Source of the DNA: Bdellovibrionales bacterium | GTDB lineage: Bacteria > Bdellovibrionota > Bdellovibrionia > Bdellovibrionales > JAMPXM01 | Reading direction: 5' to 3' | Length of the DNA: 40,413 nucleotides | Assembly (NCBI GenBank): GCA_043785085.1 | Contig: JAYVXN010000303.1 | Coordinates: 1 to 40,413 of the forward strand | Shown here: positions 1 through 40,413 of the stretch, one piece after another | Numbering within the stretch: the first letter of the stretch is position 1 | Layout of the letters: each line of letters opens with the position of its first letter | Translations under genes and position numbers: made by a program | Notes under the pieces: generated by a model | What the model was told of the DNA's origin: nothing | What the model saw: only the letters and a program-made list of their open reading frames with translations | Databases searched by the model: none

Positions 1-560
1 GCAACTGCGGTCGGCACACACTCAAGCACCACCGCAAAACAGCCGCAGTTTTCAAGTGCGCGGGCTTGGGCCAAAAGCCATTCGCCAGCGTTTTCGCCAG
101 TCGCCTGAAGTTTAAAGCCTCCGAAAGCATGGACCGATTGCGGTGTGAGACCGAGATGACCCATCACCGGAACGCCAGACTCAACGATGTGTTGCAAAGT
201 TTCTTCGCTGCCTTTGACTCCTTCAATTTTCACAGCCTGAGCACCAGCAGCCATAATTTGTCGGACGGCAGCGAGTGTCGCATCGAGGCTACCGCGATGA
301 GCGAGAAACGGCATATCACCAACGATGAATTTGTGAGGCGCTCCTTTGCGAACCGCATTCACGTGCAGAGCCATCAATTCAGGAGTTGCCGCAACCGTAT
401 CCGGGTGCCCGTGCATGGTCATGGCTAGGCTATCGCCGACCAGAATGCAATCGATGTCTGAAGCGCCAACGATTTTCGCCGACGTATAGTCATAGCAGGT
501 GACCATCGAAATTCTCTGCCCTTGCTCTTTATTTTTTTGAAAATCGAGTACGGATTTCAT
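1..560 (-). CDS. panB: 3-methyl-2-oxobutanoate hydroxymethyltransferase (ketopantoate hydroxymethyltransferase); the start is in the window and the 3' end runs off the left edge
   Basis: My own minus-strand translation from the ATG at 560-558 gives MKSVLDFQKNKEQGQRISMVTCYDYTSAKIVGASDIDCILVGDSLAMTMHGHPDT...FIVGDMPF...AVKIEG...GHLGLTPQS. These are the typical PanB blocks (TxYDY, LVGDSLxM, DMPF, VKxEG). The ORF is absent from the track because it is open at the window edge. ORF 66..428(+) is its antisense shadow. Confidence 0.9.
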   Translation of the reverse strand, partial: MKSVLDFQKNKEQGQRISMVTCYDYTSAKIVGASDIDCILVGDSLAMTMHGHPDTVAATPELMALHVNAVRKGAPHKFIVGDMPFLAHRGSLDATLAAVRQIMAAGAQAVKIEGVKGSEETLQHIVESGVPVMGHLGLTPQSVHAFGGFKLQATGENAGEWLLAQARALENCGCFAVVLECVPTAV

Positions 561-564
561 GATC

Positions 565-1296
565 TCACCTCTCAAGTTGTTGCGCTTCAAAAGCGTGCGT
601 AAATGCCTCATAGACGTCTTTAAACGGGTCATTTCTCAAAATCTTTAAATGCTTTTCAATCGTGGCTTGATCCCCTCGTGCAAGAGGACCTGTCAAAACA
701 CTTGCTTGGCCTAATTGCAAATTAGCCGCGGTTTGTTGCAAATACGGGTAAACCAATTCGCGGGGAAGACCGAAGGTTTGCGCCAGTTCGTTAAAAAACT
801 TCTCCCAGAGGATAATGGTAAAATTGCCGCTCATTACACAAAGGCTGTGGTAAAGTGGCTTCAGATCAGACGCAATTTCGTAATGGGCATTTTTCAAACC
901 TGGCAGAATCTCCGAAAAAGACTGACGGTTCTTCTCGAGCACAAACGGAATTTTCAAGTAAGTCGCATGGTCATAAGTGACATCGCTAAATGTCATGAGT
1001 GGATGGGCTCCCTCAGCCAAAGGTGTGGAGAAACTTCCAGAAAAATGCACGATGGTTTTTTCTTTCAGCCACGGGTTTTCCAGAATAAAAGATTCAATTG
1101 CTGGATCGCTGATCGCGAGCAAAATATGCGAGGCCTGATTTTGAAAGCTTGCCAGTGGCGTCGAGGAGTTTCGTTCCCAGGTCAAATACGGAATCTTTTC
1201 TAAAGTGAAATAGCGCTGAAGATGTCGCGCAAGACGGCCACTACCAACTATTAAAAATGTCGAATAAAATGTCGAATCCCGAGGTACCTGTCGCAT
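565..1296 (-). CDS. Rossmann-fold protein, DUF2520-like; putative PanG-type ketopantoate reductase
   Basis: 243 aa ORF with an N-terminal dinucleotide-binding loop (FLIVGSGRLARHL). Its stop lies 4 nt upstream of the panB start on the same strand. The length and layout resemble Rossmann+DUF2520 proteins. The function is inferred from this context. Confidence 0.55.
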   Translation of the reverse strand: MRQVPRDSTFYSTFLIVGSGRLARHLQRYFTLEKIPYLTWERNSSTPLASFQNQASHILLAISDPAIESFILENPWLKEKTIVHFSGSFSTPLAEGAHPLMTFSDVTYDHATYLKIPFVLEKNRQSFSEILPGLKNAHYEIASDLKPLYHSLCVMSGNFTIILWEKFFNELAQTFGLPRELVYPYLQQTAANLQLGQASVLTGPLARGDQATIEKHLKILRNDPFKDVYEAFTHAFEAQQLER

Positions 1297-1417
1297 GGAT
1301 CAAGTCCTTATTTGTGAGAACCAATATACACCGCTTTCACAAGAGCGGCAATGTTTTTCACCTCGGCATTAACCGAGCGAGCTTGACCTCAGGGGCATTT
1401 ATGAGTACCACAAACGC

Positions 1418-2191
1418 ATGAAAAAACTCTACTTTATCCTGGTTGTTGGCTTTATGTTGAGCAGCGTCTTTATGGTGCTTTATTTTGGGATTTCGCCGCG
1501 TCCCGTAAGCATTATGAAAGCCTCCTACTTCTCCCAACCAGAAGAGATAGGCGCCGTGGTCTTTCGCGCGTTTTATGATCCGATTAGTCGCGAGCAAGTG
1601 GTGTTCTTAGGGACACCTCCACAGCCGGCGTTTCATAAACAGGTCGTCGAGGGTTTTTTGCGTGCTGCCGCTGCCGAAAAGCAGCCATTTAATATCGTCA
1701 TGGCCGATCCCATTCTGCCAGCGCTGGAAAATGTACCAGTCAAAGAAATTGTCAAATATGAACTCAATGTCGAAGACCAAGAAACTTCGTTGAAAATTCT
1801 CAATGATCATTTAGCAAAGGGTGAGAAAATTCTGGTCTACACGCCCAGTGTTTACTCTACGCACTTAGTCTTTAATAATCCGATTCGACGCTTGGAAGCA
1901 CTCACAAAAAAACATTATTTTACCATTACCAGCGCCGGGATGGTGACTCAGGCCAAAGATGAGTATCTCGTTGACCCGATTTGCGTCGGCGACCAGCGCG
2001 ATCAGCAGGGCACCGCGGATTTAGGTTGTACGATTCTCACGATTGGGCGCACGCTTTATCGAAAACATCTTGCTAATGACCGTTATGTTTCGGTTTTGAA
2101 CCAGCATGGCCTGGGTGATTATCTTTTGCTGACGGCAGCGCCGGGCCAAGGAGACCACACCACTCCCGGAAGAAGAACGGGGAGTATGTAA
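1418..2191 (+). CDS. hypothetical protein with an N-terminal transmembrane anchor
   Basis: 257 aa ORF with a hydrophobic N-terminus (MKKLYFILVVGFMLSSVFMVLYF). I recognise no family. Confidence 0.55.
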   Translation: MKKLYFILVVGFMLSSVFMVLYFGISPRPVSIMKASYFSQPEEIGAVVFRAFYDPISREQVVFLGTPPQPAFHKQVVEGFLRAAAAEKQPFNIVMADPILPALENVPVKEIVKYELNVEDQETSLKILNDHLAKGEKILVYTPSVYSTHLVFNNPIRRLEALTKKHYFTITSAGMVTQAKDEYLVDPICVGDQRDQQGTADLGCTILTIGRTLYRKHLANDRYVSVLNQHGLGDYLLLTAAPGQGDHTTPGRRTGSM

Positions 2192-2193
2192 TC

Positions 2194-2385
2194 TCCTTTA
2201 CTTAGGACAATAACTTTCGGCTAAAACCGCTATCGCTCGCTCCGGAAGCGCGAATCTGGCCACGTGCTCGACAGTTTCAAGATCAACGTGCCGTTAAGGT
2301 ACGTCTCGCTTGAAACTGCCTGCGGGCGCGGCCACCTTCGCGCTGGCGGAGCGTTTTAGCTCGAAAGTTATTGTCGCTTTAAGGC
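2194..2385. mobile_element. Copy 1 of a roughly 190 bp palindromic MITE-like repeat element
   Basis: Long imperfect hairpin. GACAATAACTTTCG (2206-2219) pairs with CGAAAGTTATTGTC (2362-2375). GCTAAAAC pairs with GTTTTAGC, and CAGTTTCAAG (2272-2281) pairs with CTTGAAACTG (2309-2318). The element is homologous over its whole length to 32375-32562. It is flanked by direct TAATC at 2189-2193 and 2386-2390. The exact ends are uncertain by 1-2 nt. Confidence 0.7.
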
Positions 2386-3776
2386 TAATCAAGTCCTAAG
2401 GCAATTTCATGAGCGAGTTGCCGGCGCGGGGCTCGGAAATAAGTGCGCGGTGATAGCTCCAGCAAATCGGCTAATACCGGCATATAAATGCAGGCAAAGC
2501 GATCCACTTGATGGGCAAAATAACTCTCCTCATTGCCGGCGCGAAACACTTCACCCCAGTGAGGATTGAAAACCGATTGCTGTTTTTTAATCAGCTGACT
2601 GATGCGTTTATCGAGTTCAGTGATCTGCGCTTGCAGCTCGGTAACTTTGCTCTCATCGGCCTCACGGCCGGTATCAATTTTGACAGAAATAATATCGACT
2701 AAGGTGCGCTCCAAGGGCTCTTTGCGCTCCATGAGATCGCGAATTTCTGCTGAGAAGGGTTGCGCCCGTTTGTAATTTTCAACTTCGGTTCCGAGCTCTT
2801 CCACGACCAGCGCGGTTCGCCAGTTACAGTCTTTTTTCAAACGCAAAATATCGCCGTAAATATGGTCACCAATATACAATATGTCATCACCTTGAACTTC
2901 GAGATCATGCGCGAATTTATCCGCGCAACCGCCCTGGTAAATGCCGCGCACGAGTTTGTCTTCATAGTTGGTCATCGAGCCATCGGCCGGATTAACTTTC
3001 AAAAAGCGCAAATTGTCGTAGAAGAAGCGCGGCTTTTGCGCGCTCGTTACGACGAATTCAAAAAAATCCATCCACGTGCGACCGTCTTTTAAAAACGGAT
3101 TGATCGCGTAATCCAAGAGCAGCTTGGTATAATGAAAATCAGAATTGGTCAGAATGAAAAAACGTTTTTCATGTTTGAGATAACGTTCAATACCGCGAAC
3201 CACGGCTTCATCTCTGATAATATATTTCTCGCGATTGGCAGCGACTTCATTTTTTAGACTACCATCTTTGTGCGAAAGATCGAGTTGCGTGATCACATCC
3301 ATGGCAATGGTTTCGTAATCGGGGATGTGTTCTTTTTCAGTCGTGTCTTTCAAATCCACGAGCTGCGCATAAAGAGTCGCAATCGAAATTGAAAACGCCG
3401 TATCAATTGATGAATAACTATGTGAATCAGATAAATCAATATAGGTACTGCGGTACATTTTCTGTTGATTGACGAAATCAATCGGTTTGGTGCCGTGGTA
3501 GCTGGCGCGAATCGCTCCGTGGCGGCTGACTTTGAGCAGATTGCCTTTTTTCTTATCGAGCACGAGCCCACGAACGGCGAGATCAAATTCAAAGGGCAGA
3601 TTCAAAATTGACTGAGGATAATGGCGATTGTTGACCAGCTTATGCAGCATAGTTTGGTGCGCGAGCGCCTCAAAGGCATGGCTATGGTAGCGCACCAGAG
3701 TGTGGTCCATGTCCAGACCTATGAATTTAATTTTACGCATATTGAGCGTGCGATTGATAAAGACTTTTTGAAACAT
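2385..3776 (-). CDS. HAD-IG family cytosolic 5'-nucleotidase (cN-II-like)
   Basis: 463 aa ORF with HAD motif I GLDMDHTLVRY near the N-terminus. The sequence NRTLNMRKIKFIGLDMDHTL...LKVSRHGAIRASYHGTKP...ILYIGDHIYGDILRLKK is typical of the 5'-nucleotidase (PF05761-type) family. Confidence 0.85.
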   Translation of the reverse strand: MFQKVFINRTLNMRKIKFIGLDMDHTLVRYHSHAFEALAHQTMLHKLVNNRHYPQSILNLPFEFDLAVRGLVLDKKKGNLLKVSRHGAIRASYHGTKPIDFVNQQKMYRSTYIDLSDSHSYSSIDTAFSISIATLYAQLVDLKDTTEKEHIPDYETIAMDVITQLDLSHKDGSLKNEVAANREKYIIRDEAVVRGIERYLKHEKRFFILTNSDFHYTKLLLDYAINPFLKDGRTWMDFFEFVVTSAQKPRFFYDNLRFLKVNPADGSMTNYEDKLVRGIYQGGCADKFAHDLEVQGDDILYIGDHIYGDILRLKKDCNWRTALVVEELGTEVENYKRAQPFSAEIRDLMERKEPLERTLVDIISVKIDTGREADESKVTELQAQITELDKRISQLIKKQQSVFNPHWGEVFRAGNEESYFAHQVDRFACIYMPVLADLLELSPRTYFRAPRRQLAHEIALGLD

Positions 3777-3785
3777 TTTGTACCG

Positions 3786-4154
3786 TTAGGTTTCAGTTTC
3801 GAAACCCAGTTCATTCCAGCGGATCATTCCGCCTTTCATATTGTATACGTGCTGATAGCCGGAATCCAAAGCAAAAGCCGTGGCTCGTGCCGAGCGGCCG
3901 CCGCTACGACACACAAAGACGACAGTTTCGTCTTTGGGAACTTCGGCGATATGAGATGGCAAGGTATCCAACACTAAGAGAGTAGCGCCCGGTATATGCC
4001 CAAGTTCGCCAATAAATTCATCATTGCGGCGCACATCGATAATGCGGACCTGGCCGCGCTTTTCCAAAAGCTCCTCAGGTGAAATATCTCGCACCTGTGG
4101 CATTTCCGGATTCTTTTGGCTGCTCTTGAACTCAACTAACGTTTTATTTGTCAT
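3786..4154 (-). CDS. rhodanese-like sulfurtransferase domain protein
   Basis: 122 aa ORF with active-site loop VFVCRSGGRSARA and the IIDVRRNDEF...GHIPGA motif. Its stop lies 9 nt upstream of the 5'-nucleotidase gene start, so it is probably co-transcribed. Confidence 0.85.
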   Translation of the reverse strand: MTNKTLVEFKSSQKNPEMPQVRDISPEELLEKRGQVRIIDVRRNDEFIGELGHIPGATLLVLDTLPSHIAEVPKDETVVFVCRSGGRSARATAFALDSGYQHVYNMKGGMIRWNELGFETET

Positions 4155-4278
4155 GAACTATCCCTTCGCAATTGCAAGAGGTTTATCAAACCTGAAGGCA
4201 GGCGGTGGAGTCAAGGTTTAGGCTTATTGGCAGAGCGTCTAATTGACTTTCTGACCTCGACCTCCGAGAGTAGTGGGC

Positions 4279-5574
4279 ATGATTGAAGTGAATTTGACTC
4301 CCTGCCAGGAATTGGCTTTAGATGCCCTTGAGGGTGCGCAAAATGTCTTTCTGACCGGCGGCGCTGGTAGCGGTAAGAGCTTTTTGGTGCGCCATTTTTT
4401 ACAAGATAAAAACAGCAAGGATTTTCCGGTGCTGGCCAGCACGGGAGCGGCTGCCGTGCTGGTTGGCGGACGGACGTTTCATTCTTTTTTTGGCCTCGGA
4501 ATTATGGAGGGCGGGCCGGAAGAAACGATTGAACGAGTCAGTAAAAACCGTCAGGTCCTTAGGCGCTTGAAAAAGATTTCGGGCTTCATTGTCGATGAAG
4601 TTTCAATGCTTTCGGGACCAACCTTGCGGGTTGCGGAAGTGGTTTGCCGCCGGGCGCGCAATTCAGATTTGCCCTGGGGCGGATTAAAAGTTATCACAGT
4701 CGGCGATTTTGCGCAGCTGCCGCCAGTTGAGCGCTCCTATTCACGGGCTCGGCCTTGGGCTTTTTTAGATGAAGTCTGGCGTTGGTCGAACTTTCGTACC
4801 TGCTATTTGCAAACTTCCGTGCGCAGCCGCGATGATGAATATATTAAAATTTTGAAGTCGATTCGAAATGGCCAAGTCACACGTGAAGTGACGGATTATT
4901 TGAATAGTAAGGTCGTGCCAGTCATGGCCACCTTCAACGGCACTCGCCTCTTTCCACGTCGTGAAGAAACCGATCGTTTTAATCTCGTGCGCTTGCAAGA
5001 ATTAGAAACGCCGATTTTTGAATTTGTTTCGATTTATTCAGGTGCTGAGAAGGCCGTCGAACAGTTGAAAAAACACTCGCCCATTGCCGAAGTGATTACG
5101 CTGAAAGAGGGCGCTTTGATCATGCTGCGGCAAAACGATCCGCAAGGCCGCTGGGTGAATGGTAGCACTGGTTGGATCACCAAGATCAATCCTTATCGCC
5201 TCAGTATTCGCCTGCTGAATGGTCGGCAAGTTGAAATTGAAAAAGTGAGTTTTTCGATGATGGACGCTGAGGGCAATGTCGTCGCTAGTGCAATCAACTT
5301 TCCGGTGTCTTTGGCGTATGCGACGACGATTCATAAGGCTCAGGGGTCAACCTTGGATCGAATGTTTGTGAATCTCAGCAATTTATGGGAGCCCGGTCAG
5401 GCCTACGTGGCTTTGAGCCGAATTGGCAGCGGAGCGGATCTTTGCATCGAAAAATGGAGCCCTCAGTCAATTAAAGTCGATCCGCAAGTCGTGGAATTTT
5501 ACCGGGCTGCTGAGCAGAAAATGTCTCCTATTAATGCTGCGCATCGCGAAGCGGTTTTCGATTATAAAACTTAA
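4279..5574 (+). CDS. pif1: Pif1/RecD-like SF1B DNA helicase
   Basis: Walker A LTGGAGSGKSFL, Walker B IVDEVSML, GDFAQLPPV, and C-terminal TIHKAQGSTLDRMFV...YVALSR. The track ORF starts at a GTG (4273). I prefer the ATG at 4279. Confidence 0.85.
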   Translation: MIEVNLTPCQELALDALEGAQNVFLTGGAGSGKSFLVRHFLQDKNSKDFPVLASTGAAAVLVGGRTFHSFFGLGIMEGGPEETIERVSKNRQVLRRLKKISGFIVDEVSMLSGPTLRVAEVVCRRARNSDLPWGGLKVITVGDFAQLPPVERSYSRARPWAFLDEVWRWSNFRTCYLQTSVRSRDDEYIKILKSIRNGQVTREVTDYLNSKVVPVMATFNGTRLFPRREETDRFNLVRLQELETPIFEFVSIYSGAEKAVEQLKKHSPIAEVITLKEGALIMLRQNDPQGRWVNGSTGWITKINPYRLSIRLLNGRQVEIEKVSFSMMDAEGNVVASAINFPVSLAYATTIHKAQGSTLDRMFVNLSNLWEPGQAYVALSRIGSGADLCIEKWSPQSIKVDPQVVEFYRAAEQKMSPINAAHREAVFDYKT

Positions 5575-5638
5575 AATTTCCCTCTGTCTGCAGGGGTGGC
5601 TCTTGTGTTATCACTGTGGCAAATCGAAAGAGGTGATT

Positions 5639-6673
5639 ATGGATCAAAATAACCCGGTCGGCCTGACAAACGGTATTGAGTTCATCGAGTTTTGCGGACC
5701 CGATCATGGCAAGCTCGAAATGATGTGCAAGAGTTTTGGACTGGTGCCAATTGCGAAACATAAGAACTTCGAACTGCAGTTGTTTCGGCAAAACGACATT
5801 AATTTTCTCATCAACGACACCGTTGATTCCTTTCAAGGGAGCTTTAAAAAACTTCACGGCCCCAGCGTTTGTGCAACCGGCTTTCGTGTGAAAGACGCGA
5901 AGTTTGCTTTTGAAGAAGCCGTTCGTCGCGGAGCGCGTCCATTCACTGGAGATAAAAAAGCCAAGGGCGGTTGGGATCTGCCGGCAATTTACGGCATTGG
6001 TGATTCGCTGATCTTTTTTGTCGATAAGAATATTTATGACGGCGAATTTAACTACACGACTGCAGACATTTATCCTAAGGGTCTCGATCTTCTCTTGATC
6101 GATCATATGACCAATAACGTACCCAAAGGTGAAATGCAGAAGTGGTGTGATTTCTACGAGAAGATTTTTGGCTTCAAAGAAAAACGCTACTTCGATATTC
6201 GCGGTAAATCCACAGGCCTCATTTCAAAAGTCATGCGTTCACACGATGGCAAGATTTGTATTCCGATCAACGAGCCAGCCGATCCAAAGTCACAGATTCA
6301 GGAATATCTGGATGAGTATAAGGGTTCAGGTATTCAGCACATTGCCTTTTTGTCAGATAATATTTGCGATTCAGTTCCTGCATTACGTGCCAAGGGAATT
6401 GAGTTTTTAGCGGCGCCGCTGGACACCTATTATCAAATGCTTCCGGATCGCGTGCCGACAATGAAAGAAGATATTTCAACTTTGAAAAAACATGCGGTCT
6501 TGGCGGATGGTGATCGTGAAGGTTATCTCTTGCAGATCTTCACAAAAAACCAGTGCGGACCGGTCTTTATTGAAATCATTCAACGCCGCAATCATTTCGG
6601 TTTTGGTGACGGAAACTTCCAAGCTCTTTTTGATGCCATGGAAGCCGATCAACGGGCGCGAGGAGTTCTCTAA
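5639..6673 (+). CDS. hppD: 4-hydroxyphenylpyruvate dioxygenase
   Basis: The track ORF starts at 5423 and overlaps the pif1 3' end. The ATG at 5639 is preceded by GAAAGAGGTG and gives MDQNNPVGLTNGIEFIEF... The C-terminus IQHIAF...YLLQIFTKN...FIEIIQRRNHFGFGDGNFQALFDAMEADQRARGVL is the classic HPPD signature. Confidence 0.9.
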   Translation: MDQNNPVGLTNGIEFIEFCGPDHGKLEMMCKSFGLVPIAKHKNFELQLFRQNDINFLINDTVDSFQGSFKKLHGPSVCATGFRVKDAKFAFEEAVRRGARPFTGDKKAKGGWDLPAIYGIGDSLIFFVDKNIYDGEFNYTTADIYPKGLDLLLIDHMTNNVPKGEMQKWCDFYEKIFGFKEKRYFDIRGKSTGLISKVMRSHDGKICIPINEPADPKSQIQEYLDEYKGSGIQHIAFLSDNICDSVPALRAKGIEFLAAPLDTYYQMLPDRVPTMKEDISTLKKHAVLADGDREGYLLQIFTKNQCGPVFIEIIQRRNHFGFGDGNFQALFDAMEADQRARGVL

Positions 6674-7776
6674 TGCATCACTTTACGCAAGGGCGACCCA
6701 CGCGCCAAGCGCACAAGGGGATTCCTGAGGGACAGTTTGAGGAAGAACAAGGCTTAGATGGATTTTATGGGCCAGTGTCTCACTTGATTAAAGATAAACC
6801 GAGCACACGCTGGACGAATATTGAAGGCCCCCTAAAGCCGCGTATGTATGATTTGGTGAAACTGGATAAGAACTCGGCCACGCAACGCCTGCTTTATAAT
6901 AACGATTTGACGATTTCAAATCACTGGATTCATCCCGAAGCTCCGGATCGCCTGATCGCCAAACGCAATGCCGATGGTGATTGGTTGTATTTTTGTCATA
7001 AGGGCTCGGGTCATGTTCTGACTGAATATGGTTTGTTGGAATTCAATCCTGGCACCTATTTGATGATGCCGAAATGTATTGCGCACAGTTTTTTGATCAC
7101 CGAGCCAGTGAATTTTTTCTTGATTGAGAATCGCACTAGCCACTTTCGTGAGCCAGATCGCGGAATGGTGGGTCGTCATGCGGTTTATGACATCAACACC
7201 TTAGTGAAGCCTGATCTCGAAGCTTTGTATGCGAAAATGCGTGAAGTTCATGCCGATATTCGTGAGATTCAAATCAAGCACACCGATGAGTGGACGAAGA
7301 TTTCTTATGCTGAAAATATTTTTGATGTGCGTGGCTGGAAGGGCGACTTGTTTCCGTTCACTCTGCATATGAAAAACATGATGCCGCTGATGAGTCACCG
7401 AGCGCACTTGCCACCGAGTGCGCATTCCACATTTGTGGCCCGCGGCTTTGTGGTCTGTTCGTTCTTGCCAAGGCCTTTAGAGCAAGATGAAGATGCTTTG
7501 AAGGTGCCATTTTACCATCAAAACATCGATTATGATGAAGTGCTGTTTTATCACGATGGCGATTTCTTTAGCCGTGATAACTTGCATGCGGGGATGATGT
7601 CGTTTCATCCAGCTGGCTTTCCGCATGGTCCACATCCGAAAGCTATGCAAAAAGTAAAAACAAAAACCCACACCGACGAGTATGCCGTGATGATCGATTC
7701 GCGCTGGCCTCTTAAGCGCGATGCGAAGGCCGATCAAATCGAGCTCGTGGAATATTGGAAATCGTGGATGAAGTAA
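6673..7776 (+). CDS. hmgA: homogentisate 1,2-dioxygenase (short form)
   Basis: 367 aa ORF whose start overlaps the hppD stop (TAATG). The block FYHQNIDYDEVLFYHDGDFFSRD...SFHPAGFPHGPHP fits the HGD cupin family, and the pairing with hppD supports the call. Confidence 0.8.
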   Translation: MHHFTQGRPTRQAHKGIPEGQFEEEQGLDGFYGPVSHLIKDKPSTRWTNIEGPLKPRMYDLVKLDKNSATQRLLYNNDLTISNHWIHPEAPDRLIAKRNADGDWLYFCHKGSGHVLTEYGLLEFNPGTYLMMPKCIAHSFLITEPVNFFLIENRTSHFREPDRGMVGRHAVYDINTLVKPDLEALYAKMREVHADIREIQIKHTDEWTKISYAENIFDVRGWKGDLFPFTLHMKNMMPLMSHRAHLPPSAHSTFVARGFVVCSFLPRPLEQDEDALKVPFYHQNIDYDEVLFYHDGDFFSRDNLHAGMMSFHPAGFPHGPHPKAMQKVKTKTHTDEYAVMIDSRWPLKRDAKADQIELVEYWKSWMK

Positions 7777-7784
7777 GAGGTTCG

Positions 7785-8936
7785 TTGCTGACTCCAGATG
7801 AAGCCATGCGCTTAGCGATCAGTGAAGCTGAGAAGGGTGCGGGCTTTGTTTCGCCCAATCCTTTAGTTGGCTGCGTGATCGTCGATCACGAGCATCGGCT
7901 CCTCGCAAAGGGCTATCATCGGCAAATCGGCCAGGATCATGCCGAAATCGATGCCCTCAAGAACATTCCTGATAAATCGGCACTGAAAGGTGCGCGCCTC
8001 TATGTCACGCTTGAGCCCTGTGCCCACCAGGGCCGTACGCCCTCTTGTGCGCTCGCATTGGCCAAATTGCCGATTCGCACTGTTGTTTATGGGATGACAG
8101 ATCCGTTTCCGGAAGTTTCTGGAAAGGGCGCAGAGATTCTTCGCGCCGCTGGCATGGAAGCCATTGAGTGGTCCGGTTTCTCGGAAGTTGAAAGTCCTTT
8201 GCGCGCTGAGATTTTCGCGGAGCTGGAAGAAGCGGCTGAATTTTTTCTCCACAATCAGCGCCGGCAGCGGCCTTTTGTCGGTATTAAGGCTGCGACGAGC
8301 CTCGACGGCATGATGGCTTTGCGGTCAGGTGACAGTAAGTGGATTACCGATGAAGAGGCGCGTCTTCAAGGTCACTATCTGCGCGGGCAGCATGATGCGA
8401 CTTTAATCGGACGAAAGACATTTTTCATCGATAATCCTTATTTGAATGTTCGCCACCCGCGGTTTCCGCAAAAAGAGAATAAAGTGGTTTTGTTGAATTC
8501 TAAGGCAGGTGCTTTACGCGGCTTTAGTGAATCCCATCTTTATTCATCGCACCAATCTGAGGATATTATTTTGGTGGTTTCGCCTGAGTCTGCCACAGAA
8601 GCTCGGCTTCAAGCTGAACAATTACGTATTCAGCTTTTGCCCGTGCCGCTTGGTCCTGACGGTAGTTTTAAGATTGATGTTTTGCTCGTTGAACTTTGGC
8701 GGCTCGGAGTTCGCTCAGTTTTAGTTGAAGGCGGCGCTGTCGTTATCGGATCTTTTCTGCGTGCTCATGCCGCCCAGCGATTGCATCTCTTTATCGCACC
8801 AGTGGTGATGGGGGCGACGTCCTCTGTTGGTTGGACGGAGACCTTTGGCATTGCCAAAATGAATGAGCGCCTTGAACTTAAACGTCCGCGCTCACAGCAG
8901 CTGGGGAGGGATATTTATCTCACCGGGAAGTTTTAA
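7785..8936 (+). CDS. ribD: bifunctional riboflavin biosynthesis deaminase/reductase RibD
   Basis: Deaminase zinc motifs HAEIDAL and TLEPCAHQGRTPSC are followed by a reductase domain (FVGIKAATSLDG...). The start is uncertain. The longest ORF begins at TTG 7755, inside hmgA. TTG 7785 has AAGAGG 5 nt upstream. ATG 7806 is an alternative. Confidence 0.85.
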   Translation: MLTPDEAMRLAISEAEKGAGFVSPNPLVGCVIVDHEHRLLAKGYHRQIGQDHAEIDALKNIPDKSALKGARLYVTLEPCAHQGRTPSCALALAKLPIRTVVYGMTDPFPEVSGKGAEILRAAGMEAIEWSGFSEVESPLRAEIFAELEEAAEFFLHNQRRQRPFVGIKAATSLDGMMALRSGDSKWITDEEARLQGHYLRGQHDATLIGRKTFFIDNPYLNVRHPRFPQKENKVVLLNSKAGALRGFSESHLYSSHQSEDIILVVSPESATEARLQAEQLRIQLLPVPLGPDGSFKIDVLLVELWRLGVRSVLVEGGAVVIGSFLRAHAAQRLHLFIAPVVMGATSSVGWTETFGIAKMNERLELKRPRSQQLGRDIYLTGKF

Positions 8937-8938
8937 AA

Positions 8939-9688
8939 TTACCCAGATTCCAGCTCGCGAAGTTTACGAATATTCTGTTGCAAAATCGACTCAAGAACCC
9001 GCAATTCATCATGCGACGGAGAATTTTCAAGCAAGATTCGATTGAGGATTTTCGCGGCATTGACCCGTCGAGCGCTCAAATCAAAACCCAAGGTCTCAAG
9101 CCAGGTTTCAATGGTTTTCTCCGGAAAATACACCGGCCCCCGGCGCTGTACCGGCTGAACCACGTCACTCACTGGAAGTTTTCGACTCATGAAATCTTGT
9201 AAAATATAAACCGTAAGTAAAACCGCATGTGAGAGATTTAAACTCGTGAACTCACCATAGGTGGGTAGGCGACAAATGAAGTGCGCAAGGTGCATATCCT
9301 CAGTCGTCAGGCCATCGTCTTCTGGGCCGAAGATCAGATAAATCGGCAGCTCCGTACGAGTTAAAAATGGCGATTGAGCTTCCTGTAGTTTCTCAAGACG
9401 TTCAGCAAAGCACTCAGCTTCACGTAAGCGGCCGTCACGGGCGCTAAAGGCAAACCTCGCTCCTTCGCCTTCTTGCGCGTAAAACTCATCCCAGCTGCGA
9501 TATTTCTTGGCTTCCCGCAAAGGGCCTTGGGCACCGGCGGCACCTTGTCTGGCCTCTTCATCAAGCTCGCATTGCGGAGCGATTAAGATCAGTTGGCCCC
9601 CACCCATATTGGCTAAAGCGCGGGCCGCCATGCCGATATTGCGCGGATAAATTGTCCGGACTAAGACGACACTGATCAGGTGGTTCAT
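8939..9688 (-). CDS. SpoU/TrmH-family RNA 2'-O-methyltransferase (TrmJ-like)
   Basis: 249 aa ORF. The N-terminus ISVVLVRTIYPRNIGMAARALANMG and the IFGPEDDGL and LNLSHAV blocks are typical of SpoU methylases. Its start overlaps the stop of the upstream hydroxylase gene. Confidence 0.8.
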   Translation of the reverse strand: MNHLISVVLVRTIYPRNIGMAARALANMGGGQLILIAPQCELDEEARQGAAGAQGPLREAKKYRSWDEFYAQEGEGARFAFSARDGRLREAECFAERLEKLQEAQSPFLTRTELPIYLIFGPEDDGLTTEDMHLAHFICRLPTYGEFTSLNLSHAVLLTVYILQDFMSRKLPVSDVVQPVQRRGPVYFPEKTIETWLETLGFDLSARRVNAAKILNRILLENSPSHDELRVLESILQQNIRKLRELESG

Positions 9689-11385
9689 GGCATATTCACC
9701 AATCGCAGGCCATCTTCAATTTGCTCGCGAAATTCAGGATGAGCTTGTGCCAGTTTGCTAAGATTATCGCTCACTCGACTCGCCCAGTTCGCTTTCTGCG
9801 CTGTCGCGATTTCATAAATCTCAAGCTGGAGAAGCCAAGCTTGGGGGAAGCTTTCTTCGACCTGCTTTAGAATCTGCACAAGGCCCTCGGCTTGCGAACA
9901 CTCACGAAACTGTCGCACTGACTGATAAAGCTTGTGCAACTGAGTCTCACTGGATGAGGAAGTTCGGCTAGGAATTTTCTTCGCCACAAAATCTTCGGTT
10001 TGACCGAAATTCTCACGATCGGCAGCGCCACCGAAAACCGAGCGCACAGTCTCGCCAACGCCCATGTCAAAGCTTCCCCAGTCAGGAGAGAACAAAATCT
10101 CAGATCCTCTGGAGACTGTACAATTCTCAAAACTGATCAAGAGAAGTTTGCCGTTGCTGCCGCGTCGCCAACCGGTGACAGTGCCTTTGACTTGTACACC
10201 AGAGAGAAATTCCAATGTGGTGGGACGGCCTTTTTCTAAACCCATTTGGTCATCGCGCAAATCACTCAAAGCCTGAGCGCGGCCGCGCAAACGGCCCAAC
10301 GGGGTGCCAAAGCCTTGAGCGTGTGTGGCGATGCCATGACCGCTTAATTGTTGACCATTCTCACACAATTGCGTTGGTCCGGTAAATTGCAGGTAGAAAA
10401 CCGCGCCATCTTGTTTAAAGCCACTCAGCTGACCAGAAATCTGCAAGCCCGAGTCGAGTTCAACCGTGTTGACGGTCTCTGCTGCTTTTGCCTTCTGCAA
10501 TCCAGATAAGCCGCCTGTCTTATAGGCCATGGTTTCAGCCAATTGACCGAGCACCTCACCCAAGTGGGCAAATGACGGTGTCACAAAAAGTTGTGGCTGC
10601 GGCTCGGTGATATCATAGGCGTAGTTGATACAATCAAGGCTAAACGGGATTTTTTTAACTTTGTCAGAGAGACAATGACGGGCTTCTCCATAGGAAGACA
10701 GGAGGCCGGCACCGAAGATTTTTGGGTTTTCTAAAGTGCCGATCAAACCATACTCAGCAGTCCACCAATTCATGCGGCCAAGGATGGCGGCTTCAGAAAT
10801 CTCTGTGATACCCTTCGTGACCCGATCTAATTCTTGCTCAGCTGTCGAGATTTGCTCAGTCGTCGATGTCGGATCTTCTTTTAAATCAGATAAAATGCGA
10901 ATCGCCCCATACTGATCTAAATCGTGTTTATTTATTATCGCACGACGGGCCACTTGTGCATATTCTTTCAGATAGCCGGCAAAGGCCGCATCGACAAGAA
11001 TCGGAGCGTGTCCGGCGGCCTCATGAACTATATCGGGCGCCGGCGTATACATCAGGTGGCTGATGGTGCGCATATCCGAAGCAATCGGCAAAAGTCCGAG
11101 CGATTGCAATTCCATAAAAGCTGCGGGCGGAATAAAACCGCTGACCGGCACGGCTTGCCAACCGAATTTCCGCAGATGCTGGTTCATATTTTGGATATCG
11201 GGAATTCGTTCTACTTCAATGCCAGTCTTTTTCAAACCTTCGTTGTAAATTGGATGAGCATGCCGAGATAAAAAACTGTGAAGCTGGCGCATGATATAGC
11301 GCCAAACGGCTTGGTCAACTGGCGTGTAGCGGGAGTAATCCTGTTCTACGACGTATTTTTGCAAATGAAACGGAATCATGATCAC
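9685..11385 (-). CDS. phhA: long-form biopterin-dependent aromatic amino acid hydroxylase (phenylalanine-4-hydroxylase-like)
   Basis: 566 aa ORF. The N-terminal half carries PhhA blocks (YTPVDQAVWRYI, IPDIQNMNQHL, GWQAVPVSGFIPPAAF, YTPAPDIVHEAAGHAPIL). The C-terminal ~290 aa has no family that I recognise. Confidence 0.8.
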   Translation of the reverse strand: MIMIPFHLQKYVVEQDYSRYTPVDQAVWRYIMRQLHSFLSRHAHPIYNEGLKKTGIEVERIPDIQNMNQHLRKFGWQAVPVSGFIPPAAFMELQSLGLLPIASDMRTISHLMYTPAPDIVHEAAGHAPILVDAAFAGYLKEYAQVARRAIINKHDLDQYGAIRILSDLKEDPTSTTEQISTAEQELDRVTKGITEISEAAILGRMNWWTAEYGLIGTLENPKIFGAGLLSSYGEARHCLSDKVKKIPFSLDCINYAYDITEPQPQLFVTPSFAHLGEVLGQLAETMAYKTGGLSGLQKAKAAETVNTVELDSGLQISGQLSGFKQDGAVFYLQFTGPTQLCENGQQLSGHGIATHAQGFGTPLGRLRGRAQALSDLRDDQMGLEKGRPTTLEFLSGVQVKGTVTGWRRGSNGKLLLISFENCTVSRGSEILFSPDWGSFDMGVGETVRSVFGGAADRENFGQTEDFVAKKIPSRTSSSSETQLHKLYQSVRQFRECSQAEGLVQILKQVEESFPQAWLLQLEIYEIATAQKANWASRVSDNLSKLAQAHPEFREQIEDGLRLVNMP

Positions 11386-11393
11386 GACCTCGC

Positions 11394-12365
11394 TTATAAA
11401 TACTGATCGTCTTTAGTCAAATAACCCTGCACATAATCGGCAATGCCTTTTTCGAGCGGCCATTGCGGGGCCGACAAGCCCAACGCCATCAAGCGCGCCA
11501 TTTCCGCCTCGGTAAAATATTGGTACCGCGGGCGCATCTCTTCTGGAATATCAATCCAATCAATTTTCATTGGCAGTTGCAGATTTTGAAACGTGGCCGT
11601 GGCCAAATCCAGCCAGGAACGCGCTTGACCGAAGCCCATATTGTAGATTCCTGAAGTCGGTCGTTGACCCATGAGTTCGTTCATCCAGCGCGTGATATCC
11701 TTGACATAAATGAAATCCCGCAACTGCTGGCCATCGCCATAATTCGGATTGTGCGAACGAAACAATTTCAGAGAGCCCTGTTCTCGAATCTGGTGAAATG
11801 CTTTAAAAACGACACTTGCCATGTCTTGTTTAAAGTATTCATGGGGGCCGTAGACGTTGAAAAATCTGAGTCCATACCAGGCCGGCGGAGTCTGTTTCTG
11901 TACATCGGCCCATCGGTCAAAGGCTGCTTTGGATTCACCATAAGGATTTAAGGGGACAAAAACTTCTGGTGATGTGGCATCATCGAAGCCTTTTTCTCCA
12001 CCCCCATAGACTGCGCCACTGCTGGCGTAAATAAACGGGACGCGATTCTCGGTACACCACTGCCAAAGGCGCTGGGTATATTCGGTATTGTTTTCGCGTA
12101 AAAATTCGCTATTGAGTTCAGTCGTCGAGGAGCAAGCACCCATATGTATAATCCACTCAACATTGGCCTTCGCTTCGGGAGTTTTGAGAAACCCCCAAAG
12201 TTCGTCTTTCAGAAAGAAGCGTGCAAACAGGCGTTTTTTTAAGAGACTGGGGCGATCCTTGATTGCAACTGAATCGACACAGATGATATTTTTCACACCA
12301 CGCCGGTTGAGTTCCCAGACAAAGGCGCTACCTATAAATCCATTGGCTCCCGTAACAATAATCAT
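11394..12365 (-). CDS. hldD: ADP-L-glycero-D-manno-heptose 6-epimerase
   Basis: MIIVTGANGFIGSAFV...HMGACSSTTE...FIYASSGAVYG... matches HldD/RfaD end to end. 323 aa. Confidence 0.9.
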   Translation of the reverse strand: MIIVTGANGFIGSAFVWELNRRGVKNIICVDSVAIKDRPSLLKKRLFARFFLKDELWGFLKTPEAKANVEWIIHMGACSSTTELNSEFLRENNTEYTQRLWQWCTENRVPFIYASSGAVYGGGEKGFDDATSPEVFVPLNPYGESKAAFDRWADVQKQTPPAWYGLRFFNVYGPHEYFKQDMASVVFKAFHQIREQGSLKLFRSHNPNYGDGQQLRDFIYVKDITRWMNELMGQRPTSGIYNMGFGQARSWLDLATATFQNLQLPMKIDWIDIPEEMRPRYQYFTEAEMARLMALGLSAPQWPLEKGIADYVQGYLTKDDQYL

Positions 12366-12495
12366 TCCAAGGTTTTACCCTCTGACTAGGAAATACACAA
12401 GTGTCGGCAGAGCGATCAGCGTGACAATTTTGGCTTGGCACTGTACAGCGAACTATGGCATCTTCGGATCTCAATCCAGTGTGGTAAAATAACTT

Positions 12496-13218
12496 ATGGT
12501 GAATCGGTTTCAAACGCAGCAGTTCGATTTTGAATGGATTCCGGCTTCGAGCCGTGTGCCTCGCGATCAGCAAAAAGTCATGATTGTGCTGCATGGCCGT
12601 GGTGATTCATTGGATTCGTTTCGCTCAGTTAAGAGCGACTTACGTCTGCCGCAAATGAATTACCTGCTCCTGAATGCCCCCCGAAATTATGATGGTGGCT
12701 TTAGCTGGTATGCCTTTGAACCGAACCAGGGGCCTGGGATTAAAAAAGCCCGAATTAAGCTGTTTGCTTTGATGGCTGAACTTGAGGCCTCCGGATGGAC
12801 GTCTGAGGACGTGTTTTTTATTGGATTTTCGCAAGGTTGTGTGGTCAGTGCTGACTTCGGAATGCATTACCCAAAACCTCTCGGTGGAATCATCGGCATC
12901 AGCGGCTATATTTATTTCTTCCCGGCTTGGAAAAAGACTTTAACCGCGGCGGCGTTTCACACTCCGTGGTTGGTGACGCACGGTTTTTTTGATGACTTAC
13001 TGCCATTGGCTGAGACCCGTCACCATATCGATCAGTTGCATTCAGTGGGCTTGCCGGTTGAATTTCGTGAATTCAATAAAGAGCATGAAATTGACGAGGA
13101 ATTCGAGATCCCCTTTATACGGCGCTGGCTACTGGCGCGTCTGCCGAAGGCCAGGGGCCTTAAACGACCTTTAACCCCGAAATCACGAGCGCTAGGCCAG
13201 CGTGCGGTCCTGTACTAG
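12496..13218 (+). CDS. alpha/beta hydrolase, phospholipase/carboxylesterase family
   Basis: 240 aa ORF with LHGRGDS, the nucleophile elbow GFSQG, and late HG..D and H residues typical of the Abhydrolase_2 family. Confidence 0.8.
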   Translation: MVNRFQTQQFDFEWIPASSRVPRDQQKVMIVLHGRGDSLDSFRSVKSDLRLPQMNYLLLNAPRNYDGGFSWYAFEPNQGPGIKKARIKLFALMAELEASGWTSEDVFFIGFSQGCVVSADFGMHYPKPLGGIIGISGYIYFFPAWKKTLTAAAFHTPWLVTHGFFDDLLPLAETRHHIDQLHSVGLPVEFREFNKEHEIDEEFEIPFIRRWLLARLPKARGLKRPLTPKSRALGQRAVLY

Positions 13219-15126
13219 CTATATTTCGTCTTCAAATTCAATGGATAGAGTCAGCAAGTTTTGAAACAGCTGACCAATCGGGGACTGCAAACTAATCAGT
13301 CGCGCGGTGCGGGTTTTCACGGTCGGCACTTGATAATCGGTATAGAGCTCAACAGCCTTTTGAATATCAGCGGGACTCATGCCTCGCCGTTTTGCCTTGA
13401 GAATTGCGTCAATAAGAAATTCGGCACCGTTTCCGGTGATTCGACCGTTTTTATTTTCCATTTGGGCTAGGGCGTTAAGGTCTTTGAGATGTGTCATGTT
13501 AGGCTTTTCACCAAATGCTCTCCGCAAGATTGTGCAATAAGAAGCAACAAAGTTGCGGATTTTGCCGCGAAGATTGGGCGTCAGTCGGGTGTCGTAGCGT
13601 TTCGCAAACGACGACGTCATTAAATCCAAAATATCTTCGTCTGCCATCAGATCTTCACAATGTGCGAAATCATCAACTTTGATGAGCATATTCGGCAGCT
13701 CTCGTAAGACCGCACGCATTTTAAAAACAGCGGGACGATTGACGCCGTCGGGTAGTCGGCGCGTTTTACCTTTGGTCTTGGTCTTTTCTAGAACCAAAAA
13801 AGTTTGATAGAGAGATTCACTCTGGAGGGGAGATCTTTGCAAGAGTGCGGTGATTTGCTTACTCGTGAAGCCGATCTGTTTGAGAAAAAACTCGCGGCAG
13901 CTCCGTTCGAAAATCGCGTCGAACTTATTTAAGACCGGATGGTTTTGGAACCGATTCAAAGGCCGTCTTTTTCGCGATTTTAAAAATGCGACCAGCTGAA
14001 TAAATACTCGTACGGTTTGTCTTGCCTTGATCCGCTGTTCATTGAGATTGGTCGAAAAACGTTGCACGTCATCGTAACGATATTGATCATGGCGTAGACC
14101 AAATTGGCGAATACTTCCATAGTCAATAATGCCGGCATCCGCCAACACGTTGTCGCCATCCCAGTCCATCCAAGCAAAGATATAGTTTCGCTCAAGTTGG
14201 GCGGCAAAACGGGCAAAACCAGCGCAAACTTCATTGAGCATTAAATCATAGCGATCAGAGCTTGCCGGATTGAAATGCCAGCGGCCATTGGCCACCTGGC
14301 GCTCAATCAAATAATCGGTGGCTCGTTTCAAAGACCGATAGCGCCCTTGTTTTAAATGCAAAAAGAGGTGAGCTGGACGAATAAGATTCAAAGCGGCACG
14401 TACGCCAATTCCCACGCCTTTACCGAGATCAATGATCGTTAGAACTCGCTCGGTTTGTACGCCTTGAAGGTGAAAAATCTCAGACATCAAAGCAGACCCG
14501 TAAAGTTCATCGACGTCGGCCATGCCACAGCCGTAACCAAAATCAGTGGCCCCGGTTTGCAAAGGTCGATTGGCCTCAACGGCACCTGGCGCGAGTGAGG
14601 TGACACCTGTGCCACGGCTGCTGACGTCCCAGGTGCGACCAGCATGTCGAATGCTGCCATTCCAAATGCTTCGGCCATCGCCAGAGGTCTTGCCTTGTTT
14701 GTTGGAATGCTGCAGCTGCAAGTATCGAGTAGCCATAAAGTTATTTGGTTTAATCAATTCACTGGGTACGGGTAGGCCATTTTGTTGGTCAAACTCATTG
14801 ATGATTTGGATGGCAAAGGTCTCAAGAATCTTTTCCTGAAGCGATTGAGACAATTCATGAGCATGATGGGCTGGGATCAGGCCCATTTCTTTGGCGAGCT
14901 GAAAGTTAAAATAAATGACCTGGCCACGACCAATATTGCGAACTGGGTACGAAATAAATCCGTCTGGAACTGCGTCCTGCCAAGGATGGGTGCCATCGAG
15001 CTCATTGAATTTGCTATAAATATCCGTCTGCGAAGAAGTTGAGGTTTTAACCTCGCGCCGAGGATTTGGATTTTTATGCACTTCGCGCTTTGACATTCGT
15101 CCGTTGTTCTCCCAAGTGGTGCCCAT
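13219..15126 (-). CDS. divergent SelO/YdiU (UPF0061)-like protein, putative AMPylating pseudokinase-fold enzyme
   Basis: 635 aa ORF. The blocks GDGRS, WDVSSRGTGVT, SALMSEIFHLQGVQTERVL, IRPAHLF and FAWMDWDGDNVLADAGIIDYGS are collinear with SelO blocks (GDGRA, LKGAGxTP, SEA..LGIPTTR, LRFGHF, HGVMNTDN...LDYG). The assignment is by motif recognition only. Confidence 0.6.
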   Translation of the reverse strand: MGTTWENNGRMSKREVHKNPNPRREVKTSTSSQTDIYSKFNELDGTHPWQDAVPDGFISYPVRNIGRGQVIYFNFQLAKEMGLIPAHHAHELSQSLQEKILETFAIQIINEFDQQNGLPVPSELIKPNNFMATRYLQLQHSNKQGKTSGDGRSIWNGSIRHAGRTWDVSSRGTGVTSLAPGAVEANRPLQTGATDFGYGCGMADVDELYGSALMSEIFHLQGVQTERVLTIIDLGKGVGIGVRAALNLIRPAHLFLHLKQGRYRSLKRATDYLIERQVANGRWHFNPASSDRYDLMLNEVCAGFARFAAQLERNYIFAWMDWDGDNVLADAGIIDYGSIRQFGLRHDQYRYDDVQRFSTNLNEQRIKARQTVRVFIQLVAFLKSRKRRPLNRFQNHPVLNKFDAIFERSCREFFLKQIGFTSKQITALLQRSPLQSESLYQTFLVLEKTKTKGKTRRLPDGVNRPAVFKMRAVLRELPNMLIKVDDFAHCEDLMADEDILDLMTSSFAKRYDTRLTPNLRGKIRNFVASYCTILRRAFGEKPNMTHLKDLNALAQMENKNGRITGNGAEFLIDAILKAKRRGMSPADIQKAVELYTDYQVPTVKTRTARLISLQSPIGQLFQNLLTLSIEFEDEI

Positions 15127-15217
15127 CGTAGGGGTGCATTAAACTTATCGGATGAATGTCGCAGCACTTTAATCGTGATTGGAAAATCTAGGTCTAGGCA
15201 AGCCTTTAAAGCCGTTT

Positions 15218-16369
15218 TTATATAAACTCAATGGCAGTCAGGCCGCCGCCAGGAGTGTTCACGTTGGTCATTTGCCCTTGGTAGAGGCGCGCGGCCAGCA
15301 ATTGGATTTTATTTTGGTAGGCGTAGAAGCGCAGATCGACTTTAAATTCCAAATCGCCCAAGACCACTTTTGAGGCCGGCACATATTCTTGAGCTAGGTA
15401 ATTGCCCTGCAAAATCGTTTTAAAGGCTGATTTGGTGACAGAGGCACCTTTGTAGGTCGCTTTTCCACCAAACGATTGGGTGGGTTTGAAAAATAGGTTT
15501 TTCCGTCTTTGCCAGAATTCCTCTGGATGAGGGTGTTGACTCACGGAGTGCGCCGGAATCAAAGCCGCTTCGAGTGCCGATCGATCATTATGACTCAGAT
15601 TGAAACGTGCTAAAGCATTCGACTGCGAGAGCTCTAGGATGCGATTTTTATCGGCCAGGAGCAGATATTCACGGGGATTCGGAGTCAGGCAAAGTTTCTG
15701 AGAAAAATAAGCCTGACGTATGTTCTGGACTTCTGGCTTTTGCAGGAAAAAATCTGTGTGCCGGTTGTAAATTAAATTAATTTTGGAGAGATTGGCTTCT
15801 GTCGGATCAAGGATTTCGGCGTGGTAGCCTCGAGTTTTAAAAAGCTCCTGATAAAGCAGAAATTCAATAAAAAGACGCTGCGTGGACGGCTTTTCATCGA
15901 CGATGGCGATACTCGTTAGTGGCCCCTGAGCGCCTGAAAGTCGAAATTCATTTTCAAAAGTCGTCATGATTTCGTTGCGAAAACCGGTACTGAAGGGATG
16001 GCTCACTCCTTGCGCTTCATAGAGTAAATCCGTGAGCAGAGAGCTCGAGGCATTGGTGTTGATTTCAATGAGTTTTAGTTGGCCTTGGTCATTGATATGA
16101 AAATCATAACTCATCAGAGCAGAAAAGTTCTGTGCACCTGAGCGCCACTCTGGAAACTGCGCGAAGGTCGCATCTTGGTACTCGGGCTTCATGCGCAAAT
16201 TAAAAAATGCCGCGACAATGTTTTGCGCTTGCGTTTGAATGGTACGCGGAAGTCTTAATACATGCGGTGAAACCAGATTGGCGGACAGTCGTTCTCGGAG
16301 ATTTGGCGAGTTCGCAGTCTCTGGATAGTGCTGCCTTAAAACTTCCAAATATCGATCGTAAAAAGACAT
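15218..16369 (-). CDS. ATP-grasp-fold ligase-like protein, specificity unknown
   Basis: 383 aa ORF. SYDFHINDQGQLKLIEINTNAS, FFKPTQSFGGKATYKG, YLAQEYVP and the C-terminal VDLRFYAY...ARLYQGQMTNVNTPGGG resemble ATP-grasp / glutathionylspermidine-synthase-like ligases. Confidence 0.5.
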   Translation of the reverse strand: MSFYDRYLEVLRQHYPETANSPNLRERLSANLVSPHVLRLPRTIQTQAQNIVAAFFNLRMKPEYQDATFAQFPEWRSGAQNFSALMSYDFHINDQGQLKLIEINTNASSSLLTDLLYEAQGVSHPFSTGFRNEIMTTFENEFRLSGAQGPLTSIAIVDEKPSTQRLFIEFLLYQELFKTRGYHAEILDPTEANLSKINLIYNRHTDFFLQKPEVQNIRQAYFSQKLCLTPNPREYLLLADKNRILELSQSNALARFNLSHNDRSALEAALIPAHSVSQHPHPEEFWQRRKNLFFKPTQSFGGKATYKGASVTKSAFKTILQGNYLAQEYVPASKVVLGDLEFKVDLRFYAYQNKIQLLAARLYQGQMTNVNTPGGGLTAIEFI

Positions 16370-16426
16370 ATGCCACCAAAAAACAAATCCGCCCTCTGAA
16401 GGCTCAGAAGGCGGTCGAGAAATTGA

Positions 16427-16951
16427 CTATCGAGCGCTGACGAATTTCTCGCCTGGCTTCCAGCCGGCTCCGCAGAGCTCGCCAGTTTGCAGACCCTTGA
16501 CCACTCGCAGGATTTCAGCTGCATCACGGCCGACATCGAGGTTGTGAATGCCCATATACTGAATTTTTTGTTCTGGATCGATCACGAAAGTGCCGCGAGT
16601 CGCGATACCTTTGTCTTCAAGAAGCACACCGTAGTCTCGAGCCACACGTTTAGTAATATCACCCAGCAAGGGGTAGCCGAGGTTTTTCAAATCATCTTTC
16701 ACCCAGCGTTTATGCGAGTGGACTGAGTCGACTGAACAACCGACGACTTCAGCGCCGGCTTCACGGAAGGCTTTCACATTGTCGCGGAACTGCGTCAGTT
16801 CTGTCGGACAAACGAAAGTGAAATCGAGAGGGTAGAAAAACAAAACCACCCATTTGCCTTTGTAGTCGGCAAGGCTGATGTCTTTAAACTCACCACCGTC
16901 CACGAGGGCGGCACATTTAAACTGCGGAGCTGGTTGTCCGATCATCGGCAT
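16427..16951 (-). CDS. typical 2-Cys peroxiredoxin (AhpC/Prx1 family)
   Basis: Peroxidatic motif FYPLDFTFVCPTE and the resolving-Cys region GELCGAGWKPG. 174 aa. Confidence 0.9.
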   Translation of the reverse strand: MPMIGQPAPQFKCAALVDGGEFKDISLADYKGKWVVLFFYPLDFTFVCPTELTQFRDNVKAFREAGAEVVGCSVDSVHSHKRWVKDDLKNLGYPLLGDITKRVARDYGVLLEDKGIATRGTFVIDPEQKIQYMGIHNLDVGRDAAEILRVVKGLQTGELCGAGWKPGEKFVSAR

Positions 16952-17065
16952 TTAATTCTCCTTTTCAAGTTGAACGTCCATTAGTTGCCATAGATTTGGC
17001 TGCCCAGCAAGCTTGTGTTCTTTGACGTGCTTCGCTATAACGACTCCCAGTGGAGGAATGCAAGC

Positions 17066-17836
17066 GTGAAGATCATTACCTGGAATGTGAACGGAATTCG
17101 GGCGGTCTATAAAAAAGGCTTTATTGAATTCGTCGAGCGCGAGGAACCGGATCTGCTTTGTTTGCAAGAGACTAAGGCGCATCCGGAACAATGTGAGCCG
17201 GCCTTGCTCCATCCGGCTGGGATGAAAGGATTTTGGTCCTCTGCTGTGCGGCGCGGATACTCAGGTGTGGCAACTTTTGTGAAATCCGATCCGAAAAATG
17301 TCGCCTACGGCTGGGGCATCACACTATATGAAGCCGAAGGCCGCATCGTCATTACGGAGCATCAGGACTTTAAACTCTATAATATTTATTTTCCAAATGG
17401 CGGATCTGGACAAGAACGTCATGATTTTAAACAAAAGTTTCTCGCGGATCTCAATGCGCATTTAAAGCCACTTGTTGAAAGTGGCGAAAAAATCATCGTC
17501 GTCGGCGACTACAATGTGGCGTACTTGCAAATCGATGTTCATGACCCCGTTCGCCTCAGTAAGGAAAGTGGCTTTTTACCGGAAGAACGAAGCTGGTTCG
17601 AGTCATTCTTGGAGCTGGGCTTTATTGATACTTTCCGACATTTTTATCCCAACGAGCCCGAGCAATACACATGGTGGGATTACCGAACTCGCGCACGCAT
17701 CGCCAATCGCGGCTGGAGAATTGATCATATTTGTGTCACCGCAAATTTGCTGCCGCAATTAGTGCGAGCGCAAATTCTTGCCGGCCAAGAAGGATCGGAT
17801 CATTGTCCGGTTCTTTTGGAAATTAAAGGGGAGTGA
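17066..17836 (+). CDS. xthA: exodeoxyribonuclease III
   Basis: The GTG at 17066 has GGAGG 9 nt upstream and gives (M)KIITWNVNGIRA...LCLQETKA...WRIDHI...GSDHCPV, the canonical ExoIII/AP endonuclease pattern. The track ORF start at 17015 is probably too far upstream. Confidence 0.9.
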   Translation: MKIITWNVNGIRAVYKKGFIEFVEREEPDLLCLQETKAHPEQCEPALLHPAGMKGFWSSAVRRGYSGVATFVKSDPKNVAYGWGITLYEAEGRIVITEHQDFKLYNIYFPNGGSGQERHDFKQKFLADLNAHLKPLVESGEKIIVVGDYNVAYLQIDVHDPVRLSKESGFLPEERSWFESFLELGFIDTFRHFYPNEPEQYTWWDYRTRARIANRGWRIDHICVTANLLPQLVRAQILAGQEGSDHCPVLLEIKGE

Positions 17837-18363
17837 AAGTGATTTTTTTCCTGTTCATTGTTTACCCCATTCTAGAAATTTATACGCTCTATTACGTGGG
17901 TTCAATTATCGGTATGTGGCCGCTGTTTTTGTTTCTGGTTTTTTCGGCCTTCATTGGTTTTAACATCGTCAAATCCCACAGCCGACAATTATTGGGACAG
18001 CTGCAAACTCAGGTGGCCAGTGGCAAAGAACCGACCAAGGCCATGCTTCAGGGCCTCTTGGTTTTTTTGGGTGGTGCTTTGTTGGTTGTCCCGGGGATCA
18101 TCAGCGATTTTCTAGGGCTTATGTGTATTCTGCCCGGAACGCGCCATTTAATGGCCCTGCTGTTGCAAAAATATTTGGCTAAAAAAATTCGCCAAGGGTC
18201 CTTTCGCTTTCAGCAGATGGGGCCCTTTCAGTTTGCCGGCGGGGGTTCGTTCAAATGGCCAGGTGGTCCTGAGGGTGGTCCCACGGGAGAACGGGATGTC
18301 TCGCCAAAGGTGATTGATGTCGTGCCGTTATCGTCGACCACAGAATCAAAGCCTGAAAACTAG
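17833..18363 (+). CDS. fxsA: FxsA-family inner membrane protein
   Basis: 176 aa ORF with hydrophobic N-terminal helices and the block VVPGIISDFLGLMCILPGTRH that is characteristic of FxsA. The GTG start overlaps the xthA stop. Confidence 0.75.
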   Translation: MKVIFFLFIVYPILEIYTLYYVGSIIGMWPLFLFLVFSAFIGFNIVKSHSRQLLGQLQTQVASGKEPTKAMLQGLLVFLGGALLVVPGIISDFLGLMCILPGTRHLMALLLQKYLAKKIRQGSFRFQQMGPFQFAGGGSFKWPGGPEGGPTGERDVSPKVIDVVPLSSTTESKPEN

Positions 18364-18374
18364 AAGTCAGTCCC

Positions 18375-18442
18375 GCGCCGTACGAAGCGCCGTGCGAAGC
18401 GCCGTGCGAAGCGCCGTGCGAAGCGCCGTGCGAAGCGCCGTA
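18375..18442. repeat. 12 bp tandem repeat, about 5.7 copies (GCGCCGTGCGAA)
   Basis: Read directly: GCGCCGTACGAA once, GCGCCGTGCGAA four times, then a partial GCGCCGTA. The array is intergenic, starting 12 nt after the fxsA stop. Confidence 0.9.
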
Positions 18443-18587
18443 ACAGAGGCGATCGCAATCGATCAAAGGAAGTCGATCCCGAAACAGGCCAGTCCTGCGT
18501 CTCGTCTCCCAAAGCGACCCGCGCGAAGGACTAGATTGCCCACCCCCCATCTGGCGAAAGGCCCCCTGGCTTGATATTCTAAGAACA

Positions 18588-19052
18588 ATGCGTCTGCTAT
18601 TTTTATTTCTCGGACTTACATTTTGTTCACTTAATTTATGGGCCGATCCGGTCTGCGTGACCGCGCCCAAATCAGTTCTTCGCGATGGTCCGGGACAGCA
18701 ATTTCGAGCCAGCTGGACAGTCGGACAAAACATGCCGTTTATGAAAATAAGTCAGTGGGGCAATTGGCTTCAGGTTGAAGATTTAGATGGTGAAAAGCAT
18801 TGGATCGCGGCCAATCACGTCGCCTATGGTGGTCAATGTGTTGTGGTAAAAACGAAACAAGCAGTCCTGCGCCAAGGGCCGGGCCAAAAGTTCCTTTCGA
18901 CTGAATTTGGTCAGGCTGAAAAATACATGGCCTTTAAGAAAATCAATCGAGAGGCTGAGTGGATTCAGGTCGAAGACGACTACCATATGAAATATTGGAT
19001 GAATGAAAAGAGTCTTTGGCTGCCGATCAAAACCACCCGGCTTGAATTTTGA
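18588..19052 (+). CDS. secreted protein with two bacterial SH3-like repeats
   Basis: Signal peptide MRLLFLFLGLTFCSLNLWA. Two internally similar modules follow: VLRDGPGQQF...W(L)QVEDLDGEKHWI and VLRQGPGQKF...WIQVEDDYHMKYWM. Confidence 0.7.
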   Translation: MRLLFLFLGLTFCSLNLWADPVCVTAPKSVLRDGPGQQFRASWTVGQNMPFMKISQWGNWLQVEDLDGEKHWIAANHVAYGGQCVVVKTKQAVLRQGPGQKFLSTEFGQAEKYMAFKKINREAEWIQVEDDYHMKYWMNEKSLWLPIKTTRLEF

Positions 19053-19339
19053 CGCCCTCAGCTGAATTCTCTTAACGAGGCAGGAAACCCCATTTCCAAG
19101 CGGGTGTCCGGCCATTTCACAGTTTGTAAGATTTAAATTTTCTAGCCTTTAAGACTGTTCTTAAATCTCATTTTTAGATTTGGTTTGATTCTGATACTAG
19201 CCTTTAATCATGCATTTACGCAGTGTAAGAGAATTTAAGATTTTCTGCTTGCTTGCCACTTAAGCCTATGTCTAAATATACCAGTTCCAATTTGGCACTG
19301 CGTAATATTTTATCTGCAGCATTGAGGGGGAGAATTATT

Positions 19340-19708
19340 ATGGGATCCGTCATGAAACAGCTTCTGGATGAGTGTAAACGAAGATTATTAGAGTCCAAGG
19401 CTGAAATCCTCAATAGGGTTAAGGATATGCGGGGCAATCTGCATATGGAAGACAAGGGTGGAGACGAAGCTGACCAAACGATGCGAATCTTGGCTGAGAG
19501 TGAAACCCTGTCCCTGCATGAACGCCTCCGTTCACAGTTGCTGGAAATAGAACTGGCGCTAGCGCGAATTGAAAATGGCACCTACGGTATCTGCGAAGAA
19601 ACCGAAGAGCAGATTGAGCCTGAAAGGCTGCGTGCAATTCCTTGGACTCGCCTCAGTATTGAAGGCGCTGAAATTCGCGAAAGCATGAAGCGCCGTTACG
19701 CGCGCTAA
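19340..19708 (+). CDS. DksA/TraR-family protein lacking the C4 zinc finger
   Basis: The ATG at 19340 follows GAGGGGGAG. The 122 aa product has a coiled-coil N-terminal half with acidic residues (GGDEADQ) and ALARIENGTYGICEETEEQIEPERLRAIPWTRLSIEGAE. Only one of the four canonical Cys positions is retained. Confidence 0.7.
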   Translation: MGSVMKQLLDECKRRLLESKAEILNRVKDMRGNLHMEDKGGDEADQTMRILAESETLSLHERLRSQLLEIELALARIENGTYGICEETEEQIEPERLRAIPWTRLSIEGAEIRESMKRRYAR

Positions 19709-19739
19709 TTTTTTGCAGTGGTTTTTTAATTAAAACTGC

Positions 19740-20174
19740 TCAAGAAATGAGTTCAGACTCAGAAATCATTTGTTCGTTCAGGGCCGCTTGAATTTCATCG
19801 GCCGATCGCACACGCCCTTTGCCGACGCCGGGGCAAAAATCTGCCACTTCTTTTTTCCAAGCCTTTGCTGACATGACTTCTGGCCAAAAGGGCCAAGTTC
19901 GACACTGCGTCGGCCGACCCTCGTAAACGGAGCATTTCTTCTCTTTTAAAAAAATACAATTGGCTGAGCCTTTGTCGTCGAGGTGAAACAAGCCTTCGTC
20001 GTTTTTGCAGTATTTAATCGTAAACTCACGTGTGGTCAGGCGCAAATGTTTGGCCATGCGCTGCCGATCCTCGAGAGTCAGATAAACGAGGCCGAATTCG
20101 CCGTGCGAAACGCAGCATTTTCCAGATCCTTGGCATTCAAAGCGAATGCCATCTTTCCACCAAGGTTCAGCCAT
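19740..20174 (-). CDS. YkgJ-family (UPF0153) cysteine-cluster protein
   Basis: 144 aa ORF with CQGSGKCCV plus downstream Cys residues (CIFL, KCSVY, QCRTWPFWP). Confidence 0.75.
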   Translation of the reverse strand: MAEPWWKDGIRFECQGSGKCCVSHGEFGLVYLTLEDRQRMAKHLRLTTREFTIKYCKNDEGLFHLDDKGSANCIFLKEKKCSVYEGRPTQCRTWPFWPEVMSAKAWKKEVADFCPGVGKGRVRSADEIQAALNEQMISESELIS

Positions 20175-21196
20175 TAGCGCAATCCGTTCGTGAGCATGGT
20201 CCAGCCGCAGAGTTTAAATAAAATTCGGGCTCCGACGTTACCATCCCACTCCGTGCCTTCAGCTTGCGCGACTTCGCAGAGATCAAAGCCGATGATTTGT
20301 TTGCCGGCTTCATGAAGAGTAGCAAAAAGTGTCAAAGCTTGGTCAAAACTCAGGCCTCCTGGTACCGGCGTTCCAGTATTCGGGCAAAGATCTGGCATCA
20401 AGCCGTCGATATCAAATGAGATGTAAACTTTGTGCGGCAAAAGCGCGACCATTTCATTGCAGATTTTCTGCCAGGATTCGCCGTTATTGAGCCGCCGTTT
20501 CACCAATGGATCAAAGAAAGTGTGAATGGCGCCATGCTTTTGAATGTAGTCATATTCCCCAGGAGAGAAATCGCGAATGCCAACTTGGACGAGAGCCTTT
20601 GGGCGAAAATCGCTTTCCATCACATTGTACATAATAGAGGCATGTGAATGTTTGAACCCTTGATAGGCGGTGCGTAGGTCGGCATGAGCATCAATATGCA
20701 AAATTCCGTAATCAGCCCCGTGCTTTTCGCTAATCGCTTGGATGGCACATAAGGGGGCAGAATGATCGCCGCCTATAACGCCGACGATTTTGCCTGAATT
20801 TAATAAGTCACGAGTGTGCATGTACACCCATTCGTTCACTTGCAATGACGCTTTATTGACTTCATTGAGCCCAGTGGAGTCAGTTTGGCCTTCTTCAAGG
20901 GCGGCGACTACGCGCTGAGCGACCTTTTTCATCTGATCATTCAGATTCAGAATCTCACCTGGAATTTTTTCCAAAAAATAGCCGTTTTCGTAAGCTGTAA
21001 AAGTCTCAATATCGAAAAGATCGACTTGATGGCTGGCGTGCAAAATGGCTTCAGGGCCACGCGAAGTGCCGTCGCCGTATGAAGTGGTGACCTCCCAGGG
21101 CACAGGTAAAAGGCAAAGTTTGGCATTTTCGCGTTGAAAGGGCAGGCCGAAAATTCCTGACCCTTCCGCGGCCGTGTTATTCGGATTGAAACTCAT
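20174..21196 (-). CDS. agmatinase / ureohydrolase family protein
   Basis: Arginase-fold metal motifs GGDHS, HIDAHADLR and SFDIDGL. 340 aa. The substrate is not determinable from sequence; agmatine is plausible because speA is nearby. Confidence 0.8.
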   Translation of the reverse strand: MSFNPNNTAAEGSGIFGLPFQRENAKLCLLPVPWEVTTSYGDGTSRGPEAILHASHQVDLFDIETFTAYENGYFLEKIPGEILNLNDQMKKVAQRVVAALEEGQTDSTGLNEVNKASLQVNEWVYMHTRDLLNSGKIVGVIGGDHSAPLCAIQAISEKHGADYGILHIDAHADLRTAYQGFKHSHASIMYNVMESDFRPKALVQVGIRDFSPGEYDYIQKHGAIHTFFDPLVKRRLNNGESWQKICNEMVALLPHKVYISFDIDGLMPDLCPNTGTPVPGGLSFDQALTLFATLHEAGKQIIGFDLCEVAQAEGTEWDGNVGARILFKLCGWTMLTNGLR

Positions 21197-21388
21197 CTGG
21201 TCTCCCTAAAAAGTGCGGCGATAAACTTCGTCATATCGTAGAGCCGCCGCTTGCGCAAGGCATTATCAGGAAGCCGAATGACCGCCTGTTAAACGCTTGA
21301 TTCTCTGAGCCGCTTGCCGCAAATTAAGGGGCTTCACGATTGTGCGACGTGACCTGCGAAAAAAATCGGGCATTAAAAGGGGATCTGC

Positions 21389-23062
21389 ATGTTTTCGAAT
21401 TCATTAAAGCTCGCAGCGGCGAGTGTTCTTATCATGACGTCATTGGCGGCGACAGCGGCGAGCAAAAAAGCCAACGCTAAAAAAACCGATATCGTGGTGA
21501 AGTCCCTGGGTAGTCCGAATGCCAAACGAGGCGAGACGTTTTTTGTCAATATCGGCGGCGAGCCCACAACTTTGAACCCGATCACCAGCACCGATCTTTA
21601 TTCACGAAACGTGCAAGCCTATATTATGGACGGCTTGATGGAGCGCAATCAGGAAACCTACGAATGGCAACCTGAACTCGCCGAGCGCTATGAGATTTCT
21701 CCGGACGGCAAAGTGTTCACGTTTTACCTTCGCAAAGGGTTGATGTTCTCTGATGGTCACCCTTTGACTTCAGAAGATGTGAAGTTCAGCTTTGATGTCA
21801 TCTTCGATCCGAAATTTCCGACGGCGTCTTTACGGCCCTATTTTGAAGGCATTGAAAAAGTCGAAGCCGTTGATCCGCTTACGGTTAAGTTCTACACCAA
21901 GACCAAGTACTTTGGAAATTTCGAAACCGCTGCCGGAATCACCGTGGTTCCGAAGCATATTTACGGTGACCCAAGTGGTGCCAAAAAGAATAAAGATATC
22001 GTTGGCTCGGGTCCGTATAAAATCGAGAAGTACAATCAAGGCGAAAACATCATTCTCACTCGCAATGACAAATACTTCGGCAAAGACCTTGAGCAATACA
22101 AGGGCCGCTACAATTTCGATAAAATCTTCATGCGCTTCATTAAAGAAGAAGATCCGGCGATTGAACGCTTGAAAAAAGGTGAGTTGGATTACGATAGTTT
22201 GTCTCCTGAAGCATTCGTGAAGAAGACTCAAGGCGAGCCCTTCGGCACGAAAGTGATCAAAGAGCAGGTCGAGAATAAAACACCAAAAGGCTTCGGTTTC
22301 ATCGGCTGGAACTTCAAGCGTCCTATGTTTCAAGATCAAAAAGTCCGCATCGCACTCGCGCATTTGCTGAATCGGGATGAGATCAATAAGAAGTTTCGTT
22401 TCGGTATGTCACTGAAGGCGACAGGCCCTTGGTATCAGCAGAGCGAATATGCTGACCCGAAAGTAAAGCCGATCAACTATGATCCGAAAAAAGCCCAAGA
22501 ACTTCTCAAACAAGCGGGCTGGACTGATTCTGAGAAAAAAGGCGTTTTGGATAAAGTCGTCGACGGCAAGAAAACTCCCTTTGAATTCACATTGGCTTAT
22601 GCCAACAAAGATAACGAGAAGTACTACACGCTTTATCAAAACGACTTAGCCAAAGTCGGCATCAAAATGAACTTGAAGTATTTTGAGTGGAACGCCTTCA
22701 TTAAAATGCTTGATGATCAAAACTTCGATGCAATCACTCTTGGTTGGGGTGGTGGCTCGGTGGATCTCGATCCCAAACAAATCTGGCACTCGGCCAGCGC
22801 TGAAAAAGGCGGCTCAAATTTCATCAGCTATAAAAATCCAGAGGTGGATAAGCTGATCGATCAGGCCCGCGAAGAAATGGATAAAAAGAAGCGCATTCCA
22901 ATGCTTCGTAAAGTCTATAGCACCATTGCCGAAGATGCTCCGTATGTCTTCATGTTCAATGAAAAATACGTGCTTTATGCGCACAGTAAGCGCATTAAAC
23001 AGGTGAAGCCGACATTCAATTACTCAATCGGCACCGAATACTGGTGGATCGAAAACCAGTAG
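21389..23062 (+). CDS. ABC transporter substrate-binding protein, family 5 (peptide/oligopeptide type)
   Basis: 557 aa ORF with a signal peptide (AAASVLIMTSLAATAA) and the overall SBP_bac_5 pattern (LMERNQETYEWQPELAERYEISPDGKVFTFYLRKGLMFSDG). Confidence 0.85.
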   Translation: MFSNSLKLAAASVLIMTSLAATAASKKANAKKTDIVVKSLGSPNAKRGETFFVNIGGEPTTLNPITSTDLYSRNVQAYIMDGLMERNQETYEWQPELAERYEISPDGKVFTFYLRKGLMFSDGHPLTSEDVKFSFDVIFDPKFPTASLRPYFEGIEKVEAVDPLTVKFYTKTKYFGNFETAAGITVVPKHIYGDPSGAKKNKDIVGSGPYKIEKYNQGENIILTRNDKYFGKDLEQYKGRYNFDKIFMRFIKEEDPAIERLKKGELDYDSLSPEAFVKKTQGEPFGTKVIKEQVENKTPKGFGFIGWNFKRPMFQDQKVRIALAHLLNRDEINKKFRFGMSLKATGPWYQQSEYADPKVKPINYDPKKAQELLKQAGWTDSEKKGVLDKVVDGKKTPFEFTLAYANKDNEKYYTLYQNDLAKVGIKMNLKYFEWNAFIKMLDDQNFDAITLGWGGGSVDLDPKQIWHSASAEKGGSNFISYKNPEVDKLIDQAREEMDKKKRIPMLRKVYSTIAEDAPYVFMFNEKYVLYAHSKRIKQVKPTFNYSIGTEYWWIENQ

Positions 23063-23073
23063 GCAGGACAGCG

Positions 23074-24108
23074 ATGGCGACTTATATCCTCAGGCGACTC
23101 TTGTTGATTATCCCGACGCTGTTCGGGATTACACTGGTGTGCTTTGTCATTATCAATCTCGCTCCCGGCGGACCCATTGAACAGCGGCTGCAACAGCTGC
23201 GCTTTGGTGGTGCGATGGCTGGTTCAACAGGAGCTTCTGGTGGCATTAGCACGCGTGGTGATACGGGCGTTCCATCGGAGGTGATTGAAGCCTTAAAAAA
23301 ACAGTATGGCTTTGATAAACCGCTAGTCGTTCGCTATGGCATTTGGCTGAAGAATATTGTGACTCTAAATTTTGGCGAAAGCTTCAAGTATGAGGAGCCC
23401 GTCGTTGATCTGATTTCAAGTAAATTTCCAGTTTCTTTGATGTTCGGTCTCACGTCTCTGGTTCTCGTGTATTTGATTTCAATTCCGATTGGTGTTTATC
23501 AAGCTGTGCGCAACGGTGATACGTTTGATATTCTCAGCGGGGTCACGCTCTTTGTTTTGTATGCTGTCCCTCCTTTGATTCTCGGAATTTTGCTACTCGT
23601 CTTTGTCGCCGGAAAGTTAAATTGGTTTCCGCTTGGTGGCATCCATAGCGACAATTATGATTCGCTCACCTCCTGGCAGAAAATACTCGATACGGCCCAT
23701 CACTTCGTTCTGCCGTTGATTTGTTATATGATCAATAGCTTCACCGGATTGACGGTTTTGATGAAGGGCACGATGCTCGACGTGATTAAACTCGATTATA
23801 TCCGCACAGCCCGAGCGAAAGGTTTGCCCGAACGAACGGTTTACCTGAAACATGCTTTGCGAAATGCTCTGATTCCAATTATCACGGGTATGAGCGGCAT
23901 TCTTACGGTTTTCTTTGCGGGCTCGATCATTATTGAAAGTATTTTTTCAATCGATGGCATGGGACTTTTGCAATACACGGCACTTTTGTCGCGTGATTAC
24001 AATGTTCTGATGGCCTTGATACTGTTTCAAAGTGCCTTGTTCTTGCTCGGACGCCTATTGACCGATTTGCTCTATGTTGCCGTTGATCCAAGGATTGATT
24101 TCGCATGA
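23074..24108 (+). CDS. ABC transporter permease (DppB/OppB/YejB-like)
   Basis: The ATG at 23074 gives MATYILRRLLLIIPTLFGITLVCFVI. The EAA-type loop is DYIRTARAKGLPERTVYLKHALRNA. The track start at 23044 overlaps the upstream gene. Confidence 0.85.
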   Translation: MATYILRRLLLIIPTLFGITLVCFVIINLAPGGPIEQRLQQLRFGGAMAGSTGASGGISTRGDTGVPSEVIEALKKQYGFDKPLVVRYGIWLKNIVTLNFGESFKYEEPVVDLISSKFPVSLMFGLTSLVLVYLISIPIGVYQAVRNGDTFDILSGVTLFVLYAVPPLILGILLLVFVAGKLNWFPLGGIHSDNYDSLTSWQKILDTAHHFVLPLICYMINSFTGLTVLMKGTMLDVIKLDYIRTARAKGLPERTVYLKHALRNALIPIITGMSGILTVFFAGSIIIESIFSIDGMGLLQYTALLSRDYNVLMALILFQSALFLLGRLLTDLLYVAVDPRIDFA

Positions 24109-25124
24109 TCAAACGGTTCATCAAAAACGAATTATCGCTCAAACGTTACCGCAGCTTTGTCAGCCATCGCCGCGCTGTTGTTTCATTTTGGATTCTGGTT
24201 ATCTTAACTTTGATGAGTGCAGGCGGAGAGTTCATCGCCAATAGCAAACCCATCTTGCTGAAATTTCATGGCTCGTACTACACGCCGGTTTTAAACTACT
24301 ACCATCCGTCAGTATTTGGCAGCTCCGAAGGTGCCGTGACGGATTTCCGGAAGCTCGAACTCGGTGCGAATGATTGGGCTCTGTGGCCGCCGTCGCGATT
24401 CGATCCATTTGAATCCGATGCTGATCAGCCTGAGGCCTTGAATGCCCCTTCGCATGCGCATTGGATGGGCACAGACGATGGCGGGCGCGATGTATTTGCG
24501 CGCTTACTATATGGTTATCGCTACTCGATGGGCTATGCTGTCAGCACTTGGATTTTTGCTTCGATTATCGGCGTCGTCATGGGTGCGATTATGGGATTTT
24601 TCGGCGGCTGGGTCGATTTGCTCTCACAACGTTGGATTGAAGTGTGGGAGTCTTTGCCGGTTTTCTTGCTTTTGATGATCATGCGCCAATCATTTAATGC
24701 TGGTTTAGTGCTGCTCGTTCTTTTGTCGGCGATTTTTGGTTGGACGACGACGGCAGCCTATACGCGTGCGGAATTTTTGAAACTCCGCCGTCGTGAGTTC
24801 GTTGAAGCGGCGCGAGCTCTGGGTGCTAATAAACGTAAAATTATTTTTAATCATCTGCTACCGAACTCGCTGACTCCGTTTATTATGACTTCGTCGTTTG
24901 TGGTTTCTGGCTATATTGTGGGGCTGGCGAATCTTGATTACTTAGGCTTCGGACTGCAAGCGCCGACGCCGAGTTGGGGTGAGCTTTTGAACCAAGCACA
25001 GAAGAATTTTCAGATGGCGTGGTGGCTGGCGCTGTTTCCGTCTCTGGCATTGTTTGTGGTTCTAATCTGCATGAACTACGTCGGTGAAGGTGTGCGCGAA
25101 GCTTTGGATCCGCGCAAATCTTAG
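24105..25124 (+). CDS. ABC transporter permease (DppC/OppC/YejE-like)
   Basis: 339 aa ORF joined to the upstream permease by an ATGA overlap. It carries HWMGTDDGGRDVFARLLYG and EFVEAARALGANKRKIIFNHLLPN. Confidence 0.85.
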   Translation: MIKRFIKNELSLKRYRSFVSHRRAVVSFWILVILTLMSAGGEFIANSKPILLKFHGSYYTPVLNYYHPSVFGSSEGAVTDFRKLELGANDWALWPPSRFDPFESDADQPEALNAPSHAHWMGTDDGGRDVFARLLYGYRYSMGYAVSTWIFASIIGVVMGAIMGFFGGWVDLLSQRWIEVWESLPVFLLLMIMRQSFNAGLVLLVLLSAIFGWTTTAAYTRAEFLKLRRREFVEAARALGANKRKIIFNHLLPNSLTPFIMTSSFVVSGYIVGLANLDYLGFGLQAPTPSWGELLNQAQKNFQMAWWLALFPSLALFVVLICMNYVGEGVREALDPRKS

Positions 25125-25133
25125 CCGACTCCT

Positions 25134-25413
25134 TCAATACCCGAAAATCGCTGCGGTCGCCGCATTTTGCTGGTAGCGGCCATGGTCGATGACGAAAGTT
25201 TGCGAGTAAATTCGATTTTTGATTGACGCCACCCACGATCAAGACCCGATAACCGAGCTGTTCGTAGGTGCGTTTCGCGTGCCGTTCGAGGGCAGTCATC
25301 GAGTCTTCCAGTGTGTCAAAGTCACCGCCTGAAACCAGAACAGCAACCTTTTCTTGAGCCGAGCTCGAGAGCGCGAAAAATAGAATGAAGAGAACGCAAA
25401 ACCCTTTGGGTAT
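25134..25413 (-). pseudogene. possible decayed small secreted-protein gene (start codon lost, one frameshift)
   Basis: The minus strand reads (ATA)PKGFCVLFILFFALSSSAQEKVAVLVSGGDFDTLEDSMTALERHAKRTYEQLGYRVLIVGGVNQK. After a 1 nt shift at an A5 run it continues RIYSQTFVIDHGRYQQNAATAAIFGY and stops at 25134-25136. There is no ATG/GTG/TTG in front of the signal-peptide-like segment. Confidence 0.25.
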
Positions 25414-25440
25414 TGCTTAAAGTTTATCGGTGAGCGGCAA

Positions 25441-25458
25441 GGGCTACAGGGGTAGCCC
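25441..25458 (-). terminator. candidate stem-loop terminator downstream of speA
   Basis: GGGCTAC-AGGG-GTAGCCC forms a perfect 7 bp stem starting 17 nt after the speA stop. There is no clear U-tract, so the call is weak. Confidence 0.3.
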
Positions 25459-25475
25459 GACGTCGGTCTTGTCGA

Positions 25476-27485
25476 TTATTCTGGATCTTCGAGGTAAGTG
25501 TAGCCCGAAAGGCCTTCTTCGTAATGACGAAGCAGAAGGCGAGCCTCGTTTTTCGAGATCGTTCCGCGCATGATGCTCTCTTCGCTGGCTTTTCGGATTG
25601 ATTCGATTAGCTCAGGGCGCTGGTACTGCACATAGCTCAGGACCTCAGTCACCGTATCACCTTCCACCACGTGATCGACCGTGTAGCCGGCGTTGGTGAC
25701 GGTGATATGCACGGCATCGGTGTCACCAAAGAGATTGTGTAAATCACCGAGAATCTCTTGGTAAGCGCCGACCAGGAACACACCCATGTAATAATCATCG
25801 GTGTAGTTGAGCTCATGCACTTCAAGTGCGGTCTTTTTCACTTTGTTTGACTGGCTGGCATTCACATCAATGAACTGACCAATTTTTCCGTCGGAGTCAC
25901 AGGTCAAATCCACCAACACGGCTTTTCGAGCGGGCTCTTCAGTTAAGCGATGAATCGGCAAAACTGGAAACAGCTGACCAACTGCCCACGAGTCTGGCAT
26001 TGATTGGAACACTGAGAAGTTGCAAAAGTAGGTGTCAGACAGAAGTTCTTGCAGCGACTTAGCTAAATCTTCGAGGTCGGCGACGTTTCGAGCGATCACA
26101 CTCATGCGAGTCACGATCACCCAAAACAGATTCTCAGCTTTTGCACGTTGTGGCAGGCTTAAAACGCCAAAGGTGAAAAGCTGCAGAATGGTTTCTTTGA
26201 TGTGCATGATATCGTGGTAATACTCGAGAATATTGTTCTCATTCAAAAGTTGAGCAATTTCAGCCAGGTCATGAATGATCCGGTGATCTTCTTTGATCGT
26301 CGGATGAGTGATTTCTTTTTTCATCACTTCGTTCACGCCCAAGACGTTGAAAATCAGAACTGAGTGATGGGCCACGAGAGCGCGGCCTGCTTCCGTGACG
26401 ATATCGGGATGCGTAACACCACGCTCATCACAAACGCTTTGTACGATTGAAACGACGTCGTTGGCGTATTCCTGTTCGGAATAGTTTGTAGAGCTGTCAC
26501 TTTGTCCTGAACCATCGTAATCCACACCCAAACCACCACCGACATCGATGTACTTCAGGCGTGCGCCCATTTGGTAGAGTTCAGTGTAAAAGCGCGTACC
26601 TTCTTTCAAAGAGCCCTTCACACATGAAATGGACGGAATTTGCGAACCGATGTGAAAATGCAGAAGCTCAACTGACTCCAGCATGTTTTCACGTTTGAGA
26701 ATTTCCACGCACTCAACGATTTCCATCGGAGTCAGGCCGAATTTTGAACGATCACCTGAGGAATCAACCCAGCGGCCTGCACCTTTGGTGTGAAGCTTGG
26801 CGCGAAAACCGATTTTCGGCTGAGTATTGAATTTTTTCGAAGCTTCAATAATCATACTGAGCTCAACCATTCGATCAACGACGATGATGGTGTTGCGGCC
26901 CAGTTTTTGCGACAGGATCGCTGTCTCGATGTATTCCGTATCCTTAAAGCCATTGCAGATGATCAACGCGTTCGGCGTGTGCATCATGGCTAAAACCACA
27001 AGTAGCTCAGGTTTAGAGCCGCACTCAAGGCCGAGGCGGTTGAACTGGCCGAATTTCACCAATTCTTCGACAAGGTGCCGTTGTTGGTTCACCTTAATCG
27101 GGTAAACGCCGCGGTAGTTGCCTTTGTAATTGCACTCATCAATGGCTTTGCCGAAGCAACGGCTTAAGAGTTCGATGCGCGATTTAGTAATATCAGGAAA
27201 GCGAATCAGCATCGGTACACGAATGCCGCGCTCTTTTAAATCAAGAGCGAGTTCGAGGAGATCAATTTGTGGGCCTTTCGGGCCTTGCGGGGTCACAGAA
27301 ACGTGGCCAAGGGCATTGACGTCGAAGTAGTTCGCACCCCAATGAGTGATGCCATAAAGCTCTTTGCTTTTTTCGATCGACCAATTGGGCGTGGTTTTGA
27401 CTCCATGTAAATCTGCCGGAGGGCGCGGATTGGTCAGGCTTTCATTTAAAACATTACCTTTAGCTTCGTTAACAGGTACTTCCAT
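25476..27485 (-). CDS. speA: biosynthetic arginine decarboxylase
   Basis: 669 aa ORF. WSIEKSKELYGITHWGANYFDVNALGHVSV..., YPIKVNQQ and IDVGGGLGVDYDG match SpeA along its whole length. Confidence 0.9.
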   Translation of the reverse strand: MEVPVNEAKGNVLNESLTNPRPPADLHGVKTTPNWSIEKSKELYGITHWGANYFDVNALGHVSVTPQGPKGPQIDLLELALDLKERGIRVPMLIRFPDITKSRIELLSRCFGKAIDECNYKGNYRGVYPIKVNQQRHLVEELVKFGQFNRLGLECGSKPELLVVLAMMHTPNALIICNGFKDTEYIETAILSQKLGRNTIIVVDRMVELSMIIEASKKFNTQPKIGFRAKLHTKGAGRWVDSSGDRSKFGLTPMEIVECVEILKRENMLESVELLHFHIGSQIPSISCVKGSLKEGTRFYTELYQMGARLKYIDVGGGLGVDYDGSGQSDSSTNYSEQEYANDVVSIVQSVCDERGVTHPDIVTEAGRALVAHHSVLIFNVLGVNEVMKKEITHPTIKEDHRIIHDLAEIAQLLNENNILEYYHDIMHIKETILQLFTFGVLSLPQRAKAENLFWVIVTRMSVIARNVADLEDLAKSLQELLSDTYFCNFSVFQSMPDSWAVGQLFPVLPIHRLTEEPARKAVLVDLTCDSDGKIGQFIDVNASQSNKVKKTALEVHELNYTDDYYMGVFLVGAYQEILGDLHNLFGDTDAVHITVTNAGYTVDHVVEGDTVTEVLSYVQYQRPELIESIRKASEESIMRGTISKNEARLLLRHYEEGLSGYTYLEDPE

Positions 27486-27494
27486 CCGCCTCGC

Positions 27495-29897
27495 CTATTT
27501 TACCATCAAGTTTAAAATTCGACCTTCTTTATAAATCACTTTTGCAAAAGGCTTGCCACCAACAGCATTTTCAATCGTCGCGATTTTCATCGCGGCGGCG
27601 ACTGCATCGGCCTCAGAAGCATCTTTTGCGATGTCGATGGTGCCGCGGGATTTGCCATTTACTTGGACACCTATAGTCACCACTGAATCCACTGTCAAAT
27701 CAGAATCATACTTCGGCCACGGAGCCGTACAAACCAAACCATCACAAGCAAGCTTTTGCCAGATTTCTTCGCTTAAATGGGGGGCAAAAGGTGCCAAAAC
27801 CTGAACGAGATTCTTCACCAGGGTTTTAGGGCGAATTCCGGCCCGATAAGTCTCATTGACCAAGATCATCATAGCACTGATCGCGGTGTTGAAACTGAGT
27901 GAATCGATATCTTCCTCGACCTTTTTAATCGTCTTGTGCATCAGGCGATTGAGTTCTTCCGGAATTTCAACATCTTGCGTGTGGGCTATGCCTTCTTCAT
28001 TCACCGCCAAACGCCACACTCGATCCAAAAAGCGCTGCACTCCATCGATCCCATTTTCATTCCAGGGCTTTTCGCGATCCATTGGGCCCAAGAACAAAAT
28101 ATACATACGAAGCGCATCTGCGCCAAAGCGCTCGCGCACTTCATCAGGATTGACGCCATTGCCACGGGATTTCGACATCTTCTCGCCGTCGCTGCCAAGA
28201 ATCATTCCCTGATGCGCCAGGCGCTGAAAGGGCTCATCATGACTCACTAGTCCGGCATCGAATAAAACTTTTTGCCAAAAACGGGAGTAGAGCAAATGGC
28301 CAACGGTGTGCTCAGCTCCGCCACAATAGAGATCAACTGGCATCCAGTACTTCTGCTTTTCAAAATCAAAAGCGGCACTGTCATTGCTCGGATCCGTGTA
28401 ACGTAAGAAATACCAGCTTGAGCCCGCCGAGCCAGCCATGGTGTCGGTCATACGTGTGCCGACCTCACCAGTCTCGGGATCTGTGTAGCGAACCCAATCT
28501 TCATTGCGCGCGAGCGGCGGTTCACCTTTTTCAGAAGGCTCATAATCAGCCACGGCCGGCAGAAAAACCGGCAATTCATTGACCGGAAGAGCTTTCAAGC
28601 CACGATTCGGAAAGCTCACGACCGGAAACGGCTCGCCCCAATATCGCTGTCGACTTAAAAGCCAATCACGTAATTTATATTGGGTCGTGCGCTCACCCAA
28701 ACCGCGTTTTTCGATCTCAATCAGCATTTTTTCAACGGCTGGTTCTTTCATGAGACCATTGAGAAAGTCAGAATGGCAAAGTAAGCCGTCGCCTTCAAAA
28801 GGCAATTCTTGTTCGCTCTCAAGCACTCGTTTGACCGGCAAATTGAATTTTTGCGCAAATTCGAAGTCGCGCACGTCATGACCAGGTACCGCCATGATCG
28901 CGCCACTGCCGTATTCCATTAAAACGTAGTCGGCGACCCAAATGGGAATCAACTGCGCCGTGAAGGGATGAATCGCATACGCTCCAGTAAACATGCCGGT
29001 CTTTTCCGTATTGGCTTTTCGATCAACTTCACTTTTTCGCGCTGCCTGATCGAGATAGGCCTGCACACGCGTCTGACCTTCTGCCGGAGTGATGGTTTTT
29101 AAAAGTGGGTGCTCCGGCGAGACGACCATGAAGGTTACGCCAAACAATGTATCTGGGCGAGTGGTGAAGATCTCAAGCTGATGCGGTTGATCTTGAATTT
29201 TAAAAAGGACATTGGCGCCTGAACTTTTGCCGATCCAATTTCTTTGCGCTTCTTTGGTGCGCGTCGGCCAATCGACTTTATCCAAATCATTGAGCAAGCG
29301 TTCGGCATAAGCGGTAATTTTTAACATCCATTGCTTCATCGGTAAGCGCATGACGGGATGGCTGCCGCGCTCAGATTTGCCATCAACAACTTCTTCATTA
29401 GCTAAAACCGTGCGCAAAGCTGGGCACCAGTTCACTGGAACTTCTTTTTGGTAGGCGAGCCCTTTTTCAAACAGTTTCGTGAAAATAAATTGCGTCCATT
29501 TGTAGTACGAAGGAGCGCATGTCGAGACTTCTCGCGTCCAGTCAAAGCTAAAACCAAAGGCCTTCAATTGGCGGCGAAAATTTTCAATCGCCTGTTCAGT
29601 CGTTTGGGCCGGATGTACGCCGGTTTGAATGGCATATTGCTCGGCGGGCAGGCCAAATGCATCGTAGCCCATCGGATGCAGGACATTGAATCCTTTGGCT
29701 CGCTTAAATCGCGCCACAACATCCGTCGGCGAGTACGAGGCCATGTGACCCATATGCAGTCCAGTTCCTGACGGATATGGAAACATATCAAGGGCATAAA
29801 ACTTGGGTTTTAATGAAACGTCTTCGGCTTTGAACGCCTGATTTTTGTCCCAGATTTTTTGCCAGCGTGCTTCAATTTCTGAATGATTATATGACAT
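27495..29897 (-). CDS. leuS: leucine--tRNA ligase
   Basis: 800 aa ORF with the HIGH-type motif GLHMGH, KMSKS, and the N-terminus EIEARWQKIWDKNQAFKA. Its stop lies 9 nt upstream of speA. Confidence 0.95.
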   Translation of the reverse strand: MSYNHSEIEARWQKIWDKNQAFKAEDVSLKPKFYALDMFPYPSGTGLHMGHMASYSPTDVVARFKRAKGFNVLHPMGYDAFGLPAEQYAIQTGVHPAQTTEQAIENFRRQLKAFGFSFDWTREVSTCAPSYYKWTQFIFTKLFEKGLAYQKEVPVNWCPALRTVLANEEVVDGKSERGSHPVMRLPMKQWMLKITAYAERLLNDLDKVDWPTRTKEAQRNWIGKSSGANVLFKIQDQPHQLEIFTTRPDTLFGVTFMVVSPEHPLLKTITPAEGQTRVQAYLDQAARKSEVDRKANTEKTGMFTGAYAIHPFTAQLIPIWVADYVLMEYGSGAIMAVPGHDVRDFEFAQKFNLPVKRVLESEQELPFEGDGLLCHSDFLNGLMKEPAVEKMLIEIEKRGLGERTTQYKLRDWLLSRQRYWGEPFPVVSFPNRGLKALPVNELPVFLPAVADYEPSEKGEPPLARNEDWVRYTDPETGEVGTRMTDTMAGSAGSSWYFLRYTDPSNDSAAFDFEKQKYWMPVDLYCGGAEHTVGHLLYSRFWQKVLFDAGLVSHDEPFQRLAHQGMILGSDGEKMSKSRGNGVNPDEVRERFGADALRMYILFLGPMDREKPWNENGIDGVQRFLDRVWRLAVNEEGIAHTQDVEIPEELNRLMHKTIKKVEEDIDSLSFNTAISAMMILVNETYRAGIRPKTLVKNLVQVLAPFAPHLSEEIWQKLACDGLVCTAPWPKYDSDLTVDSVVTIGVQVNGKSRGTIDIAKDASEADAVAAAMKIATIENAVGGKPFAKVIYKEGRILNLMVK

Positions 29898-30032
29898 GAC
29901 GGCATCCTACCAAGACAGCGCCGGAGATGCTACCCGAAAGTCGAGTCGGCCGAGGTGGAAATTGAGATTTTTTTCGATTTTGAATCAGACTGGCCTCATC
30001 ATTCCCGGCTTGATTGGTTACACTGAAGACCA

Positions 30033-30980
30033 ATGGATAAAGAGCGCATGATCCTCATCGTTGATGATGATCTCGACAATTTACGTCTCATGAAAATGAC
30101 TCTCGAATTCGAGGGCTATCAGACACGTCAGGCGACCAGCGGCGAAGAGGCCCTCGCGGTTTTGGCCGTACTGAAGCCTGATATGGTTTTATTAGATGTG
30201 AACATGCCGGGCATCAGTGGTCTTGAGGTTCTCGAGAAAATTCGCCAGAGCCTGCACTATATTTCCGTGATTATGGTCAGTGCGCGCTCTGAGAAAAAAG
30301 ATGTAATCACCGGACTCGACGGCGGGGCCGATGATTATATTTGCAAACCCTTTGATCCTTTAGAAATGCTGGCTCGAGTGCGGGCGCAACTGCGCATCAA
30401 GACTTTGCATGACCGCCTCAATGACGTGAATGAAAAGCTCCAGCAGCTCGTTGATATCGATGATTTGACCGAGCTCTTTAATATGCGTTCAATTTACCAA
30501 AAAATTGAAGGTGAAATCGGCCGCTCCAGGCGGCACAACCGGCATATTGGCGTGGTCATGATGGATATGGATGATTTTAAACGGGTCAATGACGGCAACG
30601 ACCATTTGTTTGGCAGCTATGTGCTTTCAGATGTCGGCCGCATTATTCGTGAGACCATGCGCCAGGGAGACTTTGCCGCCCGTTACGGGGGCGACGAATT
30701 TTTAATCGTTTTAACAGACACGAATATCGAAGGAACCACCCGATTTTCGGAACGGTTGCGTTCGCGCATCGGCAATCAGGTTTTTCAAAATAAAAATCAA
30801 TCCATTCGTTTAACTGCAAGCATGGGCTTTGCGCTGCTCGATCCATCACTCATGGAAATCGATGCGCGCAGTCTGGTTCGCTGTGCCGACAATGCCCTCT
30901 ACGAGTCCAAACGTACTGGAAAAAATTGCGTGAGATCTTATGATATGGGCGCTTTTCAAAAGTCCAAAGCCGCGGGCTGA
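30033..30980 (+). CDS. response regulator receiver fused to a GGDEF diguanylate cyclase
   Basis: REC domain (ILIVDDD...DMVLLDVNMPGISG...DDYICKPF) followed by DDLTELFNMRS...MDMDDFKRVND...RYGGDEFLIVL, with an intact GGDEF motif. Confidence 0.9.
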   Translation: MDKERMILIVDDDLDNLRLMKMTLEFEGYQTRQATSGEEALAVLAVLKPDMVLLDVNMPGISGLEVLEKIRQSLHYISVIMVSARSEKKDVITGLDGGADDYICKPFDPLEMLARVRAQLRIKTLHDRLNDVNEKLQQLVDIDDLTELFNMRSIYQKIEGEIGRSRRHNRHIGVVMMDMDDFKRVNDGNDHLFGSYVLSDVGRIIRETMRQGDFAARYGGDEFLIVLTDTNIEGTTRFSERLRSRIGNQVFQNKNQSIRLTASMGFALLDPSLMEIDARSLVRCADNALYESKRTGKNCVRSYDMGAFQKSKAAG

Positions 30981-31032
30981 GAAAGCCAATTGAGTCTTTA
31001 CATCGCCGGGTCTTCGGACTAGCTTTGTAGAC

Positions 31033-32046
31033 GTGAGTACCTTGAAAATTCCTAATAATGAAATCCGTCAAACCCGCCGCGCCTCCTATATTTCGTTTGC
31101 CGTTGGGATTTGTTTGTTGGCGCTTAAGTTTTGGGCTTTTCGGGTCACGGGTTCGCAAGCGGTTTTTTCCGACGCTATGGAAAGCATTATCAATGTGGTG
31201 GCGGCTGGACTCGCGATTATCGTGATCATGATCGCCGCCAAACCGGCGGACCAAGATCATCCCTATGGACATGGAAAAATCGAATTTTTTTCGGCGGCAT
31301 TTGAAGGCGGAATGATCGCGTTTGCCTCGGTTTTTATTTTTGTTGAGGCCATTCATTCCTTTATCAAGGGCGAGAGTTTACAAGAGGTCAGCTTCGGGAT
31401 CGTCGTGGTATTTGCAGCCGGTCTGGTCAATTTACTTCTCGGACTGTTTTTGATTTTCATCGGCAAGCGCTCGCAATCAATTGCATTGGTCGCCAGTGGC
31501 CAACATGTGCTCTCCGATTTTTGGACCAGCGCCGGTGTGACGCTTGGTCTACTGCTGGTGCATTTCACTGGGTTGATGTGGATTGACTCGGTCGTTGCCT
31601 TATTAGTCGGCTCACTGCTGGCATACACCGGAATCAAACTCGCGCGACGTTCGGTCGGCGGACTTCTCGATGAAGAAGATAGTGAAGTGGTTCGTGAACT
31701 GATGATGATCATTGAGCTCAGTCGCCCCGCAGGGATTATTCAGGTGCACCATCTCCGTGTGATCCGCTCAGGCCGATATCATCATATCGACGCACACGCC
31801 GTTATTCCGGAGTTTTGGGATGTTGCCGAAGCGCATGCGCACACAGAGAACTTTGAAGCGCAAATTATGTCAAAATATCCCTATCAAGGTGAGCTGCATT
31901 TGCACGTTGATCCATGCCGACGGGCTTATTGCCGAGAGTGCGATTTTGAAAACTGCCCGATTCGAGCTGAGGCTTTTGTCAGCAGACGAACACTGTCACT
32001 GAAAGAGCTCACTGATCCCGAAGAGCCAATTCAGTTTTTGACCTGA
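31033..32046 (+). CDS. cation diffusion facilitator family transporter
   Basis: 337 aa ORF with a GTG start. FSDAMESIINVV...DQDHPYGHGKIEFFSA...HVLSDFWTS matches the CDF TM2/TM5 metal-site pattern, with a C-terminal cytoplasmic domain. Confidence 0.85.
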   Translation: MSTLKIPNNEIRQTRRASYISFAVGICLLALKFWAFRVTGSQAVFSDAMESIINVVAAGLAIIVIMIAAKPADQDHPYGHGKIEFFSAAFEGGMIAFASVFIFVEAIHSFIKGESLQEVSFGIVVVFAAGLVNLLLGLFLIFIGKRSQSIALVASGQHVLSDFWTSAGVTLGLLLVHFTGLMWIDSVVALLVGSLLAYTGIKLARRSVGGLLDEEDSEVVRELMMIIELSRPAGIIQVHHLRVIRSGRYHHIDAHAVIPEFWDVAEAHAHTENFEAQIMSKYPYQGELHLHVDPCRRAYCRECDFENCPIRAEAFVSRRTLSLKELTDPEEPIQFLT

Positions 32047-32078
32047 ACGTCTGACCTGAACGTCTGACCTGAACGACG
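32040..32078. repeat. 13 bp tandem repeat, 3 copies (GACCTGAACGTCT; the last copy ends ACG instead of TCT), overlapping the CDF gene stop codon
   Basis: Read directly: GACCTGAACGTCT twice, then GACCTGAACGACG. The first unit contains the final codons TTG ACC TGA of the CDF gene. Confidence 0.8.
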
Positions 32079-32120
32079 GTGCAAGAATTTCCACCGAATC
32101 ACGTGTTCCATTGTTACTTC

Positions 32121-32657
32121 CTAATTCGTCGTTCCACCGCGAAACATAAAAAATGCTGCGGCCATCAAACAAAGCCCGGCCCATAAAAAATCCAAACGCA
32201 GCGATTGGCGCATATAAAACACCGCAAATCCGGCAAACACGATCATCGTGATCATTTCTTGGATGACCTTGAGCTGCGGCAATGAAATCGATTGAATACC
32301 GGTGCGATTGGCCGGTACTTGCAAGCAATATTCAAAGAAAGCAATTCCCCAGCTCACCAGGATGGCTACGTAAACCCCAATGTTGCATAAACTTTCGGTC
32401 GGAACCGCTGTCGCTTGCTCCAGAAGCCCGAATCTGACGACTTGCTCAGAAAATCTCGACTCAACGTACGGTGTACGTACGCCTCGTCCAGATTTTCCTG
32501 CGCGAGCCGCCACCTTCGGGCTTCTGAAGCATTCCGACTCGAAAGTTTATGCAACATTGGGGTAAAGTGGCTTGCCTCTGAGATTCTTCAAATGCCCATA
32601 CCAGGCAAAGGTCATAAAGACATTTGAAAGCAGTAAGAGGCCAATCTTTTTAAACAT
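32121..32657 (-). pseudogene. DUF486/DMT-superfamily small membrane protein gene interrupted by a 188 bp element
   Basis: ATG at 32657 with GGAGG 8 nt upstream. The 5' part encodes MFKKIGLLLLSNVFMTFAWYGHLKNLRGKPLY and then stops inside the insert (TAA at 32549-32547). The 3' part encodes VAILVSWGIAFFEYCLQVPANRTG...FMFRGGTTN, ending at 32121. Removing 192 nt gives a continuous 114 aa DUF486-like ORF. Confidence 0.8.
32375..32562. mobile_element. Copy 2 of the palindromic MITE-like repeat element
   Basis: Perfect 23 bp terminal inverted repeats: CCCCAATGTTGCATAAACTTTCG at 32375-32397 and its reverse complement at 32540-32562. Direct TAAA lies on both sides (32371-32374 and 32563-32566). The interior is nearly fully self-complementary and homologous to 2194-2385. 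Confidence 0.8.
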
Positions 32658-32658
32658 T

Positions 32659-34320
32659 TCAATAACCTCCGGCAGCGCCCTCTCCACGAGCATCAAAAGC
32701 ACCTTCGAGAAGATGCGAATCAGAAAGATAAACGCCGTAAACTTTGCCGGTCGTAGAGGCTTCTTCGATCACATGGCCTTTACTTTTGAGACCATCTAGA
32801 GTTTCTGGTGCAAAGCGGGTCGCATCGACATAGAGAATGTCGGGCAAAAACTGATGATGAATCCGGGGTGCTTGAATGGCCTGATCGATATCAAGTCCCT
32901 GTTGAAGACTGCGGTAGAGCACTTGAAGCACGGCTGAGATAATCCGCGGCCCACCGGGTGCACCCAAAGATAAAACCGTGCGGCCGTCTTTTTCAACAAT
33001 GGTCGGACTCATGGAACTGATCGGCCGTTTTCCTGGAGCGACACTATTGCTCTGGCCTTGAATCAGTCCAAATTGATTGGCTTCTCCGGGGCGAGTGGTG
33101 AAATCATCCATTTCATTATTCATGACGATGCCAAATTTATCACTCACAATGCCTGAACCGTAGGACCCATTGAGGGTCACTGTCATCGCAACGGTGTTGC
33201 CTTTGTCATCCATAACTGAAAAATGCGTTGTTTGGAGAGACTCAACGGTGACATTTTTCATGGATTCAACTGCGACACTTTTGCCAGATGAGATTTTCGA
33301 GGCAAGAGTTTTTAAATAAGAATCACTGGTGAGTTGTTTGATCGGATTCGGGCCAAAATCAGGATCACCGAGGAGGCTTCGCCCCCGAAAGGCCAATTTT
33401 TCGATTTCAGCGAGAGTGTGGAGCTCATCAACTGAGAGGTATTTTTTAGAGGGCAGACTCACATCCTGCGCGAGCTTCAACGCAGACATGATCACGACTC
33501 CACCGCTGCTGGGTGGAGGCATCAAATAAATTTTATACCCGTTGAACTCAGTGGTCAGCGGCTCAAGCCAGCGAACTTTGTAGGATTTCAGATCATCGAG
33601 GGACAGAACACCGCCGGCCGCGTGCACGGTTTCGACCATATCTTGTGCCGCAAGCCCTTGATAAAATGGCACGATCCCGCGATTGCTCATCTCCTTGAGA
33701 AGTTTTGCTAGTTCGGGCTGTTTCATTATGTCGCCCGGCTTATAGGAGTGTTCGCGGTCGATGAGAAAATACTTTTTTCCCGCTTCATTAAAACGTGCCG
33801 CGGTTTTCTGAGTGTTTTGTGCCCACTCGCCGCTCACTTGATGGCCTTTGCTGGCAAGTTCAATGGGTTTTAAAAATAACTCACTCCAATGCAGTTTGCC
33901 GTATTTCTGATGAAGCGCCCACAATCCAGCTGGAATCCCGGGCACACCAATCGCAAACGGGCCATCGGTTGAGGCGGTTTTTGCCTTCTCCAGGTAAAAA
34001 TCTGCACTCGTCGCTTTAGGAGCCGTTTCTCGAAAGTCGAGAGCTTGAACAGTCCCATTGATCTTAATGAGAGCAAAACCTCCGCCGCCGAGTGCGCCAT
34101 AGTAGGGATGGGTCACGGCAAGACTGAGTGCTACACCCACCGCCACATCAACGACGTTGCCACCTCGTTTAGAAATACCGGTGCCCACTGAAATCGCTTC
34201 GGGCGAGGGGCCGGCAATCATTAGTTTTTGCCCTTGTGCCGGGATCGCAACGGCTTGAGTTAACCCCATCAGGCCTGCGGTTAGCATCAGCAAACATAGG
34301 TAAACAGGATGGTTTTTCAC
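32659..34320 (-). CDS. ggt: gamma-glutamyltransferase
   Basis: Catalytic Thr region LQTTHFSVMDDKGNTVAMTVTLNGSYGSG, plus MDDF and GAPGGPRII. The preferred start is the GTG at 34320 with AAGGGGG upstream, giving signal peptide (M)KNHPVYLCLLMLTAGLMGLTQAVA. The track ORF extends to 34419. Confidence 0.9.
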   Translation of the reverse strand: MKNHPVYLCLLMLTAGLMGLTQAVAIPAQGQKLMIAGPSPEAISVGTGISKRGGNVVDVAVGVALSLAVTHPYYGALGGGGFALIKINGTVQALDFRETAPKATSADFYLEKAKTASTDGPFAIGVPGIPAGLWALHQKYGKLHWSELFLKPIELASKGHQVSGEWAQNTQKTAARFNEAGKKYFLIDREHSYKPGDIMKQPELAKLLKEMSNRGIVPFYQGLAAQDMVETVHAAGGVLSLDDLKSYKVRWLEPLTTEFNGYKIYLMPPPSSGGVVIMSALKLAQDVSLPSKKYLSVDELHTLAEIEKLAFRGRSLLGDPDFGPNPIKQLTSDSYLKTLASKISSGKSVAVESMKNVTVESLQTTHFSVMDDKGNTVAMTVTLNGSYGSGIVSDKFGIVMNNEMDDFTTRPGEANQFGLIQGQSNSVAPGKRPISSMSPTIVEKDGRTVLSLGAPGGPRIISAVLQVLYRSLQQGLDIDQAIQAPRIHHQFLPDILYVDATRFAPETLDGLKSKGHVIEEASTTGKVYGVYLSDSHLLEGAFDARGEGAAGGY

Positions 34321-34474
34321 TTGAGCCCCCTTTTCACCTATGAAACGCGAATCACTGCCTCTCGGCAACTCAAAACTGTGCGACACCTTGGAATTTTGCC
34401 ATGCTGGCATCTCGATCACCTAAGAAATAGCCGGTCTTCTTGCTCAGCAGAAGCGAAGCTGCTATCAAAGCAGC

Positions 34475-35188
34475 ATGCCAAATACTGCCACTGCTCTAAA
34501 TCTTGCGAAATCCCATATCGCTTTAACGCGAAATTTACCCTGTCCGAATATGTATGTTTCTATGATGGAAGGCGAATTCAGGGACTGGGCTTTTAATGAG
34601 GAGCGTGCGCCGCTTTTTCGTGGTAAATGGCGTGATGAAGTTTTTAAGAAAACTTCGGATCAGCCACTTGATCTTGAAATCGGCACAGGCAACGGCTTTT
34701 ACTTTGCACATCATGCTCAGACTTATCCACAACGAAGTCTCGTGGGAATTGAGCTGAAGTATAAACCATTGGTGCAATCGATTCGGCGCGCTCTTCGGTT
34801 CGGGTGTGAAAACGCTCGCATCATGCGTTACGATGCTTTTGATATTGAACATTTGTTTACCAAAAATGAACTCAATAATGTGTACGTGCACTTTCCTGAT
34901 CCTTGGGAAAAAAAGCGGCATTGGAAAAATCGCCTGATTTCAGAACGGTTTTTAGAAGTCGCATTTTCATTGCAGCGTGAAGGTTCGTTTTTGGAGTTCA
35001 AAACTGATTCCATGGACTATTTTGATTGGGCAATGCCGATCATTGAAAAAAGTCAGTATAGAATTGAGCGGCATACCAGAGATTTGCATCAGTCTGAATG
35101 GAAAAGCGAAAATTTCATCACGCAATTCGAGAGCCTCTTTCTCAGACAGAAGCTCCCGATCTATTACACTCTTTTACGCCGTCAGTGA
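34475..35188 (+). CDS. trmB: tRNA (guanine-N7)-methyltransferase
   Basis: LDLEIGTGNGFYF, LVGIELK and VYVHFPDPWEKKRHWKNRL are TrmB signatures. The start is uncertain: ATG 34475 gives the longest ORF, and ATG 34550 is an alternative. Confidence 0.85.
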   Translation: MPNTATALNLAKSHIALTRNLPCPNMYVSMMEGEFRDWAFNEERAPLFRGKWRDEVFKKTSDQPLDLEIGTGNGFYFAHHAQTYPQRSLVGIELKYKPLVQSIRRALRFGCENARIMRYDAFDIEHLFTKNELNNVYVHFPDPWEKKRHWKNRLISERFLEVAFSLQREGSFLEFKTDSMDYFDWAMPIIEKSQYRIERHTRDLHQSEWKSENFITQFESLFLRQKLPIYYTLLRRQ

Positions 35189-36624
35189 CAGGCCTGGACA
35201 AAACGTGCCGGCCCCACCACGACGGGCGCTGGATTCTGCCAGCTTTGTAACCAGGGAGACCAACTGAACTCAGTTGCAAGCGCATCAGCTGGGAGCAAGG
35301 TTTCAGCAACTGTAAATTCTTTTCCGCCAAATTCGGGAGAGAGTTCGGCACGCAAAACAGGAATTGATTTTGCCAGGCGAAATTGCAAACCAATCAAGTT
35401 TTCTGTGAAAGTAACGCCAGAGTCAGGACTGGGCTGGCTGACCGTCGAGTTGCAGTCGATATTCAATGATGTCCGTGCGGTAACAGTGACCTGCCCTTGC
35501 GCTGGAACTTCAAACAAAATCAATTCGTTGGTCATTCTTTCGCTTTCAGCACCTTTTATGTCGAAATTCAGAGGCGATTTAATCTCATGTTCAAAGTGCC
35601 CAAAATGATCATCGCTACCAAGATCAACGGCCCGGACTACCACTTGGTTTTGTGGATCTTTCGGAATGGCCACCATGATACGAAACGGATGGGGATTCGC
35701 AATGTTATAACTAAATATCGCCTGATCTTTAATGGGAAGGCTCTGAAAGCCTTTAAATTCGGTCACAGTAGAAATTTTAAGAGGCGCGAGATGGTACGCA
35801 ATCGGAAAGGTCGCACTGACCAAGCGGATGGCGGAGTTGGTGGCATCTGCGATAAAACGACAATTCTGGTGCGGATTGGTTTCTCGTGGATTGACGCTTG
35901 ACTCGATTGGGGCGGGCGCGATCGGGCCCTCAAGGATTTCTTGCAAATTAATTTTGCCGAGGTCATTGATCGGGCGTTCTGAACGGAAATAGTCACACTT
36001 CAAATAAAGCTGGCCACTACCAGTCTGTTGTGAGTGAGCCAAGGCATCTGCAAGTGAATCTTGAGTCAGTGACTGAATGGATTTGAGTTGATGATCTGCT
36101 AAGCTCAGGCCTTGTTCTTTTGCAAGGTGAGTCAGCTGGACACCCTCTATTTTTGCGCTGTTTTGATCTTTAGTGTTCGTGACTGTATCAAATTCAAACT
36201 TACAAATGACATTATCGGTTTTTTCAAAAAAGAACTCTCGTGGTACCAGACGGGTGAGCTGCAGCTCCGTTTGATTGTGTAACGTCAGAGTCTGCTGGTA
36301 GGTTTGCTCTGCCGACATACAATCGCTTTTAATGGTGATATCGAAAAACTTCTCATCTGTCTGATAGGGCTTCAGTTCTGGGAAAAAAAGTGTCGAATCA
36401 ATCGTCAGAGGGTTTTTATTTATTTCTAAAAAACCGATTATGCCATCGCTTGTCCGGACCGATGGAAATCCGGGATGAAATTCTCTTTTTACTACGCCCG
36501 GCGCAGACTGAGTGACAGGCGTGCCGCTAGATCCGCCGCTGTCGTTGCTGTCCGAAGAACAAGATGTGAGTCCGAAAAGCGGAAATAAAACAGAAATTAA
36601 AATGAGTAAAACACGTAATTGCAT
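35182..36624 (-). CDS. hypothetical lipoprotein, 480 aa, no recognised domain
   Basis: The ATG at 36624 has GGGGAG upstream. The signal peptide has a lipobox (MQLRVLLILISVLFPLFGLTSCSS). The track ORF start at 36813 overlaps the upstream ferredoxin gene and is rejected. Confidence 0.7.
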   Translation of the reverse strand: MQLRVLLILISVLFPLFGLTSCSSDSNDSGGSSGTPVTQSAPGVVKREFHPGFPSVRTSDGIIGFLEINKNPLTIDSTLFFPELKPYQTDEKFFDITIKSDCMSAEQTYQQTLTLHNQTELQLTRLVPREFFFEKTDNVICKFEFDTVTNTKDQNSAKIEGVQLTHLAKEQGLSLADHQLKSIQSLTQDSLADALAHSQQTGSGQLYLKCDYFRSERPINDLGKINLQEILEGPIAPAPIESSVNPRETNPHQNCRFIADATNSAIRLVSATFPIAYHLAPLKISTVTEFKGFQSLPIKDQAIFSYNIANPHPFRIMVAIPKDPQNQVVVRAVDLGSDDHFGHFEHEIKSPLNFDIKGAESERMTNELILFEVPAQGQVTVTARTSLNIDCNSTVSQPSPDSGVTFTENLIGLQFRLAKSIPVLRAELSPEFGGKEFTVAETLLPADALATEFSWSPWLQSWQNPAPVVVGPARFVQACH

Positions 36625-36673
36625 ACAATCTCCCCTGTTGCCGGGGGATATTGCAAATGTAAGACCAAAAAAA

Positions 36674-36961
36674 TTACCAATACGTCGCGTGGACCCTAAT
36701 GTCGCCAAAAACCAAGGTTTGGCAGGAGATCCGCTCATCAGGAGGGATGTTCCGGTCTTCCCTGAGATCTTGTTCGAGGTCAGTTTCAACAGAGAGGTTT
36801 TCGGCCCCTTCAATAATCTTTAGGCGGCATTTGACACAGACGCCGTCGCCGCCACACGAACTTGCAACAGGAATTTCGTTTTGTCGCAAAACCTGCATTA
36901 AGTTAGCGCCGACTGGCACCTCAAGGGGCGCCCGATCTTTTAAAAAACGGATGACTGGCAT
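36674..36961 (-). CDS. 2Fe-2S ferredoxin-like protein
   Basis: 95 aa ORF with the Cys pattern SSCGGDGVCVKC...ISCQT, the C-x5-C-x2-C...C arrangement typical of plant-type/fer2 domains. Confidence 0.75.
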   Translation of the reverse strand: MPVIRFLKDRAPLEVPVGANLMQVLRQNEIPVASSCGGDGVCVKCRLKIIEGAENLSVETDLEQDLREDRNIPPDERISCQTLVFGDIRVHATYW

Positions 36962-37032
36962 GGATTCATTCTACCACAGCAACCAGGCAGAATTGAATAG
37001 GCCCAAAGGTACGGACGTGCTAAATACGCCTC

Positions 37033-37662
37033 ATGGAAACGTCTGAGAAAATCGTGGTTTTTGGCGCCAGCCGCGGCCTTGGGGCGGCGGTCGTTTCATT
37101 ATTGCAAAAACAGGAGCTTTTGCTGGTCTCGCGAAAGCCTCCAGTGGCGTTAGGTGCCCGTTCTCAATTTGCGCAATTTAACTTGGCCAATGTCACTGAG
37201 CAAACCGCCTGCGTTAAAGCGGTTCGGCAGTTTGCGCCGATGCGCCTCATTTATAGTGTGGCGGGAGGGCCATTTGGCTCCTTTGGCAGCAAGGCTTGGA
37301 AAGATCATGAGTGGGCGTGGGAAGTGAGTTTTCGCTTTCCGGCGCGATTGCTTCATGAGGTCCTGGCTGCCCCCATACCGAGCCTCAGGCAGGTGGTTTT
37401 CGTCGGTTCACAAATTGCCGAAGCGCAAGCTGATCCGTTTGCCGCAAGTTACGCTGCCGCGAAACATGCTCTTAAGGGCCTGGTCACCTCGGTCCAAGGT
37501 GAAAAGCCCGCGCTGGATGTGCGCCTGTTCAGCCCTGGTTATATGGATACTGAGTTATTACCGAAGAATGCTTGGCCGCGTCAGTCTCCGGGGTTGGTGC
37601 AAGACCCCGGTGCGGTGGCGCGCCAACTCCTGGAATTTATCAATATTGCGCCTGTATCCTGA
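37033..37662 (+). CDS. short-chain dehydrogenase/reductase family oxidoreductase
   Basis: 209 aa ORF with the cofactor loop VFGASRGLGAA and the catalytic YAAAKHAL (YxxxK) motif. Confidence 0.8.
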   Translation: METSEKIVVFGASRGLGAAVVSLLQKQELLLVSRKPPVALGARSQFAQFNLANVTEQTACVKAVRQFAPMRLIYSVAGGPFGSFGSKAWKDHEWAWEVSFRFPARLLHEVLAAPIPSLRQVVFVGSQIAEAQADPFAASYAAAKHALKGLVTSVQGEKPALDVRLFSPGYMDTELLPKNAWPRQSPGLVQDPGAVARQLLEFINIAPVS

Positions 37663-37807
37663 TGTTTTTGCCTCGAACATGTTTTGAATTTTCCAGGCAG
37701 CTTCGCTAAAGTGGTCCTTTCGTTGAATCGATCTGACGCAAATTTCAGGTGCGCGAGCGGCAAACCGTCGCGGCAGATGAATGAGGCGAACTTTTAAGAA
37801 GGACACC

Positions 37808-38743
37808 ATGGCAGAGCAAAAAGTCGAAAAAGTTATTATTATAGGATCAGGTCCCGCAGGCTTAACCGCCGCTGTCTATACGGCGCGCGCTTTACTGAAT
37901 CCATTGATGATTGAAGGCGAAGAACCTGGCGGTCAGTTAATGATCACCACAGACGTTGAAAATTATCCGGGATTTTCAGAAGGCGTGACAGGTCCTGAAC
38001 TCATGGATGATATGCGCAAACAAGCCGCTCGATTTGGAACGCGTTTTATCACTCGAAATGTCACAAAAGTTGAATTTTCTGGCCATCCCTTTAAAGTTTG
38101 GGTGGGCAATGATTTGCATTTAGCTAGCTCGGTCATAATTTCAACTGGTGCGAGTGCCAAGTATTTGGGTCTTCCTTCAGAAAAAGCTTTTTACAATAAA
38201 GGCGTCTCGGCCTGTGCAACCTGTGATGGCGCATTCTTTAAAAATGTTGAAGTCGCTGTCGCTGGTGGCGGTGATACCGCCATGGAAGAGGCGACATTTT
38301 TGACCCGTTTTGCTTCAAAAGTTTACATCATCCATCGCCGCGATACCTTTCGTGCCTCGAAGTTCATGGTCGATAAGGCGCTTAAAAATCCGAAGATTGA
38401 ACCCCTTTGGGACACCGTCGTTGAGGAAATCGTCGGAGATAAATTTGTCACAGGTTTGAAGCTGAAAAATCTAAAAACCGGTCAGGTCACCGAAAAGCCA
38501 ATCGGCGGCCTTTTCGTTGCCATTGGCCACAAACCCAATACAGAATTATTTCGTGGGATTTTAGAGCTCGATGAGACCGGCTACATCATCACCCGGTCGC
38601 ACTCGAGTTATACCAGCATCGCCGGAGTATTTGCGGCGGGTGATGTGCAAGATCACGTGTATCGGCAAGCGATCACCGCCGCTGGAACCGGCTGCATGGC
38701 TGCCATCGATGCGGAACGATGGCTTGAGGATCAGGGCGAGTAG
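37808..38743 (+). CDS. trxB: thioredoxin-disulfide reductase
   Basis: The ATG at 37808 follows AAGAAGGA. IIIGSGPAGLTAAVY, redox-active CATCDG, GGGDTAMEEA and AAGDVQD are present. 311 aa. Confidence 0.92.
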   Translation: MAEQKVEKVIIIGSGPAGLTAAVYTARALLNPLMIEGEEPGGQLMITTDVENYPGFSEGVTGPELMDDMRKQAARFGTRFITRNVTKVEFSGHPFKVWVGNDLHLASSVIISTGASAKYLGLPSEKAFYNKGVSACATCDGAFFKNVEVAVAGGGDTAMEEATFLTRFASKVYIIHRRDTFRASKFMVDKALKNPKIEPLWDTVVEEIVGDKFVTGLKLKNLKTGQVTEKPIGGLFVAIGHKPNTELFRGILELDETGYIITRSHSSYTSIAGVFAAGDVQDHVYRQAITAAGTGCMAAIDAERWLEDQGE

Positions 38744-38827
38744 CTGAGCGAATAACTGAGCGAATAGCTGAGCGAATAGCTGAGCGAATAACTGAGCGAA
38801 TAACTGAGCGAATAACAGAGCGAATAA
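38744..38827. repeat. 12 bp tandem repeat, 7 copies (CTGAGCGAATAA/G)
   Basis: Read directly. The units begin at 38744, 38756, 38768, 38780, 38792, 38804 and 38816, and the last unit is CAGAGCGAATAA. The array starts on the base after the trxB stop. The last 12 nt of trxB (CAGGGCGAGTAG) match the unit at 9 of 12 positions. Confidence 0.9.
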
Positions 38828-38845
38828 CAATTCGGGAGACAGGGA

Positions 38846-39343
38846 ATGGCGAAATTCCGGATCAACACCAAGGATTTGGTTAAAAAAATCGAAAAGCTCA
38901 CCAAGGAGCGCATTGCTCAACAAGGTGTCGTCGATTTAAAACAATATCGAGATATGCGCCAAGCGCAAAATCCGAAAACCATTCTAGTGATTGAAGATGA
39001 CGAAACCATGCGCAATGCCCTGAAGCGCATTTTTGAATCAGATGGATTTCAAGTCAGGTCAGCCGCCGATGGTACGCAGCTTTCAGTTGTTCTCGATGAC
39101 AATCCGATTGATCTGATTATTCTCGATGTTGGCTTACCATGGATCAACGGTCTTGAGCTCGCTAAGCTTTTGAAGGAAAATGAAGATCTGAAGTTTATTC
39201 CGCTGATTTTTGTCAGCGGTAAAGCGAGTGAATTTGATATTAAGCGGGGCTTCGATGCCGGAGCTGACGACTACATCACGAAGCCTTTTGAAGTGGAGGC
39301 GATTAAAAAGACTGTCCATACTTTGCTCAAATTGGGAAAATAA
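38846..39343 (+). CDS. single-domain CheY-like response regulator with a ~43 aa N-terminal extension
   Basis: REC motifs ILVIEDDE, DLIILDVGLPWINGLE, IFVSGK and DDYITKPF. The N-terminus MAKFRINTKDLVKKIEKLTKERIAQQGVVDLKQYRDMRQAQ is lysine-rich and unassigned. Confidence 0.85.
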   Translation: MAKFRINTKDLVKKIEKLTKERIAQQGVVDLKQYRDMRQAQNPKTILVIEDDETMRNALKRIFESDGFQVRSAADGTQLSVVLDDNPIDLIILDVGLPWINGLELAKLLKENEDLKFIPLIFVSGKASEFDIKRGFDAGADDYITKPFEVEAIKKTVHTLLKLGK

Positions 39344-39352
39344 AGGAACTTT

Positions 39353-39847
39353 ATGCTTCATCTTTTTTTAATAGCATGTTTATCGGTGAGTCAGGCAACT
39401 GAGACTTTTACCAGCAAATCCGACGAAGCCGACGCTAAATCAGCCGGTGTTCACAAAATTCAGTTTGTTTTAGGCGGCCAGGGTGAAGTGGTCAATGGCC
39501 CCGTGAATGAGGCTTCCATTCGCGACTCGTTTCAAAAGCATATGCTTGAACATTACAAGTGCTACGCGAAAAATTATGGTCCGGATGCCGAAGTTACTGG
39601 CCGCAATGTTTTGAAGTTCCGGCTCACCTCGACTTCGCCAATGTACAATCCGCAAAATGAAAATTCTCAACCCTATGATTTGCAGATTGAGTCAGAAGGT
39701 TTGATCTCAGATGGGTTTCAAAGTTGTCTTAATAAGGTTTGGCGGGCGGTCTTGTTTGCGATTCCCGCTCCAGGTTTAGATACGACCGTAAAGATGCCGA
39801 TTGAGGCGAAGCTGCGAGTTTCACCCACAGCAACGCCGGCCAGGTAA
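39353..39847 (+). CDS. hypothetical secreted protein
   Basis: 164 aa ORF with signal peptide MLHLFLIACLSVSQA, starting 9 nt after the response regulator stop. The conserved-Cys spacing (CYAKNY...SCLNKV) loosely resembles TonB-C/AgmX-type C-terminal domains; this is a weak call. Confidence 0.55.
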   Translation: MLHLFLIACLSVSQATETFTSKSDEADAKSAGVHKIQFVLGGQGEVVNGPVNEASIRDSFQKHMLEHYKCYAKNYGPDAEVTGRNVLKFRLTSTSPMYNPQNENSQPYDLQIESEGLISDGFQSCLNKVWRAVLFAIPAPGLDTTVKMPIEAKLRVSPTATPAR

Positions 39848-40413
39848 TTAAGCGCGAATGCAGGCAGTTTCGTGAGCCGGGCGAGTTTCACGCAAGGACG
39901 GGCAAGTCGCCTTGCACTCATCAATCATATCCGGGCAGCGCGGGTTGAAATAACATCCCGGCGGCGGATTGATCGGACTCGGCACATCACCACGCAAAAT
40001 AATCCGCTGCTCTTTACCCCGCGGATCCGGAACCGGAATTGCCGATAAAAGTGCACGCGTATAGGGGTGTGACGGATGCCGATAAAGCTCTTCCGCTTCA
40101 GCGACTTCAACGACTTTTCCGAGATACATCACAGCCACACGATTCGAGATATGCTCAACCACTTTCAAATCATGCGCGATGAAGAGGTAAGTGAGGCCAA
40201 AGCGTTGCTGCAAGTCCATCAAAAGATTGATGACCTGAGCCTGAATCGAAACGTCGAGTGCTGAAACCGGCTCATCACAAACGATGAACTTTGGATCAAC
40301 GGCTAGAGCGCGGGCAATGCCGATGCGCTGACGTTGACCGCCCGAAAATTCATGCGGATAGCGATTGATATGCTCAGGACGCAATCCCACGAGTTCAAGG
40401 AGTTGCTTGACGC
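39848..40413 (-). CDS. oligopeptide/dipeptide-type ABC transporter ATP-binding protein; C-terminal part only, the 5' end runs off the right edge
   Basis: Signature [15 protein letters not shown], Walker [13 protein letters not shown], the H-loop FIAHDL, and the oligopeptide C-terminal domain ([12 protein letters not shown]...[12 protein letters not shown]). The reading frame stays open to the window end. Confidence 0.9.

Follow-up and report, generated by a model that had tools for sequence, protein, structure and literature searches.

What lies between two convergent genes of an uncultured Bdellovibrionota genome, and how did it come to be there? In the 40,413-nt stretch of DNA analyzed here (the window), a long imperfect palindrome takes up the entire gap between the two stop codons, and a similar palindrome stands at a second, distant position. 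We compared the two sequences with each other, with the corresponding loci of relatives, and with the known classes of bacterial palindromic repeats.

Two copies of one palindromic repeat

Positions 2194-2385 (copy A, 192 nt) and 32375-32562 (copy B, 188 nt) are homologous and collinear, have the identical orientation (taken as plus), and could be aligned along their full length. The original prediction had described them as two same-orientation copies of one repeat family and had named an alignment no better than shuffled controls as grounds for rejection. The local alignment score was 93, whereas 500 shuffles gave a mean of 16.1 (sd 2.2) and a maximum of 25, and the description stands. A 34-nt block, AACCGCTRTCGCTYGCTCCRGAAGCSCGAATCTG, is confined to 2225-2258 and 32403-32436 (chance expectation 0), and GCCACCTTCGSGCT is found exactly 72 nt downstream of it in both copies. 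In copy A, part of this conserved left-arm block (plus strand) is an 11-nt bulge, CCGCTATCGCT, to which nothing on the right arm corresponds, and the conserved right-arm block, CCTGCGGGCGCGGCCACCTTCGCGCT, spans 2319-2344 on the same strand. The end blocks AACTTTCGG (2212-2220) and CTCGAAAGTT (2360-2369) are common to both copies. In the outer ∼18 nt of both arms the copies have different sequences, as had been noticed earlier, yet the arms of each copy are complementary to one another there. Copy B has perfect TIRs of 24 nt (100%; 32374-32397 and 32540-32563) and copy A has TIRs of 26 nt at 81%. The termini are the least conserved part of the element, and the internal blocks are conserved between copies A and B. 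Open reading frames within the element are at most 70 aa long, differ between the copies, and have no Pfam match; the element is non-coding.

Long palindromes can arise as artefacts of assembly or amplification, for example as fold-back chimeras. Such an origin is extremely improbable for the present sequences, which occupy two loci, have diverged to ∼75% identity (∼25% divergence) while keeping the same conserved asymmetries, and are bordered in both cases by clean short direct repeats and intact flanking genes.

Copy A is an insertion between convergent genes

Copy A is preceded by a 257-aa open reading frame without a Pfam match (1418-2191, plus strand), which is the conserved convergent neighbor of the nucleotidase; its counterparts in relatives have 250-275 aa, with a variable C-terminus. 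On the other side lies a HAD-IG 5'-nucleotidase gene (2385-3776, minus strand; PF05761, E 3.5e-144) whose C-terminus, HEIALGLD*, is of normal length for the family. Direct reading of the sequence confirmed the TAATC repeats at 2189-2193 and 2386-2390, a candidate target-site duplication. The left repeat contains the TAA stop (2189-2191) of the 257-aa frame. On the minus strand, the TAG stop of the nucleotidase (complement of 2385-2387) consists of bases 2386-2387 of the right repeat and base 2385 of the element, the latter providing the third base of the stop codon. The element thus fills the stop-to-stop interval and supplies part of the nucleotidase stop, just as originally described.

The original prediction had also proposed that copy A was inserted, and had suggested an examination of orthologous loci. 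The same convergent pair of nucleotidase and uncharacterized frame was found in five Bdellovibrionota relatives, all without the element (stop-to-stop gaps of 4, -9, 0, -9, and 71 nt), from which we conclude that copy A is an insertion; these relatives are ∼77% identical in protein, which makes this a comparison between genera and not within a species. A look-up of the window nucleotidase returned no record of the identical protein, and its closest homologue is 77% identical. In four of the five relatives the genes abut or overlap without a hairpin, and one relative (L013) has a canonical terminator at the orthologous site. A further suggestion, that the insertion had reshaped the C-terminus of the nucleotidase, was not borne out. 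The tail after the YFR motif has 18 residues, the most common length in the family (89 of 120 homologues), and the 24-residue extension that naive excision of copy A would predict is present in none of the 120. Simple excision of copy A would leave the nucleotidase without its conserved stop, so that one additional substitution must be assumed.

Copy B splits a DUF486/DMT_6 gene

Copy B is flanked by TAAA at 32371-32374 (or, on the left, GTAAA at 32370-32374) and at 32563-32566. It separates two fragments of a minus-strand DUF486/DMT_6 gene: an N-terminal fragment (32563-32657; MFKK...GKPLY) that covers Pfam positions 2-28 and a C-terminal fragment (32121-32374; VAILVSWGIAFFEY...) that covers positions 27-104 in the same frame. 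Removal of 192 nt (copy B plus one TAAA) yielded a gapless full-length DUF486 protein with a single uninterrupted match (152 bits) to DMT_6 positions 2-104. The restored protein aligned without gaps to seven homologues and keeps 56 of 57 invariant residues, and the intact homologues show no gap at the copy B junction. The TAAA sequences are a target duplication, and the frame is restored only when one of them is also removed. Copy B carries an in-frame TAA that truncates or splits the DUF486 protein.

At exactly 192 nt (64 codons), the insert is in frame, with that single stop, and the split gene has not decayed. Both features would suit an intervening sequence that is removed at the RNA level in the manner of an intron, leaving DUF486 functional, with copy A being what remains of another such element. 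We consider this highly improbable: nothing in the element resembles group I or II introns or ribozymes, for which no Rfam covariance model matched; by calculation, ∼19% of random 64-codon inserts have at most one stop; a recent insertion accounts equally well for the absence of decay; and copy A lies outside coding sequence.

The hairpin is conserved over its whole length

Copies A and B both fold as a single long, imperfect hairpin, at -103.9 kcal/mol for copy A (z of -9.6 against shuffles; covariance model score of 223 bits) and -112.6 kcal/mol for copy B (z of -15.5; 216 bits). The structure shared by both copies comprises 68 pairs, 100% of them paired, with 20 compensatory changes and 0 broken pairs, values that were reached by none of 500 shuffles. 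Whereas the helices covary, the bulges and internal loops are conserved in sequence between copies A and B; the fixed loops are the 11-nt bulge, a 1-nt bulge, and a 2x2 loop with tandem purine-purine oppositions (G.A and G.G) on the minus strand, on which the internal loops are purine-rich. The minus strand of copy A folds slightly better than its plus strand, and the consensus fold has -105.5 kcal/mol on the minus strand versus -84.05 kcal/mol on the plus strand. Wobble pairs number 8 on the minus strand and 3 on the plus strand, which is suggestive, but the strand bias is not significant. The combination of covarying helices with fixed bulges suggests that propagation requires the hairpin itself, as single-stranded DNA or RNA, or that the host selects for it.

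The pair conservation, the purine-rich loops and better consensus fold of the minus strand, and the position of both copies in the sense direction of minus-strand genes are also features expected of a resident, non-mobile structured RNA gene or a conserved terminator or regulatory hairpin present in two paralogous copies. That reading is very unlikely, as the empty sites and the split gene already refute it for the most part: the element is missing from five of five orthologous intergenic sites, copy B breaks conserved coding sequence with a target duplication, and no promoter-like site, U-tract, or Rfam match was found in the element. The original prediction had suggested that the element could act as a very long bidirectional terminator. 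No U/T tract follows the full hairpin on either strand, and therefore the hairpin is not a canonical terminator; an intrinsic (Rho-independent) terminator, for which a short G+C-rich hairpin with a U tract directly behind it is expected, was likewise rejected after a terminator scan, which gave only weak internal matches near the shuffle expectation.

Searches for related sequences

Searches of GTDB species genomes, JGI metagenome contigs, IMG/VR, PLSDB, phages, E. coli genomes, and ∼176 kb of DNA from related Bdellovibrionota yielded no relative of the element. A covariance model (R1) run over the window with filters off recovered only copies A and B, i.e., two copies in the available 40 kb, and no further copy in the ∼176 kb of related Bdellovibrionota loci. 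The core pattern GAAGCNCGAATCTGN{60,85}GCCACCTTCG had 0 matches in GTDB genomes, and its two matches in JGI metagenomes (L001 and L002) are due to chance and are not the element. Two Planctomycetota matches to CCGCTNTCGCTNGCTCCNGAAGC in GTDB genomes were rejected by the covariance model. Pattern scans of IMG/VR returned either nothing or chance matches that the covariance model rejected, and the TIR pattern had no match there. Searches by blastn against plasmids (PLSDB), phages, and 5,426 E. coli genomes revealed no related element, and when the translated stop-free frames of the two copies, all joined into one protein query, were used to look for element-derived frames on other contigs, 0 of 8000 candidates scored. 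Over the whole window there was no Rfam match at gathering scores, and around both copies only noise at E up to 10. Those other open reading frames of the window that were scanned against Pfam included no transposase, integrase, or reverse transcriptase, and no RAYT, TnpA, or Y1 gene is present in the window.

A proposed MITE-like foldback element

We propose, with a probability of roughly 70%, that copies A and B represent a MITE-like family of miniature foldback transposable elements that is non-autonomous and has not been described before. The element is small (192 and 188 nt, where MITEs are shorter than about 500 bp) and has no transposase gene; its TIRs continue inward to form a palindrome of almost full length; the direct repeats on either side, TAATC for copy A and TAAA for copy B, measure 4-5 bp, are A/T-rich, and contain TAA; and empty sites exist for both copies, in the five loci without copy A and the gapless DUF486 homologues. 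These properties agree with those by which prokaryotic MITEs are defined in PMC10969869. The same source describes the Coxiella QMITE2 (∼190 bp) and the Geobacter Chunjie element (178-235 bp, with one copy disrupting an operon), and the present element resembles such MITEs in its length of ∼190 bp, TIRs, short direct repeats, lack of a transposase, stable stem-loop transcripts (predicted here), and both inter- and intragenic copies. It differs from known MITEs in showing no similarity to any sequence searched, in having its least conserved sequence at the termini, and in being a full-length palindrome with covarying helices. It is an ordinary kind of miniature transposon, of a family not seen before, with a whole hairpin shape that is unusually well conserved. 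Several points count against the MITE-like reading. Two copies are known, and the window holds no autonomous partner IS. In a MITE, the outermost ∼18 nt normally bind the transposase and are better conserved than the rest, and the finding that the termini differ while the internal blocks are conserved speaks against such an element. So does the ∼25% divergence without a broken pair, which is unlike neutral decay of copies after insertion, and so do the additional substitution required on excision of copy A and the lack of a related element in the collections searched.

The unusual properties of the element, i.e., compensatory changes without broken pairs, sequence-conserved bulges, and termini that vary between copies, could alternatively mean that the selected unit is the folded hairpin and not the terminal repeats. 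The element would then be a mobile structured nucleic acid in which the bulges are fixed in sequence, the helices covary freely, and the outer stems are specific to each copy. An enzyme of a kind not so far associated with such elements would propagate it by way of single-stranded DNA or RNA, and/or the host would keep it as an RNA-processing signal. We offer this idea tentatively and consider it unlikely.

Another unlikely alternative is a hairpin-dependent single-stranded DNA element of the REPIN/RAYT or IS200/IS605-derived (PATE) kind. A Y1/HUH enzyme would then recognize the fold, and the flanking repeats, instead of being a true duplication, would be made up of a target motif and the end of the element itself. 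The covariation extends over the full length of the helix while the sequence of bulges and internal loops is kept, copy A lies between convergent genes, which is a typical location of REPs, and the variable outer stems could match different target sequences. Like REPINs, the element forms a long hairpin with common compensatory changes and has two conserved inverted blocks around a more variable spacer (PMC3116915). REPINs, however, are strictly extragenic (PMC3116915), about half as long as the present element, without target duplication, and linked to RAYTs, whereas copy B is intragenic, restoration of the DUF486 frame requires removal of the duplicated TAAA, extra variable outer stems are present, there is no GTAG-type REP head, and the window contains no RAYT or TnpA gene. 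The junction tetranucleotides also differ between the copies (plus strand, AATC and TAAA; minus strand, ATTA and TTAC). REPIN/REP-RAYT was accordingly rejected on the intragenic, duplication-flanked copy B and the lack of a RAYT or Y1 gene in the window, and a PATE, which would have neither TIRs nor a duplication and would insert 3' of one fixed tetra- or pentanucleotide, on the presence of TIRs and the differing junctions.

The ERIC/IRU and Correia elements duplicate TA, whereas 4-5 bp are duplicated here, and the present element has no promoter-like site and no IHF consensus evident by eye. E. coli genomes should contain ERIC and REP, and the blastn comparison with 5,426 of them gave no similarity. 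The likeness to ERIC/IRU (enterobacteria) and Correia (NEMIS, Neisseria) elements lies in the imperfect palindromic miniature insertion sequence and in the insertion at gene 3' ends, which is typical of them; these elements are co-transcribed with flanking genes, and RNase E or RNase III processes their RNA hairpins, with changed mRNA levels (PMC10969869). Rickettsia palindromic elements (∼150 bp) are found in frame within protein-coding genes (PMC10969869), as is copy B, but they are translated within the host protein, whereas the in-frame TAA of copy B truncates or splits the DUF486 protein. A Tn3-derived TIME was rejected, as the element ends read 5'-CC inward and not the 5'-GGGG of Tn3 IRs. 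An integron attC site was also rejected: by eye, the arm ends CAATAAC/GTTATTG and ATAAAC/GTTTATG misfit RYYYAAC ... GTTRRRY, and there is no integrase or cassette array.

Proposed mobilization and consequences

As a MITE-like element, the repeat would be moved in trans by a transposase encoded elsewhere in the genome, which most likely prefers a TAYG|TAA-like target and cuts it with a stagger of 4-5 bp. Before insertion at site A, the two convergent stop codons probably overlapped (minus strand, GAT TAR). The 5-bp duplication of GATTA together with the terminal G of the element would have given the nucleotidase a stop again, TAG, at the same codon, and a later single substitution at 2188 may have made ATG the last codon of the 257-aa frame. 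When transcribed within minus-strand mRNAs, the element would form an imperfect duplex of ∼70 bp. This duplex would be predicted to be cut by RNase III or to block 3'-exonucleases, and not to work as a canonical intrinsic terminator.

The copies add a MITE-like family from the Bdellovibrionota, a phylum for which literature searches found no such element described, and copy A provides a clean example of insertion onto two overlapping convergent stop codons that left both genes correctly terminated. Taken together, bulges of fixed sequence, covarying helices, and variable termini suggest recognition of the fold and not of the ends; if true, this would be relevant to the spread of palindromic repeats in bacteria, and more copies would make the idea testable. 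The sequences to be matched in any partner IS are the element ends, CCCCAATGTTGCAT... or (T)CCTTTAC.... The joins expected on removal of the element are ...ATGTAATCAAGT... (within 2150-2430) and ...CTACGTAAAGTGG... (within 32330-32600), and the reconstructed empty sites have TAYGTAA in common.

Copies A and B are homologous palindromic elements

A direct TAATC repeat (2189-2193 and 2386-2390) brackets the 192-nt copy A (2194-2385) in the window sequence. The TAA stop of the plus-strand 257-aa ORF (1418-2191) lies at 2189-2191 and the TAG stop of the convergent minus-strand 5'-nucleotidase ORF (2385-3776) is the complement of 2385-2387; thus, the element and its flanking repeats span everything from one stop to the other, and the third base of the TAG comes from the element (base 2385), in line with the original prediction. 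Copy A aligned collinearly and in the same orientation with copy B (32375-32562) at a local score of 93, compared with a maximum of 25 for 500 shuffles (mean 16.1, sd 2.2), which confirms it as a second copy of the same element. The 34-nt block AACCGCTRTCGCTYGCTCCRGAAGCSCGAATCTG was found only at these two sites (chance expectation 0), in each case with GCCACCTTCGSGCT exactly 72 nt downstream. As had been noticed, the outermost arm ends differ between the copies, over ~18 nt; the terminal inverted repeats are 24 nt and perfect in copy B and 26 nt at 81% in copy A.

Related loci lack the element at site A

The closest homologues of the nucleotidase (PF05761) were 77% identical, and some are named as Bdellovibrionaceae, Bdellovibrionales, or Bdellovibrionota MAGs. 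The window appears to represent a lineage with no close sequenced relative, since even the nearest relatives of its proteins reach only about 77% identity. Contigs were taken for six nucleotidase homologues, five of which keep the same neighborhood: the nucleotidase, a convergent 250-275-aa ORF without a known domain, and then DUF2520 and pantothenate genes. Over window positions 1-12500, gene order (DUF2520, unknown ORF, nucleotidase, rhodanese or peroxiredoxin, PIF1-like helicase, HPPD, homogentisate dioxygenase, RibD, SpoU, and biopterin hydroxylase) is conserved among these Bdellovibrionota contigs.

The proposed insertion is supported by the five orthologous convergent pairs: nothing similar to the 192-nt element was present in any of their gaps, nor did R1, a covariance model of the element, give a match in these loci. 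The gaps between convergent stops measured 4 nt (L003), -9 nt (L004 and L011, overlapping), 0 nt (L005), and 71 nt (L013), the last of which (11369-11439) holds a canonical short bidirectional terminator hairpin, AAGGCCCGCATAGGATGCGGGCCTTTTCC, followed by TTTT. Because L013 has this terminator gap and the other four have abutting or overlapping stops, with no hairpin whatever, the junction is, as judged from these loci, evolutionarily flexible. These empty sites, as well as the gene split at copy B, contradict an RNA gene or conserved terminator that is fixed and not mobile, a reading we regard as very improbable.

The suggestion that insertion had reshaped a C-terminus did not hold for the nucleotidase. 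Naive excision of the element and one TAATC gives the reading GAT TAC ATA..., with the next stop 24 codons on. The existing tail after YFR is 18 residues, a length shared by 89 of 120 homologues, and the 24-codon extension is absent from all 120, so this C-terminus was left unreshaped. The simplest reconciliation, we infer, is that the convergent stops overlapped before insertion, with GAT TAR on the minus strand and TTA as the complement of the other ORF's TAA; such an overlap falls within the -9 to +4 nt range of the relatives. The 5-bp duplication GATTA together with the terminal G of the element would then have remade the nucleotidase stop as TAG at the same codon, and a single subsequent Y-to-G change at 2188 would have turned the final codon of the 257-aa ORF from Ile into Met. 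Among relatives, that ORF has a variable C-terminus.

Copy B splits a DUF486 gene

Copy B lies within a minus-strand DMT_6/DUF486 gene (32121-32702), separating an upstream fragment (Pfam positions 2-28) from a downstream fragment (27-104) in the same frame. Excision of the 188-nt palindrome together with one TAAA (192 nt in all) yields a 114-aa protein with DMT_6 positions 2-104 unbroken (152 bits), gapless at the junction GKPLY|VAILVSW relative to seven homologues and retaining 56 of the 57 residues invariant among them. Excision of the palindrome alone shifts the frame, which identifies the short direct repeat as a true duplication. The insert, 64 codons long, keeps the frame and contains a single stop (TAA, 32547-32549). 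Copy B is independent proof of insertion, and the split gene shows no decay, which points to a recent event. An RNA-level intervening sequence is highly unlikely, and an assembly artefact even more so. The DUF486 gene appears to follow a gamma-glutamyltranspeptidase gene (32659-34419) in an operon. The stop of the cation-efflux gene (31033-32046) falls within a perfect tandem repeat of a 13-nt unit (TGACCTGAACGTC x 2.8, 32039-32075); this repeat lies in the short gap ahead of the convergent DUF486 gene end.

The hairpin is conserved over its whole length

A single long, imperfect hairpin is the fold of each copy, at -103.9 kcal/mol (z = -9.6) for copy A and -112.6 kcal/mol (z = -15.5) for copy B. 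When the two sequences are aligned, the plus-strand consensus comprises 64 pairs, 21 of them changed on both sides and 0 broken, and the minus-strand consensus has 68 pairs with 20 compensatory changes, 6 wobble changes, and 0 broken. The minus strand gave the better consensus energy (-105.5 versus -84.05 kcal/mol); its count of 100% of cells paired with 20 double changes was reached by 0 of 500 shuffles, and sliding the structure by 1-3 columns left just 0-2 double changes. Wobble pairs (8 on the minus strand versus 3 on the plus) did not differ significantly. The arms are not simple mirror images, and both copies keep the same asymmetries: an 11-nt bulge (CCGCTRTCGCT) in the left arm, a single extra base in the right arm, a 2x2 internal loop (plus strand, TC/CC; minus strand, a tandem of the purine-purine mismatches G.A and G.G), and small loops adjoining the apical stem. 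GTACGT is conserved next to the apex (2299-2304 and 32473-32478), which may reflect target preference or coincidence. The last nucleotidase codons, CTTAGGAC (minus strand, approximately 2397-2404), are complementary to GTCCTAAG in the far end of copy A (approximately 2201-2208); this alternative pairing on a minus-strand transcript could compete with the outer stem, and an 8-nt match of this kind could be fortuitous (about 3%).

Neither strand carries a T tract after the full hairpin; lacking a U tract, the hairpin is no canonical intrinsic terminator, and the proposed bidirectional termination would be non-canonical. By analogy with ERIC and Correia elements (PMC10969869), a transcribed hairpin may be cleaved by RNase III or may stabilize upstream mRNA.

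The element resembles a non-autonomous foldback transposon

ORFs in the element are at most 70 aa, none is common to both copies, and they had no Pfam match. Rfam gave no match at gathering scores and nothing beyond noise up to E = 10 around the two copies, and no promoter-like site was found in the element. Ordinary chromosomal DNA carrying housekeeping genes makes up the window, in which no transposase, integrase, reverse transcriptase, or Y1/HUH gene is present. The element matches the definition of a prokaryotic MITE (PMC10969869) in being about 190 bp and non-coding, with terminal inverted repeats, 4-5 bp A/T-rich flanking duplications, empty orthologous sites, and one copy within a gene. 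We judge it probable (roughly 0.7) that it belongs to a new family of foldback transposons that are non-autonomous and depend on a transposase encoded elsewhere, acting in trans. The 5'-CC ends with 4-5 bp duplications presumably resemble those of the IS1380 family, which we treat as a lead only. Unlike a decaying MITE, the element has its termini as the least conserved part, shows covariation along the whole helix with 0 broken pairs despite about 25% divergence, and has fixed bulge and loop sequences. This structure-first pattern of conservation raises its interest slightly and is worth re-examining with more copies.

Compensatory changes comparable to these occur in REPINs (PMC3116915), which keeps a hairpin-dependent single-strand mechanism alive as a rival, albeit a rather unlikely one: a target duplication is present, copy B is intragenic, and the junction tetranucleotides differ between the copies. 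Under the preferred transposon reading, the reconstructed empty sites are AGTATG[TAATC]AAGTCC for copy A and GCTACG[TAAA]GTGGCT for copy B, both carrying TAYGTAA at the junction (2183-2193 with 2391-2396; 32365-32374 with 32567-32572). The two sites agree at 6 of these 7 positions (p of roughly 0.001 in a fixed register), which may indicate a preferred target or may be coincidence.

No relative of the element was found in two exact-pattern scans of GTDB species genomes, five scans of IMG/VR, blastn against plasmids, phages, and E. coli genomes, or a protein search with its translations; one scan of JGI metagenome contigs gave two chance matches and no relative, and R1, applied to about 176 kb from related loci and, with filters off, to the window, gave no further relative. 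Exact-pattern scans miss diverged copies and the genomes compared all lie outside the source genus, so absence elsewhere is weak evidence. Our literature searches turned up no such element in Bdellovibrio. Two 12-nt tandem repeats also occur in the window: GCGAATAACTGA x 7.8 (93% match, 38736-38828), between a thioredoxin-reductase-like ORF (37781-38743) and a response-regulator ORF (38846-39343), and GCGCCGTGCGAA x 5.6 (98% match, 18375-18441), just 3' of the FxsA ORF (17833-18363).

Follow-up and report, generated by a model that had tools for sequence, protein, structure and literature searches.

A gene of the DUF486/DMT_6 family in an uncultured Bdellovibrionota bacterium is split by 188 bp of palindromic DNA, which raises the question of what this insert is and how it came to lie within a gene. 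The window analyzed here, a stretch of 40,413 nucleotides, is the complete contig of an NCBI metagenome-assembled genome. It carries housekeeping genes, and nothing else in the collection exceeds 77% identity to its LeuRS, with named matches from Bdellovibrionota, Bdellovibrionales or Bdellovibrionaceae. A reading of the sequence without database searches had interpreted the insert, here called element A, as a non-autonomous transposable element (MITE). Our results suggest that element A is probably such an element, transposase-less and belonging to a previously undescribed family. The positions of the features discussed here are listed in Table 1.

Table 1. Positions of the two palindromic elements and of the genes and motifs surrounding element A (window coordinates).
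Feature	Position	Strand	Remarks
Element B, diverged relative of A	2206..2375	+	between convergent ORFs 1418-2191(+) and 2385-3776(-)
DUF486/DMT_6, 3' fragment	32121..32374	-	codons 33-114 + stop; frame ends at 32121, carries VAILVSWGIAFFEYCLQVPANR
TAAA, left copy of target-site duplication	32371..32374	.	read from sequence
Element A, non-coding palindromic, MITE-like	32375..32562	+ (orientation aligning with element B)	188 bp; repeat finder, fold, copies elsewhere
Left terminal inverted repeat, CCCCAATGTTGCATAAACTTTCG	32375..32397	+	23/23 complementary
Asymmetric left-arm bulge, AACCGCTGTCGCT	32403..32415	+	mini-hairpin, no partner in right arm; 12/13 in element B
Right terminal inverted repeat, same 23-mer	32540..32562	-	23/23 complementary
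TAAA, right copy of target-site duplication	32563..32566	.	read from sequence
DUF486/DMT_6, 5' fragment	32563..32657	-	codons 1-32; last base of codon 32 comes from element A
ggt, gamma-glutamyltranspeptidase	32659..34410	-	intact, 583 aa as called; ORF and family match
GGAGG ribosome-binding site	32666..32670	-	8 nt upstream of DUF486 ATG; read directly

The sequence-only reading described element A as a 188-bp span with perfect 23-bp terminal inverted repeats (TIRs) and TAAA on both sides, and all of these features are present. Including the flanking A/T, the inverted repeat would be 24 nt long. Even when 3 mismatches are tolerated, the 23-mer occurs at only these two sites in the window, and 0 occurrences are expected (100 shuffles). 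Since G32370 equals G32562, a 5-bp reading is also possible, in which GTAAA (32370-32374) is duplicated around an element of 187 bp; we describe element A by the symmetric reading of 4 bp around 188 bp. Its outer ends are CCCCAATGTTGCATAAAC...GTTTATGCAACATTGGGG, and its G+C content is 54% compared to 48% for the window. At 188 bp, element A lies within the size range of MITEs (about 50-400 bp, no transposase coding capacity), and the TIRs typical of MITEs are found both in element A and in two of the copies described below (L004 and L005).

The interrupted gene itself can be reconstructed. The DUF486 ATG lies at 32657-32655 on the minus strand in a GGAGG-N8-ATG layout, 1 nt from the TGA stop codon of ggt (32661-32659), and both the strong start and the spacing proposed earlier could be read directly. 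The 5' fragment encodes MFKKIGLLLLSNVFMTFAWYGHLKNLRGKPLY, followed by PNVA and a stop codon within element A, as had been claimed and as translation bears out. In-silico removal of 32375-32566 (192 nt) yields a 345-nt ORF of 114 aa that matches positions 2-104 of the 104 in the Pfam DMT_6 profile (PF04342, E = 6e-45), and the restored protein aligns without a gap at the junction to 11 homologues, 2 of which read exactly PLYVAILVSWGIAFFEY there. The idea that a 192-nt deletion recovers a full-length DUF486 protein is thereby upheld. In the nearest homologue with readable DNA (L011, 83% amino acid identity), which is non-syntenic, the site is uninterrupted (CCC CTT TAC GTA GCT), and the 11 nt CTTTACGTAGC are common to this site and the restored window gene.

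An empty site at the orthologous position had been named as a check on the insertion. We detected no such site, whether orthologous or polymorphic, as the databases hold no close relative carrying the DUF486 gene. Among 5.8 billion proteins, there was no intact DUF486 allele above 83% identity. Three syntenic relatives (L006-L008, LeuRS 75-77% identical) share the order Methyltransf_4 / (ggt) / CDF transporter / GGDEF regulator / LeuRS, and have a 68-71-aa ORF in place of DUF486 between ggt or Methyltransf_4 and the CDF gene. These three loci contain no A-, B- or E-like elements (element E is described below) and no DUF486 at that position.

Evidence for mobility comes from copies at other loci. 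Element A is open in frames 2 of both strands, and a profile with these two frames as its rows was used to search 1.84 billion representative proteins with HMMER. The search recovered ORFs lying over other copies of the element (P0123, P0126 and P0124). P0123 led to a full copy on an ENA metagenome contig (L004:390-577), which is in the opposite orientation and identical at 185/188 positions (98.4%), with 3/3 differences from element A at unpaired positions of the fold. The sequence around this copy is unrelated to the window locus, and its immediate flanks do not match (TATA vs CTAA, in the orientation of A). CAATGTTGAAT, just upstream of it, resembles the terminal repeat. With a contig of only 784 bp, these flanks might stem from chimeric assembly across the repeat, or from recombination involving the copy. 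P0126 led to a half copy on another ENA scaffold (L005:2702-2790), which comprises the right arm at 96.6% identity and starts at the hairpin apex. It adjoins a different 167-bp palindrome with 36-nt repeats, element E (2539-2705). The third copy is known from the protein sequence of P0124, an ORF on a separate 8,021-bp NCBI contig. Here, the residues ...GFT/PMLHKLS...ATLG/FMK... (slashes mark the element boundaries) imply TTYA to the left and right of the element, i.e., what appears from the protein to be a second 4-bp duplication with a sequence unlike TAAA.

The search for further copies that had been suggested as a test of the MITE reading was therefore successful, with the full copy, the half copy and the P0124 ORF outside the window and element B within it. 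The family is multicopy, with four A-type copies in different flanks in addition to the diverged B, and a 4-bp duplication is seen in 2/3 full A-type copies with readable flanks (that of P0124 being read from protein). Copies that are 96.6-98.4% identical at unrelated loci point to recent activity of the family. These copies, together with the uninterrupted site in the DUF486 homologue, support the interpretation as a MITE.

Other searches did not extend the family. Exact 22-mer scans for the terminal repeat gave 0 matches in GTDB representative genomes, JGI metagenomes and IMG/VR, and the A/B consensus pattern AACTTTCGGN{3,6}AACCGCTNTCGCT had 0 matches in metagenomes and 1 in genomes. The latter was rejected as a chance match, as it falls within coding sequence of 66% GC on a contig labelled Thermoplasmata and has no palindrome. 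Distant-mode blastn of A and B against PLSDB plasmids returned only chance matches (E >= 0.2). A concatenated six-frame protein query found nothing and is uninformative, since the same search missed P0051, P0123 and P0124 (45-61 identical residues). Rfam 15 had 0 matches at gathering scores for the window, and 0 at E <= 1 for A and B. Together, the lack of a match in Rfam and of a real match in PLSDB, GTDB, JGI or IMG/VR agrees with the previous remark that the element was not recognized as a described family.

The palindrome of element A, although imperfect, is not confined to the terminal repeats and spans the entire element. The predicted fold is a single uninterrupted hairpin that bears a small side stem, at -66.7 kcal/mol for DNA (z = -12.7) and at -129 kcal/mol for the RNA from the gene's strand (z = -17). 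The only other comparable structure that an inverted-repeat scan detected in the window is element B, approximately 30 kb from A. The two elements align in the same orientation over 159 nt with 72% identity (blastn E = 1e-22), and B folds to the same architecture (-103.9 kcal/mol, z = -10.6). It has stops in all six frames, which indicates that the A/B family is non-coding. The runs SRR22198255 and SRR23617254 both carry flanking contigs that are 100% identical. Two Logan contigs from different runs are 100% identical to the window, and both end at 2235, exactly 30 nt into the element. If Logan assemblies use k = 31, as we assume, these breaks place the repeat boundary at 2206 and point to further B-type copies in the genome. 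Element B possibly extends to 2193-2385, with TAAT on either side (2189-2192 and 2386-2389). We do not count these as a duplication, since they are located 10-13 nt outside the boundary given by the Logan breaks.

The comparison of A and B shows how the hairpin has evolved. RNAalifold predicted 61 pairs from the A/B alignment, of which 61/61 are kept in both elements, a figure affected by the omission of non-pairing columns from the predicted structure; 20 of the pairs changed on both sides and 2 on one side. In a control where the 3' partners were slid by 1-3 columns, only 0-2 double changes and 27-40% pairing were seen. With about 28% of the aligned core differing, A and B are robustly predicted to be near-perfect hairpins with the same internal loops, and the left-arm bulge AACCGCTNTCGCT is conserved at 12/13 positions. 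These shared asymmetries indicate that A and B derive from one imperfect-palindrome ancestor followed by compensatory change, and argue against an origin of the two elements as independent fold-back duplications. Because the hairpin is kept by compensatory changes, the folded single strand (DNA or RNA) appears to be constrained, as has been described for certain other MITEs of bacteria. Additionally, divergence between A and B is seen in the outermost ~15 nt of their terminal repeats, with a conserved interior, which is the reverse of what is expected for a purely transposase-driven MITE.

The mechanism that best fits the MITE interpretation would be mobilization by a DDE-type transposase whose gene lies outside the window and which binds the 23-bp terminal repeats of A. 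Such an enzyme would cut the two strands of a TWWA-like site at positions offset by 4 bp and insert the element, and subsequent gap repair would give rise to the 4-bp duplication. Pfam and NCBIfam searches of about 39 window ORFs detected no transposase, integrase or Y1 transposase, which is in line with the original statement that no transposase gene is present in the window. Since the sizeable window ORFs gave no transposase match and no full-length IS carrying the terminal repeats of A was found, we can only infer that mobilization occurs in trans. The CC... ends and the AT-rich 4-bp duplication presumably recall IS1380-, IS5- or IS701-like elements, and we make no assignment among these.

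Several known families of palindromic elements resemble element A. Correia/NEMIS elements in Neisseria and ERIC/IRU elements in enterobacteria, ~100-160 bp in size, are imperfectly palindromic from end to end and have terminal repeats of ~20-26 bp. Correia, ERIC and RUP elements duplicate TA. Going by these descriptions, element A is set apart from Correia/NEMIS and ERIC/IRU by its 4-bp duplication (TAAA, TTYA) and unrelated termini. Rickettsia palindromic elements (RPE) are, like A, palindromic repeats inside protein-coding genes. However, RPEs are inserted in frame and translated, while A stops the frame after four codons. Element A also resembles bacterial MITEs in general, a class defined by size, terminal repeats, duplication, a long RNA stem-loop and gene inactivation (Delihas, 2011; PMC3184786). 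Like these, element A is shorter than 200 bp, lacks a transposase, has TIRs, direct repeats and a predicted RNA stem-loop, is multicopy and almost certainly inactivates a gene from within (PMC3184786). In contrast to the described MITEs, it has no sequence similarity to the collections searched and its host phylum is Bdellovibrionota; a full-text literature search returned no paper describing MITEs in Bdellovibrio or Bdellovibrionota. The bcr1 repeat of the Bacillus cereus group is ~155 bp, has short direct repeats, is transcribed, and keeps its fold by compensatory changes (PMC3184786). The direct repeats of bcr1 are 5 bp and its fold is a two-stem, cruciform-like structure, whereas A has 4-bp repeats and a continuous hairpin.

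The maintenance of the whole hairpin might alternatively be explained by a non-DDE route, in which A is moved by a REPIN-like or IS200/IS605-like single-strand mechanism, with a HUH enzyme (RAYT/TnpA) recognizing the DNA in its folded form, or by another structure-dependent mechanism, and the apparent duplication reflects target preference. The 20 compensatory pairs, the conserved bulges and the divergence of the outer termini relative to the stem interior would all fit such a route, as would the full ENA copy without a matching duplication and the lack of a DDE transposase among the window ORFs. REPINs are extragenic, consist of two short REP units and are mobilized by RAYT; to our knowledge, they have not been reported to make target duplications. 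Element A differs from them in having TIRs that reach the last base, an exact 4-bp direct repeat and a continuous 188-bp palindrome. Elements derived from IS200/IS605 (PATE-like) lack TIRs, have subterminal hairpins and insert 3' of a fixed tetranucleotide without duplication, whereas the inverted repeats of A are perfect and terminal rather than subterminal. The left flanks of the copies also vary (TAAA, TTYA, TATA), and the duplication of another 4-mer at P0124 means that the left flank is not constant as it is for IS200/IS605. Furthermore, excision of A restores the ORF precisely, and no Y1-transposase family matched the window ORFs. REPINs share with A that they are hairpin-forming, non-autonomous and multicopy, with an evolutionarily maintained hairpin (PMC3116915); REP/REPIN sequences are extragenic (PMC3116915), whereas A is intragenic. 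Based on this, we consider a non-DDE route unlikely.

A more novel reading is that the family is not an ordinary DDE-mobilized MITE, and that the unit of selection is the folded single strand. The stem pairs, internal loops and bulge kept in A and B, together with their differing outermost termini, would fit this reading, which has a small probability. It could take two forms: the hairpin could be recognized by a structure-specific mobilizing enzyme not yet linked to 4-bp-duplicating elements, or the family could be a mobile structured RNA module that is used at gene ends by the Bdellovibrionota host.

It is rather improbable that the family owes its existence chiefly to selection by the host for a structured RNA or DNA module (for example, a terminator acting in both directions, or an element for mRNA stability or processing), with the DUF486 copy as an accidental offshoot that is neutral or deleterious. 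Element B is found exactly between convergent genes and adjoins the stop codons of both, as would be the case for a terminator or stabilizer. The structure has been preserved through covarying pairs and includes a conserved bulge motif, and compensatory changes in bcr1 have been taken as RNA-level constraint (PMC3184786). On the other hand, neither element resembles an Rfam family even at E <= 1, no T-tract follows the hairpin, and a scan for sites found no sigma-70 promoter-like or terminator-like sites coinciding with A or B. Copy A also destroys a gene, and near-identical copies at unrelated loci reflect recent spread rather than ancient conserved loci. As this explanation concerns function, it is compatible with transposition and thus with the MITE interpretation.

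Another possibility is that DUF486 remains functional despite the insertion, either as two pieces (the 36-aa N-terminal peptide and a 130-aa ORF) or, as in RPEs, with the element translated in frame. The 192 nt are a multiple of three, frames 2 of both strands are open across A, and the 3' fragment is called within a 130-aa ORF (P0051) that begins anew at a GTG in A and continues into the gene. Still, the gene's own frame ends after PNVA with no read-through, and the restart ORF has neither the invariant N-terminal MTFAWYGHLK block nor an evident ribosome-binding site, which makes retained function very unlikely. Instead, translation of DUF486 would stop four codons into A and leave a 36-residue peptide with the first transmembrane helix only. 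To judge from the sequence, the insertion almost certainly inactivates DUF486 and the gene is most likely a pseudogene. The database "DMT family" protein P0051 is element sequence fused to the DUF486 3' fragment, i.e., mis-annotated. Lastly, although the window is metagenome-derived, palindromes can come from assembly or amplification and neither retrieved Logan contig crosses A (L001 ends at 32068 and L002 at 32597), the occurrence of the element in independent assemblies (the 185/188 copy in one ENA assembly and the half copy in another) effectively rules out a palindromic chimera or misjoin. Further arguments against an artefact are the imperfect palindrome unrelated to its local flanks, the duplication that bounds an insert whose removal restores the ORF exactly, and the diverged homologue B in the same contig, with its first 30 nt reproduced in two Logan assemblies.

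The insertion may also have consequences beyond DUF486. The 1-nt spacing implies that ggt and DUF486 are co-transcribed, and the earlier proposal that the tail of the ggt operon is affected is plausible from the gene arrangement. The ggt transcript probably continues into a highly stable hairpin (about -129 kcal/mol) just past ggt, which may alter 3' processing or stability of the mRNA. A comparable role is described for Correia/NEMIS and ERIC/IRU elements, where transcribed long hairpins affect mRNA fate (in part PMC3184786).

Collectively, our results document recent activity of a MITE-like family in an uncultured Bdellovibrionota lineage. Palindromic elements of at least three kinds (A, B and E) are present in these genomes, where they interrupt assemblies made from short reads. 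The kind of event is fairly ordinary; it opens no long-standing question and overturns nothing. The compensatory evolution of A and B provides a small, clean case for why bacterial MITEs keep whole-length hairpins, and nothing other than this maintenance of the hairpin and the conservation of the bulge might lead beyond the ordinary.

Besides element A, the 188-bp palindromic insert that splits the DUF486 gene, two further palindromic elements (B in the window, E on the ENA scaffold L005) and, in the window, short tandem arrays at gene ends were seen (table). Elements B and A are 72% identical and have a common fold, in which 20 pairs are compensatory. Element B lies between convergent genes, where ORF 1418-2191 ends with a TAA stop 14 nt upstream of the element B core and the 5'-nucleotidase gene (2385-3776, minus strand) has its TAG stop 10 nt past the core. 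Element E is located immediately 3' of tatC, whose stop codon is made from the first bases of the element, and has 36-nt terminal repeats (CTTAGGAACCGTCTAATAATAACTTGGACAGTTGTG) that are 97% complementary. On the same scaffold, L005, it is adjoined by a half copy of element A which starts precisely at the hairpin apex. Element B, too, has the motif CTTAGGA, at its left edge.

Palindromic elements and tandem arrays, with coordinates in the window unless L005 is given
Feature	Coordinates	Remarks
Palindromic element B	2206-2375, possibly 2193-2385	Homologous to element A, same orientation
Palindromic element E, 167 bp	L005:2539-2705 (ENA ERZ28573534, scaffold_130372)	Third such element, unrelated
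Tandem array GCGCCGTGCGAA x5.6	18375-18441	After fxsA
Tandem array TGACCTGAACGTC x2.8	32039-32075	Overlaps CDF transporter gene stop
Tandem array GCGAATAACTGA x7.8	38736-38828	Overlaps end of thioredoxin-reductase-like ORF (37781-38743), continues into spacer

A 98%-identical copy of element A is found in L004, a 784-bp ENA contig, without a matching target duplication. Five nt upstream of this copy, CAATGTTGAAT at L004:376-386 is a near repeat of CAATGTTGCAT from the element A terminal repeat. The near repeat and the unmatched flanks might stem from a previous insertion that left a remnant, from a preference for certain targets or from chimeric assembly of the contig.

Independent Logan assemblies of two runs from the same organism (SRR22198255 and SRR23617254) were compared with the window, to which they are 100% identical. 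They end at window positions 2235, 32068 and 32597, i.e., 30 nt into element B, within the 13-nt tandem repeat that follows the CDF gene, and within the conserved FMTFAWYGH-coding part of DUF486, and none of these contigs crosses element A. A contig overlapping the window start (L009) adds 1,582 bp upstream, where pantothenate-synthesis genes are found.

The public 130-aa DMT family protein P0051 (DMT_6 match; window 32121-32513, minus strand) is an annotation artefact: element A sequence supplies residues 1-46, and the remainder comes from the 3' fragment of the split DUF486 gene. A word-indexed homologue search with the element A query gave no match, although stretches of 45-61 residues in the query are shared exactly with P0051 and almost exactly with P0123 and P0124, element A ORFs from L004 and an 8021-bp NCBI contig. 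An index-free HMMER search recovered P0123 and P0124 (E = 1e-30 to 1e-32). For rare sequences, negatives from the word-indexed search are no evidence of absence.

At the position matching window 32121-34410, all three syntenic Bdellovibrionota relatives (L006, L007 and L008) lack the DUF486 gene; on the opposite strand they carry a 68-71-aa ORF that matches no Pfam family. In two of them ggt is missing as well. The ggt-DUF486 pair is therefore a lineage-specific arrangement.

Follow-up and report, generated by a model that had tools for sequence, protein, structure and literature searches.

The window, that is, the whole stretch of DNA analysed here, is an entire NCBI contig of 40,413 nt, and its host is an uncultured Bdellovibrionales-like bacterium. 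The best named relatives of the 5'-nucleotidase that it encodes belong to Bdellovibrionaceae and to Bdellovibrionales MAGs, none of them closer than 77%. Two copies of a palindromic element are present in the window, together with the following features.

2195-2384, plus strand: copy 1 of the element, 190 nt, CCTT...AAGG, with its well-paired part at 2205-2376
32121-32374, minus strand: 3' part of the DMT_6 gene (VAILVSWGIAFFEY...), PF04342 positions 30-104, emerging from the left end of copy 2
32371-32374, no strand: left copy of the target-site duplication, TAAA (or GTAAA, 32370-32374)
32375-32562, plus strand: copy 2 of the element, 188 nt, CCCCAATG...CATTGGGG, inside the DMT_6 gene
32405-32415, plus strand: 11-nt bulge present on the left arm only, CCGCTGTCGCT (copy 1 counterpart at 2227-2237)
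32433-32434, plus strand: TC side of a conserved internal loop (2x2), facing CC at 32513-32514
32457, plus strand: C private to copy 2 (G in L122, a further copy described below), giving a C-C mismatch in copy 2
32563-32566, no strand: right copy of the target-site duplication, TAAA (or GTAAA, 32562-32566)
32563-32657, minus strand: 5' part of the DMT_6 (DUF486) gene (ORF 32547-32702), PF04342 positions 2-22

The other genes of the window are housekeeping genes, and no transposase, parent IS with matching ends, RAYT gene or Y1 gene was found in these 40 kb. ORFs without a Pfam match lie at 13219-15126 (635 aa), 15218-16369 (383 aa), 35182-36813 (543 aa) and 1418-2191 (257 aa). Other repeats were noted along the contig. 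A 24-nt inverted repeat, 83% complementary and with its arms 193 nt apart, lies at 36206-36446 inside the 543-aa ORF and is probably a product of chance. Tandem arrays of a 12-nt unit occur at 38736-38828 (GCGAATAACTGA, 7.8 copies, 93% matches), in an intergenic region bordered by a thioredoxin-reductase-like gene on one side and a gene for a response regulator on the other, and with stop codons in the unit, and at 18375-18441 (GCGCCGTGCGAA, 5.6 copies, 98% matches), just downstream of an FxsA-family ORF (17833-18363). Finally, a perfect 13-nt tandem repeat (TGACCTGAACGTC, 2.8 copies, 32039-32075) runs across the stop of a cation-efflux gene, within the gap that separates this gene from the convergent DMT_6 gene.

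Copy 2 begins with CCCCAATGTTGCATAAACTTTCG and finishes with CGAAAGTTTATGCAACATTGGGG, and the interval 32375-32562 delimited in the preliminary description proved to be the element exactly. The repeat finder reported a perfect terminal inverted repeat of 24 nt for this copy (32374-32397 / 32540-32563), together with a more internal and imperfect one of 38 nt, and for copy 1 an inverted repeat of 26 nt at 81% (2206-2231 / 2350-2375). The ends of the element, CCCCAATGTTGCATAAAC and CCTTTACTTAGG, are A/T-rich and carry no GTAG/CGTC tetranucleotide; as bounding sequences for a parent element, CCCCAATGTTGCATAAACTTTCG with its complement, or CCTTTACTTAGGACAAT, are candidates. Whether folded as RNA or as DNA, each copy forms a single long hairpin. 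The RNA folds reach -111.6 kcal/mol for copy 2 (z -14.7) and -99.6 kcal/mol for copy 1 (z -11.6), and the DNA folds -66.7 kcal/mol (z -12.7) and -59.5 kcal/mol (z -9.1), respectively. The coding content of the element is limited to ORFs of 61-63 aa, which are artefacts of the palindrome. Against Rfam there was no match at the gathering threshold, the best sub-threshold one being a plant miRNA hairpin with 25 of 100 bits, and the intrinsic terminator test found no T tract after either copy. Other kinds of hairpin were considered and rejected: an attC site for want of RYYYAAC/GTTRRRY ends, a Correia-like core with an IHF site because its spacing is wrong, and a retron msd because no RT gene lies nearby.

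At copy 2 the insertion can be read directly from the interrupted gene. The 5' part of the DMT_6 gene enters the right end of the element and halts at an element-borne TAA after ...KPLY-PNVA. When positions 32375-32566 (the element and one TAAA) were removed in silico, a protein of 114 residues was obtained, which matches the Pfam family in one stretch over positions 2-104 of 104 (E 6e-45). Because this removal restores the reading frame, the insertion was precise and produced a target duplication of 4 bp (TAAA) or 5 bp (GTAAA), at an A/T-rich site. The DMT_6 gene is thus split by copy 2 and presumably inactive in this genome. An in-frame insertion of the RPE kind was rejected: the element and its duplication together make 192 nt and stay in frame, but the in-frame TAA follows PNVA.

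Copy 1 occupies the entire gap between two convergent stop codons (TAA at 2189-2191 and CTA at 2385-2387). The orthologous gap in five relatives measures from -9 to +71 nt, 4 nt in one of them, and is free of the element. Since the 5'-nucleotidase ends at the same residue in 5/5 relatives as in the window, base 2385 belongs to the flank and copy 1 ends with AAGG at 2384, an end that aligns exactly with the GGGG of copy 2. No clean duplication of 4-5 bp was found at copy 1, where CT alone matches if both stop codons are ancestral. A 5-bp duplication TAATC (2189-2193 and 2386-2390) was discarded, as with it the 5'-nucleotidase would lose its conserved stop and grow by 23 residues. The arrangement of the two convergent genes varies among the relatives: the 5'-nucleotidase overlaps its convergent neighbour by 9 nt in L126 and in L128 (11384-11392 in each) and abuts it in L127 (11395-11396), and L124 alone has a conventional hairpin terminator, in a gap of 71 nt. 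The position of the 257-aa ORF, convergent with the 5'-nucleotidase, is conserved in the five relatives, and its C-terminus varies freely.

Further copies were found by searching with the spurious ORFs of 61-63 aa, which gene callers occasionally annotate. Two more members of the copy-2 subfamily were recovered in this way, L122 as DNA and P0121 as protein only, so that the element is known from at least four loci in at least two assemblies. L122 lies on a 784-nt ENA contig, reached via protein P0122, between divergent genes; copy 1, as described above, stands between convergent genes and copy 2 inside a gene. A covariance model (R1) built from the three DNA copies (copy 1, copy 2 and L122) scored copy 2 at 196 bits and copy 1 at 178 bits, and on these three copies it discriminated the strands, with 178-202 bits for the forward strand against 59-90 for the reverse. 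P0121 is an NCBI protein from an 8,021-nt contig, whose flanks (GF|TPMLHK and TLG|FMKS), read at the protein level, would imply a TTYA target duplication. No matching flanks were found at L122, a k141 contig that runs over the 188-nt repeat and may join the flanks of two different copies. The sequence CTAAT directly follows the right ends of copy 1 (2385-2390) and of the L122 copy (385-389, minus strand), in the contexts CTAATCAAG and CTAATTCAAC; at two otherwise unrelated loci, chance, a preference for certain targets or a join made in assembly could each account for it. Neither nhmmer nor model R1 detected more copies in the window or in 103 kb from the five relatives. According to blastn, the 120 genome-contig loci matching the unspecific pattern CGAATCTGN{60,85}GCCACCTTCG were chance loci without a copy, and in metagenome contigs the pattern AACTTTCGN{28,34}CGAATCTGN{97,109}CGAAAGTT had a single match, L121, by chance inside a gene. 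Viral contigs, examined by pattern scans, and plasmids and phages, examined by blastn, yielded no copy.

We then compared the two arms across copies. The alignment of copy 1 with copy 2 needs no gaps over its 172 columns and shows about 69% identity (2205-2376 versus 32383-32554; 109/158 in the core), and the consensus structure of the copies obtained with RNAalifold contains 69 pairs, on which 96.6% of the cells are paired. Between copy 1 and the copy-2 lineage, 22 of these 69 pairs have changed on both sides while remaining Watson-Crick. When the 3' partners were slid by 1-3 columns the number of double changes fell to 0-2, none of 500 column shuffles reached the observed count, and a random-placement null, in which the 51 differing paired columns were scattered over the 138 paired columns, averaged 3.1, with 11 as the highest value in 20,000 trials. 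As the observed value lies far above these nulls, the independent decay of two hairpin copies cannot yield the pattern. The covariation is therefore statistically solid for the single comparison of copy 1 with the copy-2 lineage, in a test that is per site and not phylogenetic and that concerns one split in a sample of three DNA copies and one protein-level copy, that is, two independent lineages. The compensatory stem changes claimed in the preliminary description are thus borne out well beyond chance, and the segments it quoted were all correct in letters and coordinates: GCTAAAAC/GTTTTAGC at 2220-2227/2353-2360 in copy 1 where copy 2 has GTCGGAA/TTCCGAC at 32398-32404/32532-32538, and, in a second stem block, CAGTTTCAAG/CTTGAAACTG versus AGAAAATCT/AGATTTTC. 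Differing columns make up 8/34 of the unpaired (24%) and 51/138 of the paired ones (37%), a difference that is not significant (p = 0.16).

The 11-nt insert reported on the left arm alone is real and present in both copies (2227-2237; 32405-32415); with the sequence CCGCT(A/G)(T/A)CGCT, it forms a mini-hairpin of 2 bp with a variable tetraloop (TATC, TGTC or TGAC). The mismatched loop described as CGAATCTG opposite CCACCTTCG is smaller than proposed, since only TC/CC are unpaired and the remainder pairs (CGAA/TTCG and TG/CA). The left bulge, a 1-nt T bulge on the right arm and this 2x2 loop are common to both subfamilies at the same columns, as are the 4x4 loops beside the apical stem and the apical loops, and the earlier statement that bulges and loops are conserved in position stands. 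These shared asymmetric features indicate that the common ancestor was already an imperfect hairpin whose complementarity was kept afterwards, and they rule out an independent palindromic duplication in each copy. Some stem blocks vary without any loss of complementarity (columns 2-7, 17-20 and 66-78, each with its partner), and others are invariant on both arms (GCTCC.GAAGC.CGAA and its partner; AACTTTCG/CGAAAGTT). Between the subfamilies, the 10-15 nt at the very ends differ, while the internal blocks are conserved. Such differing tips would be unusual if one transposase bound them, and depart from the usual MITE pattern.

Within the copy-2 subfamily the picture is one of erosion. L122 and copy 2 show 3 differences in 188 nt: one falls in the tetraloop of the bulge (T32411 in copy 2, A in L122), one is the C at 32457 listed above, and the last is A32527, private to copy 2 (G in L122 and P0121), which gives a C-A mismatch. 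L122 is paired at both positions, 32457 and 32527, where copy 2 is mismatched, and P0121 carries a further change in an unpaired A. To judge from these few substitutions, the changes in the young subfamily look like ordinary decay, and copy 2 looks slightly eroded from a more perfect master. It had been argued that the decay of a MITE would erode pairing, so that covariation would mark a functional hairpin instead. The pairing has indeed been maintained, and this part of the argument holds; the object itself is a MITE-like mobile element, as indicated by the target duplication and gene disruption at copy 2, the empty copy 1 sites and the near-identical copies, and the opposition between the two is lost. 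Nor does covariation take the place of erosion, since single copies do erode, with two private pair-breaking substitutions in copy 2 and seven unpaired cells on the consensus structure in copy 1.

Covariation between subfamilies, together with erosion within single copies, points to a constraint on the propagating (master) lineage. We consider it probable, though well short of certain, that the loci are copies of a non-autonomous, MITE-like palindromic element comprising two subfamilies, whose arms are kept complementary for mobilisation. The constraint would then be the ability to be mobilised, and not a service rendered to the host at each locus, a view with which the three different insertion contexts of copy 1, copy 2 and L122 agree. 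We propose that a transposase encoded elsewhere in the genome would act in trans on the folded element, and that pairing would be needed either as an intrastrand DNA hairpin or cruciform, or because one arm templates the other. The invariant blocks, the 11-nt bulge and the TC/CC loop would be the likely sites of protein contact. Protein sites on duplex DNA would account for the invariant blocks. As the variable spacers are complementary across the arms, intrastrand pairing or arm copying is called for, and such sites would be insufficient.

A serious rival to a selected DNA hairpin, albeit one that we regard as unlikely, is that the arms are kept complementary without selection, by mismatch repair or gene conversion in an extruded hairpin or by the regeneration of one arm from the other. 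Such templated correction would either undo a stem mutation or transfer it to the opposite arm. Each of the 22 compensations replaces a Watson-Crick pair by another one and 9 of the 22 need transversions on both sides, which is roughly a raw mutation spectrum, and some of the changes form runs (columns 17-20 and 73-77). The features that have persisted are large loops, which escape mismatch repair. However, templated correction should also erase small asymmetries, yet the bulge of one T and the 2x2 loop of TC and CC have been kept in both subfamilies, and uncorrected mismatches remain, two in copy 2 and seven in copy 1.

The same substitutions bear on whether the fold matters as RNA. Selection on the fold of a transcript, whether of a structured non-coding RNA or of a cis element working as RNA (a terminator or an mRNA stabiliser, for instance), could account for covarying stems with conserved loops and for the very stable RNA folds; moreover, copy 1 stands where the relative L124 has its ordinary terminator, and bcr1 and like repeats are transcribed (PMC3184786). 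On the other hand, one-sided wobble changes affect 2 pairs only, versus 22 double changes, and mismatches show no consistent strand: judged by G-T versus A-C mismatches, the plus strand is favoured in copy 1 but the minus strand in copy 2 and in L122, and it is the minus strand that gives the better fold for these last two, whereas for copy 1 both strands fold equally well. This strictly Watson-Crick and strand-symmetrical compensation suggests a requirement at the DNA level rather than an RNA fold, which, judged by substitution types in small numbers, would be the less likely object of constraint. The copies also lack a common transcript context, copy 2 breaking a coding gene and L122 lying between divergent genes; no promoter or T-tract terminator signal was seen at the copies, no Rfam family matched, and single copies decay. 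The compensations show no strand-consistent G-U bias and give no positive sign of a constraint on RNA, and the structured RNA offered as a candidate in the preliminary description appears improbable.

That description had also suggested elements of the REP/RAYT or IS200/IS605 type. REP/RAYT and IS200/IS605 elements have neither target duplications nor terminal inverted repeats; here the inverted repeats are present, as is a target duplication at copy 2. The minus-strand flank of copy 2 is TTTAC, which resembles the TTAC target of IS608. A single-stranded DNA route, in which a Y1 (HUH) transposase or a RAYT reads the hairpin, is nevertheless very improbable, for although the hairpin is long and compensatory changes are common in REPINs (PMC3116915), the target is duplicated at copy 2, the inverted repeats reach the very tips, no paired short GC-rich REP units with GTAG/CGTC heads stand at the ends, copy 2 was inserted within a gene and the 40-kb window holds no Y1 gene.

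With this element, a poorly studied lineage of predatory bacteria gains a well-defined mobile repeat of the hairpin type. It also shows that covariation can be separated from plain MITE decay, one family displaying both covariation between subfamilies and erosion of single copies. Were the partner enzyme found, the fixed bulges and loops and the stems that are free to vary would map what this enzyme reads. In practical terms, the element disrupts the DMT_6 gene and will fragment short-read assemblies of such genomes. A bolder reading, which we hold to be a long shot, is that mobility obligatorily passes through a long folded single strand (DNA or RNA), whose conserved asymmetric motifs, namely the 11-nt side bulge, the TC/CC loop and the apical loops, would be read by a dedicated, unlinked enzyme. 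Such a system would be neither of the HUH/Y1 type nor based on a TIR-binding DDE enzyme, yet would make target duplications, and the hypervariable paired blocks would be subfamily-specific identity modules.

How does the element compare with known systems? It is small and non-coding (188-190 nt, MITEs being below about 400 bp and without a transposase gene), has terminal inverted repeats (24 nt and perfect in copy 2, 26 nt at 81% in copy 1), and is dispersed over four loci with filled and empty sites, that of copy 1 being empty in five relatives. The flanking duplication is clear at copy 2 (TAAA/GTAAA), inferred at P0121 (TTYA) and absent at copy 1 and L122. Duplications of 4-5 bp and CC ends presumably fit IS1380-like elements. 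The Correia/NEMIS, ERIC, Chunjie and Nezha MITEs resemble it in size, terminal inverted repeats, lack of a transposase and target duplication (as seen at copy 2), and Chunjie folds at about -98 to -130 kcal/mol, compared with -100 to -123 for the element (PMC3184786). The target duplications differ, with 4-5 bp here, TA for Correia and 9 bp for Chunjie. Unlike classical MITEs, the element has termini that vary and internal blocks that are conserved, the reverse of the usual situation, and it has no known parent IS.

Like the element, a REPIN as a whole is one hairpin, with blocks that are highly conserved on either arm and a spacer that is variable yet paired. Compensatory changes between the two sides of this hairpin are reported to be common, and selection has been argued to act on the replicating element (PMC3116915). 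However, REPINs are strictly extragenic, consist of two short GC-rich REPs, are tied to RAYTs and make no target duplication, whereas our element duplicates its target, has inverted repeats reaching the tips and disrupted a gene: copy 2 duplicated its target inside DMT_6, and two inverted GC-rich REP units with a GTAG/CGTC head are absent. The ends of IS200/IS605 elements and PATEs are similar in that they are imperfect hairpins which carry conserved extrahelical bases and are recognised in the form of single-stranded DNA. They differ in having two unlike, small subterminal hairpins, with no terminal inverted repeats and no duplication; here no distinct subterminal hairpins are found, the whole element being a single hairpin.

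Also among the closest descriptions is that of bcr1 from the Bacillus cereus group (Okstad 2004; Klevan 2007, summarised in PMC3184786), a dispersed, mobile repeat of about 155-190 bp with 5-bp direct repeats. Its fold is kept by compensatory base-pair changes, while single copies repeatedly lose stability (PMC3184786). Like our element, bcr1 is non-coding and mobile, with short end repeats, a compensated fold and erosion of single copies. It belongs to another phylum, and no sequence relation is expected; it is depicted as a cruciform of two stem-loops, whereas the element folds into a single long hairpin that has a small bulge at its side; and transcription has been shown for bcr1. Altogether, the covariation of the arms is real, but of a sort already known from other bacterial hairpin repeats, and the element belongs to a kind already described, that of MITE-like mobile hairpin repeats, and not to a new RNA or to the REP or IS200 type.
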